A DNA stretch of 64,000 nt from assembly GCA_965206845.1 (NCBI GenBank), contig OZ242221.1, positions 1,536,001 through 1,600,000 on the forward strand. Reading direction: 5' to 3'. Positions 1 through 64,000 of this stretch are shown here, piece by piece. This DNA is from Cenarchaeum sp. Its GTDB lineage: Archaea; Thermoproteota; Nitrososphaeria; Nitrososphaerales; Nitrosopumilaceae. The position numbers were made by a program, and so were the translations under genes. How positions within the stretch are numbered: the first letter of the stretch is position 1; the number at the start of each line of letters is the position of its first letter. The notes below the pieces were generated by a model, which worked only from the letters and a program-made list of their open reading frames with translations, ran no database searches and was not told the origin of the DNA.

Positions 1-3000
1 ACGGTCGACTGGGGAGACGGCAGCACCACCACGCATACGGGGGATGCCACGCACGTGTACGGTGTCGCCGGAACCTACACTGTTCAGATATCCGGCGACT
101 TTACCAGAATCTATCTGGGCGGCGGCGAGGCCAACGCGCAAAAGCTGCAGTCGATAGAGCAATGGGGGGACGTCGGATGGGATTCAATGATGTCGGCATT
201 TTATGGAGCGACAAACATGGTATACAACGCAACGGATGCCCCGGACTTATCCGGCGTGACCAGCATGGCAGACATGTTCCACAACGCCGCCCTCTTTGAC
301 GGCGACATCTCCGGCTGGGACGTCTCGTCGGCGACTGACATGGGCAGCATGTTCTTCAACGCCCGCTCCTTCAACCAGCCCCTCAACGGATGGAACGTCT
401 CATCCGTGGAAGACATGTCTTTTATGTTCAGCGGAGCCACCTACTTTGACCAGCCCCTCAACGGATGGAACGTCTCATCCGTGGAAGACATGTCTTTTAT
501 GTTCAGCGGAGCCACCTACTTTGACCAGCCCCTCAACGGATGGAACGTCTCATCCGTGGAAGACATGTCTTTTATGTTCAGCAGTACCTCTTTCTTTAAC
601 CAGCCTCTTGACTCCTGGGACGTCTCGTCGGTGGCCGACATGAACAGAATGTTCGCCGGCGCCACCGCCTTCAACGGCGACATCTCAAACTGGAATGTTT
701 CGTCTGTCACCGACATGAGCGGGATGCTGTCTCGGGCTTATGCCTTTGATCAGAATTTAGGTGACTGGTACATCGTCTTGGATGATGCGGCTATCGATTA
801 CGGTGACGCGCCAGGGGTCGTCGGAAGTATATCTGCACAAAACCAGGCTCTCAACTATCAGAGTCCTGCATATCGTCTGGGATCGGGCGGCGACTCTGAC
901 TTTTTTGAGATGGATGGCGCCCGTCTCAAAATGAAGGGCACTCCTGCGAAAGGCTCGTATTTTGTAACTCTGACTGCCACCGGCGACTTTGGCAGATCCA
1001 ATTCAAAGGTGGTGGAAGTTACAGTTACCGGAGTCCCTGCAGGTGTTGATGCCGTTCCCATAGTAGTCAGATCCACGACTGCAGACTACTTTGTGCTATA
1101 TGTGCGGCACGCTCTGGATCCGGACACGACGGTGGAGATGCCTGTCTTGGCGGTTCTTGGTGAAAACGGCACGACGGCACTTGCCGAGAGCGTGGAGGCG
1201 CTTTCCAAGGAGCGCTACCGGGTGGAGAAATACCTAGTCGCCGACCCTGCCGACGTTGACGGCGACGGCATCGACGATGTCACAGAACTCTCAGATCCGG
1301 TGGGCATGAACCCTGTGAACCCGGTCACCGCGTTAGATCCCGGCGACGGTGCCGTGTCTATTCCTGACTGGGACACATTCAAGGCGTTATCCTTTGACAT
1401 TCTTGGGATGAATTTTACGACCGTCAAGTTCGTCATACTCCACGCGGATACCGCCCTCCCGCATGTCTACTTTATGAACGGCACAAAGTATCCGGCGCAT
1501 TCTATCTTTCTGGATGTCCTAGGCGTCACGTCGTACTACGATGATTACATAACCGGTTCGATTACCTATGACCCGGAAATCGTTGCCCCCGATGGCAGCC
1601 TAGGAGTCTACCATTACGAGTTATCCTGGTGGACCACTGATACTCCGTTCAACCTGGTGGATCGCACTTATACCCTGCTTGCCGCAAACATGCCCCTGCT
1701 TGAGGACAACTTGGCCTTGCATGTGAGCAACCGTGAACTTCCGCTTTTCCAGTCCGACTTGCCATTATATGCAGCATCCCGCGTCAACCTCGTATTCGAC
1801 GACGACATACTCCCCGAAACCGACTTCCTTGCGTTGAATCCTGGAGAAGGGTACGGCATGCTGCAGACCATGGAACCAGACGAGCGCCCCAACCCCCGTG
1901 ACGTGGTAATCTACGAGGCGCTGCCCAACGAGCTGCCCCGCGTCGCCGGCATCATCAGCACCGTGCCTCAAACGCCGCTCTCGCATGTCAATCTGCGCGC
2001 CGTTCAAGACAGCGTGCCCAACGCCTTCATCCGCGACGTCCTAGAAGACGCCGGCATCGACGATCTTATCGGCAGCTACGTCTACTACAACGTGACCGAG
2101 GACGGATGGGACCTGCGCGCAGCCACCCGCGCAGAAGTCGATGCCCACTACGGTCATTCTCGGCCTACCGGGGAACAGGTGCCGCAACGGGATCTCTCGG
2201 TAACGTCGATCACCCCCCTCAGTGATGTTGGCTTTGAGGACTGGGAGGCGTTCGGCGTCAAGGCGGCGAATGTGGCCGTGCTGGGAAAGATGGGTTTCCC
2301 TGAAGGGACCGTCCCGGACGGGTTCGCGGTGCCGTTTTATTTCTACGACGAGTTCATGAAGGCCAACGGGCTCTACGCCCGCATCGATGCCATGCTGGCC
2401 GACCCTGCCTTACAGACTGACTTCGATGTCCAGGAGGACGAGCTCAAGAAGCTGCGCAAGGCGATAAAGAAGGCAGAGACACCCGCGTGGATAATCACGG
2501 AGCTAGAGGAGATGCACGGGGAGTTTTCCAATGGGATCTCCCTGCGCTACAGGTCCAGCACCAACAACGAGGATCTCCCCGGTTTCAACGGCGCGGGACT
2601 GTACGACTCCAAGACCCAGGATCCAGAGGAGACCGAGGAGGACGGCATCGACAAGTCCCTCAAGTCGGTGTACGCCAGTCTGTGGAACTTTCGCGCCTTC
2701 ACCGAACGCGACTTCCATCGTATCAATCACACGGAGGCCGCGATGGGAATCCTGGTGCACCCCAACTATTCCGACGAACTAGCTAACGGCGTGGCCGTCA
2801 GCTTTGATCCAGTCCGTGACAGCGACGGGAATTACTACGTCAATACCCAGATCGGCGAGGATCTGGTCACCAATCCCGAGGTATACTCGATACCGGAGGA
2901 AATACTGTTGGACCGGTACGCCGATCAGTACACCGTCCTTGCCACCTCCAACCAGGTGCCGCCGGGGCAACTTCTCATGAGCGACGACCAGCTGTATCAG

Positions 3001-6000
3001 TTACGCCTGCACCTTGCCACGATCCATGAGGAGTTTGCAGATCTGTACGGTGTCGGGCCCGGCGAGCGGTTTGCCATGGAGATCGAGTTTAAGATCACCA
3101 GCGAGGACATTCTTGCGATCAAGCAGGCCCGACCATGGATCTTCAACTCCGAGCGATCCCATGTGATAGACGGTACCCCGCCGGTCTTCAGCTCCGCCAC
3201 GTACGACAAAGGCACAGGCGTCCTTGCGATAACCCTCAGCGAGGACATATCCGGGACGGCAGATCTTGCCAAGTTGCATGTACGTGAATCCGGCCAACCC
3301 TCCAGCGGCACTGCCCTGACAGGTGCCACCCAATCCATCGTAGGCTACACCATCATCATAACACTCACAGACTCCCAGAGGACGGCGGTCAACGACATGA
3401 CGGCGCCCACGCTGGACATAGACGCGGGTGCCGTCTCAGACGGAATCGACCACATACTGGTCACCCGGGATCGGGCAATCACCATTGTCAACAGCGATCC
3501 CGTTGTCGACGCCGGCCCAGACCAGACCGTGGACGAGGGATACTTGGTAACACTCAACGCCACTGTCACCGATGCCGACGGCGACAACATGACCTACTCG
3601 TGGACGCACGACTCGCCTTTGGCCATCCAGCTGGCCAACCCTGCCTCGCCGTCCACCACCTTTGCCGCTCCGGCAGTCGACGCGGACACGGAAATAACAT
3701 TCACGCTGACTGCCGATGACGGAACCGTCACTGCCTCAGACTCGCTTGCAGTTACCGTCACCGACGTGCCAACTGTCAACAGCCCGCCTGTCGCCGATGC
3801 CGGCCCAGACCAGACCGTGGACGAGGGATACTTGGTAACACTCAACGCCACTGTCACCGATGCCGACGGCGACAACATGACCTACTCGTGGACGCACGAC
3901 TCGCCTTTGGCCATCCAGCTGGCCAACCCTGCCTCGCCGTCCACCACCTTTGCCGCTCCGGCAGTCGACGCGGACACGGAAATAACATTCACGCTGACTG
4001 CCGATGACGGAACCGTCACTGCCTCAGACTCGCTTGCAGTTACCGTCACCGACGTGCCAACTGTCAACAGCCCGCCTGTCGCCGATGCCGGCCCGGACAA
4101 GACCGTCCAAGAGGGCCAGGCAGTCACGCTCAACGGAACCGCCACCGATACCGACGGTGACGGTCTGACGTACGCGTGGAGCCACGACTCGTCCACGGAA
4201 ATAACATTCAACGCCTCCTCGCCGGTTGCCACGTTTGCAGCGCCGCCGGTGGATGCCGACACGACAGTCACCTTCACGCTGGCAGTCTCCGACGGCTCGG
4301 CCAATTCCACCGACGCCGTTCTTGTCACCGTGATCGACGTGCCGGACGACTCGGACTTTGTCACGACGTGGGAGACTGCTGCACCGGGTGAGTCCATAAC
4401 GATCCCGGCCCGCGGCACGTACACGATATCATGGGGCGACGGAACGGTGGACGCGGGAGTCACGGGCGACCAGACCCACGCGTACGACGTCCCCGGGAAC
4501 CACACGATCCGCATATCCAAGGGCATCACTGGAATCAACCTGGGCAACCATGCCGACGCGCCCAAGCTGAGATCGATAGACCAGTGGGGCGACGCCAAGT
4601 GGAGTACGATGTATTCCGCATTCAGGGACGCCTCAAGCATGACATTGCGCGCGGCTGACGCGCCGGACCTCTCCCGTGTCAAGTACACCCAGTACATGTT
4701 CTTGAACGCCAGCTCCTTTGACGGCGACCTCTCCGCGTGGGACGTCTCGCATGTCACCAACATGGTGGGAATGTTCTGGGAGGCCAGCTCCTTTGACGGC
4801 GACCTCTCTGCGTGGGACGTCTCGAGCGTGACTGACATGTTTACCATGTTCTACAATGCCCGCTCCTTTGACGGGAACATATCCGCGTGGGACGTCTCGT
4901 CCGTAAGAAACATGGCCAACATGTTCCACGGCGCCTCGTCATTTGACGGCGACCTCTCCGCGTGGGATGTCTCGTCGGTGACTGACACGTATGCCATGTT
5001 TTTGGCCGCGTCCTCCTTTGACGGCGACCTCTCCGGCTGGGACGTCTCGCGCGTGACTGACATGGCCGACATGTTCCGCTCTGCCTCGTCATTTGACGGC
5101 GACGTCTCCGGCTGGGACGTCTCGCGCGCGACCCGCATGAGTACCATGTTCTACCTCGCCGACTCGTTTGACCAGAACCTGGGGGAATGGTACATCGTGC
5201 TCGACGATGCCGCCATTGACCACAGCAGCGTCCCAAGGGAGGTGGGCAGGATCGCCGCACAGAACAGGTTCCTGGATGGCCATAACCCGGCATACGGCAT
5301 AGGCTCCGGGGGCGATTCGGCCCACTTCGAGATCGACGGCAGCATCCTCAAGATGAAGTCGGTGCCTGACGGGCACGCCGGCCCGTACTCGGTCACCGTA
5401 ACTTCCACCGGAGCATACGGCTCGGAAAACTCCCGCACCTTTGACATATCCGTGACGGAAGGGGACGCCAACACGCCACCGGTGGCGTCGTCTGGCCCAC
5501 GCGGCGTGGACGGGTTCACCCTGACCAGCACCCAGCCCGGAACGATCGAGGTAACTTGGGATGCCCCCGGCGAGGCGCCCAGAGACTACCGCGTGGCGTG
5601 GGCCAAAGTAGGTGAGAACTTTTTGTCGCGTAGTGACCTGACAGGCAACGCTTTTCCCACGTCCCCCAACCACACCATCACGGGTCTCGAGGGCGGAGAG
5701 TACCAGGCGAAGGTGCGCGCCCGGTACAACAGCGGCGGAGCGGGGAACTGGAGCGAGGTGGCCACCGTCACGGTTTTGGCGCCGCCCGACCCGCGCGGGA
5801 TAGGCGAGATCAACCTGACCAGCGCCCAGCCCGGTACGATCCAGGTCTCCTGGGAGGCGCCCGGCGAGGCGCCTAGGGACTACCGCGTAGCGTGGGCCGA
5901 GGTGGGCGAGAGCTTCCTGGGGCGGAGTAACTTGGACGGCAACGCTTTTCCCACCTCACCCAACCACACCATCACGGGTCTCGAGGAGGGCGAGGAGTAC

Positions 6001-6084
6001 AAGGTGAAGGTGCGCGCCCGTTACAGTGATAACGGCCCGGGTGACTGGAGCGACGAGGTCACTATCACCGTCGCGAGATCCTAG
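1..6084 (+). CDS. Giant mosaic surface protein, 5' end outside the window: DUF285/BspA-like repeats, PEP-utiliser/dikinase module, PKD-like repeats, second DUF285 block, two FN3 domains
   Basis: Frame is open from base 1 (TVDWGDGS). It has WDVSSVTDMxxMF repeats, LSHVNLRA, GVKAANVA, RSSTNNEDLPGFNGAGLY and KQARPW motifs, DAGPDQTV PKD starts and FN3-type WxAP..Y.V.W..Y.VKVRARY motifs. Confidence 0.85.
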   Translation, partial: TVDWGDGSTTTHTGDATHVYGVAGTYTVQISGDFTRIYLGGGEANAQKLQSIEQWGDVGWDSMMSAFYGATNMVYNATDAPDLSGVTSMADMFHNAALFDGDISGWDVSSATDMGSMFFNARSFNQPLNGWNVSSVEDMSFMFSGATYFDQPLNGWNVSSVEDMSFMFSGATYFDQPLNGWNVSSVEDMSFMFSSTSFFNQPLDSWDVSSVADMNRMFAGATAFNGDISNWNVSSVTDMSGMLSRAYAFDQNLGDWYIVLDDAAIDYGDAPGVVGSISAQNQALNYQSPAYRLGSGGDSDFFEMDGARLKMKGTPAKGSYFVTLTATGDFGRSNSKVVEVTVTGVPAGVDAVPIVVRSTTADYFVLYVRHALDPDTTVEMPVLAVLGENGTTALAESVEALSKERYRVEKYLVADPADVDGDGIDDVTELSDPVGMNPVNPVTALDPGDGAVSIPDWDTFKALSFDILGMNFTTVKFVILHADTALPHVYFMNGTKYPAHSIFLDVLGVTSYYDDYITGSITYDPEIVAPDGSLGVYHYELSWWTTDTPFNLVDRTYTLLAANMPLLEDNLALHVSNRELPLFQSDLPLYAASRVNLVFDDDILPETDFLALNPGEGYGMLQTMEPDERPNPRDVVIYEALPNELPRVAGIISTVPQTPLSHVNLRAVQDSVPNAFIRDVLEDAGIDDLIGSYVYYNVTEDGWDLRAATRAEVDAHYGHSRPTGEQVPQRDLSVTSITPLSDVGFEDWEAFGVKAANVAVLGKMGFPEGTVPDGFAVPFYFYDEFMKANGLYARIDAMLADPALQTDFDVQEDELKKLRKAIKKAETPAWIITELEEMHGEFSNGISLRYRSSTNNEDLPGFNGAGLYDSKTQDPEETEEDGIDKSLKSVYASLWNFRAFTERDFHRINHTEAAMGILVHPNYSDELANGVAVSFDPVRDSDGNYYVNTQIGEDLVTNPEVYSIPEEILLDRYADQYTVLATSNQVPPGQLLMSDDQLYQLRLHLATIHEEFADLYGVGPGERFAMEIEFKITSEDILAIKQARPWIFNSERSHVIDGTPPVFSSATYDKGTGVLAITLSEDISGTADLAKLHVRESGQPSSGTALTGATQSIVGYTIIITLTDSQRTAVNDMTAPTLDIDAGAVSDGIDHILVTRDRAITIVNSDPVVDAGPDQTVDEGYLVTLNATVTDADGDNMTYSWTHDSPLAIQLANPASPSTTFAAPAVDADTEITFTLTADDGTVTASDSLAVTVTDVPTVNSPPVADAGPDQTVDEGYLVTLNATVTDADGDNMTYSWTHDSPLAIQLANPASPSTTFAAPAVDADTEITFTLTADDGTVTASDSLAVTVTDVPTVNSPPVADAGPDKTVQEGQAVTLNGTATDTDGDGLTYAWSHDSSTEITFNASSPVATFAAPPVDADTTVTFTLAVSDGSANSTDAVLVTVIDVPDDSDFVTTWETAAPGESITIPARGTYTISWGDGTVDAGVTGDQTHAYDVPGNHTIRISKGITGINLGNHADAPKLRSIDQWGDAKWSTMYSAFRDASSMTLRAADAPDLSRVKYTQYMFLNASSFDGDLSAWDVSHVTNMVGMFWEASSFDGDLSAWDVSSVTDMFTMFYNARSFDGNISAWDVSSVRNMANMFHGASSFDGDLSAWDVSSVTDTYAMFLAASSFDGDLSGWDVSRVTDMADMFRSASSFDGDVSGWDVSRATRMSTMFYLADSFDQNLGEWYIVLDDAAIDHSSVPREVGRIAAQNRFLDGHNPAYGIGSGGDSAHFEIDGSILKMKSVPDGHAGPYSVTVTSTGAYGSENSRTFDISVTEGDANTPPVASSGPRGVDGFTLTSTQPGTIEVTWDAPGEAPRDYRVAWAKVGENFLSRSDLTGNAFPTSPNHTITGLEGGEYQAKVRARYNSGGAGNWSEVATVTVLAPPDPRGIGEINLTSAQPGTIQVSWEAPGEAPRDYRVAWAEVGESFLGRSNLDGNAFPTSPNHTITGLEEGEEYKVKVRARYSDNGPGDWSDEVTITVARS
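374..582 (+). repeat. Near-perfect 66-bp tandem repeats encoding 22-aa DUF285 units
   Basis: accagcccctcaacggatggaacgtctcatccgtggaagacatgtcttttatgttcagc occurs three times in tandem. Confidence 0.9.
3510..4086 (+). repeat. 288-bp tandem duplication of a PKD-like domain
   Basis: Two essentially identical 96-aa units (AGPDQTVDEGYLVTLNAT...DVPTVNSPPVAD) offset by 288 bp. A near-identical copy occurs near 14,715-15,000. Confidence 0.9.
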
Positions 6085-6324
6085 CTATGCCACGGGGATA
6101 AAGTCCGTGCATGTTTTGCCGAACTGCAGTATATGGAAATTATGTCTGCTAGTCATTGGAGTCCACCTCCGCCCATTTTGGGTTCTTTTCCCTGATCGCT
6201 TCTGTCGCCTTTTTGGCAATTAATTCCCAAGGAACCTTACGGCTGTGTCCTACGGGCATATATGAACTGGAATTGACTCTGTAGATTTGATTCATTTGGA
6301 AAAACATCCTCGTCGTAGTCGTGG

Positions 6325-6445
6325 CAGTGGATCGACCCCTTGATAACCATGTGCTCCGCGCACTTTCATTTGAATGGGGCAATCCGAGCTGCTGTGTTCC
6401 TGTGCTTCGCGCACTGATAGGTGATTGCAGCTTCCGATCCATCGA
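6325..6445 (+). ncRNA. Candidate bridge/seek RNA of the IS110 element
   Basis: Outer stem TGGATCG/CGATCCA encloses two internal loops, each with a GTGCTyCGCGCAC hairpin. The loop strands match the element junction sequences. The transcribed strand is assumed. Confidence 0.55.
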
Positions 6446-6474
6446 AAACAATCCGCAAGGAGATGAGAGAAAGG

Positions 6475-7554
6475 ATGAGGAACATAGGAATAGACATTGG
6501 TAAGGGAAAATGCATAGTATGCGTAGTGGACGGCAAGGGAAACGTGCTGGAGAGGGCATCATACAAGAACACGCTGGAAGACGCAAAAGAGTTTGCACGC
6601 AGGATGAAAAAAGAATACGGCGGGAAAGGACGGTGCAGGGCCGCGTGCGAGTCGACTGGAAACATGTGGCTCAAGACATTTGAGGCCTTCGAGGGGTGCG
6701 AGATACCGGTAAAGCTTGCCAACACGTACAAGATGAAGATAATATCGGACACCGACGTCAAGACGGATCCCATCGACGCGCAAAAGATTGCAAACGCGCT
6801 GCGCGTGGGGATTATCCCAGAATGCTACGTGGCACCATCGGATTTGCGCGATGTCAGGGAACTGCTCAGGTACAGGATAAGCATGGTTCAGGCAAGGACT
6901 GCCCTGATCAACTACACGCACGGCCTGCTTGACAAGTACGACGTGATGCCAGATGTCTCAAGGATGCACAGCAAAAAGGCCATCAGGCTGCTTTCGCAGA
7001 TACGCCTTAAGAAACCAAATGACAACATGATCCTGCAAAACTGCGTCAAAAGGATTGCACATGCCACAGAGGAGATATCTGGCATCGAGGCAGAGATAGA
7101 CAGGCAGGCCGCAGTCAACGAGGATGCGAAACTGCTGATGAGCATGACTGGCATAGAGGCGTTTGCCGCGATGCTGCTGGTATCTGCGATTGACGGCATC
7201 ACCAGGTTCAAGACCGCAGACAGACTGGTCTCATGGACCGTGATGTGTCCGCGAGTCTACCAGTCCGGCAACGTGACGCACCACGGCCGCATGAAAAAGG
7301 CGTCAAACCGAAGGGTAAACTGGATAATGATCCAAGCAGCCAACGTGGCAGTGCGCCATGATGACAGACTAAAGTGGTTCTATCAAAATGCCAAGACAAG
7401 GCACGGTGGCAACCACCCGATTGCCATAACACACGTGGCAAACAAGATGGTGAGGATCATCTGGAAGATGCTGACTGCCAAGGAACCGTACGAGTCCCAT
7501 GACGCAAGCAGATATGCCAAAAAGATGAAAAGAATGAAGAAGATTCTGCAGTAG
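6475..7554 (+). CDS. IS110-family transposase/recombinase (DEDD RuvC-like domain + Tnp20 domain)
   Basis: GIDIGK, CESTG and KTDPIDA give the DEDD residues. YQSG carries the catalytic Ser. C-terminal HVANKMVRIIWKML. Likely start is MRNIGID at 6475. Confidence 0.95.
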   Translation: MRNIGIDIGKGKCIVCVVDGKGNVLERASYKNTLEDAKEFARRMKKEYGGKGRCRAACESTGNMWLKTFEAFEGCEIPVKLANTYKMKIISDTDVKTDPIDAQKIANALRVGIIPECYVAPSDLRDVRELLRYRISMVQARTALINYTHGLLDKYDVMPDVSRMHSKKAIRLLSQIRLKKPNDNMILQNCVKRIAHATEEISGIEAEIDRQAAVNEDAKLLMSMTGIEAFAAMLLVSAIDGITRFKTADRLVSWTVMCPRVYQSGNVTHHGRMKKASNRRVNWIMIQAANVAVRHDDRLKWFYQNAKTRHGGNHPIAITHVANKMVRIIWKMLTAKEPYESHDASRYAKKMKRMKKILQ

Positions 7555-8044
7555 GTGCACGGGGCGGACTGGCCAGCTAGGCTGGCCCGCACCAGTACAT
7601 TTTCTGCAATCCAATTCCTAGCGATAGCTTTAAAGTTGTACGCGCGTAACCTAGGCGTGGATCAGAAGTCAGACGGAATCAACGCTTGACTATGACCGGA
7701 TGTTTTAACATAGGTGGTTATGTCTGTAGGACACAGCCGAACCTTACAGTTTGCATATATTGATGAAGGCAGCCCAAGGCTGAACGGTGCAAGCCAGACC
7801 GGGGAAAGGTCCAAAATAAACCGCACATACTATGTGGATTCCGACAGACCCGTTAAACAGTGTACAAAATGCCGCATTCACGCCGGAATGCCCGCACCAT
7901 GGCAGCGTCACGGACGCTGGACGTCTCTGCCCGACCCGACACACATGGCATCTGGCATGCATCTCAGGTTCCAGGCACGGATCTGGTCTCACATGACGGC
8001 CCGCAGAGCACTGAACCCGTGTGATAATGGCATTACAAGCGATC

Positions 8045-8125
8045 GGCTGTGTCCTAAAGGAATATGCCCGTTTGGATGGTGGCTTCTGGATGGCCATTTT
8101 GGATATTTGCTTGTAGGGCACAGCC
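8045..8125. mobile_element. 81-bp MITE with GGCTGTGTCCTA-type ends
   Basis: GGCTGTGTCCTA at 8045 and TAGGGCACAGCC ending at 8125 (one mismatch). No TSD is visible. Confidence 0.65.
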
Positions 8126-8127
8126 AT

Positions 8128-8235
8128 TTTTTAGCTACTGTCCATATTGTCTAATTTGTAAATCTTTTTAGCTAATGCTTATATTGTCTAATTTGTAAAT
8201 CTCTTTAGCGTATGATGCGTATTGCTCGATTTGTA
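8128..8235 (+). repeat. AT-rich 37-bp tandem repeat (two good copies, one degenerate) upstream of the surface-protein gene
   Basis: tttttagctactgtccatattgtctaatttgtaaatc / tttttagctaatgcttatattgtctaatttgtaaatc / tctttagcgtatgatgcgtattgctcgatttgta. Confidence 0.8.
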
Positions 8236-8261
8236 CCGCCCGGAGATGCCGTGGGTGCCAT

Positions 8262-11200
8262 ATGATGAAGGCGCTTATAGTGGTGCTCGCGCTAGTGCTA
8301 CCTAGTTTGCTGGGCTACGCCCTTGCGACACCCTCCATCGCCATGTCTCCTGTTGCGTTTGTGGCCGACGGGGTGGACGGGTTTGAGGAGCTTGGCGGGC
8401 CAAAAGGCATCACCACAGTCACGATCGGCTCCTCGACGTATGCCCTTGTTGCCGCATACGACGACGACGGCGTCCAGATAGTCGACATCACGGATCCCTT
8501 CAACCCGAGCCCCGTTGCGGCCGTAACCGACGGGGTGGACGGGTTTGAGGAGCTTCGCGGTGCGCGCGGCATCACCACCGCTACGGTCGGCTCCTCGACG
8601 TACGCACTTGTCACGGCAGCTGCCGGCGTCCAGATAATCGACATAACGACTCCCTCCAGCCCGGCCCCGACCGCGCACATAAGCGCTGCCTCTGCTGTCG
8701 CCCTCCGTGGCTCGTACGGCATCGCTACGTTTACAGTCGGATCCTCTGCGTATGCCATTGTCGCATCAAGCTCAGGCGGCATCCAGATAATCGACATCAC
8801 GGATCCCTCCAGCCCGGCCCCCGTCGCATCCATATTGGGCGGAAGCGAGCTCGGCGGGCTCGGCGGAGCGCGCGGCATCACCACGACCACGATCGGCTCC
8901 TCGACATACGCCCTTGTTGCCGTATCCAGCGAAGACGCCGTCCAGATAATCGACATTACAGATCCCTTCAACCCGAGCCCCATTGCAGCCGTACGCAGTA
9001 GTCAAGATAACAGGCTTGACGGCGCAACTGGCATCACCACCGCCACCATTGGCTCCTCTACATACGCCCTTGTTACGGCGCAGTACGATAACGCCGTCCA
9101 GATAATCAACATCACGGATCCCTCCAGCCCGGACTCCGTTGCATTCGCGCAGGACGGAAGCGGTGGGTTTGACAAACTTGAATATCCTGAGAGCATCGCC
9201 GTCGTCACGTTCGACTCCTCGACGTACGCCATCGTCGCGGCATTCCTGGACGGCATCCAGATAATAAACATCACGGATCCCTCCAACCCCAGCCCTGCAG
9301 CCTCTGTGGACAGCAATGACGCCAGATTTGGCGGCTTTCCGCTTCCCGAAGACATCGCCGTCGTCACGATAGACTCCAGGACGTACGCCCTTGCCGCATC
9401 CTATTTTGGTAACGGTGTCCAGATAATCGATGTAGCCCTCACCTCCGGCCCGCTGCTAACGTCGGCCGTCTTGGACGAGGGAACAGGCATCTTGGAGATC
9501 GAATTTGCGAGTGCAGTCGATGTCACTCCCGCAGGCATGGCTGATCTGTCCGGATTGACCATCCGTGGTTCCGGACAGTCCGTTTCGCTGGCCGGGGCGA
9601 CGCTGGGAACCGAGGCGGACTCCACCGTAATCTCCATCGAGCTGACCGAGGGCCAGGGCCGCTCAGTCGCCGCCATGGCGTCCCCGCGGTTGGATGTGGC
9701 AGACTCTGCCGTGACAGGAACGGACGGCAACCCGATCGAACAATCGTTAGGCAATACCGTCACCGTAAACGATGACGCGGCGCCTGGGGTCGTATCTGCG
9801 GCCTTTGACGGGGAGGGCAGCATCCTGACTATCACGTTTTCAGACAGGATCGACGTCACGCCTGCCCGCATGGTTTACCTGGGAGGGATGACCGTCAGCG
9901 GCTCCGGGCAGTCCGTTTCGCTGGCAGGGGCGACTTTGGGAACGGAGGCCGACTCTGCTGTAATCTCCATCGTGCTGACCGAGAGCCAAGGCAGCTCAGT
10001 CGTCGCCATGGTGTCCCCGCTGTTGGCCATAGGCCACTATGACGTAGTAGACACGGATGGCAACCCGATCGCGTCTTCGTCCGGCAATGCCATCTCCATA
10101 AACAGTGTAAACGAGATTCCGACCGTCACATCGATCGAGCGGAGCGACCCGACAACGGAGACCGCCTCCGCGCAGACCCTTGTCTTTGCTGTGACCTTCA
10201 GCGAAAACGTGGCCGGCGTGGACCAGGCAGACTTTGCGCTGTCGCCTGGTAGCACCGGGGCGGGAAGCATAGCAAACCTGACCGGCTCCGGCAGCCGGTA
10301 CCTCGTGACCGTCTCGGTCACGCGGGACGGGACATACAATCTCGACATCGCACAGAACAACAACATCACCGATGCCACGGGCAATCCTCTGGCAGGCGAC
10401 GACCCGTTGCCGGATCAGTCGTTCACTGTGGTGACTGTAAACACGGCACGTGAAGTAGGCGGGATCACCCTGACCAGCACCCAGCCCGGGACGATCCAGA
10501 TAACCTGGGAGGCTCCCAGCGAGGCGCCCAAGGACTACCGCGTGGTGTGGGCCAAGGCGGGCGAGAACTTTCTGCCGCGGAGTGACCTAGCAGGCAACGC
10601 TTTTCCGACCTCTCCTAACCACACCATCACGGATCTAGAGGAGGGTGAAGAGTACAAGGTAAAGGTGCGCGCCCGATACTACAGCGGCGGGCCCGGGGAC
10701 TGGAGCGGCGTGGTCACCCCCATGCTTGCCGTAATCCCGGACCAGACCGTTGACGCCGGCCCCGACCAGACCGTCATGGAGGGCCAGACGGTTGCACTGA
10801 ACGGCACTGCCGCCGACATCAACGGTGATCCGCTGACCTACTCGTGGATCCACGACTCGGCCCTGGCCATACAGTTTGCTAACGCCACCTCTCCGTCCAC
10901 CACCTTTACCGCGCCTGCAGTCTACGCGGACACTGCAGTGACCTTCACGCTGACTGTCAATGACGGCAACAGCACCGCCTCCGACCAGATGACAGTTACC
11001 ATCGCCCACAACGACCCGCCGACCTTCGTCACGTCTGAATTTGACACTGACGCGGGGGTGCTGACGATCACCTTTTCAGAAACGATAGACGTGGCAAACG
11101 TAGTCCCTGCCAAGATGCACGTAAGGGAGTCGGGGAATTACACGCACGGCACAACCCTGACTGCCGGCGAGCTTGTCACTGTCGCCGACGGCGCCACGAT

Positions 11201-14200
11201 CTCGTTTACCCTCACTGAACCGCACCGCACGGCAGTCGCGAGACTGGCCGCGCCGGAACTGACGATCGAGCCGGGGGCGGTGCGGGACGCGTCTGGCAAC
11301 CTCATAGTCGGCACCTTTGATGCCTCCACCCGAACGTTCGTTGACGCCACCAGCATCCGACCACAGGAAAACGCTCCAACAGACATCGCGTTCTCAAACG
11401 ACGGCACCAAGATGTTTGTGATGGGCACTGTCGGAGACGACGTAAACGAATACACGCTGTCCACCCCGTTTGATGCCTCCACCCGAACGTTCGTTGACGC
11501 CACCCCCATATCATCAGAAGAAACTCTTCCAACAGACATGGTGTTCTCAAACGACGGCACCAAGATGTTCGTGATAGGCACTGACGGAGCCGACGTAAAC
11601 GAGTACACGCTGTCCACCCCGTTCGATGCCTCCACCCTAACGTTCGTTGACGCCACCTCCATATCGTCACAGGACGGCCAACCACGAGGCATGGCGTTCT
11701 CAAACGACGGCACCAAGATGTTCGTGCTAGGCAATGCCGGAGACGACGTAAACGAGTACACGCTGTCCACCCCGTTCGATGCCTCCACCCTAACGTTCGT
11801 TGACGCCACCTCCATATCGTCACAGGTAGTCAGACCACAAGGCATCGCGTTCTCAAACGACGGCACCAAGATGTTCGTGCTAGGCAATGCCGGAGACGAC
11901 GTAAACGAATACGCGCTGTCCACCCCGTTCGATGCCTCCACCCTAACGTTCGTTGACGCCACCTCCATATCATCAGAAGAAACTTTTCCAACAGGCATGG
12001 TGTTCTTAAACGACGGCACCAAGATGTTCATAATAGGCATTATCGGAGACGACGTAAACGAATACGATCTGAGCTCCGTCTATCCAATTACGGTGACAAG
12101 GACGCCACCGATCTTTGTCGCGTCCGAACTTGACATTGACGCGGGGGTGCTGACGATTACCTTTTCAGAAACGATAGACGCGGCAAGTATAGTTCCGGCC
12201 AAGATCCACGTAAGGGAGTCGGGGAATTACACGCACGGCACAACCCTGACTGCCGGCGAGCTTGTCACTGTCGCCGACGGCGCCACGATCTCGTTTACCC
12301 TCGCTGAACCGCACCGCGCCGCAGTCGCGAGACTGGCCACGCCGGAACTGACGATCGAGCCGGGGGCGGTACGGGACGCGTCTGGCAACCTCATCGTCGG
12401 CACCTTTGATGTCTCCACCCAAACGTTCGTTGACGCCACCGACATCTCATCACAGGAAACCCAACCACGAGACATCGCGTTCTCAAACGACGGCACCAAG
12501 ATGTTCATAGTAGGCGATGTCAGAGACAACGTAAACGAATACACGCTGTCCACCCCGTTCGATGCCTCTACCAGAACGTTCGTTGACGCCACCAGCATCC
12601 GAGCACAGGACGGCGATCCACGAGGCATGGCGTTCTCAAACGACGGCACCAAGATGTTCGTGATAGGCTATAACGGAGACAACGTAAACGAGTACGCGCT
12701 GTCCGCCCCGTTCGATGCATCCACCCTGACGTTCGTTGACGCCACCAGCATCCGAGCACAGGAAGACGATGCACGAAGTGTAGCGTTCTCAAACGACGGC
12801 ACCAAGATGTTCGTGATGGGCGTTGTCGGAGACGACGTAAACGAATACACGCTGTCCACCCCGTTTGATGCCTCCACCCGAACGTTCGTTGACGCCACCT
12901 CCATATCATCAGAGGAAACTTTTCCAACAGGCATGGTGTTCTCAAACGACGGCACCAAGATGTTCGTGATAGGCTGGGAAGAGTACGTAAACGAGTACGC
13001 GCTGTCCACCCCGTTCGATGCCTCCACCCGAACGTACGTTGACGACACCTCCATATCATCAGAGGAAGTCGATTCACAAGGCATCGCGTTCTCAAACGAC
13101 GGCGCCAAGATGTTCATAATAGGCATTATCGGAGACGACGTAAACGAATACGATCTGAGCTCCGTCTATCCCGTTACGGTGACAAGGGCGCCCCCGATGA
13201 CTGCCGGGGCGCTTGTCACCCTGTGGAACGTGGCAGCCAGTCCGCACACGATCTCCATGCCCCTGAATGTGCATTCCGGGGGAACGCTTTCCATAGACTG
13301 GGGCGACAACAGCACTGACACTGTCGCCGCCAACGGCACGCAGTCGCACACGTACGCGGTCCCGGGCGAGTACCGGGTGTCCATGACCGGAGACCTTGCC
13401 AGGATAAACCTGGCCGCTACCGGTTCCACGGCATCCAAGCTGGCATCCATCGACCAGTGGGGCGACATAGAATGGTCCTCCATGAAAGGCGCGTTCTGGG
13501 GAGCCTCCGGCATGGAATACAAGGCAGCCGACGCGCCGGACCTGTCGCGCGTGGCCTCGATGCAGAACATGTTCCGTGCCGCTGCCTCCTTTGATGGCGG
13601 CCTGTCCTCTTGGAACGTCTCGGCCGTGGCCAACATGGACGGCGCGTTCCGCGGCGCCTCGGCGTTCAAAGGAGACATCTCTACTTGGGACATGTCCGGC
13701 GTGACTGACATGAGGACGATGTTCCAGGACACCGCCGCCTTCAACGGCGACATCTCCGGCTGGAACGTCTCGTCGGTGACCAACATGAATTCCATGTTCT
13801 CAGGCGCCTCCTCCTTCGACCAACCCCTCGACTCCTGGAACGTCTCGTCGGTGACCAACATGAATTCCATGTTCTCAGGCGCCTCCTCCTTCAACCAACC
13901 CCTCGACTCCTGGAACGTCTCGTCGGTGGAAGACACGTCCTACATGTTCTCAGGCGCCACCGCCTTCAACCAGCCCCTTGACTTCTGGGACGTCTCGTCT
14001 GTGACCGACATGAACAGCATGTTTGGCTTGGCCACCTCCTTTGACGGCGACATATCTGACTGGGTCGTCTCGTCTGTGACCGACATGAACAGCATGTTCT
14101 CTGGTGCCGACTCCTTTGACCAAAACTTGGGCAAATGGTACATCGTGCTTAATGACATGACCATCGACTATAATGATGCACCAGGAATTGTCGGAAGCAT

Positions 14201-16994
14201 ATCCGCGCAAAACTCGTTCCTTGACGGACAGAACCCCGTATACGGCATAGGCTCAGGCGATGACTCTCATTCTTTTGAACTGAACGGTTCCAGCCTCGTT
14301 CTGAAGGCAGTCCCTGCAAAGCGCACGTATACCGTGAACGTGACCTCGGTGGGGGACTTTGGCACGGGAAACTCTAAAATGATCGAGATAACAGTATCCG
14401 GCTTTAACACCTCACCCACAGTCAACGCCGGAGAAGACCAGGCCGTCCAGGATGGAACCACCGTCACGCTCTCCGGCACGGCTGCCGATAATGACGGCGA
14501 CCAGCTGACGTACGCGTGGTCGCATGACTCGACCCTGCCAATCGTCTTTGCCAACGACGCCTCGCTGTCGACTACCTTTACCGCCCCGGCAGTCGACGCG
14601 GACACGGAAATAACATTCACGCTGACTGCCGATGATGGAACCGTCACTGCCTCAGACTCGCTTGCAGTCACAGTCACTGACGTGCCAACTGTCAACAGCG
14701 ATCCCGTTGTCGACGCCGGCCCAGACCAGACCGTGGACGAGGGATACTTGGTAACACTCAACGCCACTGTCACCGATGCCGACGGCGACAACATGACCTA
14801 CTCGTGGACACACGACTCGCCTTTGGCCATCCAGCTGGTCAATTCGACCTTCCTCTCCACCACCTTTACCGCTCCGGCAGTCGACGCGGACACGGAAATA
14901 ACATTCACGCTGACCGCCGATGACGGAACCGTCACTGCCTCAGACTCGCTTGCAGTCACAGTCACTGACGTGCCAACTGTCAACAGCCCGCCTGTTGCCA
15001 ATGCCGGCCCCGACCAGGACGTCGCCGAAGGCTCCACCGTGAACCTTGACAGCACCGCGTCGGATTCGGACGCAGAGGACACCCTGACGTATTCCTGGTC
15101 GCACAACTCCACCCTGCCCATAACGCTTGACGACGGCGCGGCGCTTGACGCCTCCTTCACTGCCCCCAACGTCGACTCGGAGACTGTCATCGAGTTCACC
15201 CTGGAGGTGAATGACGGCACGGTCACGGTATTGGACACGATGCTGGTCACGATACAGGACAGCGCAAACTCTCCCCCGTCGGTGAACGCCGGCCCGGACA
15301 AGACCGTCCAAGAGGGCCAGGCAGTCACGCTCAACGGAACCGCCACCGATACCGACGGTGACGGTCTGACGTACGCGTGGAGCTACGACTCGTCCACGGA
15401 AATAACATTCAACGCCTCCTCGCCGGTTGCCACGTTTGCAGCGCCGCCGGTGGATGCCGACACGACAGTCACCTTCACGCTGGCAGTCTCCGACGGCTCG
15501 GCCAATTCCACCGACGCCGTTCTTGTCACCGTGATCGACGTGCCGGACGACTCGGACTTTGTCACGACGTGGGAGACTGCTGCGCCCGGTGAGTCCATAA
15601 CGATCCCGGCCCGCGGCACGTACACGATATCATGGGGCGACGGAACGGTGGACGCGGGAGTCACGGGCGACCAGACCCACGCGTACGACGTCCCCGGGAA
15701 CCACACGATCCGCATATCCAAGGGCATCACTGGAATCAACCTGGGCAACCATGCCGACGCGCCCAAGCTGAGATCGATAGACCAGTGGGGCGACGCCAAG
15801 TGGAGTACGATGTATTCCGCATTCAGGGACGCCTCAAACATGACATTGCGCGCGGCTGACGCGCCGGACCTCTCCCGTGTCAAGTACACCCAGTACATGT
15901 TCTTGAACGCCAGCTCCTTTGACGGCGACCTCTCCGCGTGGGACGTCTCGCATGTCACCAACATGGTGGGAATGTTCTGGGAGGCCAGCTCCTTTGACGG
16001 CGACCTCTCCGCGTGGGACGTCTCGAGCGTGACTGACATGTTTACCATGTTCTACAATGCCCGCTCCTTTGACGGCGACCTCTCCGCATGGGACGTCTCG
16101 AGCGTGACTGGCATGGCCAGCATGTTCCACGGCGCCTCGTCATTTGACGGAGACCTCTCCGCATGGGACGTCTCGTCGGTGACTGACACGTATGCCATGT
16201 TTTTGGCCGCGTCCTCCTTTGACGGCGACCTCTCCGGCTGGGACGTCTCGCGCGTGACTGACATGGCCGACATGTTCCGCTCTGCCTCGTCATTTGACGG
16301 CGACGTCTCCGGCTGGGACGTCTCGCGCGCGACCCGCATGAGTACCATGTTCTACCTCGCCGACTCGTTTGACCAGAACCTGGGGGAATGGTACATCGTG
16401 CTCGACGATGCCGCCATTGACCACAGCAGCGTCCCAGGGGAGGTGGGCAGGATCGCCGCACAGAACAGGTTCCTGGACGGCCATAACCCGGCATACGGCA
16501 TAGGCTCCGGGGGCGATTCGGCCCACTTCGAGATCGACGGCGACACCCTCAGGATGAAGTCGGTGCCTGACGGGCACGCCGGCCCGTACTCGGTCACCGT
16601 AACTTCCACCGGAGACTTTGGCACGGGCAACTCCCGCACCTTTGAGATATCCGTGACGGAAGGGGACGCCAACACGCCACCGGTGGCGCCGTCTGACCCA
16701 CGTGAAGTGGGCGGGATCACCGTGTCCAGCACCCAGCCCGGAACGATCCAAATCGATTGGGATGCCCCCAGCGAGCAGCCGCGGGAATACCGCGTCACGT
16801 GGGCCAAGTCCGGCGAGGACTTTCCGGACTGGAGGGATCTGGTAGGCAACGCGTTCCCCACTAGCACCTCCCAGACCATTACCGGCCTAGAGGAGGGTGA
16901 AGAGTACCAGGTCAAGGTGCGCGCCCGGTACGACAGCGGCGGCCCCGGGGGCTGGAGCGACACAGTCACCATCACAGTCGCGAGAACCGAGTAA
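8262..16994 (+). CDS. Giant secreted/surface protein (2910 aa): signal peptide, LVIVD-like propeller, Ig-like, FN3, PKD, two 5-repeat propeller arrays, two DUF285 blocks, C-terminal FN3
   Basis: Hydrophobic N-terminus, GVQIIDITDP repeats, FSNDGTKMFV repeats, WDVSSVTDM repeats and DAGPDQTV domains. Confidence 0.9.
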   Translation: MMKALIVVLALVLPSLLGYALATPSIAMSPVAFVADGVDGFEELGGPKGITTVTIGSSTYALVAAYDDDGVQIVDITDPFNPSPVAAVTDGVDGFEELRGARGITTATVGSSTYALVTAAAGVQIIDITTPSSPAPTAHISAASAVALRGSYGIATFTVGSSAYAIVASSSGGIQIIDITDPSSPAPVASILGGSELGGLGGARGITTTTIGSSTYALVAVSSEDAVQIIDITDPFNPSPIAAVRSSQDNRLDGATGITTATIGSSTYALVTAQYDNAVQIINITDPSSPDSVAFAQDGSGGFDKLEYPESIAVVTFDSSTYAIVAAFLDGIQIINITDPSNPSPAASVDSNDARFGGFPLPEDIAVVTIDSRTYALAASYFGNGVQIIDVALTSGPLLTSAVLDEGTGILEIEFASAVDVTPAGMADLSGLTIRGSGQSVSLAGATLGTEADSTVISIELTEGQGRSVAAMASPRLDVADSAVTGTDGNPIEQSLGNTVTVNDDAAPGVVSAAFDGEGSILTITFSDRIDVTPARMVYLGGMTVSGSGQSVSLAGATLGTEADSAVISIVLTESQGSSVVAMVSPLLAIGHYDVVDTDGNPIASSSGNAISINSVNEIPTVTSIERSDPTTETASAQTLVFAVTFSENVAGVDQADFALSPGSTGAGSIANLTGSGSRYLVTVSVTRDGTYNLDIAQNNNITDATGNPLAGDDPLPDQSFTVVTVNTAREVGGITLTSTQPGTIQITWEAPSEAPKDYRVVWAKAGENFLPRSDLAGNAFPTSPNHTITDLEEGEEYKVKVRARYYSGGPGDWSGVVTPMLAVIPDQTVDAGPDQTVMEGQTVALNGTAADINGDPLTYSWIHDSALAIQFANATSPSTTFTAPAVYADTAVTFTLTVNDGNSTASDQMTVTIAHNDPPTFVTSEFDTDAGVLTITFSETIDVANVVPAKMHVRESGNYTHGTTLTAGELVTVADGATISFTLTEPHRTAVARLAAPELTIEPGAVRDASGNLIVGTFDASTRTFVDATSIRPQENAPTDIAFSNDGTKMFVMGTVGDDVNEYTLSTPFDASTRTFVDATPISSEETLPTDMVFSNDGTKMFVIGTDGADVNEYTLSTPFDASTLTFVDATSISSQDGQPRGMAFSNDGTKMFVLGNAGDDVNEYTLSTPFDASTLTFVDATSISSQVVRPQGIAFSNDGTKMFVLGNAGDDVNEYALSTPFDASTLTFVDATSISSEETFPTGMVFLNDGTKMFIIGIIGDDVNEYDLSSVYPITVTRTPPIFVASELDIDAGVLTITFSETIDAASIVPAKIHVRESGNYTHGTTLTAGELVTVADGATISFTLAEPHRAAVARLATPELTIEPGAVRDASGNLIVGTFDVSTQTFVDATDISSQETQPRDIAFSNDGTKMFIVGDVRDNVNEYTLSTPFDASTRTFVDATSIRAQDGDPRGMAFSNDGTKMFVIGYNGDNVNEYALSAPFDASTLTFVDATSIRAQEDDARSVAFSNDGTKMFVMGVVGDDVNEYTLSTPFDASTRTFVDATSISSEETFPTGMVFSNDGTKMFVIGWEEYVNEYALSTPFDASTRTYVDDTSISSEEVDSQGIAFSNDGAKMFIIGIIGDDVNEYDLSSVYPVTVTRAPPMTAGALVTLWNVAASPHTISMPLNVHSGGTLSIDWGDNSTDTVAANGTQSHTYAVPGEYRVSMTGDLARINLAATGSTASKLASIDQWGDIEWSSMKGAFWGASGMEYKAADAPDLSRVASMQNMFRAAASFDGGLSSWNVSAVANMDGAFRGASAFKGDISTWDMSGVTDMRTMFQDTAAFNGDISGWNVSSVTNMNSMFSGASSFDQPLDSWNVSSVTNMNSMFSGASSFNQPLDSWNVSSVEDTSYMFSGATAFNQPLDFWDVSSVTDMNSMFGLATSFDGDISDWVVSSVTDMNSMFSGADSFDQNLGKWYIVLNDMTIDYNDAPGIVGSISAQNSFLDGQNPVYGIGSGDDSHSFELNGSSLVLKAVPAKRTYTVNVTSVGDFGTGNSKMIEITVSGFNTSPTVNAGEDQAVQDGTTVTLSGTAADNDGDQLTYAWSHDSTLPIVFANDASLSTTFTAPAVDADTEITFTLTADDGTVTASDSLAVTVTDVPTVNSDPVVDAGPDQTVDEGYLVTLNATVTDADGDNMTYSWTHDSPLAIQLVNSTFLSTTFTAPAVDADTEITFTLTADDGTVTASDSLAVTVTDVPTVNSPPVANAGPDQDVAEGSTVNLDSTASDSDAEDTLTYSWSHNSTLPITLDDGAALDASFTAPNVDSETVIEFTLEVNDGTVTVLDTMLVTIQDSANSPPSVNAGPDKTVQEGQAVTLNGTATDTDGDGLTYAWSYDSSTEITFNASSPVATFAAPPVDADTTVTFTLAVSDGSANSTDAVLVTVIDVPDDSDFVTTWETAAPGESITIPARGTYTISWGDGTVDAGVTGDQTHAYDVPGNHTIRISKGITGINLGNHADAPKLRSIDQWGDAKWSTMYSAFRDASNMTLRAADAPDLSRVKYTQYMFLNASSFDGDLSAWDVSHVTNMVGMFWEASSFDGDLSAWDVSSVTDMFTMFYNARSFDGDLSAWDVSSVTGMASMFHGASSFDGDLSAWDVSSVTDTYAMFLAASSFDGDLSGWDVSRVTDMADMFRSASSFDGDVSGWDVSRATRMSTMFYLADSFDQNLGEWYIVLDDAAIDHSSVPGEVGRIAAQNRFLDGHNPAYGIGSGGDSAHFEIDGDTLRMKSVPDGHAGPYSVTVTSTGDFGTGNSRTFEISVTEGDANTPPVAPSDPREVGGITVSSTQPGTIQIDWDAPSEQPREYRVTWAKSGEDFPDWRDLVGNAFPTSTSQTITGLEEGEEYQVKVRARYDSGGPGGWSDTVTITVARTE
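11320..13155 (+). repeat. Two arrays of five ~153-bp (51-aa) beta-propeller repeats
   Basis: ttctcaaacgacggcaccaagatgtt recurs at 11391, 11544, 11697 and onward with a 153-bp period. Confidence 0.85.
15288..16688 (+). repeat. ~1.4-kb near-identical copy of 4087-5487 (PKD + DUF285 block)
   Basis: Same sequence at a constant offset of 11,201 bp with only scattered differences. Confidence 0.9.
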
Positions 16995-17265
16995 GGCTCC
17001 ATTTGTAAATTTATCCAAAGCGACTGAGGCTGGCCTTCTCATCCATTGCTCCACTACGCCTGAGATCGCACCCATCAAGTTAGTGTTAGGGCGTAGTCGT
17101 GGCCATGGCAATCCGCTCACCTTCACAGAAATCCCGCACAATGCCGTATCTTGCCAAAACCAAATGTTATGGCGGCGTGGTCTCTGACGGAGACAGTAAT
17201 CCCAGATGTGCCAGATCTGGCACCTAATGCAAACAGATCAATGAGGGCGCGCCCAGACGATCCTT

Positions 17266-18663
17266 ATGTACTACCAAAAAGATCGCCTGAGACGCGATAT
17301 GATGAACAATGGCAAAATATATGAATCTGTTGAGAAGATGCTGAGGGAAAGCATCGTGCCGTCCGCCGAGGTCTCCAAAAGGTACAACGCGACATATGGA
17401 GCAAGCGACTTTAACGCCGGCATGCTGCATGCCGCGATGCTTGACACTTCGGTCGGCGGATGCAGCCTCGTCATGAGAGAAATCACGGCGCAGCCCATCG
17501 AGAATCCAAGATATTCGCGCCATTCTCCAAGCGGCGAGTGGTTTCGCGATATCCTGTCCAAGACGGACGAGGGCAAGGCGCTTGAGACTTTTAACCAGGC
17601 GGTAAGGGCACAGCTGGATGAGATTTGCCTGCTTGGCAGGTTGCCTGATGTGCTTGATGTGGCCATCGACATGCACCTGATACCGTGCCACAGCAAGAAA
17701 CTTGGCTCTGACCTGAGGGGTGGCGAGCGCAAGAGCGGCACCAACAGATTCGAGGCGTACATCACGGCGCAGTGCGTCAACTCCAAATCGCGGCTTATCC
17801 TTGCGGCCCTATACATGGACAAGTCTTCATCCGTGCACGAATCCCTGCGTAAAACCATCAATTTGTGCCTAGAAAACGCCTCTGCCGTCGGATCTAGGCT
17901 GGGACTGATCCTGATTGACAGGGGTTTCTTTTCAGTGAACTCGATATCCGAGATTGAGCGCCTTAGCCTTGAGTACCTGAGATGTGATTCGTAATTAGCA
18001 CGCAGGCATATTAGAGCACGATCTTTGGCATAATCATACGAAAGTTGCATGCTTTGGAGCACACATCTGTAAGATTATGGGCATCGAAGGCCCGATTCTT
18101 AATTGCGGATCATGTCTCTGATGCCGTGCACCAGAACCAGTAGGGTGAAAGACTCGCTGCGTAAGTTCGTGGCCAAGACGCTCGGCCACATCTCAAAATC
18201 CGACATGACGAATTCTGACAAGGTAACGGTTCAGTACCACATGATCATAACAAAGAAGAAGAGAGTAAGGAAGGAAAGTGAGAAGGCGAAGAACGGAAGC
18301 AAGAAGGCGAAAAAGGCGGACGCACCGGAAGATCGATACATTGCGTTTGCCACCAATGCCCCGTGGGTGGATGTGGAAGAATATTCCAAAAGGTGGACCA
18401 TCGAGACATGCTACAGACTGGTAGAGAACGCTAGGGCAAAGTCGTTCGGCAGCAGTAGGCCTGCCAGGCTTTTCTGCTTTCTGTACTCGCTGACGCTGTT
18501 TAACGCATGGGCGCTGGTAAACGCGCAGCTGGCAAGCTTTCTGAAGCTGCGTGGCGGAGTCCTTCCGGTGACGCAGCTGTATATGAAAATTGCCACGCTA
18601 ATAGCAATCTATCGGAATATTACGATTCAGCCCGAGCCACCGCCAGATCCCGTGGCTCCGTGA
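17266..18663 (+). pseudogene. ISH3-like DDE transposase interrupted by a MITE
   Basis: VAIDMH and LIDRGFFS are in the 5' part; FATN and YSKRWTIETCYR are in the 3' part. Removing 17980-18120 joins LSLEYL to MPCTR in frame. Confidence 0.85.
17980..18117. mobile_element. 138-bp MITE with a 3-bp CTG TSD
   Basis: Imperfect TIR AGATGTGATTCGTAATTA / TAATTGCGGATCATGTCT. CTG at 17977-17979 and 18118-18120. Confidence 0.85.
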
Positions 18664-18766
18664 GCACATCTGGGATTACTGAGATGGATGGAGGCAGATA
18701 TCAATGACTGACGACCCAGACAGAGGGCGACATGATTTTCATATACTACGCCAGTTCCGGAATGTG

Positions 18767-19980
18767 GGCTGTGTCCTATGAATAAAAGCCACCACTCTCT
18801 GCATGGTGACTGAGACACCGGACGTCTCATAATTTGCAGACACTGCGGCAGCTCCGCTTCGCTGATCATCCGAAAACCATAAAATTGCCCCGTTCCACGG
18901 CATAATGCGCAGGCTCCGCTGGGCAGGCGCGGTGGAGGCCGCGCCGGTCATGCAGTCATGGTAGCGATCATCTTCGGTGTGAGCCTGCCGTCCCTTGCCT
19001 TCGATCTGGCCACGAGTTCTATGTTGTAACAGATTATCCGAATTGCAATCTCCCTGCACTGGTTCTCCGGCTTGTGGCAACGCGTGTGGTTTCCGTACAT
19101 CTTCTTGATGGCGCCAAACACCGCCTCTATGATGCTGAGCTGGTGGTATTCTGACTTGAACGTGTCCGGATCTTGCACGGACAGGTCTACTATCTCGCGC
19201 CACGCTTGGCTTCCAAAGGCGTTGTGAACCGTGTTGGATTTCGGCTTGATGCGCGGCACCATGCCCATCTCCGATATCGCGCTGCACACATCCCTTGCAA
19301 GGTAGGCCGAATCCAGGCAGAAGTGGCCCGCACCCCCCTCAAATCTGGCCAGCATGCTTCGCAGTCCAATGATGTCGGCTACGTTGCTGGCCGTCACGAG
19401 GTAGTCGAGTACCACCCCCGTGCGTATGTCGTTGATGCTGTGGAGCTTGACCCAGCCCCTCTTGGTTTTCACGCTGCCGGTCCGCACGTCATACCACCTG
19501 GCGAAGCCGCTGTCAGAGTATCCCGTGCTGTCCCCTGCCACCGATCCCGCAGGTATCTCGCAGATGACCCTGCGGTGCACCTCCGCCAGGTACCGATCCG
19601 GAATGAGGTCGTAGGCGCGGGCAATGGTGCTCTTGGAGGGAATCTTGTGCGGTCCGATCTTCGCGACGGTGTTGCGGTTGTTTCGGAGATGGCCGACCAT
19701 CTTGCGATAGGTCTTGCGCTCGGCCTCCATGACTATGCACACTGCGGCCATGGCCCTGGACGGATATGCAGTCATGCCGCCCAGGCTGAACCTGGCAGTA
19801 TACGGGTCGCCCAGGTCATTGACTATTTTCAGAATCGTGTTGAGGATTAGACCGGGCAGGTATTGCTGAATCAGGTCGTACTGTCGTTGATCGCGCTTCC
19901 TTTCAGGCACTTGGTGGGCCCGCGATCCTCAGATCAATATGCCTTGCTATTGGACAGGTATATCTTAGTAGGACACAGCT
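18767..19980 (-). mobile_element. IS5-family element (IS903-like ends)
   Basis: GGCTGTGTCCTA at 18767 and TAGGACACAGCT ending at 19980 enclose a DDE transposase. No TSD seen. Confidence 0.8.
18948..19910 (-). CDS. IS5-family DDE transposase
   Basis: GDSTG, WVKLH, LDSAY, PRIKPKSN and YHQLSIIEAVFGAIK motifs. The usual Arg of YHxRS is Leu here. Confidence 0.85.
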   Translation of the reverse strand: MPERKRDQRQYDLIQQYLPGLILNTILKIVNDLGDPYTARFSLGGMTAYPSRAMAAVCIVMEAERKTYRKMVGHLRNNRNTVAKIGPHKIPSKSTIARAYDLIPDRYLAEVHRRVICEIPAGSVAGDSTGYSDSGFARWYDVRTGSVKTKRGWVKLHSINDIRTGVVLDYLVTASNVADIIGLRSMLARFEGGAGHFCLDSAYLARDVCSAISEMGMVPRIKPKSNTVHNAFGSQAWREIVDLSVQDPDTFKSEYHQLSIIEAVFGAIKKMYGNHTRCHKPENQCREIAIRIICYNIELVARSKARDGRLTPKMIATMTA

Positions 19981-20366
19981 GCCCTTTTTACAACTCAAAT
20001 TTGCTAGGATGCTGTATGTAATAATGTTCTTGGAATGATGCTTTGTGGTCTAGCCTGGAAATCCGCCTGTCTCCCGTCTTGGGGGACAAGGTTCCGGAGA
20101 AGACGTGCAGACTCCTCTCCTGCCCGGACTGAGTGCGCGCGGATCCGTCATCACAGGAAGCGCGCCAGCCGTGCCGGAGAGTGCCATAAGGAATCAGAGT
20201 GGTTTTCCGTATCTCGCAACAGGCCGTTTGGTGCATGGTCACGTTGCCCTCCCACTTAGGCACGGGTTCGTACACATACAAATTTTTGCGCCCGGCCGGA
20301 TGCAGCGAGGGCCCAATGCGTCACGTGTTTGGAAAACTTTATCACTTGTCATATCATAGGCTACCT

Positions 20367-20729
20367 ATGAATATAACCGCAGAAGACGCAGTGACCCAGG
20401 TTCTAAAGCTCAGCAAGCACATCCGCATAGTGACAATCTGTGACAAGGAAGGAAACAAGATCTTTTCTGCTAGGCGCAAAACTACGGAAAACCTTCTGAC
20501 TCCAAACGAGAGCACACAATCCCTGACGATATCGGCGCAGAACATGAAGGGTAGAAAGAAGCTAGCTCGCAAGCTGGGAGTGTGCAGGTACACACTTGCA
20601 GAATACACCAAAGTTAAGAGGATGGTAATGCCTGCAGACAAGAAGCACCTGCTCTACATTACCTGCTCTCCAGAGTTTGATCACAGGAAGATCGTACGTC
20701 TGGTAGATTCGTTCAGAACATCCCAATAG
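20367..20729 (+). CDS. Thaumarchaeal roadblock-like protein (DUF6659-like)
   Basis: IRIVTICDKEG...LGVCRYTLAEYTKVKRMVMP resembles 21026-21412 and 29777-30169. Followed by a T-tract. Confidence 0.65.
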   Translation: MNITAEDAVTQVLKLSKHIRIVTICDKEGNKIFSARRKTTENLLTPNESTQSLTISAQNMKGRKKLARKLGVCRYTLAEYTKVKRMVMPADKKHLLYITCSPEFDHRKIVRLVDSFRTSQ

Positions 20730-20747
20730 GATCTTGCCTTTATCTTC

Positions 20748-20756
20748 TTTTTTTTT
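20748..20756 (+). terminator. Archaeal oligo-T terminator
   Basis: T9 tract shortly after the stop codon. Confidence 0.5.
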
Positions 20757-21025
20757 GTACATGTTCTAGTCACTTCTGTCCCTGTTGGATGTGTGTGGTT
20801 CTGTCTGCCGTGTCGGACGGGCTGCGGGGATCAACACATGTGGCCGCTCTCTGACAGAGAGCAGATGCGTAACCACATCGGTGTGCTTGCGGGATCGCTT
20901 GTCTAGCTGGGCCGGGCGTGAATGCTTGGAGTCTAGCGTACAGTATCGCGTTCAACTGAGGCGGGCTGGCCTCATGCCGGCACAACATGATTAGATTTTT
21001 ATCTTCTGGAATGTAAGCATGCTCG

Positions 21026-21412
21026 TTGGGCTCGGATCAAAGTTCGCGTTTTCGCCTGTATGCTGCCAAGTGCCAGGAGCTGCTAGGGGATCCGGATGTG
21101 CGGTTTGCAGGAATAATTGACGATCGCGGGCAGCTTGTATCGGGCGGCTTCAAGGAGGGCATTACACCATACGAGGTGGACGAAACCAGACTACATGCAT
21201 TTATGGAGTTCGTCTCCAGAATCACCATCAGAAAGGAGTATGATCAGAGCCTTGGACCGATCAACTACCTTGCAGCCCGGCGCAACAAGGCCGTGCTGAT
21301 GAGCTTCCCGTTTCCCATAACGAAGATTGTCCTGCTGGTCTCTGCAGAGCCTAGTGTGGACATTGAGGATCTGGCATCCCGAGTAACCAAGGCATTTGCA
21401 GGCGTTACATAG
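21026..21412 (+). CDS. Thaumarchaeal roadblock-like protein (DUF6659-like)
   Basis: VRFAGIIDDRGQLVSGGFKEG...EYDQSLGPINY...SFP pattern. Confidence 0.75.
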   Translation: MGSDQSSRFRLYAAKCQELLGDPDVRFAGIIDDRGQLVSGGFKEGITPYEVDETRLHAFMEFVSRITIRKEYDQSLGPINYLAARRNKAVLMSFPFPITKIVLLVSAEPSVDIEDLASRVTKAFAGVT

Positions 21413-21485
21413 TCCAAACCCAGACTGCTGCGCTACGACACCGCATTTGGGAAGATTTTTAACGGCACTTGGTGCCGAACAGGCA

Positions 21486-21716
21486 ATGAACGAGGCGTAC
21501 GTTCTTCTCAATGTTGACTACAAAAACCAAAAGGGCATCATCGAAAAGGCGCGGCAGATACCCGTGACCAAGTCGGTCAAGACGGTGTACGGCATATGTG
21601 ATATTCTGATAATACTAGAATCCGATGACATGCAGAAGATCAAGGATGCCATTGATGAAGACCTGCACAGGATGGAGGGAATAACCAATTTGACATCACT
21701 AATCTCTGTGAACTGA
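21486..21716 (+). CDS. Lrp/AsnC ligand-binding domain protein
   Basis: AYVLLNVD...VYGICDILIILES...MEGITNLTSL, a stand-alone RAM-type domain. Confidence 0.8.
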   Translation: MNEAYVLLNVDYKNQKGIIEKARQIPVTKSVKTVYGICDILIILESDDMQKIKDAIDEDLHRMEGITNLTSLISVN

Positions 21717-21722
21717 TCCCAG

Positions 21723-22697
21723 ATGGCGCAGCAGTACGAGATAGTCATAGTTGGAGCAGGCCCTGCGGGGCTGGCAGCGGGCATGTATATCGCAAGGCAG
21801 AGGGTCTCGTGCTTGGTAATATCCAAGGATCTGGGAGGACAAATGAACCTGATTCCAAAGCTGGAGAACTATCCTGGAACCATAATGTCAAGCGGCCCCC
21901 TGCTGGCAAGAACGCTGGAGAACCAGTACCTGACGTTTGGCGGAGATATGACATATGATACCGTGGAGCGCATAGACGAGACCGATGATGGGCTCAAGAT
22001 CAAGACTGCTCGGTCCGAGTACTCGGCAAAGGCAGCCGTGATTGCCGCAGGCAAGGTGCCAAACAACCTGGGCCTGGACAATGAATCCACATACCAGAAC
22101 AAGGGGGTTCACTACTGCACAAAGTGCGACGCACCATTCTACCAGGGAAGGATCACTGCCTCTGTGGGTGTTGGCGCGTACCTGATCGAGTCGGGAATAC
22201 TGCTATCACGGATGGCTGATCATGTCTATGTGATATTCAAGGGAGGAAGGCTGGGCGGCGACCCGGATCTGATAAAGTCGCTAGAGCGAAAGGAGAACGT
22301 GGAGCTGATTCCCAACTCCAGCATAAAGTCCATCTCGGGCAACGGCTCACTGCAACAGATTACCGTGGCAGACAGATCCGGAGCAGAGAAGACCATCAGT
22401 GTGGATGGACTCTTCGTCGAGATGGGCTCTAAAATCAACCTGGGCTTTGTCAAACACCTAGTCGAGCTGAACACCAAGGGAGAGATCAAGGTATCCAACG
22501 GCGGAAGAACGGCACACCCGGCAATATTTGCCGCCGGTGATGCTACGGACATACCCTACAAGCAGATAGTGGCCGCATGCGGCGACGGGGCAGCAGCGGG
22601 ACTGTCTGCGTTCAACTATCTTGAAAAGCTCAAGGGAAAACCGGGAATCCGCGCCGACTGGAAGAAGCAGATAGGCAATACGGTATTCCACTATTAG
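21723..22697 (+). CDS. trxB: Thioredoxin reductase-like FAD/NAD(P) oxidoreductase
   Basis: GAGPAGLAA, active-site CTKCD, IFAAGD and KQIVAACGDGA. Confidence 0.85.
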   Translation: MAQQYEIVIVGAGPAGLAAGMYIARQRVSCLVISKDLGGQMNLIPKLENYPGTIMSSGPLLARTLENQYLTFGGDMTYDTVERIDETDDGLKIKTARSEYSAKAAVIAAGKVPNNLGLDNESTYQNKGVHYCTKCDAPFYQGRITASVGVGAYLIESGILLSRMADHVYVIFKGGRLGGDPDLIKSLERKENVELIPNSSIKSISGNGSLQQITVADRSGAEKTISVDGLFVEMGSKINLGFVKHLVELNTKGEIKVSNGGRTAHPAIFAAGDATDIPYKQIVAACGDGAAAGLSAFNYLEKLKGKPGIRADWKKQIGNTVFHY

Positions 22698-22727
22698 TTT
22701 TAATTTGGTCGTATCGTACCTGCTTGT

Positions 22728-23183
22728 ATGAAGGCCACTTTTGGAGCGGGATGCTTCTGGCATGTTGAGGAGGTCTTTGCCAGGACTCCTGGCGTTGCGG
22801 GTACCGCAGTGGGATACATCGGCGGCCACACCGACAGCCCGACATACCAGGATGTGTGCACGAACAGAACCGGTCATGTAGAGGCAGTGCAGGTAGAGTA
22901 CGACCAAGACAGAGTGTCCTTTGAAGATCTGCTTGATATATTCTGGGGCAACCACAATCCCACCACGCCAAACAGGCAGGGTCCGGATGTGGGAACCCAG
23001 TACCGTTCTGTCATCTTCTTTCACTCGCCAGAACAAGAGGCATTGGCCAGAAGATCAAGAGAAACGCTTGATGCGTCAGGCAAGCTGCCGGCGCCTGTCG
23101 TGACGCAGATAGTTCCCGCCACCGCGTTTTACAGGGCTGAAGAGTACCATCAGCGATACTTTAAGAAGATGGGCCTAGTCTGA
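22728..23183 (+). CDS. msrA: Peptide methionine sulfoxide reductase A
   Basis: [22 protein letters not shown] and AEEYHQRY. Confidence 0.95.
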
Positions 23184-23237
23184 GCATACCCGCGCTGGCG
23201 CTGCGGGTTCAGAAGATTCAATAAAACTCCGGCGTCG

Positions 23238-23639
23238 ATGCATGTCATGGGTAGGACAGAGGAGGTCTTGGATGCGATGATCAAGTACCAGCAGGAAGGC
23301 TCCATAAGGTTTGTCCTGCAGGCGGACACTAGGGAGATTACGCTCTCCGACTGTCGTATCTATCGCTTTTCTGCATCGGTGCGATCCACGGACCGCGGTG
23401 ATGCACGCCTTTCTGGTGCTCCTGCCTACAAGATAGTGGGTTCCAGCCACGATCTCAGCATAGTGTCTTTGCTGCCCCGTGTAATGCTTGGCCCGAGCAC
23501 CGAGTTTGCCAAGCTAAAGATTACTGCCGAGTTTCCGCCGGACTCTGTGGGGAGAACGATCATGTACGGACACTTGACAAACAGTATGCAGAACCTGTCT
23601 CTGATACAGCTCCATATTGTAGTCGACGAAGTGGCCTAG
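23238..23639 (+). CDS. Hypothetical protein
   Basis: 133-aa ORF with plausible composition and an upstream AT-rich box. Confidence 0.6.
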   Translation: MHVMGRTEEVLDAMIKYQQEGSIRFVLQADTREITLSDCRIYRFSASVRSTDRGDARLSGAPAYKIVGSSHDLSIVSLLPRVMLGPSTEFAKLKITAEFPPDSVGRTIMYGHLTNSMQNLSLIQLHIVVDEVA

Positions 23640-23663
23640 ACGGCGTCCTAGCCTGACGCGCAG

Positions 23664-24080
23664 CTACTCTACAATGTGCACCGGGATTTTGGACGCTTCC
23701 ACTACGTACTTTGCAACGCTGCCAAAGATTGCCTTCCTGACGGCGTTCTTGCCGCTGGGGGTCAATACAATCAGATCAAAGCCGCCGTCCTTTGCCAGCT
23801 TGACAATGTTGTACCCGGCATCGCCGCGCATGATGGTAATGTTAAGGACAACCCCATCCCTTACCACATCTGATACTGCCTCTTTCATAAATGCCTGGGT
23901 GTGCAAATCCGGGAGTTTTTCTGTGGTTTCGTATCCTGCAAACTCTGTGTGCTTGCCTGTGCTTTGCACATGTACCGCGGTGACTTCTGCCCCGTGCTGC
24001 TTTGCCAGTGATACTGCTGCCTCAAGCCCCCTCTTGGCGTTCTCAGAGCCGTCATGGGGCACCAGAATCTTCTTTACCAT
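23664..24080 (-). CDS. Universal stress protein (UspA family)
   Basis: KKILVPHDGSE...DLIV...FGSVAKYVVEASKIPVHIV. Confidence 0.9.
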   Translation of the reverse strand: MVKKILVPHDGSENAKRGLEAAVSLAKQHGAEVTAVHVQSTGKHTEFAGYETTEKLPDLHTQAFMKEAVSDVVRDGVVLNITIMRGDAGYNIVKLAKDGGFDLIVLTPSGKNAVRKAIFGSVAKYVVEASKIPVHIVE

Positions 24081-24251
24081 GCCTATGTATCTGTCCATTC
24101 ATACTTAAAAGCATGATTCCTGCCATGCGCGAGATCACATCCCTATCCGCTTGGGCATAAAAGCGCACGTTTGAAAGAGCTCCTATGACCGACTCGGTGC
24201 GACAGACGATCTTGCGACTGATTTTTCTAGAAATATGTTTAATTATGATCA

Positions 24252-25055
24252 TTGTGGCACCTATTGGTGCAACAACAGTACGTGTCTGTTGGAGGGCACA
24301 AGACTCGCTATCTTGAGTGTGGCGGATCCGGTGACTTCCTCGTCTTTCTGCACGGACTGGGAGCATCTGCAGATAGGTGGGAGTTTGTGGCGCCGCTCTT
24401 TGGGAAGCACTTTCGTGTCATCATTCCAGATTTAATCGGATTTGGATACAGCGACAAGCCTGCAGTTGACTATACCATGGAGTTCTTCTCAGATTTTCTG
24501 GGCAGCTTTTTGGATGAGTTGGGCATACGCAAGGCCCACATAGTTGGCTCATCCCTGGGCGGGCAGATATCTGTCGAGTTTACTGCAGACAACAACACTC
24601 GCGTCAAAAAACTGGTCCTGGTGTCCCCGTCTGGAACCATGCGCACCGCGACTCCTGCCTTGGATTCCTATACCATGGCCGCGCTGTACCCCAACATTAA
24701 GTCCGCTCGACGCGCCTTTGCGGCCATGGATGCATTTCCAAAACGCATACCGAATCACATCATAGAGGACTTTGTCAGCAGGATGAAGCTACCAAATGCC
24801 AAGATGGCATACATGTCGACCCTGCTGGGCCTCAATAACTCAGCAGATGTCCGGAGCAGGCTTGACAGGATCCGCGTTCCAACCATGCTGATCTGGGGAG
24901 ATATGGATCCTGTAATACCACAGAACTACTCCCGTGAGTTTGTCTCCGCTATTGAGAACTGCGTCTACCGGCGCATGCCGAAGTCGGGCCACACCCCGTA
25001 CGTGGATAACCCAGATGGCTTTTACAGGCATGTGAAGGGCTTTCTTATTACCTGA
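24252..25055 (+). CDS. Alpha/beta-fold hydrolase
   Basis: HGLG oxyanion loop, GSSLGG nucleophile elbow, WGDMDP and GHTP. The start may be GTG near 24267. Confidence 0.9.
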   Translation: MWHLLVQQQYVSVGGHKTRYLECGGSGDFLVFLHGLGASADRWEFVAPLFGKHFRVIIPDLIGFGYSDKPAVDYTMEFFSDFLGSFLDELGIRKAHIVGSSLGGQISVEFTADNNTRVKKLVLVSPSGTMRTATPALDSYTMAALYPNIKSARRAFAAMDAFPKRIPNHIIEDFVSRMKLPNAKMAYMSTLLGLNNSADVRSRLDRIRVPTMLIWGDMDPVIPQNYSREFVSAIENCVYRRMPKSGHTPYVDNPDGFYRHVKGFLIT

Positions 25056-25094
25056 TCATTTGGTTTATATACCTCTTATATCCATTGATTACCA

Positions 25095-25520
25095 ATGAGT
25101 GGAAAACAATACCAATATGATCCAGTTACTATGTTTAGCGACTGGATTCAAAACAACGGTAATGCACAAGCCCAGTTCATGAGGAGCTTTGCCGACCTTA
25201 TGAATGGACAGTCCAAAGACGAATTTGATCCCCTGAAGACCCTTCGGGAGATGGTCAGCAATACTGCTAAAACTCAAGCCAGAATGATGGCGGGAATGGC
25301 AAGTACACAGTCAAAGAACATGAACGAAATCTTTGGCTTCGGCCAGATCATCCCGAATTTTCTGAACTGGGGGGCCTACAAGACTACCATTGGTAGTAAC
25401 GGAAGAATCTCGATACCTGAGGCTGAGAGGGATGCTCTAAAACTCGAGGAGGGAGACCTAATACAGGTCATAATCCTTCCGGTGGCAAAAAGATCAAAAA
25501 CAAAGGAGGTGAAACAATGA
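25095..25520 (+). CDS. AbrB/SpoVT-domain regulator, putative PhaR-like
   Basis: C-terminal GSNGRISIPEAERDALKLEEGDLIQV. Overlaps the next gene (ATGA). Haloarchaeal PhaR is AbrB-like and precedes phaP. Confidence 0.75.
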   Translation: MSGKQYQYDPVTMFSDWIQNNGNAQAQFMRSFADLMNGQSKDEFDPLKTLREMVSNTAKTQARMMAGMASTQSKNMNEIFGFGQIIPNFLNWGAYKTTIGSNGRISIPEAERDALKLEEGDLIQVIILPVAKRSKTKEVKQ

Positions 25521-25936
25521 GCACAGAAACAAAGCAGGCAAAGGACATATTTGCAGTATACCAGCAGAACGTAGACAGGTATCTCGACGCAGTAAAGCGT
25601 TCAGTACCCAAGTACCATCAGTCCATCACAAACGCACAGCAGGAGTGTGTTGGGGCATGTGAGAACGTAATAAATTCTACCATCACGCTACAGAGAGAGT
25701 ATGCAAGACGCGCAGGCATTACAACCAGCGTACCCGAAGCAACACTTAAAGTAATTCGTGATACTACCGAGGAAGCAATCAAGACAGCATCCATCAACAA
25801 TCAGATTGCACTAGCAACAATTGACGCAGCACAGCAAAATGTCAGAGCTTTCAACGATAACGTGAAAGCCTTCGCCGATCTAAACAAAAACATCATGCAG
25901 TCGTGGATTTCGGCATTTACCGTAATCAAAGCATAG
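25517..25936 (+). CDS. Putative phasin (PhaP-like amphipathic helical protein)
   Basis: Ala/Gln/Asn-rich, helical-looking protein coupled to the AbrB gene, with phaEC 5 kb downstream. AT-richer codon usage than neighbours. Confidence 0.55.
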   Translation: MSTETKQAKDIFAVYQQNVDRYLDAVKRSVPKYHQSITNAQQECVGACENVINSTITLQREYARRAGITTSVPEATLKVIRDTTEEAIKTASINNQIALATIDAAQQNVRAFNDNVKAFADLNKNIMQSWISAFTVIKA

Positions 25937-25941
25937 TCATC

Positions 25942-25962
25942 TTTTTTTGACTCTTTTTTTTT
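25942..25962 (+). terminator. Oligo-T terminator
   Basis: T7 and T9 tracts directly after the stop codon. Confidence 0.6.
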
Positions 25963-26370
25963 CCTAACACATTTTTCATCTATGTTGGCGCAACCCGGTA
26001 GCGGATCCGCCGGAGATGCGTTCTGTCATTGTACCGTATGCTCCGTTTTAATTTCATGCGTCCAGAACTGCACATTTGCGTTAACTGATGCTTGGTAAGG
26101 CCAGGCGCTAGAACGCCCCCTTGCCTAAACCACTGATCAATGCCGAATAGCAACCCGTACCATCTCTCAAGTGTAGGATCGGATTTTTTCCACAGGTGCG
26201 ATCAGGTTACCGGATAACCCTAAACCCATGTGCCGTCCCACGATCAGCAATATGATCCAGCGCCTGCCTTTTTGGATGTTGCAGATCTGTGGATTCAGGT
26301 ATGCCCGCAGATTGGGCATGAACCGTGGCAAGATCAGAGGATCTGCCGGATCGCATTAACACAGGAATCT

Positions 26371-26886
26371 CTAGAATCCCACATCAGCGTCAAACCCGCC
26401 GCCGTCCGTGTCGCCGCCATCGGCACCGGGATCCACGTCATCCATATCTGCCGGCATCTGATCTGCCGGCACATAGTCTCCCATGGGCGCACCCATCATA
26501 CTAAACATCATGCTGAACATCATCATGTCGATTATCCCAAAGAGCAGCATCATGGGAATAATTGATCTTCGATCTTCCATCATCTCACTCAGCTTCTCTT
26601 TGTTTCCAGACTTGTACAAGGTGACCATCTGGCCCCAGTTCTTCTCCATCTCTCGGATGCGCTCCTCTACGACCCTGTCGCCCTTCTCCGTTGTCGTAAT
26701 CTCGACCTTGGCGCCAAGCCATCCCTTCTTCTCCTGCACCTGAATCAATCCGCGCTCCTCTAGACTCTCCAAGATTTTGTCCATCTCCTCTGCGTCCACG
26801 TTTGCAGCCTTGCGGATCTTACTGAAGCTCTTGTTGCCATTTCTAATGGCCCCCAGCACCATAACCTCTGCACCTTCTGCGCCCAT
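26371..26886 (-). CDS. MarR-like winged-helix protein with a Met-rich hydrophobic segment and acidic tail
   Basis: ILESLEERGLI...VEITTTEKG wing. MMLLFGIIDMMMFSMMFSMM segment. Confidence 0.75.
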   Translation of the reverse strand: MGAEGAEVMVLGAIRNGNKSFSKIRKAANVDAEEMDKILESLEERGLIQVQEKKGWLGAKVEITTTEKGDRVVEERIREMEKNWGQMVTLYKSGNKEKLSEMMEDRRSIIPMMLLFGIIDMMMFSMMFSMMGAPMGDYVPADQMPADMDDVDPGADGGDTDGGGFDADVGF

Positions 26887-27712
26887 CAAATTAATGTGTG
26901 GCACAGTGGTTTTAAAAAAGTTCTGTGACTGTGGCGACTGTACGAAGTCCTGCCCAACAGTAGTGCTGACGCCAAGATCTGGCAACCTGCCCAACATCTT
27001 CTTGGCCAAGCCCGCCTTCCCAAGGGGATCATTGGGTAAGTGTGTCATGACCGCTGGCAAGCTGGCTAGGCAGGACGTACTCCACGTATGCCGTGGCTGC
27101 GTACGGCGGCGTCAGGATTCCAGGCTCGCTGGCGCTCCTAAGGCAGCTGAGGCTCCTGATGTCCTAGGCAGTTGATCTGATCCTGTCGAACCTGCGGCGG
27201 TCGAGTTTGATGACAAACCGGTAGTGTGCCTGGTAATGGCTGGTCTCTTCGGCTCCGAGGGAGCCTTTGTTCATACTTCTCCTTTTGTGCTTGGGCGCAT
27301 CAAGGATCCTGGCTGTCTTGTACCTGTCCGTCTTATCGAGGCTGGCGGCATCCCCTCTTTGTCCTGTGCTGGGGATCCCCATGCCGGGCACCTTTTTGCA
27401 GCTGCCGCCCGGGCGGCACCTTTAGCCTGCATCGAGGACGGGCGGGCCGAGATCGAGGTTCTGGAGCCAGATCCAGCCAAACATGCCTTGGAAGCATGAC
27501 CGAGTCGCTGACGCTGCCGGATGTGGTTGCCGGTGCCGGCATGATCTGCAGACCAAGAGCGGCGGTGACGCAGCGCACTGGATGCGCCTTCCGGCGGATC
27601 CAGACGCAGCCACTCTCCTTCCTGTCCGGTCATGTGGATATCTCGCAACAGCCCCCAAAATTGGGTAAAGATTAAAAAGTCAAATGTCTATTATATACAG
27701 TGTAATTTACGC

Positions 27713-28615
27713 ATGAACAGTTCGTTTAATCTATCCCAGGGATGTCCCTCGTGTGCCAAGGCACGCCTTGTTACCGACGATGCTACCGGCGAGGTGTTCT
27801 GCGAACACTGCGGCTTTGTAGTAAACGACAAGCTGGAAGAGACAGGGGCAGAGTGGCGCTCGTTCTCCAATGATGATGCCAGCCGCTCCAGGGCAGGAAC
27901 GGCCACATCACTTACCATGCACGACATGGGCCTCTCAACCATTATCGGAACGGCAAACAGGGACTCTGCTGGCAAGCCCCTGCCATCAAACATGAAGAAC
28001 ACTATTGAACGGCTCAGAGCATGGGATAACAGAACACATGCGCGCACATCCGCGGATCGGAATCTGAGACAGGCGCTAAACGAGATGAACAAGCTCAATG
28101 ACAAGCTGGCTCTTGGCGATGCGGTAATTGAAAAGGCCGCCCTCATTTATCGCAAGGCGATGGAGAAGAAGCTCATCAAAGGAAGATCCATACACGGGCT
28201 GGTTGCGGCATGCCTTTATGCAGCGTGCAGAAACACCGAGACCCCTAGGACCCTAGATGACATTGCCAACGGGATCAACATAAGAAGAAAAGATGTGGCA
28301 AGATGCTACCGTCTGATATTTCGGGAGCTGGATCTGAAGATGCCCGTAGTGGATCCCGTCAAAGGCTTGTCCCGTATTGCCAGCGTAGCAAAGCTCAGCG
28401 AAAAGACCAAGAGGAAAGCGATCCAGATCCTGAACCAGGCCAAAAATCTTGGAATGGCGGCAGGCAAGGATCCCATGGGCATGGCAGCGGCAGCTCTTTA
28501 TCTTGCGTGCATCAGCAGCGGGGAGCCAAAATCACAGAAGGATATCTCGAATGCGTCTGGAGTAACCGAGGTTACGATAAGAAACAGATGCGCCAGCCTG
28601 AAAGATCTAGTGTAG
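27713..28615 (+). CDS. tfb: Transcription initiation factor IIB
   Basis: Zn ribbon CPSC...CEHCG, EWRSF, GRS..LYAACR, GKDPMG.AAAALY and GVTEVTIRNR. Confidence 0.95.
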   Translation: MNSSFNLSQGCPSCAKARLVTDDATGEVFCEHCGFVVNDKLEETGAEWRSFSNDDASRSRAGTATSLTMHDMGLSTIIGTANRDSAGKPLPSNMKNTIERLRAWDNRTHARTSADRNLRQALNEMNKLNDKLALGDAVIEKAALIYRKAMEKKLIKGRSIHGLVAACLYAACRNTETPRTLDDIANGINIRRKDVARCYRLIFRELDLKMPVVDPVKGLSRIASVAKLSEKTKRKAIQILNQAKNLGMAAGKDPMGMAAAALYLACISSGEPKSQKDISNASGVTEVTIRNRCASLKDLV

Positions 28616-28619
28616 AAGA

Positions 28620-28904
28620 ATGGCGCAAAATCCCTGGTCACAATGGCACGACTTTAACCTCCAGACGGTAGACGATGCGCCAGAGACACCCGGCGTGTTT
28701 GTGATGCATGTGGCAATGAAGATTCTCTACATTGGGGGATCGGCCAACATTCGGAATGGCCTGACGCAGGCACTCAGAATGCCCTGCTGTAGCAATGCGA
28801 CACGATTCAAGTACATGCAGGAGCCAAACTACCTGCAGCATCGGGACGACTTGGTCAGAGACTACAAGGAGCGCCACGAGGGCAATCTTCCGGCGTGCAT
28901 GTAG
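28620..28904 (+). CDS. Small GIY-YIG-like domain protein
   Basis: APETPGVF...ILYIGGSANIR...LPAC pattern. Confidence 0.65.
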   Translation: MAQNPWSQWHDFNLQTVDDAPETPGVFVMHVAMKILYIGGSANIRNGLTQALRMPCCSNATRFKYMQEPNYLQHRDDLVRDYKERHEGNLPACM

Positions 28905-29450
28905 CTACCAAACCACCTTCTCCTTTTTTCTGGTGATGAGGAAGATTCCTGCCGTCAGGCCAAACTGGTACACCATGTAGATTATGACCTCAAACTCAGA
29001 CGGCGTGTAGTCGGTAAACCTGGCAAGAACCGCCACTGCAATCAGAGATGAGTTCATTATGAGTACAAAGTAGCGGGCTATGGTTGGAAGGACGGCAAAG
29101 CGGAACACTACAATCAGCAGCACGCTGATAGATGCAGCAATAACCGCGCCAAACCCTGCGCCCAGGCCAAGAATGCTCACTGTCAGCGTAAACAGCTCGC
29201 CCGTGGTCGCAGGGGTCACGAGCTCCTCTGTGGGAAACTTTTCCGGTACCGCAAATTTGAGAATGCCCGCGATCGAGTTTATTGTAAAGAGTATCAGCAG
29301 TATTGACGAGACCAGTCTTGCATGCCTCCTGAGTCCGGGAAACCTGTTTCTGATTCCGCGTCCCATGACTCCACCCTGGATGAATCCGACGGTAAGCACG
29401 ACAAGAAGCGTAGCGGCATAGTTCTCCCCGGCAATTCCCAGTATGTCCAT
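28905..29450 (-). CDS. Hypothetical integral membrane protein
   Basis: About five hydrophobic segments. Confidence 0.7.
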   Translation of the reverse strand: MDILGIAGENYAATLLVVLTVGFIQGGVMGRGIRNRFPGLRRHARLVSSILLILFTINSIAGILKFAVPEKFPTEELVTPATTGELFTLTVSILGLGAGFGAVIAASISVLLIVVFRFAVLPTIARYFVLIMNSSLIAVAVLARFTDYTPSEFEVIIYMVYQFGLTAGIFLITRKKEKVVW

Positions 29451-29776
29451 TCGTTTTGTAGCAAACCGCGTGGCAATAATATATTTTGCCAGGCGCAAAC
29501 GCGCGATGCCTCTTGTTGTAGCGGGTCAGGCGTGAAAGCCCGTCTGTGTGCACGAACTGCCCAAAGCAGGGGTGGGATTCTGATCTCACATGCACCGCCT
29601 GATCCCTTGGACCTGCCCCTTCAGACAGGATCATGGGGTATCTGAGAGGGTGCTGTGCAGAAGGTCAGGCGATGCCCGCACGGACTGCCTGGCAGCCTGC
29701 AAATGCTGCAAGGGGCCAGGCCGGTTTGTACGTCGGGGCCAGCACTGGCTACAGAGGCAGCCCGGCTCCTGCAGGA

Positions 29777-30169
29777 TCAGAATGTTCTTCTTTTGGTGTC
29801 TCGCAGCTCGCTCACAATCTCAAGAACCTTAAACGGGATATGGGTAAAGTCTAGGCCGAGCTCGCCGGAGGCAAGCAGCACGCGGTTCTCCGCTAGTGGA
29901 AAGCTCATGACTATGACCTTTTCCCTGTAGGACAGTGAAAAATGGACGGCTCCAAGCTCCCGGTCAAACTCGTGCCTCATCCTCACGCGCAGCGCAAGCT
30001 CCATGAACATCATCTCGTCCTGTTTTGTATCCTCTAGGGATTCTAGGCCGCTCTTCATTCCGCCTGCCATCAGATGGCCCCGGCTGTTTATGATTCGAGC
30101 CGAACGCATTCTTGGATCCAGGTCCATTATGCAGCTGCACATATCTTCAAGCCGCTTTACTTCATCCAC
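29777..30169 (-). CDS. Thaumarchaeal roadblock-like protein (DUF6659-like)
   Basis: MRSARIINSRGHLMAGGMKSG...EFDRELGAVHF...VIVMSFP. Confidence 0.75.
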   Translation of the reverse strand: MDEVKRLEDMCSCIMDLDPRMRSARIINSRGHLMAGGMKSGLESLEDTKQDEMMFMELALRVRMRHEFDRELGAVHFSLSYREKVIVMSFPLAENRVLLASGELGLDFTHIPFKVLEIVSELRDTKRRTF

Positions 30170-30580
30170 ATGTCGTGATCTGTATGAGAACTATTTATTA
30201 TGTGCCATGCGCAACAGGCCGGTTCGCAGCAGTTTGTGGATCTTTTCCCCAACGATCGACTGCACGCGTTCCCGGCGGTCAGCTTTTAGATTAGGCCACA
30301 GCGCGTCGCACAAACCCTGGATGTCGTACACAACCTCTCCGTGCTGCCTGTTGGCCTTTGATCCGATCGTGGCGACTCGGTATGCTGGAGCAGTGTCCCC
30401 CTTCTGGCTAAGGCAAGGACGCGGCGGTTTATCTCATCTGGGGGAATCATGTGCTTGTGTCCTGTGGACTTGGGAGTATAGCTCCCAATTCTCCAATGCC
30501 TGCGTATGGGTTGGTCATTTGCGCATGGTGCCCCCATATGTCTACGCTCGGCAGCAGGATCCGTCGGAGTTCAAGTACGC

Positions 30581-30592
30581 GAACTATTTATT
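30581..30592 (+). promoter_or_regulatory. Putative BRE/TATA of phaEC
   Basis: GAACTATTTATT about 25 nt before the ATG at 30615, overlapping an AGTTC-N8-GAACT inverted repeat. Confidence 0.45.
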
Positions 30593-30614
30593 GCGAACCG
30601 TGCGGCAATACGGC

Positions 30615-31505
30615 ATGGGCATGGATCCGACAAACTCCAAAGAGTATTACAAGCACCTGTCGCTCTTTTGGACCGACTTGGTTCACCTGATGTCGAGCAA
30701 GCCGCAGGCACTGACGTCGGTGGGGCCCATGAGGAACTACGCCGAGAACTCGAAGAGGATCGCAGTAGAGATGATAGAGTCAGCTGCCCAACTCAAGGAG
30801 TTCAACGACTCGCTACTGCTATACTACAAGCAGCTGGCAGACACCTGGTTTGACGCCCAGAAGAAGGTCAATGCAAAGATGCCGCAGGTACCCCAGGATG
30901 CGGAGCAGTTCGAGGCATACAAAAGAATCTGGGTAGACATACTGGACAACGACTTTACCGAGCTCTTTGACTCGAAGAGGTTTGGCGAGAACTACGGAAA
31001 GCTGGTGGCGCAGGAGATGGAGCTTGCCAATCACTGGAACAACGTAACAGACGTGCTGCTAAAGTCAGCAAACCTGCCAAGTAAAAAGGAGATCGACGAG
31101 ATGTACCGCCAGATGCACGATCTAAAGAAGCGCGTGTCTGTCCTTGAGTCACAGCTGCTGTTTAGAAGAGAGGGCAAGGCAGACGGCGTAAAGGCGCCCA
31201 ATGCTGTAGCGGTGGAGCCTAAAATATCAGGCAAGACGGGCAGCACAAAAGTTCCCAGGGCAGTAGCGGAGCCCAAAGCGCAGAGCAAGACCGACGGCGC
31301 AAAGGCGCCAAGGATCGTGCCTAAAAGGCAAGGCAAGACAGATGGCGCGGGGGCATCAAATCCTGTAGCCGCAAGACGGAGCAAGGCAGGCGGTGCAAAG
31401 GCGCCCAAGGTCGTGTCTAAGAGACAAAACAAAACAGGTGGTGTAAGGGCATCCAAGGCGAAGCCTAAACGACGGAGGAAGGCAGATGTCGCAGACAAGC
31501 GTTGA
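30615..31505 (+). CDS. phaE: Class III PHA synthase subunit PhaE with a Lys-rich C-terminal extension
   Basis: W...F.ELFDS..FGENYGKL and NLPSKKEIDEMYRQMHDLKKRV signature. Overlaps phaC. Confidence 0.85.
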   Translation: MGMDPTNSKEYYKHLSLFWTDLVHLMSSKPQALTSVGPMRNYAENSKRIAVEMIESAAQLKEFNDSLLLYYKQLADTWFDAQKKVNAKMPQVPQDAEQFEAYKRIWVDILDNDFTELFDSKRFGENYGKLVAQEMELANHWNNVTDVLLKSANLPSKKEIDEMYRQMHDLKKRVSVLESQLLFRREGKADGVKAPNAVAVEPKISGKTGSTKVPRAVAEPKAQSKTDGAKAPRIVPKRQGKTDGAGASNPVAARRSKAGGAKAPKVVSKRQNKTGGVRASKAKPKRRRKADVADKR

Positions 31506-32547
31506 TCCTAAGATAATTGAGAACATCCTGAGATTTGGCAGGCACATTGCCGATGCACCAAAGATGGTCGCCGCACCAGACGAGATATCCCTTGAGACCA
31601 CGGAGCACGATGTGGCGTACCGGGAAGACATGATCCGGCTGCTGCATTACAAGAGGCGCACGGAGAAGCAGCACAGAACCCCGTTGGTCATATCATACGC
31701 CATAATAAACAGATACCACATACTTGACATACATCCTGAGAAGAGCTGGGTACGCAACCTCCTGGATCAGGGGTTTGACGTGTACATGATAGATTGGGGA
31801 ACGCCGGGTCGGGCGGACAAGTATTTGGGCTTTGATGACTATGTGAACGGGTACCTGGATCACTGTATCAGGTTTGTGCAGCAGGCTGCCGATGTGGACC
31901 GCGTATCGCTGCAGGGATACTGCACAGGTGGCACCATTGCCACTGCGTATGCCGCGTTGCATCCGGAGAATGTGCGGAACCTCATAACCACCGCGCCGGT
32001 CATCGACGGGTGGCGCGACACCACGGTAATCAGCAACCTGGCAAAGCATGTGGATGTGGACAAGATGTTCTCTACAGTCGGCAACATGCCACCTGAGTTC
32101 ATGTACTACTGCTTTTCGGTGCTAAAGCCGTTTGAGCAGGGAATAGAAAAATACATCAACTTTTTCAACAATATAGAGAACAAGCGTTTTGTAGACAACT
32201 TTATCCGGGTGGAGAAGTGGCTGACGGACACGCCACCCATAGCCGGGGAGCTGTTCCGTCAGTGGATAAAGGACATCTATCAGGACAACCTCCTGATAAA
32301 GAACAAGATGCATGTTGGTGGCGAACGCGTATCTCTGAAGAATATCACCATGCCAATATTTACGCAGGTGGCAGTGGGTGACCACCTGGTGTCCCCAGAG
32401 TGCAGCATGCCGTTGCACTATGCAGTGGGAAGCGCCGACAAGGCCCTGAAGATGTATCCTACAGGCCATGTGGGTATGATTGCCAGCTCGCTCTCTCAGC
32501 GGATGGTTCTGCCGGAGCTGGGACGCTGGCTCCGCAGGCGGTCATAA
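31486..32547 (+). CDS. phaC: Class III polyhydroxyalkanoate synthase PhaC
   Basis: YAIINRYHILD, IDWG, lipase box GYCTGG, DHLV and TGHVG catalytic triad. Confidence 0.95.
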   Translation: MSQTSVDPKIIENILRFGRHIADAPKMVAAPDEISLETTEHDVAYREDMIRLLHYKRRTEKQHRTPLVISYAIINRYHILDIHPEKSWVRNLLDQGFDVYMIDWGTPGRADKYLGFDDYVNGYLDHCIRFVQQAADVDRVSLQGYCTGGTIATAYAALHPENVRNLITTAPVIDGWRDTTVISNLAKHVDVDKMFSTVGNMPPEFMYYCFSVLKPFEQGIEKYINFFNNIENKRFVDNFIRVEKWLTDTPPIAGELFRQWIKDIYQDNLLIKNKMHVGGERVSLKNITMPIFTQVAVGDHLVSPECSMPLHYAVGSADKALKMYPTGHVGMIASSLSQRMVLPELGRWLRRRS

Positions 32548-32922
32548 CACAGATACTTGCTCCAGCCCCCTGAGAGTGGCCTTTACCCTGCTGATGGCGG
32601 CAGGCCAGAAAACACGCGTACAGTGCGCTCTGTGTCTAGATGTGGATCAAGTCTAATCTTTGGCAACCCGGTATGCGGGCAGACAAAGGAGAGACTTTGA
32701 GTACTGGTAGACGCTGATTCACGCTGAGCCGCCAATCGGGGAGACCGCCCAGGAGAGGGCGCCGGATCCCTTGCTGAACGGACCCTTCTGGACCAGGCGT
32801 TAAGCGCCTCACCGCCGCCTTTCCACGATCGACCGGATGTGGCCTCTTGATCGCGCCGCCATCCGTCATGGTATGTGCAGGTGCGGCCGCCAGGAACCGG
32901 GCGGAGTGGTGCCTACCGGACC

Positions 32923-33033
32923 CTATGGCTGCAGCAGCTGGGATGCAGTAGACCAGATCACAGACGCCCCTATTGCAATCCCCACTGCACCCACGGCAGC
33001 TGCCAGCAGGAGAAACCTTCTGTTCTGCGCCAT
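32923..33033 (-). CDS. Small single-pass membrane protein (36 aa)
   Basis: MAQNRRFLLLAAAVGAVGIAIGASVIWSTASQLLQP starts just after the SPOUT gene stop. Not in the ORF track. Confidence 0.55.
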   Translation of the reverse strand: MAQNRRFLLLAAAVGAVGIAIGASVIWSTASQLLQP

Positions 33034-33040
33034 GCCGCCG

Positions 33041-33868
33041 TCATGGACCGCACCGGTATAAAGTCTGCCCCATGTTCAGTATGGCCAGTGTGCCCAGCAC
33101 TGCCTCCTCCATTCGGACGGTGCCGGTGTGCTGGTCCGGAAAGAAGTTCAGTATGCGGGAGTGTTGAACCGATCTGATCCTGGCACCCAGCATGTCGTGC
33201 AGCCCGCGATCCGCTGATCCAAAGACCAGAAGCAGCGGGTGCTGCGCTTGGTACTCCTTGAGCATTCCCGGCCCCGGCACCCTGCCCTTTCTTGATGTGA
33301 GAATTATCTTGCCCTCCCAAGAGGACAGCACAGATGTCAGCTTGCCCCTCTGTCGTGTGCGGTACCCCGTGTAGTGCGGCGACTGCTCCCCGGTGATCTC
33401 ACTGTGCCGCATATCCGGATGCCCGCTGGCAAAGAGGACCGTCACCCTGCGGCCGATCTCTTCTTTGCCGTGGTATGGCAGCGGCTTGGCAGTGCCGATG
33501 TCGATGAACTTCATTGATCTCTGGGATATGACGACCCCGTCCCTGGCATCGCCTGCCTTGATCTTGCTTGGATCCGGGGAGGCCTGATGGCCTGCGATGT
33601 TGAGCGGGTGCAGCACGCCGGCGTACTTGAGAGCTACTTCCTTGGGAAAGAGCCTCCTTCTCAGGTACGGTGGCGTCTCTAGATAGCGCAGCACGGTGAC
33701 AAGCAGCCGCCGGTCGCTGGACGATGCGCCGTCCTCGTACACCATCACCGATTGCACGCCAAAGACAGCCGCTGCCCGGGCTATGGCAGATACCTTTCTT
33801 GACTTGTCAAGCTGGGTCTTGTCGCCCTTCAGGCACGAGTCTGGTATGGCAATGGATGTATCTGGCAT
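33041..33868 (-). CDS. SPOUT-family RNA methyltransferase (DUF171/C9orf114-like)
   Basis: IARAAAVFGV, LRYLETPPYLRRRLFP, LLLVFGS and NFFPDQHTGTVRMEEA. Confidence 0.9.
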   Translation of the reverse strand: MPDTSIAIPDSCLKGDKTQLDKSRKVSAIARAAAVFGVQSVMVYEDGASSSDRRLLVTVLRYLETPPYLRRRLFPKEVALKYAGVLHPLNIAGHQASPDPSKIKAGDARDGVVISQRSMKFIDIGTAKPLPYHGKEEIGRRVTVLFASGHPDMRHSEITGEQSPHYTGYRTRQRGKLTSVLSSWEGKIILTSRKGRVPGPGMLKEYQAQHPLLLVFGSADRGLHDMLGARIRSVQHSRILNFFPDQHTGTVRMEEAVLGTLAILNMGQTLYRCGP

Positions 33869-33903
33869 CTGGATAACCGCAACAGTGAAAATATAAAAAC
33901 GGT

Positions 33904-34641
33904 CTAGCCGTTTAGCGCAAACTGCGACTTTGCAGCCTCGGCGTACTTTGCCACATCGTCGGCAGGTATGTTCTCAAATGTCTTCGAGTCGGATCTTATG
34001 CGCGCCATTCTGATGTGGTCTGTTCTCTTCTTCTCATCGCTTGATATGTAGATTGCCGCAGCTGCCAGCACCGATGCCTCGTCCATGCCGATCTCTGTCT
34101 TGAATGACTTTTCCAGAAAAGTAGTGACCTCATCCGCACTGGAGCCGATTGCCACCGCGTCATATGATATGTATGTGCCGCTGGGGTCGGTGAGGTACAG
34201 CTGGCTCCGCCCATTCTCGTCGATGCCACCGATGATCAGCGACACTCCCACCGGTCTTATGCCGGCGTACTGGGTGTAGCTCTGGCACATGTCTGCCAGG
34301 TGCTTTGATAGCGTCTCGGCGCCCACCGGCTCGTCGTATATCAGCTGGTTGCTCTGCGCAAAGAACCTGGCGTTGTCTACCATGTTCCTGGCATCGGGAA
34401 TGTATCCTGCCGCTGCCACCCCTATGTGGCCTGCTATCTGAAAGATCTTCTGGGCATGCGTATCTATCTGAAGCTTCTTTGAGCGCTCCTCTGCGGCAAT
34501 CACTATTCCGTCTGAAGACCGGATGCCGACTGCAATAGTTCCACGGTGAACCGTCTCGATGGCGTACTCCACCTGATAGAGCCTGCCGTCTGGAGAGAAG
34601 ACTGTGATTGCTCGATCATAACCTTGCTGGGCAGGAAGCAT
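33904..34641 (-). CDS. psmA: Proteasome alpha subunit
   Basis: GYDRAITVFSPDGRLYQVEYA, RPVGVSL and TDPSG. Confidence 0.97.
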   Translation of the reverse strand: MLPAQQGYDRAITVFSPDGRLYQVEYAIETVHRGTIAVGIRSSDGIVIAAEERSKKLQIDTHAQKIFQIAGHIGVAAAGYIPDARNMVDNARFFAQSNQLIYDEPVGAETLSKHLADMCQSYTQYAGIRPVGVSLIIGGIDENGRSQLYLTDPSGTYISYDAVAIGSSADEVTTFLEKSFKTEIGMDEASVLAAAAIYISSDEKKRTDHIRMARIRSDSKTFENIPADDVAKYAEAAKSQFALNG

Positions 34642-34695
34642 TTCGTTTTTCTGGTCGCGAATCTTTAATTAAAGTCTTGTCACACAGACGGGGCG

Positions 34696-35112
34696 TTGCG
34701 CTTTGAGGTTGCATTTCGCGGACATCCAAACATAAGATCCCTTCACACAAGAACCGTCGAGATCACAAGGGAGCCTGGCCTGACTCTCCAGGGCGACTGT
34801 ATAGTGGGGGTCTGTGCTTCGTCGGGGTGTCTGGGCCTGCCTGATGAACTCAAGGCACTGCTCCGGAGCGGTGGTGCGCGCGTCAGGATCACGATAGCAG
34901 TCGGGAACCGCACCTTTGTGATTCGGGGCAGGGGGGATCCTGGGCTGGATCTGTCGCACCCGGATGATATGGTGATCAGGACAAGCTCTTTTGTCTGCCC
35001 GCGCACCCTGGCAGTTGGGTGCAGTGCCGCATCGGACTCGCTGCCACGGGAGATGGTGCGGGATCTCCAGAGCCCGGACGCTGTCGGCGCCATGATCATA
35101 TCTGTTGCGTGA
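34696..35112 (+). CDS. DUF371 domain protein
   Basis: GHPNIRSLHTRTVEITRE..LT.QGDCIVGV and MVIRTSSFVCPRTL. Confidence 0.85.
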   Translation: MRFEVAFRGHPNIRSLHTRTVEITREPGLTLQGDCIVGVCASSGCLGLPDELKALLRSGGARVRITIAVGNRTFVIRGRGDPGLDLSHPDDMVIRTSSFVCPRTLAVGCSAASDSLPREMVRDLQSPDAVGAMIISVA

Positions 35113-35244
35113 GTGTGTGTGGTCTGCCGCACCGGGCCGGGCGCAAGAGCCTGCCCGAATGCGCGGGTCTGCGCCCAAACAAACGTGGAATCCGGTCCCG
35201 TGCGGGTGCTACAAATTTTATACCGTGGATGTCACCGTACCTGC

Positions 35245-35367
35245 ATGGGGCGCCTCACCAAAATCTTCGTGCTGGTTCCGCTGATAGTCTTTGCCGGCGT
35301 GATATTTGGCTTTGGGATGTACAACACAATCTGCAAGAACGCCCACATCAACCTGCTAAACTGCTAG
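35245..35367 (+). CDS. Small membrane protein (40 aa)
   Basis: MGRLTKIFVLVPLIVFAGVIFGFGMYNTICKNAHINLLNC, with TTTTATA about 25 nt upstream. Confidence 0.5.
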   Translation: MGRLTKIFVLVPLIVFAGVIFGFGMYNTICKNAHINLLNC

Positions 35368-35416
35368 GCTACATAGAAGCGAGCCTCTTATAGGGAAGAC
35401 GGCACACCACACCTCT

Positions 35417-35752
35417 GTGGATGAGCACGTCATAAGGCTGTCCGTACCGAAGATGCCCACAGACGATCAGCTGAGGAAGATCCGGGAGTGTTTTGAGGCC
35501 ATGCCTGCAGAGGAGATACTGGCGGGCCTCAGGTTTGCGCACAGCAGGTGGCAGGCAAAGGACGCCGGCGTGCTAAAGGTGGGAAGAAAGAGCATCATCC
35601 AGAAGGAGGTTCACTCGGTGACAGCAGAGCAGGCGCGGTGGCGGCTGGACAATTGGAAGATGATGGTTGCCAGCTACAGGCGGCACGGCTACAGCTACCC
35701 CACCATATCCAGGATAAAGAAGGCGTACAGCGGTATAGCAGGCGGCCAGTAG
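35417..35752 (+). CDS. Hypothetical protein
   Basis: 111-aa ORF with typical codon usage and TTATA upstream. Confidence 0.7.
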   Translation: MDEHVIRLSVPKMPTDDQLRKIRECFEAMPAEEILAGLRFAHSRWQAKDAGVLKVGRKSIIQKEVHSVTAEQARWRLDNWKMMVASYRRHGYSYPTISRIKKAYSGIAGGQ

Positions 35753-35763
35753 GGCTGCTGCCG

Positions 35764-36411
35764 CTAGATCATGGTGCCTTGCCGTTCCTCGACTATCTCG
35801 TCCTTCAACTCTGCAGGCACGTCTGGGATCAGTGCCTTGGCCTGGCCAGATATCTTGGCCTGGGCCTCCTCCATAATCTCCAGCGCCTCGCTGTTGGAGC
35901 TGCCCGCAGAGATCAGCTCCCCGGTATGGTTTACAGACGATGCCTGGAGTACGTCCCCTAGCATGCTTGAGAGATCCTGCATGGACATGGCGGCATCGGG
36001 CACCATTCCTGCCAGTGACGGTCCCAGTCCCTTGATTATGGACATGCATGGGCTGAGGGTTACTACAACGTCTCCAAGCTCCGATACCGTATTGAGCCTG
36101 AGCTTTATCTGCTCCATGGCCAGCCTGGAGCCGCTGACCAACTTGCACATCTTGCGGGCCTCGCCCAGCTCCGTGGCATAGGCCCTGGCGTAGGCGTTGT
36201 GGTTGGCTCGCTGGGCATCGACCACCTTGTTAAACAGAACATCGCTCTTTGCCCTCAAACTGCCGTGAACGGCGTCGAGCTTTCGTATCTGCGTCTCCAG
36301 ATTGCTCTGCGCCGCCTCGATCTTGCTCTTCAGCGGGGCTACCGGCTTGACCCTGTCTATTACCTGTGATAGGTTGCCTTTCTTGTCAGGTCTGTTCCAT
36401 CTGCCGATCAT
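35764..36411 (-). CDS. ESCRT-III/Snf7-family (CdvB paralogue) protein
   Basis: Coiled coil with ARAYATEL..RKM, LAMEQIKLRLNTVSELGD and EALEIMEEAQ. Confidence 0.9.
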   Translation of the reverse strand: MIGRWNRPDKKGNLSQVIDRVKPVAPLKSKIEAAQSNLETQIRKLDAVHGSLRAKSDVLFNKVVDAQRANHNAYARAYATELGEARKMCKLVSGSRLAMEQIKLRLNTVSELGDVVVTLSPCMSIIKGLGPSLAGMVPDAAMSMQDLSSMLGDVLQASSVNHTGELISAGSSNSEALEIMEEAQAKISGQAKALIPDVPAELKDEIVEERQGTMI

Positions 36412-36646
36412 GATATCCCTTGCGTTTGGTTGAAGAATCTACTTTAAACACGTCTGTAACCGCGTACCCTGTAACCGGAGTGACAGCGGGGTTGGGTTAC
36501 ACCGGTACTCGATCTTTTGCCCCCGTATCCGGGAATTGCACGCCTGCATTGCGCCTGCCGGGGCAGGCATGTGCGCGGTGTCGCCTGCGCGTCTCTAAAT
36601 GGTGTGTGGCATGGAACCGCCTGCAGGTACCACAGGACACCTGCCA

Positions 36647-37798
36647 TCAGCCAAACGTGAACGTGAATATCTCAAAGCCGGGATCTTCCACTATGATGTG
36701 CAGCAGGTGCGAGCCTGCCTCCTGGCTCTGGACTATGTTGTAGAGGCGGTGCTCCTCTGTGTGGACTATGCCCGTCTGGGTCGTGTCCTGCCCCACCAGC
36801 GTGCCCACATCGCTACCCCAGTGCTGCTCTGGAAGGGTGGTTCCGTCACCGGTGACGAGTAACACCTGCAGGTCTGCGCTGTTGCCTGCCACTATGTTTA
36901 CCTCCTTGGCGCGGTACGGGAGCACGATCTCGCCGACATCTGAGACCAGCTTCATGCTGCCCCCACGATTCTCCCATGTGCCTGACAGGTAAAAGTAGTC
37001 CCGTGTGAGCGAGTCCGGTATCGTGTACGTCACATCGGAGCGGGGGGCAAAGCCCTCTGGACTTCCCAGCTGGTTTCTGCCCTGCGCAAAGTTGTACCCA
37101 AAGTAGAGCTCCGGCGTGCGGGATCTGGTGTGCTCAAACTCCTCGACGTCCACCAGGGATTCGGCCACGGCCGTCTGCATTCCAAGCGCCGCTGCCCTCT
37201 CTGCCAGCAGCGACTGAATGACGCGCTCGGTCTCGTCGTAGCTGCCCTCGCCTATGTGGTCATACCTGATGAAGCCCTCGTGATCCGCTATGTACTTTCT
37301 TGGCCAGTACCTGTTCTCAAAGGCCTTCCAGGTCTCCATGTCGTTGTCAAGCACCACGGGGTACGCGATGCCGTGCTTGTCCACTGCGGCCTGGACGTTG
37401 CTCAGCTCCTTCTCGAACTCAAACTCCGGCGCATGGATTCCCACGATCAGCAGGCCCTGATCCGCGTACCTGTCGTCCCAGGCCGTAATGTATGGCAGTG
37501 TCCGGATGCAGTTTATGCACGAGTAGGTCCAGATGTCGTACAGAACCACCTTGTCCTCTATCTCCGCCTCCAGCTCCTCGGGGGAGGTGTTGATGTATGC
37601 TGCAATTCCGATTATGCCCGGCGCCTGCTTGAAGCCGGACTTGTCTATTGCCGGTGCCGGTACGCCGGGCTCTGGTGGCTCCACGACGGGCTGCACCTGG
37701 GCTTCGTCCAGGGCCGAGAGGCTGAGGCTGATGCCGGCAACGGCTGCGACAATTACCACGCCAAGTATTACTGCTGTTTTTGCTCCGGACTCCATCAT
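36647..37798 (-). CDS. Membrane-anchored redoxin (DipZ C-terminal-like)
   Basis: N-terminal TM, WTYSCINCIRTLP, HAPEFEFEK, NRYWP and TPELYFG. Confidence 0.9.
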   Translation of the reverse strand: MMESGAKTAVILGVVIVAAVAGISLSLSALDEAQVQPVVEPPEPGVPAPAIDKSGFKQAPGIIGIAAYINTSPEELEAEIEDKVVLYDIWTYSCINCIRTLPYITAWDDRYADQGLLIVGIHAPEFEFEKELSNVQAAVDKHGIAYPVVLDNDMETWKAFENRYWPRKYIADHEGFIRYDHIGEGSYDETERVIQSLLAERAAALGMQTAVAESLVDVEEFEHTRSRTPELYFGYNFAQGRNQLGSPEGFAPRSDVTYTIPDSLTRDYFYLSGTWENRGGSMKLVSDVGEIVLPYRAKEVNIVAGNSADLQVLLVTGDGTTLPEQHWGSDVGTLVGQDTTQTGIVHTEEHRLYNIVQSQEAGSHLLHIIVEDPGFEIFTFTFG

Positions 37799-37799
37799 A

Positions 37800-38528
37800 T
37801 CACCCTAGTAATAGCAGCTCGTTGAGAAGTGGAAAGTTTGCAATCAGCGCCAGCTGGTTTGTGAACACCAGAACCCCGAGGACTATGATGAATCCGCCGA
37901 GCATCACAGAGTAGTACTTGAGGTGCCGGCTGATGGAGCGTATCACTCTGGTGGCCCTAGAGAAGAACAGTGCCAGCAGTATAAACGGAATGCCAAGGCT
38001 CAACGAGTACACCAGCAGCAGGTTGAATGCCAGCGACGGCGTGGTGGCCGCCAGCGTAAGTATTGTTCCGAGAATGGGTCCCACGCAGGGTGTCCAGCCG
38101 GCAGCAAACGCCAGTCCGAACACAAATGACATGGGGTAGCTGGCCTTTGCTCTCTTTGGAAAGAATTTCTTCTCCATGTTGAGGGATCTGAACCTTGTGG
38201 TAAGGAGCAGGAATACCCCAAACGCGATAATTATGATGCCGCCGATCTGGCTGAATCCGTTGATCAGCTCTGTGGCAGAGCCTGCCAGGACGCTGTTGAT
38301 TACCACGCCTAGCGTGGAGAAGACCACCGAGAACCCTAGCACAAAGAAGACTGAGTTGAGCACCACGCCGCTTCGGTTTACCGTGACGGTGCTGGTCCCC
38401 TTATGGCTGAGCTCCGTTATCGTGGTGCCGGAGATATATGCCAGAAATGCAGGTATCATGGGAAGGATGCATGGCGCCACAAACGAGCCCAGTCCTGCTA
38501 GCGCGGCTACTGCGAGTGTGACTTCCAT
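37800..38528 (-). CDS. ccdA: CcdA-type thiol:disulfide interchange membrane protein
   Basis: SFVAPCILPMIP and WTPCVGPILG. Confidence 0.9.
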   Translation of the reverse strand: MEVTLAVAALAGLGSFVAPCILPMIPAFLAYISGTTITELSHKGTSTVTVNRSGVVLNSVFFVLGFSVVFSTLGVVINSVLAGSATELINGFSQIGGIIIIAFGVFLLLTTRFRSLNMEKKFFPKRAKASYPMSFVFGLAFAAGWTPCVGPILGTILTLAATTPSLAFNLLLVYSLSLGIPFILLALFFSRATRVIRSISRHLKYYSVMLGGFIIVLGVLVFTNQLALIANFPLLNELLLLG

Positions 38529-38707
38529 ATGGTAAAAACGTGCGAATTTACTTTTAACATTTGCTCCAAATCTGTTCCAAAATTCGTACAAATTGGGCGG
38601 GATCGGCTGCCGGAACACGGACTGCTTGCACCCGGCTTCGGGTGCAGATGCCGAACGGCTGTTTGCACCGTCGGTGGCTTTTTATCTCGGCGCGTGATCC
38701 TTACGAT

Positions 38708-38812
38708 GTGAATCAGCGGTATGTAATCGTGGGCATCATTCTGGGAATCACAATTGCAATTGCCTTCTTTGCGGGTTCGCCTATGTTTGGCGGGCTTGAC
38801 GGGAACAGGTAG
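38708..38812 (+). CDS. Small membrane protein
   Basis: (M)NQRYVIVGIILGITIAIAFFAGSPMFGGLDGNR, one hydrophobic helix. Confidence 0.45.
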   Translation: MNQRYVIVGIILGITIAIAFFAGSPMFGGLDGNR

Positions 38813-39929
38813 CCAGCCCGAACCTTGTTGCTGCAGACTCCAGCGCCTCTAGGGCAGATTCGATATGATCCCGCTCCAGCCACGCGGTCACGGACAGCCT
38901 GATGCGTGCCTCGTCCTGCGGCACGGTGGGATACCGGATGGGTTGCACGAATATGCCTCGGTCTCGGAGAAATCCTGCCACCTCTGTTGCCCTTGCCGCA
39001 TCACCCACAAGAACGGGGATTATGTGGGACTGCGGGCCCGAGACCAGGCCCATCTGTTCCAGCCCTCGTGCCAGATGGCGCACATTGCGGGCCAGCCTAG
39101 AGCGGTGTGGTTCGAGATCCATGTTCAGGCGGTCCAGCGCATGCTCCACAATCCCTGCAGGCAGCGCCGATGTGAACATGAACGTCTTTGATCTGTTGAT
39201 GCACAGATCTACGACGTTTTGCCGCGACGCGACATAACCTCCAAAGGAGCCCAGGGCTTTGCTCAGGCTGCTGGTGATGATGTCGACGTCTGCCCCCAGC
39301 AGGGACGCGGCCCCGCCGCTGCCCACCGCAAAGTCCGCATGCGCATCATCCAGCACAAGTATGGCGCCTGCCTTTTGCACTATCTCGGCAATCTCCTTGA
39401 GCCTGGCATAGTCGCCGTCCATGCTGAAGATGCCCTCGGTCACAACGAACCTCCTTCTGGCCCCCTCCCTTATCCTCCTCTCCAGATCCTCCGTGTCGTT
39501 GTGGCCGTATACCGACACTTTTGCGCCTGAGAGCTTGATGGCCTGGATTATGCTGGTGTGGTTGAGCCGGTCAGATAGTATGAGGTCGCCGCTGCCGGCA
39601 ACGGCCGCCACGACACCCAGGTTTGCCATGTATCCGGTGGGGTATATCAGGGAGGCTGGCATGGACTTGAGCTCCGAAAGCCGGTCCTCTGCTGCGCGGT
39701 ACACCTCGTCATTCCCCGAGACCAGCCGTGCGCTGGACTGCATCCGTGACGGGATCATCTCTGATGACTGTATCCCCAGGTAGTCATTTGAGCAAAGGTT
39801 GAGCATTGTTGTGCCGCCGACTGTGATGTGCGGGCCCGATGTCCTGCCGTACGTCAGAGTGCGGTAGAGGGACTCGCGCCTCAGCCTCTCTATCTCGTCA
39901 TCAACATAGGAGAACCTTGACCCTGCCAA
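38781..39929 (-). CDS. bioF: 8-amino-7-oxononanoate synthase
   Basis: CSNDYLG, SDRLNH, TEGIFSMDGD, DDAH, SLSKALG and IRYPTVP. Adjacent to bioB. Confidence 0.9.
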   Translation of the reverse strand: MAGSRFSYVDDEIERLRRESLYRTLTYGRTSGPHITVGGTTMLNLCSNDYLGIQSSEMIPSRMQSSARLVSGNDEVYRAAEDRLSELKSMPASLIYPTGYMANLGVVAAVAGSGDLILSDRLNHTSIIQAIKLSGAKVSVYGHNDTEDLERRIREGARRRFVVTEGIFSMDGDYARLKEIAEIVQKAGAILVLDDAHADFAVGSGGAASLLGADVDIITSSLSKALGSFGGYVASRQNVVDLCINRSKTFMFTSALPAGIVEHALDRLNMDLEPHRSRLARNVRHLARGLEQMGLVSGPQSHIIPVLVGDAARATEVAGFLRDRGIFVQPIRYPTVPQDEARIRLSVTAWLERDHIESALEALESAATRFGLATCSRQARQT

Positions 39930-39993
39930 GCACCCGATATGTCGTGCAGCAGGGATTTAATGTGTTCTGTCTGTCCGGCGTGGCGCGCAGGGC

Positions 39994-40980
39994 TCAGGAT
40001 CCCGCCTGTAGGCCCATCTCGCGTATCATTGCAATGTCATCGTCGGCCCGGTTTCCGCCCATGGTGAGGTACCCCTCGGTGATTATGCCGTTTGCACCAC
40101 CCAGGAGAAGGCCCCTCCCAGAGTCCGACAGCCCCGACTCCCTTCCGCCGGATATCTTGATCGTCGAGCTGGGAAGCAGAAACCGGAGGACGGCCACCAT
40201 TCTTGCCACCTCTGGCTCCTCTATCGGGGACTGGAGCTCTAGGGGCGTTCCGGGCACGGGCACCAGGATGTTGATCGTGACCTCTTCTGGCCGTATCCGT
40301 GCAATGTCGAGCGCCAGCTCCAGTCTCTGCCGCGCCGTCTCTCCCATGCCGATTATCCCACCGGTGCACAGCTCCAGCCCGGCGTCCCTGGCCACATCCA
40401 GCGTGTCCAGCCTGTCTTGGTACGTGTGTGTCGTGCAGATCTCGGGAAACTTGGATCTTGCCGTCTCCAGGTTGTGGTTATACCTCCTCACCCCCAGCCG
40501 CCTCAGTTGCCGTGCCTGGTCCGGCGTCAGAAAGCCCAGGCTGCACTCCACATCTATGCCCACCTTCTCTCGGATATCTGACACTATCCTGCACACACGC
40601 TCAAAGTCTGCGGGCGGCGGCTCCCGCCATGCGGCAACCAGGCAGTAGGATACGGAGCCCTGCTCCTTTGCCCTTCTTGCCCTGTCCACGATCTCCTCGG
40701 TTGGCGGGAGCTGGTACGTGTCTATGCCGGTGCTGTAAAACGCCGACTGGGAGCAGAAGGTGCAGTCCTCACTACATGCGTTCTTCTTTATGTTGTTTAG
40801 CTGTTCCACGTCCACCCCGGTGCCTATTACGGTCCTTGTGATCTCCGCTGCAGCTCCTGCAAGCATCCCGATGTGGTCTTGTGGGATGCCAAAGAGTGCC
40901 ATTGCGTCCTCTGCGGATATGCTGCCGCCGGCAAGCACTGTCGACTTGCAACGGGATATGATCTCTGTCTCGTTCAACAA
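39994..40980 (-). CDS. bioB: Biotin synthase (radical SAM)
   Basis: CSEDCTFCSQS, YNHNLET, CTGGIIGMGE and SGGRE. Confidence 0.95.
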   Translation of the reverse strand: MLNETEIISRCKSTVLAGGSISAEDAMALFGIPQDHIGMLAGAAAEITRTVIGTGVDVEQLNNIKKNACSEDCTFCSQSAFYSTGIDTYQLPPTEEIVDRARRAKEQGSVSYCLVAAWREPPPADFERVCRIVSDIREKVGIDVECSLGFLTPDQARQLRRLGVRRYNHNLETARSKFPEICTTHTYQDRLDTLDVARDAGLELCTGGIIGMGETARQRLELALDIARIRPEEVTINILVPVPGTPLELQSPIEEPEVARMVAVLRFLLPSSTIKISGGRESGLSDSGRGLLLGGANGIITEGYLTMGGNRADDDIAMIREMGLQAGS

Positions 40981-41131
40981 CAGGATACCATCGCGCCGGA
41001 TAATAATAATTTGTGTGGTGTGGGATCGGCTCCCAGCATCGCCCGGATGCGGATCTGCACACCTGCCAGGCTTCTGCGCCCGGCACGCGCGCCGACAAAG
41101 CTTTTTTTATTCATGGCTGCCATCCAGAGCA

Positions 41132-41659
41132 GTGTCAGACCAGGATAAGATACCAGACGAGGCGGCTCCCGACAATGCGGATACTGCGTCTGAGGATGCA
41201 GGGAGCAAGCCCGGCACCAGGGAGATCCAACCGGATCCCATCACCGCATCGATCCTAAGCCCGCTCTCGGAGCCTGAGACGGACTACAGGAGGGGGGGCT
41301 CGAGCTTTGAGCAGTTCGTGGATGAGCGGATTCTTGTAAGCCACGATGCCTTTGGCAAAAAAGAGATGAAGATCAAGGTACTGGAGGTGTCAGACGAGAC
41401 ACCACCCGCCAGGTGGAAGTTCGGCGACAGGATCAAGCTGAACAAGATACTGATCACAATCAAGCACCTAGACACGCAGGAGATCGAGGAGGGCGAGCTG
41501 GACATCGAGGCGGTGGAGAAGGAGCTGATCGAGAAGCGCCACTACACCTCCACGAACCGCTGGGTTCCGATCACGGACATCAAGAACGGCTACGTAACCG
41601 GCTCCCGACACACCTCGCTGATAAGCGACGCACTGGCTCTGGACTATATCGTGTTCTAG
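41132..41659 (+). CDS. Hypothetical protein
   Basis: Coding-like 3' part of ORF 40760-41659. GTG start inferred downstream of a TTTTAT box. Confidence 0.7.
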   Translation: MSDQDKIPDEAAPDNADTASEDAGSKPGTREIQPDPITASILSPLSEPETDYRRGGSSFEQFVDERILVSHDAFGKKEMKIKVLEVSDETPPARWKFGDRIKLNKILITIKHLDTQEIEEGELDIEAVEKELIEKRHYTSTNRWVPITDIKNGYVTGSRHTSLISDALALDYIVF

Positions 41660-41696
41660 CCAGAGAATTACACACATCAAGTTACGGGTTCGGGAC

Positions 41697-41755
41697 TTTT
41701 TCTGACGCCCTGACGATCCCGCCAACACTTGGTTCTCGCGCTTTGCTTGCGGAGC
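41697..41755 (+). repeat. Dispersed 59-bp intergenic repeat, copy 1
   Basis: 45/59 ungapped identity (manual count) to 47652-47710. Confidence 0.65.
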
Positions 41756-41816
41756 AGGCGGGGACAGACCCCTACCGTGGAAAAGGGTTTTAAAGACTCA
41801 AAGTTGAGGCTTCACA

Positions 41817-42152
41817 TTGATCATCAGGGATGTAGTGATAAACGGAACTGAGTTCAGGGTGGCGCTCACTGATCAGACCATACGGCAGGTGAGGGATCTG
41901 AAGAGCCTCTACGCTATGTCCTGTGAAGATCCCGAGAGCTTTGACCAGATAAGCTCCCAGATATCTGGCATCATAAGCAGTATCGCGGCGACGGCCGAGC
42001 CTACCGTGACTGATGGTGATCTTGACGGCTTTATACAGGAGATAATCAAGATGGTGGACAACAGAACGGCTGCGGTGGAAGAGCTTACCGCAGGCACGGG
42101 CAGGGCCAAGACCAAAAAGAGAGCCGCAAAGACCAGACGTTCTCGGATGTAG
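41817..42152 (+). CDS. Hypothetical protein
   Basis: 111-aa ORF with a basic C-terminus and TTTAAA upstream. Confidence 0.7.
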   Translation: MIIRDVVINGTEFRVALTDQTIRQVRDLKSLYAMSCEDPESFDQISSQISGIISSIAATAEPTVTDGDLDGFIQEIIKMVDNRTAAVEELTAGTGRAKTKKRAAKTRRSRM

Positions 42153-42198
42153 CCTCCAAAGCAAAATTGGTTATATCCTAGAAGGTGTAAAGGCGTAC

Positions 42199-42339
42199 AT
42201 GGGCAAGAGCTGTGAATGTGGCATCTGCGGCCACTTTGACGAAGATGAGTGCTTTGTGAAGGAGTGCAGGTGTTGCATTAACTTTCACAGAAGATCCGGT
42301 CCAAAGGTTCGGCCGGTCTCCCCCCCCAGCATGTCATGA
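42199..42339 (+). CDS. Small Cys-rich, metallothionein-like protein (46 aa)
   Basis: MGKSCECGICGHFDEDECFVKECRCCINFH... has 7 Cys and 2 His. TTATAT at 42171. Confidence 0.6.
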   Translation: MGKSCECGICGHFDEDECFVKECRCCINFHRRSGPKVRPVSPPSMS

Positions 42340-42445
42340 GGCCGGCACTACACCCGGTAGCAACTGCACCTCTTTGCCACGTGCCTTGCGCATCCCACAA
42401 GCCGGTGGTCGGCGCATCCGCACAGAATACACTTCTTTGGCATGA

Positions 42446-42820
42446 CTATAGCTCCGATATGGCATGATCAATCTTGTCAATAAACCTTCCATCATAAAAC
42501 GAGTCGATGATCTTCAACCTCATATTCTTTAGCCTGTTGGGATCGTCTGCGTAGATGTCCGTCATTGTCTGGATCTCCCTTGCAAAGTAGTAGCTGTCGA
42601 GGTAACGGCTGGATGCCTTTAGTATTGAGACGTACAGATCGGCCTCCTTTTTGGACGAGTCGATTCTGCTCACTATGGCTCGCAGCAGGCCGTTGATCTT
42701 CTGCCACTCTCGGTTGATTATGTCAAGATCGCCGGGCCTGTCCTTGAGCTCCTGCAGCGTCTCGTAGGAGGATCTGATCTGGACAAGAAGATCCTTTATG
42801 TAATCATCAAACGTGACCAT
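42446..42820 (-). CDS. Hypothetical helical protein
   Basis: 124-aa ORF with typical codon usage. Confidence 0.7.
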   Translation of the reverse strand: MVTFDDYIKDLLVQIRSSYETLQELKDRPGDLDIINREWQKINGLLRAIVSRIDSSKKEADLYVSILKASSRYLDSYYFAREIQTMTDIYADDPNRLKNMRLKIIDSFYDGRFIDKIDHAISEL

Positions 42821-43304
42821 CCCGCCATATCTGCACTATCCGCATAAAAATTACTTTTGGATGTGCGCCTTTGAGTCCTGCACGGAACCGGGGTGGCCCG
42901 ATCAGCTGCGTCCGTACGGCACATGGCCAGTGCCTGAGACGTGATTCACAACAAGCGGAACCACACGTGATTGGCTTGGAGTTCATATGCATTTTGTGCC
43001 CTGGTGCTAATTGTGAACCGAGTCTCTGCTTTCTCACTGGTTGGAATCATGTGCTGCCGCCCGGCAGGAATGCCTGCACTATGAAAGCGCAGATGGCATC
43101 TGCCTGGGATCATCTGCGAATGCCGGATCCAGGTCAGGCGGCATCTACCTCATGGCATGCCGGTTCTTGCCACCTTGTGATATGGTGTTGCCAGGCGTGG
43201 GTGGAGACGCGCCGCGTCATTCTGGCCACAAATGAAAGCCTGGCTCATACAACAGGGTTTCAAAATCCGATATGCCGTGCCACCGCAGCAGGTCTCCGGA
43301 GCGT

Positions 43305-43739
43305 CTAGACTATCGAGATCTCCACCGGGTCACCCTTGCTGTCCCAGGCAAAGATGTCGTCGTTCTCGTAGGGCGACTTGACGATCATCGAGACCAGCCC
43401 GAAGAAGTTGTGCAGGTCTGTTACCGAGGGCCTGGCCGAGCCGCTGGGATGCGAGTGGACCATGCCCACGTACTTTAGATCAAACGGCAGGAAGGAGTGG
43501 GGAAACCCAGCAAAGGTCGGCCCGGTATACGAGAAGGGCGGTATCACAAGGCTGTCTACCAGTATCTCGTCTTTCTTTGACTTTCCCTTGAGTATGAGGA
43601 CTCCCTCGTTGGGGTGCTTGATCTTGCAGAACGAGAGTATGCTGTCGCGCGCGTCTGCCGTCAGGCTTACGTGGCGCTTTACATTCTTTTTTCCAAACAA
43701 CACCCTCTGGAACGATTGAAAATTAATTATAGTTTTCAT
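43305..43739 (-). CDS. JAMM/MPN+ (Mov34) metalloprotease
   Basis: HPNEG and HSHPSGSARPSVTD motifs. Start uncertain. Confidence 0.88.
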   Translation of the reverse strand: MKTIINFQSFQRVLFGKKNVKRHVSLTADARDSILSFCKIKHPNEGVLILKGKSKKDEILVDSLVIPPFSYTGPTFAGFPHSFLPFDLKYVGMVHSHPSGSARPSVTDLHNFFGLVSMIVKSPYENDDIFAWDSKGDPVEISIV

Positions 43740-43800
43740 ACGTGGTGCCGGGTTCAGGATGCCCGGTGCCGCCATTTCGCATCCGTGGCCAGGTGCCTGG

Positions 43801-45084
43801 CTATGGGTCAGCCCTGTAGATGCTGTACCGCGTGGAGGATGCGTCATACAGCAGCGTCTCCACCTTGGATATCATGCCCGCTCTCTGCTCTGCCATCTCG
43901 TGGATCTCGGATCTGATGGACCGTACCCGAAGCTCGCAGTCGTCCATGTCCGCTCTGGCCTTCTCCAGCTCCGTCCGGAGACGGTCCAGCTCAGAGGCAT
44001 CAAAGTCCTTTAGTGCGTCCTCCAGCTTTTTGCATTCGGCTGCGTGATCGGCAAACCTGCCACGAAAGGCATCCAGCATCTCCACGATGTCGTCGATCTG
44101 GGAGACTGACTTCATCTGATCCTTTACGGATACGGAGCCTGCCAGAACGCCCTTGCGCACTGCCATCAGAACCATGATGATCTCGCTCTTTGATCCGGCT
44201 TGTACTGCATCGGCGGGCTTTGAGACCAGCTGCTCTAGAAGCGCCATCTGATCCCTGTCCAGGGACGACACATAGAAGTACTTGCTCAGGGGCCTTGAGA
44301 TTTTGGTAAACTGGGACTCGATCTCCTTCCTTATGGTGTCCTCCTTCTGCCGCGTCTGGACAAGCTCCTCCCTTGTCTGGGCATACCGGGCGTACTCGTG
44401 CGATGACGTTATGCGGCCAATGGATCTGTCTGCAGCCTCGCTCTCCCCAGTGATCCGCACCATCGTCTCATGCAGCGCGCCCGTCTTCTCCTCCTTCTCA
44501 GATACCGCCGCCTCCGAGTCGGCGATCTGTTTTAGCAGGAGGCGCAGGTCTGCAATGCTGTTCTGGAACTCGTCAAAGCTCTTTACCATCTTGAAGAGCT
44601 CGTCACGATCCGAGTTCAGGATCGACAGCGTGTCCTTGAGCTTGTTCCCGTGCTTCTTTGCAAAGATGTGTATCACCCGGGACTGCCTCCCCAGGGTGTC
44701 GCCGATCCTCTTTATGGACTGGCCTATCTCGCCGGCAAAGACACGTACGTCGCTGGCGGATCTGATATCGGTAGTGGCGCGGCCAGCCTCGGCCCTGATG
44801 ACAGAGATCGTCTGCTTCTTCCCCCGCACGACCATAATCTTCAGGTGCCTGTCCACGTCGTCGGTCTTGAGGTCGGCCCTCTCCAAGGCGTCTGCTATGC
44901 CCAGCAGGTGGTTCAGTCCCGGAACCATCTTGGATCGGAGCTCCCCTGCCTCGTCCACGAGTGTAGAGGAGCGCAGCTGCTCCAGATCCGAGATGGCCTG
45001 CGGAATGGCGGACATCTCGATATTCTTTCTGCTGGGTGCCGCCTCCCTCACCTTGGGCCTCTTCCTGCCCCATCCAAAAATCAT
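43801..45084 (-). CDS. Long coiled-coil protein
   Basis: Heptad-rich sequence with no Walker motifs. Start MIFGWG is inferred. Confidence 0.75.
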   Translation of the reverse strand: MIFGWGRKRPKVREAAPSRKNIEMSAIPQAISDLEQLRSSTLVDEAGELRSKMVPGLNHLLGIADALERADLKTDDVDRHLKIMVVRGKKQTISVIRAEAGRATTDIRSASDVRVFAGEIGQSIKRIGDTLGRQSRVIHIFAKKHGNKLKDTLSILNSDRDELFKMVKSFDEFQNSIADLRLLLKQIADSEAAVSEKEEKTGALHETMVRITGESEAADRSIGRITSSHEYARYAQTREELVQTRQKEDTIRKEIESQFTKISRPLSKYFYVSSLDRDQMALLEQLVSKPADAVQAGSKSEIIMVLMAVRKGVLAGSVSVKDQMKSVSQIDDIVEMLDAFRGRFADHAAECKKLEDALKDFDASELDRLRTELEKARADMDDCELRVRSIRSEIHEMAEQRAGMISKVETLLYDASSTRYSIYRADP

Positions 45085-45355
45085 TTCGATATACATTGTA
45101 CCTGTCTGAATAAAACGTTTTAAACGAAGAATCGGCGTCTGCGTGCCTGTCATGCCAGGACACTGCATCCTGCGATCAGGGCAGGAATGGCAGACTTCCT
45201 GCAGCCGTCGACACTGCCGCCCTGGACAGCGGCACCGGTGGCCGGATCCATTGGGCACCGCATGTTCGGCGCGGATGCGCCCCGGAATACTCGGGGCGGA
45301 TCCCGGCGGGGCAAAAAAACTCAAGGGGTAAATACTGCGGGCGCAAATATACTGC

Positions 45356-45718
45356 ATGAGCGACACCAGGTTCATACTGGCGGGAGTGGCGCTTGTCTTT
45401 GCCGGGTTCATCACGTTGGGCGTCTTTGGCGGGGACTATGCCCAGGGCACGGTGGAGCAGATACAATTCGATGACTGCTACGAGTACTCTGACGACAGGA
45501 GTCCCGTGCCCATTGACTGCAGCGTCGTACTGCAGAACAAGGTGCTGTTCCTTGTGCTGGTTCTGGCCCTGATCGGGGCAGGCATTGCGGCGCTGGTCAG
45601 GGGCGCGAGGGGCGGATGGGATCAGGATGTCCGGCCCGAGGATATGCTTGGTCCTGGCGGTACAAGAAATCTGACGGACGATGAGGGAGGGGGCCCTTCT
45701 GCCGGCGACAAAAAGTAG
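45356..45718 (+). CDS. Hypothetical membrane protein (2 TM)
   Basis: Two hydrophobic helices flank a loop with two Cys. Confidence 0.7.
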   Translation: MSDTRFILAGVALVFAGFITLGVFGGDYAQGTVEQIQFDDCYEYSDDRSPVPIDCSVVLQNKVLFLVLVLALIGAGIAALVRGARGGWDQDVRPEDMLGPGGTRNLTDDEGGGPSAGDKK

Positions 45719-45998
45719 TGCCTACTGGCTTCCCACTATATAGAGGATGTATGCAGAAGCCGCCACTACCAGTCCTATTAGGACGTATCCCATGGCCTTG
45801 AAGTCCGAGGTCTCCACGGCTTTGTGTGCAGACGGTTGGTATTTATTTTGTTTGACGGGACGCGGGCGCGTGGCCGCTGCCGCACCGTGCATGGCGTGGG
45901 GATTTCCTAGGATGCAATGCCCGGATGGAGCGGCGCCCGGTCTCATGCCTGGCCTGCAGACCGGATAGGGGATCGCAAAGGAAGGCGTGCCAGACGCG

Positions 45999-47312
45999 CT
46001 ACCAGACGATCCCCCTTACCGACTCGATGGTGCGAACGGTTCCGTCTATGAGATCTGCAAGCTCCTCTTCTGATATCGCGAGGGGCGGCACCAGCAGTAT
46101 GATGTTTCCCAAGGTTCTGAGGTAGATGCCGTTCTTTCTTGCGGCCTCAAAGAGTATCCTGTTCAGGGATCCGGATGCTGTGACCGGCGTCTTGCTCTCC
46201 CTGTCGCTGACAAGCTCGATTCCCATCAGCATGCCGCTGTGCCTCACGTCGCCCACCATCTCCTGTGACTCGATCCTGTCGCGGCTCTCCTCAAACACCC
46301 TCGACGTCTCCCTGATCTGCCCGATCAGGCCGTATCTCTCATACATCTCCAGATTTTCTAGCGCAACTGCCGACGCGATGGGGTTTCCGGTGTAGGTGTG
46401 GCCGTGAAACAGGTGTCTGCAGTCGTCGTACTCGCCCAGAAACGAGTCGTAGACCTTCTCTGTTGCCAGCGTCGCGGCAAGGGTGAGGTATCCGCCGGTG
46501 AGCATCTTTCCAAAGGATACTATGTCCGGCGCGCTCCTCTGGGCGACGTACTCTGCCATGCTGCCAAGCCGGCCCAGTCCCGTTGCCACCTCGTCTGCCA
46601 CAAGCAGCACGCCGTACTCTCTGCACAGTCTGGAGATGCCCTCCTGAAATCCCCGAGGGTAGATTATGGCCCCGCCGGCCACCTGGGCCCCACTCTCCAT
46701 GACAAGGGCAGCGACTCCGTCGTCCTCCTTCATGGTATCCTCGATCCTGTCCAGGCAGTAGGATTGATACTCTTCTGGCCCAAACCCGGAAGGGATCCTG
46801 TACCTGTGGGGCACGGGCATCTGCACGCACTCGAACAGCTTTTCGCGGTACCTGGAGAAGAACTCCGCCGAGTACCCGATGGACATGGCCCCAAAGGTGT
46901 CCCCGTGATATCCGTTCTGCAGTGACATGATCCTGGTTCTGTTCTCGCCCAGGTTCTTCCAGTACTGGATGGCCATCTTGACGGACACCTCCATTGCCGA
47001 CGAGCCGTTATCCGAATAGAACACCCGGCTCATGCCGGGGCATGTCCTGACCAGCCGCTCTGCCAGCTGCTCTGCCGGACCGTGTGTCAGATTGAACAAG
47101 GGCGAGTGCTGGAGGTTCTGGGCCTGCCTCTGGATGGCGCGCACAAGCTCCTGCCTGGAGTGGCCCCACACGTTACACCACATGGACGCGACACCGTCCA
47201 GCAGTCTTCTCCCGTTACTGTCAAAAAGGTACATCCCCTTTGCCGAGACTATCTCATCAAATGCATCCCACTCGCTCATCTGCGTGTTGGGGTGCCACAC
47301 GGATCCGCCCAA
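45999..47312 (-). CDS. bioA: Adenosylmethionine-8-amino-7-oxononanoate aminotransferase
   Basis: VWHPNTQM, SMWCNVWGH, GYHGDTFGAMS, DEVATGLGR, GKMLTGGY and HGHTYTGNP. Confidence 0.95.
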   Translation of the reverse strand: MGGSVWHPNTQMSEWDAFDEIVSAKGMYLFDSNGRRLLDGVASMWCNVWGHSRQELVRAIQRQAQNLQHSPLFNLTHGPAEQLAERLVRTCPGMSRVFYSDNGSSAMEVSVKMAIQYWKNLGENRTRIMSLQNGYHGDTFGAMSIGYSAEFFSRYREKLFECVQMPVPHRYRIPSGFGPEEYQSYCLDRIEDTMKEDDGVAALVMESGAQVAGGAIIYPRGFQEGISRLCREYGVLLVADEVATGLGRLGSMAEYVAQRSAPDIVSFGKMLTGGYLTLAATLATEKVYDSFLGEYDDCRHLFHGHTYTGNPIASAVALENLEMYERYGLIGQIRETSRVFEESRDRIESQEMVGDVRHSGMLMGIELVSDRESKTPVTASGSLNRILFEAARKNGIYLRTLGNIILLVPPLAISEEELADLIDGTVRTIESVRGIVW

Positions 47313-47447
47313 CTACACACCCTGCCCTGTTGTGGTTAATAACCCATCGCAGCGGTCGGACCATCTGCGGTATCGGGTGTGATCCCTGCAGCAGGATCCG
47401 GGACATCACGCGCGTCGCAAAACCTGGCAGATATGACGCGGGTTTTT

Positions 47448-47555
47448 ATGGAAGCACAGACCACAAAAATGCATATGAAGAGATTCAAGCATACTAATTT
47501 AGAATTAGAACTTGCCAAGTTAAAGGCAGAAAAGAAGAAGAAGGCCCGGGCATAG
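47448..47555 (+). CDS. Small basic protein
   Basis: MEAQTTKMHMKRFKHTNLELELAKLKAEKKKKARA followed by a T9 tract. The start could be a later Met. Confidence 0.45.
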   Translation: MEAQTTKMHMKRFKHTNLELELAKLKAEKKKKARA

Positions 47556-47651
47556 GGCTATTTTTTTTTATCTCTAGACTGATGGTTCCGCCCGCGTGGT
47601 CGACATGTGCGGCCACTCTGGGGAATTGCGTGCCTGATTGGCAACCGTACA

Positions 47652-47710
47652 TTTTTCTGACGTCCTGGCGATCCCCTCCGCACTTGGCTCCCATGATCTG
47701 TTTGCAGAGC
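47652..47710 (+). repeat. Dispersed 59-bp intergenic repeat, copy 2
   Basis: Matches 41697-41755. Confidence 0.65.
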
Positions 47711-48092
47711 GTGTTGCGGTCCGGCCCCGGAATCTCACACCTAGTGGTGATGTTCTCTGCCGCCCGACTGTTTTTCTGACAGCGTTCCACGTGGGCCCGC
47801 AACCGTGCTGCGCCTGTATCCGTATTCCGCACGCATCATGCTGATGTTAACCTCTCTAACTAGGCAGTATGTTGCATTGATCTAGGCGCAAAAACTTGTT
47901 AAACTGTAAACCCGCGTTTGAGCAAAGCATGAAGCTACATCTTGCCAGTATATCCATCACGCGCATGCATATTCCGTCTGGCATGTGGTTTAATTTTGTA
48001 CATGGATTATGCTCAACGCTTGCTCCATTGCACTAAAACATGTTTGTGTAATTTGCTAACCGTTTAAAACCATACGAAAACTAGATCCGGCA

Positions 48093-49202
48093 ATGAACAT
48101 CAATACAACCATATTACTTCTTACACTTTCTGTACTTGTAGCCGTACCTTCCCAAATTGCATTTGCGGACAGCCAAGAGAAGCTGGACTTTGCCGCAGGG
48201 CTTGAAGAGACGCTCGGACACTTTTGGGCCATAGAGCTCAACCTGGACGAGGGGAACGCAAATCTTGCGGTGATCCACGCAACGCACCCGATAGCCGAAC
48301 TGTACGAATCCATGAAGCCGGCACTGCAGGATGCGGATCCTGCCTTTGACACCCGGTTCCGGACCACGCTGCTTGATCTGAAGGACGCGGCAAGCGTCGA
48401 CGTGTCGCGGGCACAGGCCCAGCAGACACTTGAGGACGCAAAGGCGCTGGTCCAGGATGCGCGCGACCTAGTTGTGGGTGACGCGCTCAGCGACGACCCT
48501 AACTTCAAGCTCAGACTGATGAAGACCCTCCTTGTGACGTCCATTGCAGAGTACGGCGAGGCCGTATCCGATGGCATCATTGAGGAGGTGGCCGAATTCC
48601 AGGATGGCTCTGCCTTTGTCTGGAGATCACAGCAGATCCTCGACGAGATAAGATCCGACATCAGCAGCGATGATGCCAGAGATATCGATGCGCTCTACAC
48701 GGACCTCTGGGCGGCATACGACGACAGGGCTGACCCGTCGACAGTTGACGCGCTCGCAAGCGGAGTCGTCAGCAAGATTGACAGCATAACAGGTGAAGGC
48801 TCGACCGGTCTGCTAGAATACGTCGAAACAATCCGGAGCCTGCTAGCTGACGCAAAGTCCGAATACCGCCAAGGCAACAACGATCTTGCGCTGAGCTATG
48901 CCACAAAGGCATATCTTGACAACTTTGAGTTTCTGGAGGGACCTCTGGTTGACGCAGGAGAGCGCGAGCTGATGCTGGAGGTAGAAGAGATGATGCGCGA
49001 GGAGCTTCGCTCGATGATAAGGGAGGGAGCTCCCGTACCTGAAGTGGATGCGCAGATAGACTTGATTCTGGAGAGAATGGACACGGTAGCAGTAATTGTG
49101 CCGGAGTTCGGTTCTATCGCAATGGTGGTTCTGTCGGTGGCAGTAATCGCCGTTGTCGTACTAAGCATGCGAACTAGGCTTGGCCTAGTATACAGAACCT
49201 AA
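48093..49202 (+). CDS. PEFG-CTERM surface protein, putative iron-binding
   Basis: Signal peptide and VPEFG + TM + basic tail. His/Glu-rich helices. AYLDNFEFLE motif is shared with the adjacent FTR1. Confidence 0.85.
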   Translation: MNINTTILLLTLSVLVAVPSQIAFADSQEKLDFAAGLEETLGHFWAIELNLDEGNANLAVIHATHPIAELYESMKPALQDADPAFDTRFRTTLLDLKDAASVDVSRAQAQQTLEDAKALVQDARDLVVGDALSDDPNFKLRLMKTLLVTSIAEYGEAVSDGIIEEVAEFQDGSAFVWRSQQILDEIRSDISSDDARDIDALYTDLWAAYDDRADPSTVDALASGVVSKIDSITGEGSTGLLEYVETIRSLLADAKSEYRQGNNDLALSYATKAYLDNFEFLEGPLVDAGERELMLEVEEMMREELRSMIREGAPVPEVDAQIDLILERMDTVAVIVPEFGSIAMVVLSVAVIAVVVLSMRTRLGLVYRT

Positions 49203-49390
49203 ACGATCTTTTCAATTTTTATTTCTGCTCTAGCGCTGGCCATGGTGCCGTAGGCGCAGAACCCAATCCATCTTCTCCGCGCACGCATCCGGGCCGGCAT
49301 GGCTGCTCCCATAACAGTCATTTGTTTTACAAACGTAGAATTTGTTTGGACTTTAAATACGCTCTACCGCCAATCGACAGTGGTGCGCAC

Positions 49391-51595
49391 ATGATTCGGG
49401 ACCTTTACAGATACCTTGCAGCCATTGCAGTCTCCACGGCACTACTTTCTGTCCCTGCCCAGTCATTCCAGCAGGACTCCGTAGTCTCCACGCTGGTGAT
49501 CACGAGAGCCGGACTGGATGTCGGAGAGTCTTTCCTTCAGGACGGCGATGTGGAGAGCGCACGATATGCCGTGGAGTTTGCATCAAGTGTCTTTGCCTCC
49601 GGTCTGCAGGATCTCCGCAGCCACGATCCGGGACTGACAGATCAGATACACCTGGAGCTGCTGGATCTGCCCCTTGCCCTAGCGGGGGACACCGAGCCGG
49701 ACGCGGCTCAGTCTGTCAGCTCCTTGGTGTCCAAGATCGATGGGTACGACATCTCCAAGGACGACTCGGATTCCACCATCGTAGACCTGCTGACCGTGGC
49801 TGACGAGCAGTACGTGCTTGCGGACGACGGTAACGCGCCAGCCTACGAGATCGCAAAGATTCTGTTCCTGGAGTCAAAGCTCATGTTTGAGCATAACGCT
49901 GATCTTGAAGTGATGCTGGATCTGGAGCAGCAGTCCTTCTTTGACGATCTGGAACACTCTGTTGAAAACAGGGACAGCTTCCTGACAGTGGGAACCCTAG
50001 TCAGCGCCATTCAGCGTGACCTTCTTGAGACAGAGACCATCACACACGACCAAGCGGAGCTGTATGACAATATACGCAGTCTCTACGCGCAGCTGCTTGA
50101 GTCTGTCGAGTCCGGGGACTACGGGACGGCAGAGGAGCTGGCAATAGAGGCGTACCTGGATAACTTTGAATACCTTGAACCGACGCTTGAAAAGGCCGAT
50201 GCGGAGTTCATGTATGCCTTGGAGATCAACATGAGGGAGGATCTGAGGAGCATGATAAGGGACATGCAGGATCCCCAAGCAATCCGAGACTTTCTTGAGG
50301 AATCGATCCTTCCCGATCTGGACACCGGCCAGGCAAAGACCATGGCGTACTTGGAGAGCAGCGCGGATGGGACCGCCGCGGCCTTTCAAAGAGATCTCAG
50401 GGAGAGGGGCGACTCCACGGGGGAGCAGCAGGCGGAGGTAAGGGCGGAGATCGACTTTATCAGGGCCACTCTGCAGGAGCTGCTGGCGCACTACGAGGGC
50501 GGCGACTTTGACTCGGCGTATGCCGCCTCCCGGACGGCGTACCTGGACAGCTACGAGTACATCGAGATACCTCTGCGTCCCATCGATCCGGACTTTACGC
50601 TGGAGGTGGAGTACCAGTTTGCCGAGCTCCGCAACCTCATAAAGGGGCAGGCAGGCTATGCCGAGGTACAGGAGGTGGTTATCGCAATAGAGCGGAACCT
50701 TGACGAGTCGGAGCGCCTTGTCACCGGGAGCGGGCAGATTGCCCCGCTGATCGCATTCTTTGCGTCGTTTGCCATCATATTCAGGGAGGGACTGGAGTCT
50801 GTCCTGATCCTGGGGGCCATACTGACGTACCTTGAGGCATCAAGAAACACAAGGCTGAAGCCGTACGTCTACTACGGCATAGCTGCGGGCGTGGCGGCGA
50901 CCGGAGTCACGTGGGTAGTCGCGTCATACGTGATCGAGATCTCCGGCGCAAATCGGGAGCTGATCGAGGCGATCGCAGCCCTGTCTGCCACCGCAGTCCT
51001 GTTCTACGTCAGCTTTTGGATCCTGAACAAGATCGAGCATAAAAAATGGATGGAGTTTGTCAAGGCCAAGGTCTGGCAGGCGACCACGACCGGAAGCGCC
51101 ATGGTCTTTGTCATGCTGGCGTTCTTCACCATATATCGGGAGGGGTTTGAGACGGTGCTGTTCTACCAGGCAATGTTTGGCTTTGCCAAGTATCTGGAAA
51201 CCTTTGTGGGACTGGGCTTTGTCCTCGGCATGGCGTCCCTCCTGGCCATATACTTTGTGATGAGGAGGCTGGGCAGGAGGCTGCCCCTGCGGGCCCTGTT
51301 CGGGCTGACTATGGGCATAGGCGCGTACCTCTCCATTGCGTTTCTGGGCAATGCCGTGCGGGAACTGCAGGTGCTAGACATCGTCCCGTACACCAGCATG
51401 CTGGGCACGGTACCCAGGCTGGACATCAACCTGGCCGCCATGACCGGCATCTACCCCACGCTTGAGACGGTCGTCGCGCAGCTGGTTCTGCTGAGCGTCT
51501 ATCTGTCCGCCTCGACGTACGTACTGATCATGCGGCCCAGGAAGGCAAGACGGCTCGCACAGATGAGGAAGTCAAGGGCGAATGGCGCGGAGTAG
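49391..51595 (+). CDS. FTR1/OFeT-family iron permease with a large extracellular N-terminal region
   Basis: REGLE and REGFE motifs in a multi-TM C-terminal domain. Confidence 0.92.
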   Translation: MIRDLYRYLAAIAVSTALLSVPAQSFQQDSVVSTLVITRAGLDVGESFLQDGDVESARYAVEFASSVFASGLQDLRSHDPGLTDQIHLELLDLPLALAGDTEPDAAQSVSSLVSKIDGYDISKDDSDSTIVDLLTVADEQYVLADDGNAPAYEIAKILFLESKLMFEHNADLEVMLDLEQQSFFDDLEHSVENRDSFLTVGTLVSAIQRDLLETETITHDQAELYDNIRSLYAQLLESVESGDYGTAEELAIEAYLDNFEYLEPTLEKADAEFMYALEINMREDLRSMIRDMQDPQAIRDFLEESILPDLDTGQAKTMAYLESSADGTAAAFQRDLRERGDSTGEQQAEVRAEIDFIRATLQELLAHYEGGDFDSAYAASRTAYLDSYEYIEIPLRPIDPDFTLEVEYQFAELRNLIKGQAGYAEVQEVVIAIERNLDESERLVTGSGQIAPLIAFFASFAIIFREGLESVLILGAILTYLEASRNTRLKPYVYYGIAAGVAATGVTWVVASYVIEISGANRELIEAIAALSATAVLFYVSFWILNKIEHKKWMEFVKAKVWQATTTGSAMVFVMLAFFTIYREGFETVLFYQAMFGFAKYLETFVGLGFVLGMASLLAIYFVMRRLGRRLPLRALFGLTMGIGAYLSIAFLGNAVRELQVLDIVPYTSMLGTVPRLDINLAAMTGIYPTLETVVAQLVLLSVYLSASTYVLIMRPRKARRLAQMRKSRANGAE

Positions 51596-53699
51596 ACGCG
51601 TCCGGGTGGGAATAGACGTCGGCGGAACCTTCACCAAGGCCGTGGCGATAGATGCCAGAACCGGCTCGGTGATTGCAAAGTCCACGGTGCCGACGACGCA
51701 CGGCTCCGGGAGGGGCGTCTCGGACGGCATAGTCGGGGCCCTTCACAACATCCTTCAGGAGTCCGGCATCGGGCTTGGAGAGATTGAGATAATCTCGCAC
51801 AGCACCACCCAGGCGATCAACGCGCTGCTGGAGTCAGACATACACAAGGTGGGAATCATAGCAATGGGCGTCGGGCCGACAAGGAACGACGTGGTCAAGA
51901 GAACCCGCCTGGACAGCGGCAGGACGGACTCCGGGAAGGATCTGAAGACATGCCACACGTTTCTGGACACCTCGCACCTGATATCCGAAGACGAGGTAAA
52001 GGGCGCCGTGGAGGGGCTCCGCGGAGAGGGCGCGGAGGCCATCGTCGCGACAGAGGCGTTTGGCGTGGACGACCCGTCAAACGAGCTGTTCGCAATGAAC
52101 GTGGCCGCCAAGCTTGGCATGCCCTCAACTGCATCGCACGAGATCTCCGGGATCTACGGACTGGAGATCAGGACGCTGACCTCCGTGATAAATGCCAGCG
52201 TGCTGCCCAAGACGCTCCAGGTGGCGAACTTTGTGGAGGGGGCGATCCGCGGCATGGGCGTGACCTCGCCCCTGATGGTCATGAAGGGCGACGGCGGGGT
52301 TACCAGCATGGACACCTTTAGGACAAAGCCCATTCTGACCATACTCTCCGGCCCGGCAGCCAGCGTTGCGGGGGCCCTGCTGTACCTCAGGATCACAAAT
52401 GGGATCTTTATAGAGGTGGGCGGAACCAGCACGAACATCTGCGTCATCAGGGGGGGCAGGCCCGAGTTTCGCTACGTCACGATAAGGGATCACCCCACCT
52501 GCATCCGCTCCATGGACGTCCGGATAGTCGGCGTTGCGGGCGGGAGCATGGTTACGCTGAGCAAGAACAGGATCTCGACTGTCGGGCCGCGTAGCGCCCA
52601 CATTGCCGGGTTGGCGTACTCGTGCTTTGCCGAGCCGGACGATCTGGAGACCGGCAGGATTGTCATGATCAGGCCAAAACCGGGAGATGGGGAGTACGTG
52701 TCCATAAGGTGCGACGGGGGCACCTACGCCATCACAAACACCTGCGCCGCAAACGCGCTGGGAATGGTGGAAGAGGGGGACTACTCGTTCGCAAACAGGG
52801 AGTCGGCCAAGATCGCCATGAGGAAGCTGGGGGAGGTGCTTCACGTCTCATACTTTGAGGCCGCGCAGTCCATAATCCAGACCTCCTCGTTTGAGATTAC
52901 AAAGACCGTCACCAAGATTCTCAGGGACTTTAAAATGGACTCGACCACAGAGATCATCGGAGGCGGTGGGGGCGCGTCGGTCCTGGTGCCGTTTGTGGCC
53001 AAGCAGATGGGGGCGCCATACCGCAAGGCAGAGCATGCCGAGGTCATCTCGTCAATCGGCGTGGCCTCGTCCATGCTGCAGGAAGAGCAGGAGGTGTCGA
53101 TGGTTGATCCCACGCCTGAAAAGATCTCCCGCGAGCACAAAAAGGTTCATGCAGTACTGGTGGACAAGGGAGCGATCCCGGAGTCGGTGATGATCGACAG
53201 CAAGTTCTTTCCGGACAAGGCGATCCTTCGGATAACTGCGGTCGGAAACGTCGAGCTGGACGGCGACGCGGCCTCAAGGAGCGTCTTTACGCAGGACGAG
53301 GCAAGGCAGCGGGCCTCTGAGATCATCGGGACGGATCCTGACCTGGTCGATCTCGTCTTCAAGTCAAACCACTACTTTGTGTTTGACGGGCGTGTCACGG
53401 AGAGGCGCTTGCTTGGCAAAAGAGACAGGCACCGAATTGTGGCGCTTGACATGTTTGGCAGGCCAAAGATCTCGATAGGAAATGGGAAGATCTTCAGTGG
53501 GAACCGGGCATCCGTTGTCGGCGCCTTGGACAGGTTTTTTGACTCGAAGCATTTTGACATCATGCCGGGGGTCTACCTCATAAACAGCCTGAAGATGATG
53601 GACTTCTCTGGCCTCACATCCAGGTCCCACATCCTGACCGCTGTAAGCGGCGAGCTTGCAGAGGGCGAGGACGGGATGGTCGTAGTGGACATGTCATAG
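51582..53699 (+). CDS. Hydantoinase/oxoprolinase-A-family ATPase
   Basis: GIDVGGTFT, HSTT, ILSGPAAS, EVGGTSTN and VGPRSA. Confidence 0.88.
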   Translation: MARSRRVRVGIDVGGTFTKAVAIDARTGSVIAKSTVPTTHGSGRGVSDGIVGALHNILQESGIGLGEIEIISHSTTQAINALLESDIHKVGIIAMGVGPTRNDVVKRTRLDSGRTDSGKDLKTCHTFLDTSHLISEDEVKGAVEGLRGEGAEAIVATEAFGVDDPSNELFAMNVAAKLGMPSTASHEISGIYGLEIRTLTSVINASVLPKTLQVANFVEGAIRGMGVTSPLMVMKGDGGVTSMDTFRTKPILTILSGPAASVAGALLYLRITNGIFIEVGGTSTNICVIRGGRPEFRYVTIRDHPTCIRSMDVRIVGVAGGSMVTLSKNRISTVGPRSAHIAGLAYSCFAEPDDLETGRIVMIRPKPGDGEYVSIRCDGGTYAITNTCAANALGMVEEGDYSFANRESAKIAMRKLGEVLHVSYFEAAQSIIQTSSFEITKTVTKILRDFKMDSTTEIIGGGGGASVLVPFVAKQMGAPYRKAEHAEVISSIGVASSMLQEEQEVSMVDPTPEKISREHKKVHAVLVDKGAIPESVMIDSKFFPDKAILRITAVGNVELDGDAASRSVFTQDEARQRASEIIGTDPDLVDLVFKSNHYFVFDGRVTERRLLGKRDRHRIVALDMFGRPKISIGNGKIFSGNRASVVGALDRFFDSKHFDIMPGVYLINSLKMMDFSGLTSRSHILTAVSGELAEGEDGMVVVDMS

Positions 53700-53886
53700 C
53701 GGAGCCGCGATCCGGAACGCGCATGCCTCGGCCGGCGCGCCACTGCGACCCCTGATCATTCCCACGCCAGCGGCCCGTGGCTCTGGGACAGGCGCTCCCG
53801 CATCCGTGCTGCCCCGGTCGTCGTCCTGCGGCATACGAGCCCAGGTACGGTGGCTCTGTCAGCATGCGTGCCGTGGGTGCGCGCAG

Positions 53887-54390
53887 TCAGCCTTTGACCT
53901 CAAATGGCACCGCACAGTCCTCAAGGCAGACCTCGGTTCTTGTCTTGTCGCCGAGCAGGCGGATCACGCCGTCGTAATTGCACGAGCAGCCTGCCGGTGG
54001 CATCTCGTCCCCCCACACTTTGAAGAACTCTCTGAGCTTTCTGCTCTCATACCTGTCCTGTCCTACCCGCTTCTTTGCAAGAAACTTGAACGCCAGCACC
54101 ACGCGCCTCTTCTGGTATATGTCAAAGGTCTCGGTCCACCTTCTGCATCCCCATATCTGGTCTGCGGGAACATAAAGCGACTGCGATGCTCCGGACTTGG
54201 CCTCGATCACAAAGAGGGAGCTCTCGGCCGTGTTTACCGCAAGCACATCGGGCAGTGCCATGCTGGGCGAGCCCAGGCGGAAGGCGCTCCAGCCCGCGGC
54301 TCCCTTGAACCTCTTTACGATCGTATCCTCCCAGTTGTAGCCCCGTCTTCTCCTGGTGCGGGAGATCCTCTTGTTGTCCTTTGGCATCAT
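53887..54390 (-). CDS. Hjc-like PD-(D/E)XK resolvase/nuclease
   Basis: RGYNWE...LPDVLA...IEAKS. Confidence 0.8.
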   Translation of the reverse strand: MMPKDNKRISRTRRRRGYNWEDTIVKRFKGAAGWSAFRLGSPSMALPDVLAVNTAESSLFVIEAKSGASQSLYVPADQIWGCRRWTETFDIYQKRRVVLAFKFLAKKRVGQDRYESRKLREFFKVWGDEMPPAGCSCNYDGVIRLLGDKTRTEVCLEDCAVPFEVKG

Positions 54391-54652
54391 ACGCGACTGT
54401 TGGCGCACCTACATATTTTACAAGCGATGTGTGCGGATTGGCGTGGGCAGTGCGCGTTCAGATCCTGCCCCTGCCGGGCACCTGCGGAAGCCTGCTTGAG
54501 GCGCGGACGGACAGATGCCCAAAGCATGCTACGGGCATGGCGCCGGCCAGGCGCGGCAGCAGCTTGCAAAAAATGGTTTTGCTAGCTTGACGGAGGGGGT
54601 GTTTCTCTGCGTCAACCGTCAGTGGACGGATATGGATTGCGATTTCGAGGGA

Positions 54653-54985
54653 TCATGCATCGTCTTGTTCCTCTGCAACCACACCTGCAAAGAATCTGCA
54701 GCCGGAGCCATCTTCTTCCATCCTTTCAAGCCGGACTGCCTGGCCGACTGTGGGAGCCGCATCGGCATCAAGGGCGCACATCAGGCGGACTCCGCCCTCA
54801 AACTCTGCCACGCAAAGGTACCGGCTGCCGTCCTGCGCGTATTCCAGAATTCTGCCGCGGCCTGCCATGTCGCGCCGCACCGTCCTGTGCAGGCAATGGG
54901 GGCAATGCCTGACCGGGGGCCACATGGCGCGGCCGCATCCGGGACAGCCGGCCACCTGCAGTATGGCATCGTCCACGAACATCAC
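54653..54985 (-). CDS. DUF35 Zn-ribbon/OB-fold protein
   Basis: CPGCGRAMWPPVRHCPHC. Overlaps the thiolase stop. Confidence 0.85.
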   Translation of the reverse strand: MMFVDDAILQVAGCPGCGRAMWPPVRHCPHCLHRTVRRDMAGRGRILEYAQDGSRYLCVAEFEGGVRLMCALDADAAPTVGQAVRLERMEEDGSGCRFFAGVVAEEQDDA

Positions 54986-56082
54986 GCCTCCAGGATTATC
55001 ACCGACGACGACGTTGCGGCAGCGGACATGTTCTGGACCAAGCCGATCCTGGCCCCCGGCACCTGCCTCCTGCCGGCGCCTGCCTGCAGCTGGCAGAAGA
55101 TCTCCGCCGTCTGGGCAACGCCCGTGGCGCCCAGCGGGTGGCCGGAGCCGATGATGCCGCCCCGCGGGTTTATCATCCGATCCCCGGTGCCGTACATCTC
55201 CTCTGAGAGGTGCGCCCCCTTGCCGGCCTCTGCAATCCCCAGTGCCTCCAGAGCCATGGGCTCACACACCGCAAAGGCGTCGTGGACCTCGGCCACGTCC
55301 ACGTCAGACGGCCCTATGCCGGCAGACGCGTAGGCCGCTCTGGCCGATGCGGCGACGGTGGGCATCTCGCAAAAGCTGCCGCTCTTGACAAAGCTGGCAG
55401 AGTCTGTTTGCTGGCCGATGCCTGCCACCCCTACGGCATCCTGCGATCCCGGCAGCGTTCCGTCCGTGATCAGCACGGCTGACGCGCCGGTGCATGTGCG
55501 GGAGCACTCCAGCAGCCTCAGGTCGTCAGTAACCCTTCGGGACTCGAGAACCTCCAGGACCGTATAGGCGCGTCCCCGGCAGGCATGCGGGTTGTCCTGG
55601 GCATTCCTGTAGTTCTTGGCCGGGACCGCGGCCAGCACCTCTGGGGCGATGCCGAACCGTCTCCGGTAGGACGATGTGAGTATCGACCCCCAGAAGATTG
55701 GGCGCACAAACTCCCCCCGGGCGGTGTCCCAGTCCAGAACGCGGCCGGGGCCGGCAAGCCGGTCCCCGCCCACAACCAGTACGGATCTTGCGAGTCCGGA
55801 CATGACATACGATATGCCCGATATGATCGAGCTTGCGCCGGAGCTGCAGAGATTCTCCACCGTGTGCGATATCCTGGGCCGGATTCCACACATCTCTGCG
55901 AGTATGGCAGAGAGGTACCTTCCGCCATCGTTTGTGGATACCAGCACCGCGTCGACCTGATCCCTGGACACCGCGGGATTCCTCTCAAAGAGATCCCGGG
56001 CTGCCTCTGCCAGCACATCCTGAATCGGCGCGTCCTCTGTGACAAAGTCCGTGCCTCCGCAGGCGGCGATCGATGCCTTCAC
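54982..56082 (-). CDS. Thiolase (archaeal/SCP2-type acetyl-CoA acetyltransferase)
   Basis: ENLCSSG, EVHDAF and GHPLGATG. GTG start overlaps the LLM stop. Confidence 0.9.
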   Translation of the reverse strand: MKASIAACGGTDFVTEDAPIQDVLAEAARDLFERNPAVSRDQVDAVLVSTNDGGRYLSAILAEMCGIRPRISHTVENLCSSGASSIISGISYVMSGLARSVLVVGGDRLAGPGRVLDWDTARGEFVRPIFWGSILTSSYRRRFGIAPEVLAAVPAKNYRNAQDNPHACRGRAYTVLEVLESRRVTDDLRLLECSRTCTGASAVLITDGTLPGSQDAVGVAGIGQQTDSASFVKSGSFCEMPTVAASARAAYASAGIGPSDVDVAEVHDAFAVCEPMALEALGIAEAGKGAHLSEEMYGTGDRMINPRGGIIGSGHPLGATGVAQTAEIFCQLQAGAGRRQVPGARIGLVQNMSAAATSSSVIILEA

Positions 56083-57074
56083 CGCGGCTCCCCCAAAAAC
56101 GTCCTGGCCGCAAGCTCCATGGACTCGGGCACGTCGCCCACTGGGTTGAACTGGACTATGGGAAGATCGACTCCTGCATCTGCAAACGCCTGCATCTTTT
56201 TTGTGCACTCGTCGGGGGTTCCGCAGACCGTCAGGGAGTCAAGCATGCGGTCGGTGACCAGGCCGGCAATCCGGCCCAGTCCGGACCTCCTGTGCTCCTC
56301 CAGTATGCTCTCCGTCTCTTCCCGGAACCCGTTTGCCGCAAGGAACCTGCGGTATATGGAGCCTACCGCCACGTAGAACGCCAGTGTGGTCCTGGCGCGG
56401 CTCCTGGCCTTCTCCGGATCCAGAGACACCGCAGTTATCAGCTGGCAGCACACCCTGATCCTCCTTCTGGATTGCATCTTTGGGATGGTCCTCCTCATCT
56501 CGTCTATGGGCCGGAGGTACAGTATCGTCCCGTCTGCCTTCTCCCATGCCAGATCAACCATTCCCCGGTTTACTGCGGCCACGTATATTGGAATCCGCTC
56601 CCTGTGTGGAGGCACAAGCAGGCGAAAGCCCTTCAGCCGGAAGAGCCTGCCGTTGTGATCTATCTTCTGTCCCGAAGTGGCCATCCGGATGACATCGATG
56701 TACTCCCGCATCCGCTCAAGCGGGAGCTCAAAGGCTGCGCCGTGCAAGTCGCTCACTATGGGCGGGCTGCTGGTTCCAAGTCCCAGAATGAGCCTGCCTC
56801 CAGAGATCACATCAACGGTTGCCGCCCCCATGGCGACCAGGGACGGGCTCCTGGAGTATATGTTTATGATCGAGGAGCCGATCTGCGGGCCCGGCAGAAC
56901 CCGCGATACCGCTGCCAGCATGGCAAAGTTCTCCATGCCCCACGTCTCCGGAATCCATACAGAGTCAGGCCTGTACCGTGCAAGAATGCGCGAACACTCC
57001 AGCACCTGCTCTACTCTGAGCAGTGAGCCCAGGCTGTACCCTGTTTGTATGATCGATCTCTCCTGTTTTACCAA
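56079..57074 (-). CDS. LLM-class (luciferase-like, probably F420-dependent) oxidoreductase
   Basis: VWIPE, RSPSLVAM.AATVD.ISGGRLILGLG, ADG and GTPDEC. Confidence 0.9.
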   Translation of the reverse strand: MVKQERSIIQTGYSLGSLLRVEQVLECSRILARYRPDSVWIPETWGMENFAMLAAVSRVLPGPQIGSSIINIYSRSPSLVAMGAATVDVISGGRLILGLGTSSPPIVSDLHGAAFELPLERMREYIDVIRMATSGQKIDHNGRLFRLKGFRLLVPPHRERIPIYVAAVNRGMVDLAWEKADGTILYLRPIDEMRRTIPKMQSRRRIRVCCQLITAVSLDPEKARSRARTTLAFYVAVGSIYRRFLAANGFREETESILEEHRRSGLGRIAGLVTDRMLDSLTVCGTPDECTKKMQAFADAGVDLPIVQFNPVGDVPESMELAARTFLGEPR

Positions 57075-57270
57075 AGAGTAAAAGATCCTTGAGGTATATG
57101 ATTATTCCCAATGTGCTGCATTGAGAGCCATGGAGATCAATGCAGAGCAGTACGGCCCGGACGAGTTCTGGGGTCACGCAGCAAGGTACGCAGGCATGTC
57201 CCCTGAGGATCATCCCTTTGCCGAGGAGATCTCCTACATGATGGTTACGCTGTACAGAACAGGGGCCTGA

Positions 57271-57933
57271 TCACATCCGCATGCCCTTGGCGCACTCGTC
57301 CATGTCCTTGTGGGAGTCGATCGAGTGCCAGAACACGTCATGAAACCGCTCCAGAAAGAGCCTGCCGCTCCTGGCATACTCTGGAAAGACGGTCTTCTCG
57401 ATGTCCCCCCTGGCAGGCAGATCCTCCAGTATGTCTGCTGACAGGTGGTACACCCCGGCGTTCATCCAGATGCCGTCGATTACCTGCTTCTCAAGAAAGT
57501 CAGTCACCCGGGAGCCATCGGTGTCCAGCACGCCGAACTTTGTCCGCAGCTGGATGGCGGCTATGCAGTTGGCCCTCTTTTGCAGCCTCAGGATGTCGAT
57601 GTCCGTGATGACGTCGCCGTTGATTACGACAAACGAGTCACCGGTGATCATCGGGGCCGCCTTTCTTATGGCCCCGCCGGTGCCCAGCGGCTCCTCCTCT
57701 GCGGAGTACCTGATGCGGATATCGCAGTCGCCCTTGCCGCGAAGAAAGTTCTCTATCTGCCTGCTCCTGTACCCCGAGGATATGATCACGTCTGCGATGC
57801 CGGCCCCCTTGAGGTATGCCAGCTGCCACTCGATGATGGGCCGGTTGTTTATGGGAACCAGCGGCTTTGGCACCAGGTCGGTTATCGGCCTGAGGCGCGT
57901 TCCCCTGCCGCCTGCCAGGATGACTGCCTGCAT
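57271..57933 (-). CDS. Sugar-phosphate nucleotidyltransferase
   Basis: ILAGGRGTRLRPIT..PKPL, EPLGTGGA and NGD. Confidence 0.92.
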   Translation of the reverse strand: MQAVILAGGRGTRLRPITDLVPKPLVPINNRPIIEWQLAYLKGAGIADVIISSGYRSRQIENFLRGKGDCDIRIRYSAEEEPLGTGGAIRKAAPMITGDSFVVINGDVITDIDILRLQKRANCIAAIQLRTKFGVLDTDGSRVTDFLEKQVIDGIWMNAGVYHLSADILEDLPARGDIEKTVFPEYARSGRLFLERFHDVFWHSIDSHKDMDECAKGMRM

Positions 57934-57977
57934 GACATGGGTGCGCCCTGCATGGATTCAAACATATCGGATGTGCC

Positions 57978-58481
57978 CTATGTCAGATCAAGCGCTGCCA
58001 GCCCATAGTACCCGGCCAGAATGAGCGCCGTGCTCCAGACGCAGGAGCCAAGAAACGTGTACAGCAGAAACTTTGACAGCCTCATGCGCAGCAGGCCTGC
58101 GGGGATCGAGATCATCTCCCTTACGGCGGGCACCATCCTTCCGAGAAGGACCGCCTTGTCGCCGTGCCTCCCAAACCAGGCCTCTGCCCGGGCCAGCTTT
58201 GACTCGTCTATCCGGGCAAACCGGAGGTACCGCAGGAGCACGATCCTTCCCAGCTTCCAGGCGATCAAAAACAGGACCGTGGAGCCGATGGTGGCGCCAG
58301 CCCCGCCTGTTACCCCAAGCAGAATCACAGAGGCCGGATCCATGCCGGCCTGTGATGCCAGGTACCCCGCCAGGGGAAAGATCGCCAGGCTCGGAATCAG
58401 CGGAAATACGGTCTCGGCCAGGGACGTAAGAAAGACGCCTAGGAATATGTGCTCAGATATAAGATCGACAAACGACTGCAT
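57978..58481 (-). CDS. DedA-family membrane protein
   Basis: E..FPLIPS, WFGRHG, GRMVPAVR.MISIPAG. Confidence 0.9.
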   Translation of the reverse strand: MQSFVDLISEHIFLGVFLTSLAETVFPLIPSLAIFPLAGYLASQAGMDPASVILLGVTGGAGATIGSTVLFLIAWKLGRIVLLRYLRFARIDESKLARAEAWFGRHGDKAVLLGRMVPAVREMISIPAGLLRMRLSKFLLYTFLGSCVWSTALILAGYYGLAALDLT

Positions 58482-58575
58482 AAACTCGTCTGCGGCGCTC
58501 AAAATGGCTCTGTCCGGTTCGGTGTGGCGCCCATTACAGTCACGTATGCACTCTTCACGAACATGCACCTGCCGG

Positions 58576-58986
58576 CTAGGCTCTCTTTATCTTGACTGCG
58601 CCCAAGGCTACGATGAATATGCCCGCTGCCAGGATCGGAGCCGCCTCGGCCAGCAGATCCCGCTTGTCTTCCTGCGGCGCGTCCGTGCCAGACTCCATCG
58701 CGTCGGCATCCGGGCTGCCGGCTAGCACTACTGCCCCGCCTATGATGATCATTACTCCGGCAATCAGGATCATGGCTCCCAGCGGCCTTGATGGCTCGTT
58801 TCTGGAGATGAAGAACGCCACTATTGGAAGCACGATGGAGGCGCCGCCAAGGCCCAGTCCGCGGATCATGTGATCAAACGGCAGAAAGCCGTCGCCGCCT
58901 CCCTGGATTGCGACCACATCGGCACCATATATTGAGAGCAGGACTATCGAGATTCCCGCAAGAACCAGTGCTGCTGCCAGTGCCAT
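58576..58986 (-). CDS. Hypothetical 4-TM protein
   Basis: Four hydrophobic helices. Confidence 0.7.
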   Translation of the reverse strand: MALAAALVLAGISIVLLSIYGADVVAIQGGGDGFLPFDHMIRGLGLGGASIVLPIVAFFISRNEPSRPLGAMILIAGVMIIIGGAVVLAGSPDADAMESGTDAPQEDKRDLLAEAAPILAAGIFIVALGAVKIKRA

Positions 58987-59040
58987 GGTGTGTGGTGTTT
59001 TGCGTCCGGTTATAAATCGATTGAGCGGCCGGCCCGGGGA

Positions 59041-60201
59041 CTATCCCTGCGGCGGCTTTGCGGGAACGATCCTGATGGACTCGCTCAGGCGGCGGGCCCT
59101 CTTGAGCAGCTGCTCGATTGGCTGATCCTGTGTGCCGACCACGTTAAAGTGCCCCATCTTTCTCTTTGGCTTTGAGTCGCGCTTGCCATACATCTTGAGG
59201 TGCACTCCGGGGTCGGGATCCCCAGATACGTCATACCTGCCGGTAAGGCCGGCGGGCCCCAGAAGGTTGCACATTACTGCAGGGCGCCTGAGGCGCGCAC
59301 TGCCAAGCTTCAGGCCCAGGACCGCCCTGAGGTGCTGCTCAAACTGCGAGGTGTCACAGGACTGCAGCGTGTGGTGCCCCGAGTTGTGTACCCGCGGGGC
59401 AATCTCGTTGACCAGTATCTGGCCGCCTGTGGTGACAAACATCTCGATTCCAAAGACGCCGCTGTCCTGGAACAGATCCATTATGCGGGATGCAATCCGG
59501 TCTGCCTCCCTGGCGGTCTCTGCTGATACCCTGGCAGGCGCTATGGTCATCCTCAGGATGCTGTCCTCGTGTATGTTCTCCACCAGGGGGTATGCTGCGA
59601 TCTCGCCCAGCGTGCTTCGGGCCGCAACCACCGACACCTCAGTGGAGAACGCGACATGCCTCTCAAGCATCAGCGGCGCCCCGCCAAAGTACGCAAACGC
59701 AGCGTCCACCTCTTCGGGGGATCTGACCCTGTAGTTGCCGCGGCCGTCGTACCCGTCTCTCCTGGCCTTGAGCAGCGACGGGAACCCAAAGTCTGCCATC
59801 ATGTCCTTCAGATCCTTCAGGGATCTGACCTCTGCAAAGTCGGCAACCGGAATGCCGTTCCGGCGGAGAAACCGCTTCTGCAGCAGCTTGTCCTGTATGA
59901 TCCGGAGCGTCTCCGGCGACGGGTTGATCTCTGCGTTCAGGGATCCCAGCACCCTGCTGTCGCCTGACTCAATCTCGTAGGTTATGACGTCCGTCCTCGC
60001 TGCCAGCTCCTCGATGGCACTGCTGTCCTTAAAGCCGCCGACTATCTGCTTTGCGCCTGCCTGTGCAGCGGGACAGTTCTCTGTCGGGTCAAGCACTACG
60101 ACCTCTGAGACATGCTCCTGCAGGCTCCTGGCGGCCTCTGTGAGCATCATTCCCAGCTGGCCGCCGCCTATGATACCGAGCCTCCTTGCCATTGTACTCA
60201 C
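59041..60201 (-). CDS. purK: N5-carboxyaminoimidazole ribonucleotide synthase
   Basis: GGGQLG, GYDGRG, NEIAPRVHNSGH, YGK and RKMGH. Confidence 0.95.
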   Translation of the reverse strand: MSTMARRLGIIGGGQLGMMLTEAARSLQEHVSEVVVLDPTENCPAAQAGAKQIVGGFKDSSAIEELAARTDVITYEIESGDSRVLGSLNAEINPSPETLRIIQDKLLQKRFLRRNGIPVADFAEVRSLKDLKDMMADFGFPSLLKARRDGYDGRGNYRVRSPEEVDAAFAYFGGAPLMLERHVAFSTEVSVVAARSTLGEIAAYPLVENIHEDSILRMTIAPARVSAETAREADRIASRIMDLFQDSGVFGIEMFVTTGGQILVNEIAPRVHNSGHHTLQSCDTSQFEQHLRAVLGLKLGSARLRRPAVMCNLLGPAGLTGRYDVSGDPDPGVHLKMYGKRDSKPKRKMGHFNVVGTQDQPIEQLLKRARRLSESIRIVPAKPPQG

Positions 60202-60262
60202 CGACTAAAATCTCGGATAAAAATGTCTGCTGCCGGGTTGGGGACTGCCGCACAGTTCTGGC

Positions 60263-60592
60263 TTACTGATCGTCCCTGCATCTTCTTCTGTGCCTCTGCC
60301 GGTGTTCGTCATGGTGTGGCCGGCATCCGGTTGTACCGCGCACGCCGATTGGCGGCGGGCGAGACCGGCCGGACACGTTTTGTCTCATCTGGATCACTGC
60401 AGGAACGATGCCAATAATTGCAAGCGCGGCAAAAACTGCTGGAATTGCAAAGACACCGATGTTTCTGACGTACAGTGCCGGATGCTCACCGGGCATGCCG
60501 GTAGCTCTCGCCAGGTAGTTTGTGGAACCCCATACAAACGCAAGGGCAAGGGCAGCCAAGGCAGAGAATGGTACCCAAAGTCCGGCTTTCAT
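60263..60592 (-). CDS. Hypothetical membrane protein, C-terminus possibly degenerate
   Basis: Two TM helices. ATGA overlap with the upstream gene. Confidence 0.5.
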   Translation of the reverse strand: MKAGLWVPFSALAALALAFVWGSTNYLARATGMPGEHPALYVRNIGVFAIPAVFAALAIIGIVPAVIQMRQNVSGRSRPPPIGVRGTTGCRPHHDEHRQRHRRRCRDDQ

Positions 60593-61269
60593 TTCTTATT
60601 CCTAACTATTAGTATGGTCATTATCAAGGACGAAATGACAACCGGAAAGAAAACAAACCCGATACCACTGTGCAAAATATTGGCAAATCCGGAGCTCTCT
60701 AGCCCATCTGCCGTGCCTGACCAGGCGCCGATGCCGTCACCGGTATCCAACATAGTGGTGGACTGGACCGTCAAAACTACTGCGGTTACAACAAAGTATG
60801 TTGCGGCAAGCGTTGCCGCAGCAGCTGTCAATGGTCTGTTTTCTGTGGGATTTGCTATCTTTTTTTGAAGCAGGAACGCCACAAACCCTGCTACGGCTCC
60901 AACAATGACTCCTGCCATGGGCCCTAGAACCTGCAGAAATGGAATTACCATGGCTGCCCCGGTAATGATCCCGAGCGCAATTCCCAACAACTTGATGTCT
61001 TTAGATATCGCTGAAAGAATCAGCCACGACACGAGAGAGAATGCGATGGCAACTACCAGAACAACTATGGCGCTTGTCGCGACTTCATCTACCATGAATT
61101 CGTTTGTACTAAACTTCGATCCCTCAAACCAAGGAACCAGTACAAGAAACGCCGCAACTGCCATCAAAAGACCGGTTTTCACTCTAGGCAATCCAGAACC
61201 CGGCGCAGGATATTTTTCCTCTGTATTCAAAATAAGGTGACTCCGTGTGACTTGAATACAGGTCTTCAA
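60589..61269 (-). CDS. Membrane protein resembling part of an ammonium transporter (Amt); possible pseudogene remnant
   Basis: GIITGAAMVIP...GPMAGVIVGAVAG resembles Amt GLVAITP...GIIAG. LDTGD..AW resembles the Amt N-terminus. No clear start. Confidence 0.5.
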   Translation of the reverse strand: MKTCIQVTRSHLILNTEEKYPAPGSGLPRVKTGLLMAVAAFLVLVPWFEGSKFSTNEFMVDEVATSAIVVLVVAIAFSLVSWLILSAISKDIKLLGIALGIITGAAMVIPFLQVLGPMAGVIVGAVAGFVAFLLQKKIANPTENRPLTAAAATLAATYFVVTAVVLTVQSTTMLDTGDGIGAWSGTADGLESSGFANILHSGIGFVFFPVVISSLIMTILIVRNKK

Positions 61270-61738
61270 ATTTTGCTACATCGCCGGCTGACATGCCAGT
61301 AGAAACACTGGTATTGTTGCCGCCTTGTGTAGCCAATGGGAACTTAACTCGCTATTCAATATATTAAACCCATCGCCATGCAGGGGACAGTCTTGCTCAA
61401 ACACCACGGCAAGTATTTTTTTTGAGCCTGGGAACACTGGCAGGATTCTCGCCTGTGATTCTTGCTATTGGTAGAGAAATCTACTTTGCCGCCTCATTGG
61501 AACTGGCAAGATATGTTGTGGCAGCTCCTTTGGTGTGGGGAGAATACCTATTTGCAACAATGTGGGGGTAAAACAGCGCCATTGCCAAAACCACAACTAC
61601 GGGAAGAATGAGTTTCATTTTCATCTTCACAAACCCCCCTGCATTTATGACATGTGGGCGTCAATTCCGGTGTTTACCAGCCTGCTGTCACTCTTTCACT
61701 GAAAGTTCTATATCCTGCGGGTGCGGCAGTGGTAACAT

Positions 61739-62713
61739 ATGCGCTACACCTCGTTTGAGCACCAGGGCGTGGCCAGGGTTATATCCCTGCTCAAGTCGCA
61801 GACCGGCAGGCGCCTCGGAATTGGGGAGATTAGCGACATCTTGGGCATCGGCCGGGATGCGGTGCGGAGGCACATCAACGAGATCAGGGGGCTGGGCTAC
61901 TCCCTGGAGTCCGGGAACGGGTACAGGCTGACAGGGATCACCGGTCTGCCGCTTCCATGGGAGATTACCGAGAGCATTAAGACAGAGCTCCTGGGACGGC
62001 GGGTGCACTTTTTTGATTCTATCGAGTCCACACAGGGTTACGCAGTGGATCTTGCGGCAGGCGGCGGCGAGCTGGGCTCTGTGGTAATTGCCAGGGAGCA
62101 GACCGGAGGAAGGGGGAGGCTCGGAAGAAAGTGGGCGTCCCCGCCCGGCGGCGTGTGGATGTCGGTGGTGTTGTGCCCGGATCTTGATGCCGATGTGGTT
62201 ACGCTGCTTCCCGCAGCGGCATCCGTGGCGCTCTCCGTAGCCATGGATGGCGTGCTGGGCATCAAGACCGGGATCAAGTGGCCAAATGACATTCTGGTAG
62301 AGGGGGGAAAGGCGGCAGGCATCATCATCGATGCAGACATTGAGTCAGGCAAGATCCGGAGCTTGGTACTGGGAGCAGGAATCAACCTCAACGTCAGCGC
62401 CGGACTGATCGAGGACATGGTTGGGGAGGCCAAAGGACCCAGAAGGGCGGCAAGCGTGCCGGGCATGTCTGCAGATGCCCCCGTAAGGCTCATCCAGAAG
62501 TTTCTAGCGGAGCTGGAGGCAGTAGCACGGATGTTACAGGAGGGCAGGACAGGACAAGTGGTTCTTGCCTGGACCGAGCGCTCGTGCACCATCGGGGAGG
62601 TGGTGTCTGCAGGTCGACACCGCGGCACGGCCGTCCGCCTCGACCCTGACGGGGCCTTGGTCATCAGACATGGTGCCAGAACCATGAGGATCGTCGCCGA
62701 CGACATCCTGTGA
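61739..62713 (+). CDS. birA: Biotin protein ligase with N-terminal HTH (class II BirA)
   Basis: HTH (IGEISDILGIGRDAVRRHINEIRGLGY), QTGGRGRLGRKW, KWPND and GAGINLN. Confidence 0.93.
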   Translation: MRYTSFEHQGVARVISLLKSQTGRRLGIGEISDILGIGRDAVRRHINEIRGLGYSLESGNGYRLTGITGLPLPWEITESIKTELLGRRVHFFDSIESTQGYAVDLAAGGGELGSVVIAREQTGGRGRLGRKWASPPGGVWMSVVLCPDLDADVVTLLPAAASVALSVAMDGVLGIKTGIKWPNDILVEGGKAAGIIIDADIESGKIRSLVLGAGINLNVSAGLIEDMVGEAKGPRRAASVPGMSADAPVRLIQKFLAELEAVARMLQEGRTGQVVLAWTERSCTIGEVVSAGRHRGTAVRLDPDGALVIRHGARTMRIVADDIL

Positions 62714-62991
62714 TCCTCGCATTCGATTACCGGATCCATGCCCAGAAGCGGCGATCCCGCACGCTGCTACGGCCATTAACACAGCTGCCTGCCATTCGTC
62801 TGCCCACATTCCACGGCAGTACAGTCCTATCCATGGGCAGCTGCCTGCGCCGGGCAATTTGGAGTGCCGTGGATCCTCCTGTTCATGTGTGCGCCGGTGC
62901 GTAATGTGGGACACAGCGCTTCGCTCATCAGGCTTTCTGTTTCCCCCTACTGGCTAGAGGGCGAGCGAATCTTTTTGGCCGTTACTATGCA

Positions 62992-63084
62992 TCAGCGGAT
63001 GGAAAAGTACAGGGCTATGGCTGCAGTGGCAACCGCGGCTGCGACTCCGAGTCCGAATATGATCTTGCCCCCGTCCACACTCAT
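62992..63084 (-). CDS. Small membrane peptide
   Basis: MSVDGGKIIFGLGVAAAVATAAIALYFSIR with an AT-rich box upstream. Confidence 0.4.
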   Translation of the reverse strand: MSVDGGKIIFGLGVAAAVATAAIALYFSIR

Positions 63085-63494
63085 GATGCCAGTCCGCGCA
63101 GCGGGAATTAATTTGTAATGGTGCTCTGAATCTCTCCCAAATTCGGGCGTCGGCTGCATGAGTGGCTGACCGGGGTAACCACGGCCGGGCTGGACAAGCG
63201 GCGCACTCCAATGGGACACACGGCGATGTTCTGCGCGTAGGGCATGCATGTCCAGCTAGAACCCGATTGGCGGCAGGAGGATCCTGCAGGATGGTATCCA
63301 GAGACGCTCCTGCCTGACGACTACGGGACTCTGGGAGGCTGTGCGGGTGCGCGACCCGCCATGCGATATGGGCAGTGCGTATATTGTCCTAGGTGATGCG
63401 ACCTGCCGCTCAACGGCAGGATGCCGATAGCGCCCGAGTTCGAGAGGGAGCCTGTGACGCACCAACTTTAATTATTCGACAATCAAATCTATGT

Positions 63495-63857
63495 ATGCTT
63501 CTATCGCTGGAGGGTTACGAAGACGGCATGGTCAGGCAGGCGCTGGACATGCTGCTGGTTGACAGGAAGAACGAGTTTCGTGAGCTGGCAGAGGTGCTGT
63601 TCTGGAACATTCCACCATCCATGAACCCAATACCGAACTGGGAGTACTTTGTCATAAACTTCAGCCTGGATGTCAGCCAGGAGTTCCGCATATGGTCGGG
63701 CAAGGCGAAGATGCTCCAAAACTCGGATCTAAAGGCGCTGACAATCCTGCGGCAGCTCTCCAGGGACCAATCATCCATGAACCAGGTAGCACACCGGCTG
63801 AACATTGCGTTTGATCTGGCCGAGGAATTCAAGATAATATACCGCAGGCTGAAGTAG
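63495..63857 (+). CDS. Hypothetical protein
   Basis: Coding-like 120-aa ORF downstream of TTTAATTA. Confidence 0.7.
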   Translation: MLLSLEGYEDGMVRQALDMLLVDRKNEFRELAEVLFWNIPPSMNPIPNWEYFVINFSLDVSQEFRIWSGKAKMLQNSDLKALTILRQLSRDQSSMNQVAHRLNIAFDLAEEFKIIYRRLK

Positions 63858-64000
63858 CAGCCAGACGATCTGGGCACGGCTCCGTCCTGGCGATGACTGA
63901 AGGCGGGGCAGCTGATGCGGAATAGTGTCGGGTTCTGACACACACAAGGACGCTAGCCGTCTCCAATCCTCCGAACCGTGTTCTCCAGCTCGGCAATGGA

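What the first reader, a model, noticed from the sequence alone, without database searches (positions are those of the whole stretch)
6232..7747. IS110 element nested inside a MITE of an unrelated transposon family
Seen: an IS110 recombinase is bracketed by 13-bp TIRs (GGCTGTGTCCTAC) and a perfect 9-bp TSD (GAACCTTAC). Known: IS110 elements do not make terminal IRs with TSDs, while GGC ends with a 9-bp TSD are typical of the IS903 group of IS5. Seen: a second, inner IR pair (6301-6320 / 7688-7706) has CAT just outside each copy. Excising between the CATs leaves an 82-bp TIR-bounded element, almost the size of the 81-bp MITE at 8045. Inference: an RNA-guided IS110 uses a MITE as its landing pad and could also be moved as cargo by the IS5 transposase, giving two mobility routes.
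Basis: partly seen in the sequence, partly recalled or inferred. Interest (0 to 1): 0.72.

Follow-up and report, generated by a model that had tools for sequence, protein, structure and literature searches.

The report
RNA-guided IS110 element inside a MITE
A jumping gene of the RNA-guided IS110 family sits inside an 80-bp relic of an unrelated jumping gene because its own guide RNA matches that relic's sequence; this is a clean new example of a known habit of the family, not a new kind of system.

Summary
The TIRs, the 9-bp duplication and the IS110 recombinase are real. The outer 80 bp (6241-6298 plus 7717-7738) is a MITE of an IS5-like element. The genome holds 8 copies of it, 5 empty and 3 occupied, and at least 12 autonomous partners of about 1.2 kb with the same ends. 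The inner element (6299-7714, 1416 bp) is flanked by a TG core, not by CAT. Its left non-coding end encodes a structured RNA (6327-6442) with two internal loops. Loop 1 matches the MITE on both sides of the TG: 8/8 on the left, 7/8 on the right. Loop 2 matches the element's own right end. Across 58 related RNAs from 11 genomes, the guides track their own flanks (left 4.0/6 against 1.8/6 for non-cognate pairs; right 3.9/6 against 1.5/6). The MITE arms differ far more between copies than the IS does (10/83 against 26/1415), so the insertions were independent. Movement as IS5 cargo is possible but not shown. Targeting of repeats and transposon ends by this family is already known. One mildly unusual feature: the RNA lies upstream, as in IS110-type elements, but its guide order and sub-terminal repeats are IS1111-like.

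The parts
6232..6240 (.). Left copy of the 9-bp target-site duplication (GAACCTTAC) made when the MITE inserted
   Evidence: D16
6241..6298 (+). Left arm of the 80-bp IS5-derived MITE (TIR 6241-6253). Its last two bases, TG 6297-6298, are the core at which the IS110 element recombined
   Evidence: 8 MITE copies, 5 of them empty
6299..7714 (+). IS110-family element, 1416 bp (left non-coding end 6299-6474, ORF, right non-coding end 7555-7714)
   Evidence: joint 6296->7715 (skips 1418, 3 ambiguous bases)
6301..6309 (.). Left sub-terminal inverted repeat AAAACATCC (partner at 7698-7706)
   Evidence: I17; relatives in G014 have an 11-nt equivalent
6327..6442 (+). Predicted bridge/seek RNA core. P1 6327-6334/6435-6442; P2 6336-6339/6376-6379; hairpin 1 6351-6354/6360-6363; P3 6386-6392/6427-6433; hairpin 2 6402-6405/6411-6414
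   Evidence: (95.1% of cells paired, covariation 0.280 against 0.134 shuffled, 0/500)
6342..6349 (+). Loop 1, 5' side: GATAACCA, the reverse complement of core plus right target TGGTTAT(g). Right-target guide
6365..6372 (+). Loop 1, 3' side: TTCATTTG, identical to the left target plus core (6291-6298). Left-target guide
6393..6400 (+). Loop 2, 5' side: TGTGTTCC, the right-donor guide. It is complementary to the left-end start AACACA of copy cC and relatives, a stretch that this copy lacks
6416..6423 (+). Loop 2, 3' side: GATAGGTG, which matches the right end ATAGG plus core TG (7710-7716). Left-donor guide
6475..7554 (+). DEDD recombinase/transposase, 359 aa. This copy has private changes at two near-invariant positions (E238A, G256V)
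7698..7706 (.). Right sub-terminal inverted repeat GGATGTTTT
   Evidence: I17
7715..7738 (+). Second copy of the TG core (7715-7716) and the right arm of the MITE (7717-7738; TIR 7726-7738)
7739..7747 (.). Right copy of the 9-bp TSD
18767..19980 (-). One autonomous IS5-like partner of the MITE (same TIR; ORF 18948-19910, DDE_Tnp_1)

Best explanation
An 80-bp MITE, a deletion derivative of a ~1.23-kb IS5-like element, inserted here first and made the 9-bp duplication. Later an IS110-family element integrated into the middle of that MITE by site-specific recombination at a TG core.

The site was chosen by a non-coding RNA encoded in the element's left end. One internal loop carries two short guides. 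One is complementary to the top strand to the right of the TG. The other is identical to the top strand to the left of it, so it would pair with the bottom strand. A second loop carries the matching pair of guides for the element's own joined ends.

Because the MITE is repeated, it offers several copies of a harmless site. All three copies with a perfect 13-nt target are occupied.

Shown here: the anatomy, the empty sites, the RNA structure with covariation, and the guide-flank correspondence across relatives. Inferred: that the RNA is made, that it binds the recombinase, and that recombination goes through a circular intermediate as in IS621 and ISEc11.
For: (1) Empty sites. 5 of the 8 MITE copies lack the IS. 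The closest empty copy reads ...GACTCATT-TG-GTTATGTCTG....
(2) Copies. Three IS copies sit at the identical position in three MITE copies, and a fourth copy (cC, 91.8% identical) lies outside any MITE.
(3) RNA structure. 26 pairs in 5 helices on 11 sequences, 9 pairs with compensatory changes. 95.1% of cells are paired, against 86.3% when shuffled (0/500) and 31-52% when the partners are slid.
(4) Guides of the window copy. TTCATTTG matches the left flank plus core at 8/8. GATAACCA is the reverse complement of TGGTTAT(g) at 7/8. GATAGGTG matches the right end plus core at 7/8.
(5) Guide-flank test on 58 related RNAs from 11 genomes. Left: 47 unique guide/flank pairs score 4.00/6 non-core matches, against 1.77/6 for 2096 non-cognate pairs. 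Right: 17 unique pairs score 3.88/6, against 1.53/6 for 264 non-cognate pairs. The donor guides co-vary with the element ends: TGTCT with AAGACA, TGCTTTC with GAAAGCA, TGTGTA with TACACA, and GATAGATG with CATAGATG.
(6) Target use. The perfect 13-nt target has 0 unoccupied copies in the genome. The only 1-mismatch sites are one empty MITE and one unrelated locus.
(7) Independent insertions. The arms differ at 10/83 columns and the IS at 26/1415, p = 1.2e-5.
(8) The recombinase is under purifying selection between lineages: dN/dS is 0.20 for the window copy against cC.
Against: No RNA evidence: no listed run is on record as RNA. No circle-junction joint was listed, and no occupied/empty polymorphism could be assigned to this locus. 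The 6296->7715 joint seen in 4 of 4 runs comes from short contigs that may be the paralogous empty MITE.

Some flanks do not fit. Copy cC's flanks fit its guides poorly (left 4/6, right 0/6). G019's right flank scores 0/6, L056's right flank 1/6, and one G056 element scores 0/6 on the left.

The three MITE-borne copies lack the first 8 nt of the left end (AACACATG) that copy cC has. In the relatives aligned the left end starts with an equivalent but variable hexamer (AACACA, AAGACA, AAAGCA, TACACA). As a result their unchanged right-donor guide no longer matches their own left end well.

The window copy's recombinase has A and V where 12 of 12 homologues have E and G, so this particular copy may no longer be active.

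The relatives used are kin, so the Mann-Whitney p-values overstate independence. Gene conversion among IS copies could make the IS look younger than the arms.
Confidence: 0.85

Rival explanations
1. The composite (MITE arms plus IS110) was copied around the genome as a unit by the IS5-like transposase acting on the outer TIRs. Under it, the three MITE-borne copies descend from a single IS110 insertion.
For: The window copy has intact 13-bp TIRs. The composite (1498 bp) is close in size to the autonomous element (1211-1370 bp). At least 12 autonomous copies, 6 of them with perfect 9-bp TSDs, suggest a recently active transposase. The window copy and cB have different 9-bp TSDs. The arms of cB and cD are alike (about 4/83 differences, against about 18/1062 in the IS, p = 0.069). 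All three copies share the same 8-nt left-end truncation.
Against: Between the window copy and cB the arms differ at 10/83 columns and the IS at 26/1415 (p = 1.2e-5), the opposite of what one unit moving together would give. Different TSDs are expected anyway, because each MITE copy has its own TSD: 6 of 8 are perfect and 1 is 8/9. cB's outer TIR begins AA instead of GG.
Confidence: 0.12
2. The IS spread between MITE copies by homologous recombination or gene conversion through the short MITE arms, not by its own recombinase.
For: All three insertions are at exactly the same position and in the same orientation relative to the MITE. The window copy's recombinase carries changes at conserved positions. 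The right-donor guide does not fit the truncated left end.
Against: The arms are only 58 and 22 bp long and differ by about 12% between the window copy and cB. Conversion would be expected to carry arm sequence along with the IS. The guides match the MITE at 8/8 and 7/8, which conversion does not explain. Copy cC and the elements in 10 other genomes, at sites outside this MITE family, follow the same guide rule.
Confidence: 0.03
3. The TIRs and the 9-bp duplication belong to the IS110-type element itself, making it an atypical IS110 with terminal repeats.
For: The repeats bracket the recombinase gene exactly.
Against: Five 80-bp copies carry the same TIRs and their own 9-bp TSDs with no IS inside. 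At least 12 DDE-transposase elements carry the same TIRs. Copy cC and all relatives lack these arms.
Confidence: 0.005

Closest known systems
IS621 / IS110-group bridge-RNA elements (Durrant et al. 2024, PMC11208160, passages read; structures 8wt6 and 9t56 matched)
   Same: DEDD RuvC-like domain plus PF02371 domain with the conserved SG. Non-coding RNA encoded in the left end, upstream of the recombinase. Two internal loops, the first for the target and the second for the donor. Each loop has two guides that pair with opposite strands, and both guides cover a dinucleotide core. The target lies in a repeated extragenic sequence.
   Different: [quoted passage not shown] The core is TG, not CT. 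The sub-terminal inverted repeats are 9-11 nt rather than 2-3 nt. The right end is long (160 nt). An outer stem closes both loops. The host is archaeal. Protein similarity to IS621 and ISCro4 is weak (E = 5e-4 and 6.9e-5).
IS1111-group seekRNA elements such as ISEc11, ISKpn4 and ISPa11 (Siddiquee et al. 2024, PMC11187229, passages and section 6 read)
   Same: Sub-terminal inverted repeats. The guide order is the same: the top-strand complement lies 5' of the bottom-strand match. Homologues carry a G(M/L)-P----SG motif.
   Different: In IS1111-type elements the long non-coding region and the RNA lie downstream of the transposase gene. Here the RNA is upstream. That paper mentions a few exceptions (ISMtsp17 with an upstream region; ISHvo10 and ISAcp5 with long regions on both sides), but in what I read it does not describe their RNAs.
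[quoted passage not shown]
   Same: A member of the IS110/IS1111 family that uses a sequence belonging to another, unrelated transposon as its specific insertion site.
   Different: The target there is the 38-bp TIR of bacterial Tn3-family transposons. Here it is the interior of an 80-bp MITE derived from an archaeal IS5-like element. The autonomous element's own ends lack the target: GTGGGGTTATG in place of CATTTGGTTATG.
ISPpu9 / ISPpu10 / IS621 insertions in REP sequences (abstracts seen; ISPpu9 discussion passage)
   Same: Multi-copy, non-coding repeats serve as safe landing sites. Several copies per genome are occupied.
   Different: REP elements are not transposon derivatives with TIRs and TSDs, so they offer no second mobilisation route.

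Membership tests
IS110 family (sensu ISfinder, RNA-guided DEDD recombinases) | N-terminal DEDD RuvC-like domain (PF01548) with the catalytic acidic residues | tested here: met
   PF01548 at 1.5e-23. D7, E59, D98 and D101 are invariant in 13 aligned sequences. Which of these residues are catalytic is recalled from the family literature, not tested here.
IS110 family (sensu ISfinder, RNA-guided DEDD recombinases) | C-terminal PF02371 domain with the conserved P----SG serine motif | tested here: met
   PF02371 at 4.8e-21. P259, S264 and G265 are invariant. NF033542 scores 225 bits against a 140-bit cut-off.
IS110 family (sensu ISfinder, RNA-guided DEDD recombinases) | No terminal inverted repeats or TSD of its own; insertion at a short core that is present on both sides | tested here: met
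   A TG core lies at 6297-6298 and 7715-7716. Empty sites carry a single TG.
IS110 family (sensu ISfinder, RNA-guided DEDD recombinases) | Non-coding RNA with a target-binding loop and a donor-binding loop | tested here: met
   Structure and covariation. Guide-flank and guide-end correspondence. Expression and binding were not testable here.
IS110 subgroup (IS621-like) | Bridge RNA in a long left end, a short right end, and a sub-terminal repeat of only 2-3 bp | tested here: not met
   The RNA is in the left end (met). But the left end is 176 nt and the right end 160 nt, and the sub-terminal repeat is 9 nt.
IS110 subgroup (IS621-like) | [quoted passage not shown] | tested here: not met
   The order is reversed in both loops (compared).
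IS1111 subgroup | Sub-terminal inverted repeats of 7-17 bp | tested here: met
   9 nt here (I17); 11 nt in the G014 relatives.
IS1111 subgroup | Guide RNA encoded downstream of the transposase, in the right end | tested here: not met
   The RNA model hits the left end of every copy. The right end was not tested for a second RNA beyond the Rfam scan (no hit).
IS1111 subgroup | [quoted passage not shown] | tested here: met
   compared with the passages.
MITE of an IS5-like element | Short, non-coding, with the same TIRs and the same TSD length as an autonomous element in the genome, and multi-copy | tested here: met
   80 bp, 8 copies. 6 copies have perfect 9-bp TSDs and 1 has 8/9. The autonomous copies share about 22 bp at each end and make 9-bp TSDs; 6 of the 12 examined are perfect.
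IS5 family (autonomous partner) | DDE transposase of the IS4/IS5 type that passes the family model | tested here: inconclusive
   PF01609 at 3.9e-15, above its cut-off. The best NCBIfam model is 'IS5 family' at 4.4e-30, but 105 bits is below the 140-bit cut-off. The IS903-subgroup rule (GGC ends, 9-bp TSD) is recalled, not tested.

The most novel reading that the evidence does not exclude
This element belongs to a clade that is widespread in one archaeal family: its RNA model hits 23 of 101 genomes sampled, in 11 of 27 genera. The clade mixes the two described architectures. The guide RNA lies upstream of the recombinase, as in the IS110 group, while the guide order and the long sub-terminal repeats are those of the IS1111 group. 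It could therefore be a living example of the intermediate form proposed when the bridge RNA moved between element ends. In addition, the MITE-borne lineage has lost the 8 nt that its right-donor guide reads, yet it reached at least two diverged MITE copies. That would mean pairing on that donor arm is dispensable, or is replaced by an out-of-register match.
Probability: 0.3. Interest if true: 0.55.

Novelty: new member of a known kind. Interest (0 to 1): 0.4.

Why it matters
The locus is a compact natural demonstration that an RNA-guided recombinase can be matched to another transposon's relic and can fill every perfect copy of it. This is a 'safe harbour' strategy, already known for REP sequences, Tn21 ends and attC sites, and here extended to an archaeal MITE.

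The related elements give dozens of natural guide/target pairs with a TG core and a guide order opposite to that of IS621. These pairs could help to define which features of bridge RNAs are interchangeable.

For annotation, the result warns that TIRs and a TSD around an IS110 gene belong to a host MITE and not to the IS.

Tried and rejected
Rfam. The scan of 6100-8300 at E <= 1 gave only two chance-level hits (mir-77, sR30) and no bridge-RNA family.

Expression. No RNA holder is listed among the 24 runs returned, so expression could not be examined.

Reads. Four runs, all Logan contigs, were laid on 5400-8600. A joint 6296->7715 (skips 1418, 3 ambiguous bases) appears in 4 of 4 runs. Its sides are only 25-27 letters long and it may come from the paralogous empty MITE, so I do not count it as excision at this locus. 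No 'goes back' joint from the right end to the left end (a circle junction) was listed. Contigs drop rare forms, so this says nothing either way.

Empty site of copy cC. The two flanks of cC were searched in 4 related genomes. The right flank had 0 of 4 matches. The left flank matched only a repeated stretch, in 2 of 4. No orthologous empty site was found, so cC's left boundary (8 nt further out than in the MITE-borne copies) rests on the relatives' left ends and on its own guide.

The 81-bp element at 8045. I considered it as a sister MITE and rejected that: it shares only the TIRs, is single-copy and has no TSD.

G014 copies. I checked whether they also sit in a TIR-bounded repeat. They do not. 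Only about 10-14 nt around the core are alike.

Literature. Searches for an IS110-family element described inside a MITE found none. Terms were IS110 / MITE / bridge RNA, and 'IS110 family' / 'miniature inverted-repeat' / inserted. This covers only the held library.

Rows dropped before counts. In one search the left-flank test used 57 of 58 elements, because L061 lacks the flank at a contig end. These were collapsed to 47 unique guide/flank pairs. Right ends were located automatically for 27 of 58 elements. I discarded 2 as false (L044 and L047, at about 1.03-1.04 kb and without a repeat context) and replaced the false call for L002 with the right end read. That left 25 elements, or 17 unique pairs. 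The arm and IS ranges were set 1-2 bases off the final boundaries; this does not change the counts materially. The tally of 23 of 101 genomes includes one hit (E = 7.6e-8) in the unpublished genome G092. Without it the tally is 22 of 100. No other claim rests on G092.
Full report
WHAT IS THERE. The window is bases 1,536,001-1,600,000 of a single-contig, 1.65-Mb genome with 57% G+C. The region lies between two very large repeat-rich ORFs (55-6084 and 8262-16994). GGCTGTGTCCTAC lies at 6241-6253 and its reverse complement at 7726-7738. These are bracketed by a perfect 9-bp direct repeat, GAACCTTAC, at 6232-6240 and 7739-7747. Between them an ORF (6475-7554, 359 aa) hits PF01548 (1.5e-23) and PF02371 (4.8e-21). 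It also hits the NCBIfam model 'IS110 family RNA-guided transposase' at 225 bits against a cut-off of 140. Its nearest solved structures are the ISCro4 (E = 6.9e-5) and IS621 (E = 5e-4) recombinases.

TWO ELEMENTS, ONE INSIDE THE OTHER. BLAST of the 1516-bp unit against the genome found three further IS copies.
- cB is 97.7% identical and includes the outer arms.
- cD is 98.5% identical, includes the arms, and carries an internal deletion of query positions 72-425 that removes the RNA region and the N-terminus.
- cC is 91.8% identical and has no arms.

The same search found several short hits to the left arm alone. Reading those hits and searching with one of them showed an 80-bp TIR-bounded element in 8 copies. 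Five are empty and three carry the IS. Six of the 8 have perfect 9-bp direct repeats, each different. One has 8 of 9. One (cD) has flanks that are reverse complements of each other.

The same 12-nt terminus also bounds longer elements. Of 16 candidate pairs read, 12 are 1211-1370 bp long. Six of those 12 have perfect 9-bp duplications and one has 8 of 9. The copy inside the window (18767-19980, minus strand) encodes a 320-aa protein. It hits DDE_Tnp_1 at 3.9e-15, and its best NCBIfam model is 'IS5 family' at 4.4e-30, below that model's cut-off. The 80-bp element shares about 22 bp with each end of one subfamily of these elements. It is therefore a genuine MITE of an IS5-like transposon.

TRUE BOUNDARIES. 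The closest empty copy reads ...GATTTGACTCATT-TG-GTTATGTCTGTAGGAC.... In the window the left junction is ...TTCATT-TG|GAAAAAC and the right junction is ...CATAGG|TG-GTTATG. The IS is therefore 6299-7714 (1416 bp) with TG on both sides. A third G makes three bases ambiguous.

The contig joint 6296->7715 (skips 1418, 'both 3') was seen in 4 of 4 runs and has exactly this geometry. It may come from the paralogous empty MITE, however. The TG-based empty site matches the empty MITE with 1 mismatch.

THE GUIDE RNA. The left ends of the window copy, cC, two degenerate relatives in the same genome (near genome positions 443,400 and 678,750) and elements from three related genomes align with a striking pattern: invariant blocks separated by short variable blocks.

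RNAalifold predicts 26 pairs in 5 helices. An outer stem encloses two stem/internal-loop/hairpin units, and 9 pairs show compensatory changes. The pair count gives 95.1% of cells paired, against 86.3% for shuffles (0 of 500 reach it). The covariation score is 0.280 against 0.134 (0 of 500). Paired cells fall to 31-52% when partners are slid by 1-3 columns.

In the window copy the guide segments read as follows.
- Loop 1, 3' side: TTCATTTG (6365-6372). This equals the 8 bases ending at the core on the left (6291-6298).
- Loop 1, 5' side: GATAACCA (6342-6349). This is the reverse complement of TGGTTAT at 7715-7721, 7 of 8.
- Loop 2, 3' side: GATAGGTG (6416-6423). This equals the right end ATAGG plus TG.
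- Loop 2, 5' side: TGTGTTCC (6393-6400). This is complementary to (G)AACACA, the first bases of the left end in copy cC (the relatives start with variable hexamers such as AAGACA, AAAGCA or TACACA that co-vary with their own guide).

TEST ON RELATIVES. A covariance model built from the alignment finds 6 places in this genome: the window copy, cB, cC, the two degenerate relatives and one weak hit. It also matches 23 of 101 sampled genomes of the same family, in 11 of 27 genera, with up to 25 matches per genome. The tally includes one hit in the unpublished genome G092.

I fetched 40 more elements and aligned 58 RNAs to the model. The six non-core bases of the loop-1 3' segment were compared with the six bases left of the core. 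They match at 4.00 of 6 on average in 47 unique cognate pairs, against 1.77 of 6 in 2096 non-cognate pairs. For the loop-1 5' segment against the right flank, 17 unique pairs give 3.88 of 6, against 1.53 of 6 in 264 non-cognate pairs.

Several lineages are perfect on both sides. In G095, for example, the guide predicts TGCATAAC and the flank reads TG|CATAAC. G074 has TGTTCAGG on both. The donor guides co-vary with the element ends: TGTCT with AAGACA, TGCTTTC with GAAAGCA, TGTGTA with TACACA, and GATAGATG with CATAGATG.

There are exceptions. cC's right flank and G019's right flank score 0 of 6, L056's right flank 1 of 6, one G056 element scores 0 of 6 on the left, and several G016 copies score only 2-3 of 6. 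The elements are kin, so the p-values (1.6e-21 and 1.8e-6) overstate independence. The effect is nevertheless seen across 32 distinct left guides and 14 distinct right guides.

WHY THE MITE. The 13-nt site TTCATT-TG-GTTAT has no unoccupied copy in the genome. One-mismatch sites are a single empty MITE (C for T at the outermost position) and one unrelated locus. About 0.7 such sites are expected by chance. The other four empty MITE copies read GCGCGT-TG-GCTAT there. The autonomous elements read GTGGGGTTATG at the equivalent place. This explains why they are not hit. So 3 of the 4 MITE copies with a (near-)perfect site are occupied.

INDEPENDENT INSERTION OR CARGO? Between the window copy and cB the arms differ at 10 of 83 aligned columns, but the IS differs at only 26 of 1415 (Fisher p = 1.2e-5). 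The MITE copies had therefore already diverged when each received the IS. Between cB and cD the figures (about 4 of 83 against about 18 of 1062; p = 0.069) do not decide.

Nothing found here shows the composite moving through its outer TIRs. Nothing forbids it either: the TIRs of the window copy are intact and the transposase family looks recently active. Gene conversion among IS copies would bias this test and cannot be excluded.

STATE OF THE COPIES. The recombinase is under purifying selection between lineages (dN/dS is 0.20 for the window copy against cC). The window copy alone has A at E238 (SEIGD becomes SAIDG) and V at G256 (W-GMCP becomes WTVMCP). At those positions 12 of 12 aligned homologues have E and G, and so do cB and cC. 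This copy may therefore be inactive. cD is certainly dead because of its internal deletion.

The three MITE-borne copies share a left end that is 8 nt shorter (it lacks AACACATG) than that of cC. Their right-donor guide was not adjusted to this change. I cannot explain how this lineage kept moving. An out-of-register match (TTCC with GGAA) is one possibility.

COMPARISON WITH WHAT IS KNOWN. IS110-family elements are known to be guided by a bridge RNA or seekRNA, and to land in REP sequences, in the TIRs of Tn21-family transposons and in attC sites (passages and reference lists read). A MITE target is one more case of the same habit. I found no paper describing it in the held library.

The RNA differs from that of IS621. 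[quoted passage not shown] Here the order is reversed in both loops. This is the order reported for IS1111-type seekRNAs. The 9-11-nt sub-terminal repeats also fit IS1111. The RNA, however, lies upstream of the gene, as in the IS110 group. Siddiquee et al. note a few IS1111-like elements with upstream or double non-coding regions, including the archaeal ISHvo10. This clade may belong with them; I could not test that. Archaeal IS110 recombinases as such are known.

VERDICT. The main inference, that an RNA-guided IS110 uses a MITE as its landing pad, is well supported by sequence evidence. The cargo idea remains a possibility without evidence. This is a new member of a known kind with a mildly unusual RNA layout, of moderate interest.

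Noticed in passing
G000:C1:1266739-1269118 (outside the window; loci not held whole): Copy cD (MITE with the internally deleted IS110) directly abuts a full-length IS5-like copy, with only 9 bp between their facing TIRs. The three 9-bp flanks read GACTACAGA / TCTGTAGTC / GACTACAGA, so the middle one is the reverse complement of the outer two. This suggests a transposase-mediated rearrangement between neighbouring ends.
   Followed up: partly
window 7187-7196 and 7241: The window copy's recombinase has private substitutions at two near-invariant positions (E238A within SEIGD, G256V within W-GMCP). In the four runs laid, the other letters at 7187, 7193, 7196 and 7241 are the majority, or the only ones seen, in three of the four runs (in X1 only 7187-7196 are, 7241 is not).
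   Followed up: partly
window 6299 (left end), compared with L010 and relatives: The three MITE-borne copies lack the first 8 nt (AACACATG) of the left end that copy cC has; the relatives aligned start with an equivalent but variable hexamer. Their right-donor guide TGTGTT still reads the missing bases.
   Followed up: partly
G000:C1:678698-678842 and 443346-445000: Two further bridge-RNA-like left ends with different guides. The one near 678.7 kb has no recombinase ORF behind it (a solo RNA remnant). The one near 443.4 kb has a degenerate 342-aa frame. Each one's left flank matches its own guide at 7 of 8 positions counting the core, 5 of 6 without it.
   Followed up: partly
window 7748-8201: The spacer 7748-8044 is itself a dispersed repeat, with 7 further partial copies at 85-98% identity. 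Summed contig depth peaks at 7861-8074 (up to about 12,000). The 81-bp TIR-bounded element at 8045-8125 is single-copy and has no TSD. It is followed by a 2 x 37-bp tandem repeat at 8128-8201.
   Followed up: partly
window 55-6084 and 8262-16994: Two giant ORFs (2009 and 2910 aa) flank the mobile-element cluster. They share long near-identical repeat modules (visible in the translations). They were not analysed.
   Followed up: no
window 18767-19980: The autonomous IS5-like copy in the window has no 9-bp duplication (flanks cggaatgtg / gcccttttt), and its right TIR ends in T rather than C.
   Followed up: no
window 6317-6400 (run X2, table 5c): One low-depth contig replaces the loop-1 5' region with other letters. 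This suggests a population variant of the element with a different right-target guide.
   Followed up: no
L040-L047 (G056) and L031-L038 (G095): In these relatives the insertion sites share a longer consensus (TAG[T/C]CTGT-TG on the left, and CATAAC or CACAAC on the right) than the guides alone would require. These lineages may therefore also be landing in a conserved repeated motif.
   Followed up: no

What the first reader, a model, noticed from the sequence alone, without database searches (positions are those of the whole stretch)
6325..6445. Candidate archaeal bridge RNA whose two guide loops match the element's own junctions
Seen: the ~180-nt leader folds by eye into an outer stem TGGATCG(6328-34)/CGATCCA(6435-41) with two parallel arms. 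Arm 1 is CCCC-loop-GTGCTCCGCGCAC-loop-GGGG. Arm 2 is AGCTGC-loop-GTGCTTCGCGCAC-loop-GCAGCT. The 3' loop strand of arm 1 contains TTCATTTG (6365-72), identical to the left junction (6291-98). That of arm 2 contains ATAGGTG (6417-23), identical to the right junction/target flank (7710-16). Known: IS621 bridge RNAs have two internal loops that pair with target and donor DNA. Inference: this is a programmable recombinase guide RNA. Two points differ from the known cases as I recall them: the long matches are on the 3' loop strands, and the RNA lies upstream although the element has IS1111-like IRs. I could not identify clean partner guides on the 5' strands.
Basis: partly seen in the sequence, partly recalled or inferred. 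Interest (0 to 1): 0.8.

Follow-up and report, generated by a model that had tools for sequence, protein, structure and literature searches.

The report
Archaeal IS110-family bridge RNA
The leader in front of this archaeal transposase gene is very probably a genuine bridge RNA, a two-loop guide that tells the enzyme which DNA to cut and join, built like the known bacterial ones but in a new arrangement.

Summary
Window 6299-7716 is an IS110-family element (DEDD_Tnp_IS110 + Transposase_20) in an archaeal, probably Nitrosopumilaceae, genome. It sits inside an ~80-bp MITE. Its leader, 6327-6443, folds into an outer stem with two arms, each an internal loop capped by a hairpin.

In 18 homologous leaders 17 of 26 base pairs show compensatory changes. 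All four loop strands track the DNA of their own element, in the training loci and in 65 hold-out loci. The arm-1 3' strand equals the left target plus core TG. The arm-2 3' strand equals the right end plus core. The arm-2 5' strand is complementary to the ancestral left end.

The guide order is that of IS1111 seekRNAs and the subterminal inverted repeats are long, yet the RNA lies upstream as in IS621. I did not find this combination described.

The window copy lacks 8 nt of its left end, which removes most of that last match. No transcript evidence was available.

Verdict: a new variant of a known kind, moderately interesting.

The parts
6232..6240 (.). 9-bp target-site duplication of the MITE (GAACCTTAC); second copy at 7739-7747
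   Evidence: Read. Other MITE copies carry their own 9-bp duplications (copy c2 GCAAACACA, empty site GCGGCAGTC).
6241..6298 (.). Left part of the ~80-bp MITE that is the insertion target. It carries the terminal inverted repeat GGCTGTGTCCTAC (6241-6253), the left target TTCATT (6291-6296) and the core TG (6297-6298).
   Evidence: An uninterrupted MITE at G000 262119-262204 joins window ~6298 directly to ~7717. Metagenome contigs show the same joint, 6296->7715.
6299..7716 (+). IS110-family insertion sequence, 1418 bp counting the right-hand core TG (7715-7716). It is a truncated-left-end variant that lacks the 8 nt AACACATG present in copy c3 and in all outgroups.
   Evidence: Ends were defined by copies c2, c3 and c4 and by the empty site. 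The 8-nt loss shows against c3 and against the 73%-identical relatives.
6301..6309 (.). Left subterminal inverted repeat AAAACATCC. It pairs with 7698-7706 (GGATGTTTT). It also overlaps an A-rich TATA-like stretch about 25 nt before the RNA start; the promoter reading is inference.
   Evidence: Read. Homologues keep a repeat at the same place with different sequence, for example TAACCACCCC/GGGGTGGTTA in L021 and GTAAACATCC/GGATGTTTAC in L022.
6327..6443 (+). Bridge RNA core, 117 nt: outer stem 6327-6334/6435-6442, arm 1 (target-binding) 6336-6379, arm 2 (donor-binding) 6387-6432.
   Evidence: Covariance model R1 scores 125.8 bits. 92.7% of cells are paired and 17 of 26 pairs are compensatory in 18 sequences. 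In 70 distinct sequences the figures are 94.7% and 20 of 26. G-U pairs occur only when read on the + strand.
6340..6350 (+). Arm-1 5' loop strand TTGATAACCAT. The right-target guide ATAAC (6343-6347) plus CA (6348-6349) is complementary to the top strand TG-GTTAT (7715-7721).
   Evidence: The tracking counts in the full report score the six-position guide GATAAC (6342-6347): own guide versus own right flank 4.38 of 6 against 1.50 for other elements, 0 of 10000 permutations. Hold-out set 4.07 against 1.57.
6364..6375 (+). Arm-1 3' loop strand TTTCATTTGAAT. It holds the left-target guide TTCATT (6365-6370), the core TG (6371-6372), and AA (6373-6374) matching the first two bases of the ancestral left end.
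   Evidence: Identical to 6291-6298. Tracking is 4.53 of 7 against 1.53, and in the hold-out set 4.50 of 6 against 1.49. AA equals left-end bases +1,+2 in 37 of 47 junctions, but these positions are almost invariant.
6393..6401 (+). Arm-2 5' loop strand TGTGTTCCT. The right-donor guide TGTGTT(C) is complementary to (G)AACACA, the ancestral left end. In this copy that end is deleted and only 3 Watson-Crick pairs plus 1 G-U of 6 remain.
   Evidence: 5.19 of 6 against 3.80 for other elements, 0 of 10000 permutations. Compensatory examples are AATACA/AGTATT in L022, TACACA/TGTGTA in L024 and AAGGCA/AGCCTT in L026.
6415..6426 (+). Arm-2 3' loop strand TGATAGGTGATT. It holds the left-donor guide ATAGG (6417-6421) plus the core TG (6422-6423), identical to the right end 7710-7716.
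   Evidence: 5 of 5 in all 13 elements, with four variants (ATAGG, ATGGA, ATAGA, ACAGA) that change together with the right end. For L025, L026 and L027 the end was located with the guide itself, so that part is circular.
6459..6466 (+). Shine-Dalgarno-like box GGAGATGA (GGAGGTGA in copies c2 and c3 and in nearly all homologues)
   Evidence: Alignment of leaders.
6475..7554 (+). Transposase/recombinase gene, 359 aa from ATG 6475. An in-frame GTG at 6421 would give 377 aa but lies inside the RNA.
   Evidence: Pfam DEDD_Tnp_IS110 1.7e-23 and Transposase_20 4.9e-21. D7, E59, D98, D101 and S264 are invariant in 13 homologues. IGID, KTDxxD and YQSG align with the ISCro4 transposase, PDB 9t56.
7618..7635 (+). 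Conserved promoter-like block CTAGCGATAGCTTTAAAG in the right end (TATA-like TTTAAA 7629-7634), pointing out of the element. The promoter reading is inference.
   Evidence: Conserved as CTAGCGTTAGCTATAAA in relatives with 47-73% protein identity.
7655..7665 (+). Second copy of the outer-stem 5' strand (GCGTGGATCAG), 20 nt after the TATA-like box and complementary to the bridge RNA's outer 3' strand
   Evidence: It covaries with the outer 3' strand. The longest Watson-Crick run averages 5.31 for own pairs against 3.76 for other elements, and runs of 6 or more occur in 18 of 39 against 24 of 1042.
7698..7706 (.). Right subterminal inverted repeat GGATGTTTT
   Evidence: reverse complement of 6301-6309.
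7717..7738 (.). Right part of the MITE: right target GTTATG (7717-7722) and terminal inverted repeat GTAGGACACAGCC (7726-7738)

Best explanation
Window 6327-6443 (+) encodes the bridge RNA of an archaeal IS110-family insertion sequence (6299-7716).

The RNA is an outer stem holding two arms. Each arm is a basal stem, an internal loop and a capping hairpin. Arm 1 is the target-binding loop. [quoted passage not shown] Arm 2 is the donor-binding loop. [quoted passage not shown] By analogy with IS621, the DEDD/Ser recombinase encoded just downstream would use this RNA to bring together the circularised element (junction ...ATAGG-TG-AACACA...) and the target TTCATT-TG-GTTAT inside a MITE, and exchange strands at the TG core.

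What is shown here: the fold, its covariation, guide-DNA covariation on all four strands, site-specific occupancy, and reprogrammed loops in a sister copy. What is inferred: that the RNA is made, that it binds the recombinase, the circular intermediate, and the order of strand exchange.

The window copy and copy c2 keep an intact RNA and open reading frame. The window copy, c2 and c4 all lack the 8 nt AACACATG of the left end, so the right-donor guide match is degraded.
For: 1. **Protein.** Pfam DEDD_Tnp_IS110 and Transposase_20. The catalytic-type residues are invariant and align with the ISCro4 and IS621 transposases.

2. **Ends and target.** Four copies and an empty site in the same genome define the ends, the TG core and the MITE target.

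3. **Structure.** In a MAFFT alignment of 18 leaders (39-100% protein identity) 92.7% of cells pair, against 34-51% when partners are slid. 17 of 26 pairs have changes on both sides, and 0 of 500 shuffles reach this. In 70 distinct sequences aligned to the model the figures are 94.7% and 20 of 26.

4. **Guides, training loci**, own element against other elements:
   - left-target guide 4.53 of 7 against 1.53;
   - right-target guide 4.38 of 6 against 1.50;
   - left-donor guide 5 of 5 against 4.18;
   - right-donor guide 5.19 of 6 against 3.80;
   - each with 0 of 10000 permutations reaching the observed total.

5. **Guides, hold-out.** 65 loci whose loops were not used to derive the rule. Left side 4.50 of 6 against 1.49, with 5 or more matches in 23 of 40 against 10 of 1777. 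Right side 4.07 against 1.57, with 5 or more in 18 of 42 against 5 of 1845.

6. **Linkage.** Model R1 finds the RNA just upstream, on the same strand, in 76 of 79 named loci that encode a homologous transposase.

7. **Natural reprogramming.** Copy c3 is 92% identical. 5 of its 9 differences in the 117 nt lie in the arm-1 loop strands. Its loops predict CCCTT-TG-GTTTAC. Three paralogues of its left flank read AACCTT- or AGTCTT-TG-ATTTAC.

8. **Occupancy.** Of 8 MITE copies, 3 of the 4 with (T/C)TCATT-TG-GTTATG are occupied. None of the 4 with GCGCGTT-TG-GCTATG is.

9. **Population variants.** Variants in metagenome contigs fall on guide positions 6345, 6366-6368 and 6395.
Against: - There is no evidence of a transcript. 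No RNA run holds the sequence, and contigs cannot show RNA ends.
- Rfam 15 gave no match at E up to 10 other than noise.
- The 186-nt leader is not unusually stable (z +0.41).
- In the window copy the right-donor guide pairs with only 3 Watson-Crick plus 1 G-U of 6 positions of its own left end.
- Copy c3's present right flank matches its guide at 0 of 6 positions. This is explained only by assuming a later rearrangement.
- Junctions could not be located in 15 (left) and 17 (right) of the 65 hold-out loci, and some located ones match poorly: 5 of 40 on the left and 14 of 42 on the right have 3 or fewer of 6.
- The two bases after the core in arm 2 do not track the right target (15 of 62; 1787 of 10000 permutations do as well).
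- Homologues are kin, so the shuffle and permutation figures overstate independence.
Confidence: 0.9

Rival explanations
1. The functional RNA is longer than the 117-nt core, and its transcription unit is split between the two ends. A promoter and a second copy of the outer-stem 5' strand lie in the right end (7618-7665). A full transcript would then be made only when the ends are joined in the circular intermediate. This extends the best explanation rather than excluding it.
For: A TATA-like block is conserved in the right end and is followed 20-25 nt later by a sequence complementary to the RNA's outer 3' strand, which changes with it. Runs of 6 or more occur in 18 of 39 own pairs against 24 of 1042 for other elements. 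Promoters created by joining the ends are reported for ISEc11 and ISEc21 (PMC11187229, passages). Weak bridge RNA expression from integrated IS621 is reported in PMC13626964 (abstract).
Against: No transcript data. The left end has its own A-rich TATA-like stretch at a suitable distance (6299-6307, inference). In 21 of 39 elements the complementary run is 5 or shorter. No circle junction was seen in the contigs laid. The tool's promoter scan is for bacterial sigma-70 and was not used.
Confidence: 0.3
2. The RNA family is real, but the window copy itself is an immobile relic, because its left end lacks the 8 nt that the right-donor guide reads.
For: AACACATG is missing in copies c1, c2 and c4 but present in c3 and in every outgroup. 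Guide pairing falls from 6 of 6 in c3 to 3 plus 1 G-U of 6. The Shine-Dalgarno box is mutated in c1.
Against: Between c1 and c2 the MITE arms differ at 9 of 80 positions but the element at only 26 of 1418 (Fisher p 5e-5), and the RNA at 0 of 117. This suggests the truncated element entered already diverged MITE copies independently. The open reading frames of c1 and c2 are intact. With the core G kept opposite C6399, a hand alignment gives 5 of 7 positions still pairing, counting one G-U; no call computed this.
Confidence: 0.35
3. The leader is only a structured 5' UTR or a set of protein-binding DNA repeats, and the loop-junction matches are chance or copies made at the DNA level.
For: The 7- and 8-mers alone are not rare. 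The 186-nt leader has z +0.41. No RNA was detected.
Against: Compensatory changes including G-U pairs point to RNA pairing on the + strand. Both sense matches (3' strands) and antisense matches (5' strands) overlap at a shared core and change with each element's flanks. DNA copying would not produce that pattern.
Confidence: 0.03
4. The guide RNA lies downstream of the gene (7555-7709), as in IS1111 elements, and the upstream structure does something else.
For: The right end is long (162 nt) and partly conserved. The element has IS1111-like inverted repeats.
Against: The right end shares only one 7-mer with the target region. It lies outside the guide-covered bases, is about what chance gives (my rough estimate, not computed in a call), and is unchanged in c3 although c3's target differs. 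R1 finds no second copy there. All four guide strands map upstream.
Confidence: 0.03

Closest known systems
IS621 bridge RNA (IS110 group; Durrant 2024, PMC11208160, passages and section 12 read; Hiraizumi 2024, PMC11208158, passages read)
   Same: The RNA is upstream of a DEDD/Ser recombinase. It has two simple internal loops, the first for the target and the second for the donor. Each loop reads both DNA strands, with the 2-nt core covered twice. Two bases after the core in the target loop match the donor, like a handshake guide. The target is a genomic repeat.
   Different: [quoted passage not shown] The core is TG, not CT. The subterminal repeats are 9-10 bp, not 2-3 bp. The right end is long. 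The proteins are only distantly alike (E 5e-4 to 8wt6). The host is an archaeon.
IS1111-family seekRNAs (ISEc11, ISPa11, ISKpn4; Siddiquee 2024, PMC11187229, passages read)
   Same: The top-strand complement comes before the bottom-strand match in the RNA. The subterminal inverted repeats are long. Sister elements show natural reprogramming.
   Different: Those RNAs lie downstream of the transposase gene; here the RNA is upstream. The reported terminal extensions are 7 bp on the left and 3 bp on the right; here they are about 10 and about 8-10 bp. Here the donor is read by a simple internal loop. Durrant 2024 reports that in many IS1111 orthologues the donor-binding bases sit in a multi-loop.
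ISHvo10, ISAcp5 and ISMtsp17 (exceptions named in PMC11187229, passage read)
   Same: ISHvo10 and ISAcp5 are described as more diverged IS with long non-coding regions on both sides, which is the layout here (176 nt and 162 nt). ISMtsp17 is an IS1111 relative with its non-coding region upstream. The best plasmid hit to the window protein is an unnamed IS110-family element on a Haloarcula plasmid (33% identity) with the same layout, judged by eye.
   Different: The passages I read give no RNA structure or guide assignment for them. Supplementary figures could not be opened. I did not compare the sequences of those named IS.

Membership tests
IS110-family DEDD transposase (bridge recombinase) | RuvC-like DEDD domain plus Tnp domain | tested here: met
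   PF01548 1.7e-23 (residues 22-173 of the 377-aa frame) and PF02371 4.9e-21.
IS110-family DEDD transposase (bridge recombinase) | Catalytic D, E, D, D and Ser (D11, E60, D102, D105, S241 in IS621, per PMC11208158) | tested here: met
   D7, E59, D98, D101 and S264 are invariant in 13 homologues. IGID, E in CES/MEA, KTDxxD and Y(Q/E)SG align with ISCro4, PDB 9t56. The N-terminal part of that alignment is weak (1.7 bits).
Bridge RNA / seekRNA | Non-coding RNA encoded in a non-coding end of the element, beside the recombinase gene | tested here: inconclusive
   Position is met: 6327-6443, 31 nt before the ATG. The RNA is linked to the gene in 76 of 79 loci. A transcript could not be tested.
Bridge RNA / seekRNA | Two internal loops held by conserved helices | tested here: met
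   17 of 26 pairs compensatory and 92.7% paired; 20 of 26 and 94.7%.
Bridge RNA / seekRNA | Target loop complementary to both strands of the target, overlapping at the core | tested here: met
   In the window, TTCATT-TG and ATAAC-CA match TTCATT-TG-GTTAT. Covariation.
Bridge RNA / seekRNA | Donor loop complementary to both joined ends of the element | tested here: met
   Met in the family: left-donor guide 5 of 5, right-donor guide 5.19 of 6. In the window copy the left-donor guide is met, but the right-donor guide keeps only 3 plus 1 of 6 because of the 8-nt loss.
Bridge RNA / seekRNA | RNA binds the recombinase and is needed for transposition; changing the loops retargets it | not testable with these tools
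   Needs an experiment. The only evidence here is natural reprogramming in copy c3.
Rfam families | Match to a curated covariance model | tested here: not met
   No relevant match at E up to 10 in 5900-8200. I do not know whether Rfam 15 holds a bridge RNA model.
IS110 group (IS621-like) | RNA in the left end, upstream of the gene | tested here: met
IS110 group (IS621-like) | 5' side of each loop pairs with the bottom strand and 3' side with the top strand; subterminal repeats of only 2-3 bp | tested here: not met
   The order is reversed. The repeats are 9 bp, 6301-6309 with 7698-7706.
IS1111 group | Subterminal inverted repeats of 7-17 bp | tested here: met
   9 bp here and 9-24 bp in homologues, changing on both sides.
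IS1111 group | Top-strand complement 5' of the bottom-strand match in the RNA | tested here: met
IS1111 group | Guide RNA downstream of the gene; terminal extensions of 7 bp (left) and 3 bp (right) | tested here: not met
   The guides are upstream. The extensions are about 10 nt (ancestral left end) and 8-10 nt on the right, depending on whether the core TG is counted.
IS1111 group | Transposase branches with IS1111 relatives | not tested
   No tree with named reference IS was built. The only data are that the best plasmid hit is a Haloarcula element (33%) and that the matches to IS621 and ISCro4 are distant.

The most novel reading that the evidence does not exclude
The bridge RNA gene may be split across the element's ends. 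The right end carries an archaeal-type promoter and a covarying copy of the RNA's first helix strand, and the left end carries the guide body. A complete, well-expressed guide transcript, and the transposase mRNA behind it, would then arise only after the ends are joined in the excised circle. This would be an archaeal, RNA-level counterpart of bacterial junction promoters, in a third arrangement of bridge recombinase elements: RNA upstream, IS1111 polarity, long inverted repeats.
Probability: 0.3. Interest if true: 0.65.

Novelty: new variant of a known kind. Interest (0 to 1): 0.5.

Why it matters
Bridge RNA-guided recombinases are a recent class of programmable DNA rearrangement systems, and every characterised example is bacterial.

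- **Domain and host.** This locus and about 80 relatives indicate that the same logic operates in ammonia-oxidising archaea (Nitrosopumilaceae and Nitrososphaerales). These organisms lack genetic tools.
- **A ready-made series.** Natural retargeting can be read directly from sister copies. That gives candidate native, mesophilic archaeal recombinase-guide pairs with known targets.
- **A mixed layout.** The elements combine features used to separate the IS110 and IS1111 groups: RNA position on one hand, guide polarity and inverted repeat length on the other. [quoted passage not shown]
- **Evolution.** It adds archaeal bridge RNA sequences to the material behind the proposed link between IS110 recombinases with their bridge RNAs and archaeal Nop5 with C/D-box RNAs (bioRxiv 10.1101/2024.06.21.599552, passages read).

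Tried and rejected
- **RNA evidence.** The look-up of sequencing runs listed no RNA holder. Three runs guessed to be RNA hold only small parts. Laying contigs of X1, X3, X4 and X5 showed no circle junction and cannot show RNA ends. It gave the empty-site joint and the variants at guide positions.
- **Rfam.** Nothing relevant.
- **Energy z-score of the full leader.** Not significant.
- **Handshake guide in arm 2.** No association with the right target.
- **Target-matching sequence in the right end.** Only one 7-mer, judged to be chance.
- **Model R1 on the Haloarcula element L047.** No hit at E up to 1. Its similar layout was seen by eye only.
- **Copy c3's right flank.** It does not match its guide, and no copy of that flank next to the inferred target was found. 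A rearrangement is assumed, not shown.
- **Composite MITE::IS spread as the cause of the three truncated copies.** Considered, and made less likely by the arm-versus-body divergence. Gene conversion between copies is not excluded.
- **K-turn or C/D-box motifs in the loops.** Considered by eye and dropped, because the positions are not conserved.
- **Earlier-findings tool.** Closed.
- **Not attempted.** A tree against named IS1111 and IS110 references, a structure prediction and a complex prediction.
Full report
**1. What is there**

The window region 6100-7900 holds a 359-aa open reading frame, 6475-7554 on the + strand. It carries the two Pfam domains of IS110-family transposases, DEDD_Tnp_IS110 (1.7e-23) and Transposase_20 (4.9e-21).

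The genome is archaeal. The archaeal SSU model scores 1455 bits over its full length. The named relatives of the transposase are all from Nitrosopumilus, Cenarchaeum, Nitrosopumilaceae, Nitrososphaerales or Nitrosocosmicus assemblies, apart from two short contigs titled as bacterial bins.

**2. Ends, core and target**

The same genome holds three more copies:
- c2, 98% identical;
- c3, 92% identical, in a different context;
- c4, which has lost the leader and the first ~57 codons of the gene through a deletion between two short GGAAA..CAT repeats.

An uninterrupted site at G000 262119-262204 joins the window's left flank directly to its right flank.

- **Target.** It reads ...GATT(T/C)... TTCATT-TG-GTTATG..., with TG present at both ends of the inserted element.
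- **Host MITE.** The target lies in an ~80-bp element with 13-14-bp terminal inverted repeats and 9-bp target duplications that differ at each copy. In other words, it is a MITE.
- **Occupancy.** Of 8 MITE copies, 3 of the 4 with the matching site carry the IS. None of the 4 with GCGCGTT-TG-GCTATG does.
- **Independent view.** Metagenome contigs also show the empty-site joint 6296->7715.

**3. The observation**

- RNAfold returns the outer stem and both arms as the optimum.
- Energy alone is unremarkable for the 186-nt leader (z +0.41) and modest for the 117-nt core (z -2.09; 4 of 200 shuffles fold as well).
- The 8-mer and 7-mer are not rare in the window.

The case therefore rests on comparison with homologues.

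**4. Structure in homologues**

A protein search of 150 other genomes of the same family found homologues in 33 (this tally includes the unpublished genome G076, from which nothing else was used).

*First set: 18 leaders aligned with MAFFT.* I aligned leaders whose transposases are 39-100% identical to the window's and counted pairs for the structure I wrote down.
- 92.7% of 468 cells pair, against 34-51% when the 3' partners are slid by 1-3 columns.
- 17 of 26 pairs change on both sides.
- 0 of 500 column shuffles reach these values.
- All 8 outer-stem pairs and 7 of the 8 hairpin pairs covary. The arm-2 basal stem is nearly invariant, so it says little either way.
- G-U pairs (for example U-G in 6 sequences at pair 2/142) fit the + strand only.

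*Second set: covariance model R1.* A model built from this alignment (R1) finds the RNA just upstream of the gene, on the same strand, in 76 of 79 named loci. The three misses are L098, which has no upstream DNA; L129, whose gene is truncated at the N-terminus; and L118.
- On the 70 distinct sequences aligned to the model, 94.7% of cells pair and 20 of 26 pairs are compensatory. That alignment is fitted to the model, so it leans towards the structure.
- In a sample of 150 other genomes of the phylum, R1 hit 3 of 19 in the same family and 1 of 131 elsewhere. These are samples and do not prove absence.

**5. The loops are guides**

*The rule.* Homologues show a conserved left end, TG|AACACATG..., and a conserved right end...CATAGG-TG|.
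- **Arm-1 3' strand:** always [variable bases]-TG-AA. The variable bases equal the DNA just left of the element.
- **Arm-1 5' strand:** ends in C-A-T or a wobble variant. The six bases before that are the reverse complement of the DNA just right of the element.
- **Arm-2 3' strand:** equals the last five bases of the element plus TG.
- **Arm-2 5' strand:** the reverse complement of the first six bases of the element.

*Training loci.* Matches of each guide to its own element's DNA, against other elements' DNA:

| Guide | Own element | Other elements |
|---|---|---|
| Left-target | 4.53 of 7 | 1.53 |
| Right-target | 4.38 of 6 | 1.50 |
| Left-donor | 5 of 5 | 4.18 |
| Right-donor | 5.19 of 6 | 3.80 |

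For each guide, 0 of 10000 permutations reach the observed total. For three elements (L025, L026, L027) the right end was found with the left-donor guide motif itself, so the left-donor count is partly circular.

*Hold-out loci.* The rule was then applied unchanged to 65 loci whose arm-1 loops were not in the training set.
- **Left side:** 4.50 of 6 against 1.49. Five or more matches in 23 of 40 distinct guide/flank combinations, against 10 of 1777 for foreign guides.
- **Right side:** 4.07 against 1.57, with five or more in 18 of 42 against 5 of 1845.
- **Misses:** junctions could not be located in 15 (left) and 17 (right) of the 65.

**6. The window copy in detail**

- **Arm 1** reads TTCATT-TG (6365-6372) and ATAAC-CA (6343-6349). 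Together these cover the 13 bp TTCATTTGGTTAT of the MITE site.
- **Arm 2** reads ATAGG-TG (6417-6423), identical to the right end at 7710-7716.
- **The arm-2 5' strand,** TGTGTTC (6393-6399), is complementary to GAACACA. That sequence starts the element in c3 (CCTTTG|AACACATGGAAAAAC) and, with variants that change together with the guide, in every outgroup. These include the closest relatives at 73% protein identity.
- **The 8-nt loss.** Copies c1, c2 and c4 lack those 8 nt (TTCATTTG|GAAAAAC). In the window copy this guide pairs at only 3 Watson-Crick plus 1 G-U of 6 positions.
- **Is it still mobile?** This is open. Between c1 and c2 the MITE arms differ at 9 of 80 positions, but the element differs at 26 of 1418 (p 5e-5) and the RNA at 0 of 117. 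That argues for independent insertions of the truncated form. Gene conversion between copies is the alternative.

**7. Natural reprogramming**

c3 differs from c1 at 9 of the 117 RNA positions, and 5 of these lie in the 23 nt of the arm-1 loop strands. Its loops predict the target CCCTT-TG-GTTTAC.

Its left flank is the end of another repeated sequence. The three other copies of that sequence continue as AACCTT- or AGTCTT-TG-ATTTAC.

c3's present right flank does not continue that sequence (0 of 6 positions match). I assume a later rearrangement but cannot show one.

In metagenome contigs, variants fall at 6345, 6366-6368 and 6395, all of them guide positions.

**8. Comparison with known systems**

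| Feature | IS621 (IS110 group) | IS1111 group | This element |
|---|---|---|---|
| Position of RNA | upstream, in the left end | downstream, in the right end | upstream |
| 5' side of loop pairs with | bottom strand (8-9 nt) | top strand | top strand |
| 3' side of loop pairs with | top strand (4-7 nt) | bottom strand | bottom strand |
| Subterminal inverted repeats | 2-3 bp | 7-17 bp | 9 bp (6301-6309 with 7698-7706) |

- **Sources.** The IS621 and repeat-length entries come from PMC11208160 (passages and section 12). [quoted passage not shown]
- **Repeats.** In this clade the inverted repeats also change on both sides in homologues.
- **Geometry.** If the DNA is read on the other strand, the pairing geometry equals that of IS621. 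What differs is the orientation of the RNA and transposase genes relative to the asymmetric recombination site.
- **Handshake guides.** The AA after the core in arm 1 sits where IS621 has its target-loop handshake guide (PMC11208158, passages). It equals the first two left-end bases in 37 of 47 junctions, but both are almost invariant. The matching positions in arm 2 show no signal.
- **Named exceptions.** The seekRNA paper names ISMtsp17 (upstream non-coding region) and ISHvo10 and ISAcp5 (long non-coding regions on both sides). The passages I read do not describe their RNAs, and the supplements were closed.
- **Nearest plasmid hit.** This is a Haloarcula element (33% identity). By eye it has 11-bp inverted repeats and a leader segment identical to its right end. 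R1 does not detect it.
- **Solved structures.** The matches to the ISCro4 and IS621 recombinases are distant: E 7e-5 and 5e-4.
- **Literature searches.** 'bridge RNA' with 'Nitroso' found 2 unrelated papers. 'bridge RNA', 'IS110' and 'archaea' gave no paper describing an archaeal bridge RNA among the 25 listed. The six-term search gave none among its 20 listed. A 2026 preprint clusters bridge-recombinase-adjacent sequences widely (10.64898/2026.10.21.760802, passages) and may contain this clade without naming it.

**9. The right end**

The right end is 162 nt long. It has a hairpin and T-run after the stop codon. It then has a block conserved across the clade, CTAGCG(A/T)TAGCT(T/A)TAAA (window 7618-7635), which looks like an archaeal BRE/TATA promoter. 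That reading is inference.

Twenty to 25 nt later comes a short sequence (7655-7665) that resembles the outer-stem 5' strand and is complementary to the RNA's outer 3' strand. This complementarity follows the stem's sequence across elements. The longest run averages 5.31 against 3.76, and runs of 6 or more occur in 18 of 39 against 24 of 1042.

One reading is that transcription from the right end crosses the joined ends of the circle and yields a longer guide transcript. This is untested.

**10. Verdict**

The leader is a bridge RNA with high probability (0.9). It belongs to a thaumarchaeal clade of IS110-family elements that mixes IS110-group and IS1111-group features.

It is a new variant of a known kind, not a new mechanism. 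Transcript, protein binding and activity remain to be shown, and this particular copy has a damaged donor site.

Noticed in passing
window 6241-6298 and 7717-7738; G000 262119-262204, 863966-864051, 1096121-1096206, 1497507-1497592, 1505531-1505616: An ~80-bp MITE family with 13-14-bp terminal inverted repeats and 9-bp target duplications, 8 copies in the genome in two subfamilies. Only the subfamily whose internal site matches the guide loops is occupied by the IS (3 of 4, against 0 of 4).
   Followed up: partly
G000 678699-678814 (-), locus L009/L051: An orphan bridge RNA (R1 112.7 bits) with an intact left end (TG|AACACATG), a left flank that matches its own guide (TTAGT-TG) and a Shine-Dalgarno box, but no transposase gene behind it.
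   Followed up: partly
G000 443375-443494 (+), locus L005/L052: A second, diverged bridge RNA (104.3 bits) in front of a transposase fragment of about 190 aa (45% identity). It is a decayed member of another subfamily in the same genome.
   Followed up: partly
G000 1266749-1267885 (copy c4): This copy has lost the whole bridge RNA and the first ~57 codons of the gene, through a deletion between two short GGAAA..CAT repeats (window ~6302-6657).
   Followed up: partly
G000 92531-93130 (left flank of copy c3); paralogues near 24279, 675072, 1514986, 1363434, 1451112: Copy c3 sits at the end of another repeated sequence, a 99-nt block in 3 further copies preceded by a 438-nt block in 2 further copies. 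This may be another mobile element whose end serves as the target.
   Followed up: partly
window 7618-7665: A conserved TATA-like block, followed by a covarying copy of the bridge RNA's outer-stem 5' strand, in the right end of the element. See the novel case.
   Followed up: partly
L047 (Haloarcula sp. plasmid CP050016.1, 58711-62691): The best plasmid relative (33% identity) has long non-coding regions on both sides, 11-bp subterminal inverted repeats (GAAAATCCTGC/GCAGGATTTTC) and a leader segment TATAGGCG equal to its right end. This suggests the same layout in haloarchaea. It was seen by eye only.
   Followed up: partly
window 55-6084 and 8262-16994: The element lies between two very large open reading frames (2009 and 2910 aa) full of repeated modules that look like surface or adhesin-type proteins. 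No family search was run.
   Followed up: no
L098 and L104: Two contigs that carry close homologues (45-49% identity) are titled as bacterial bins (Kaiserbacteria, Gemmatimonadales). L104 has the archaeal-type bridge RNA upstream (58 bits). Mis-binning seems more likely than transfer.
   Followed up: no
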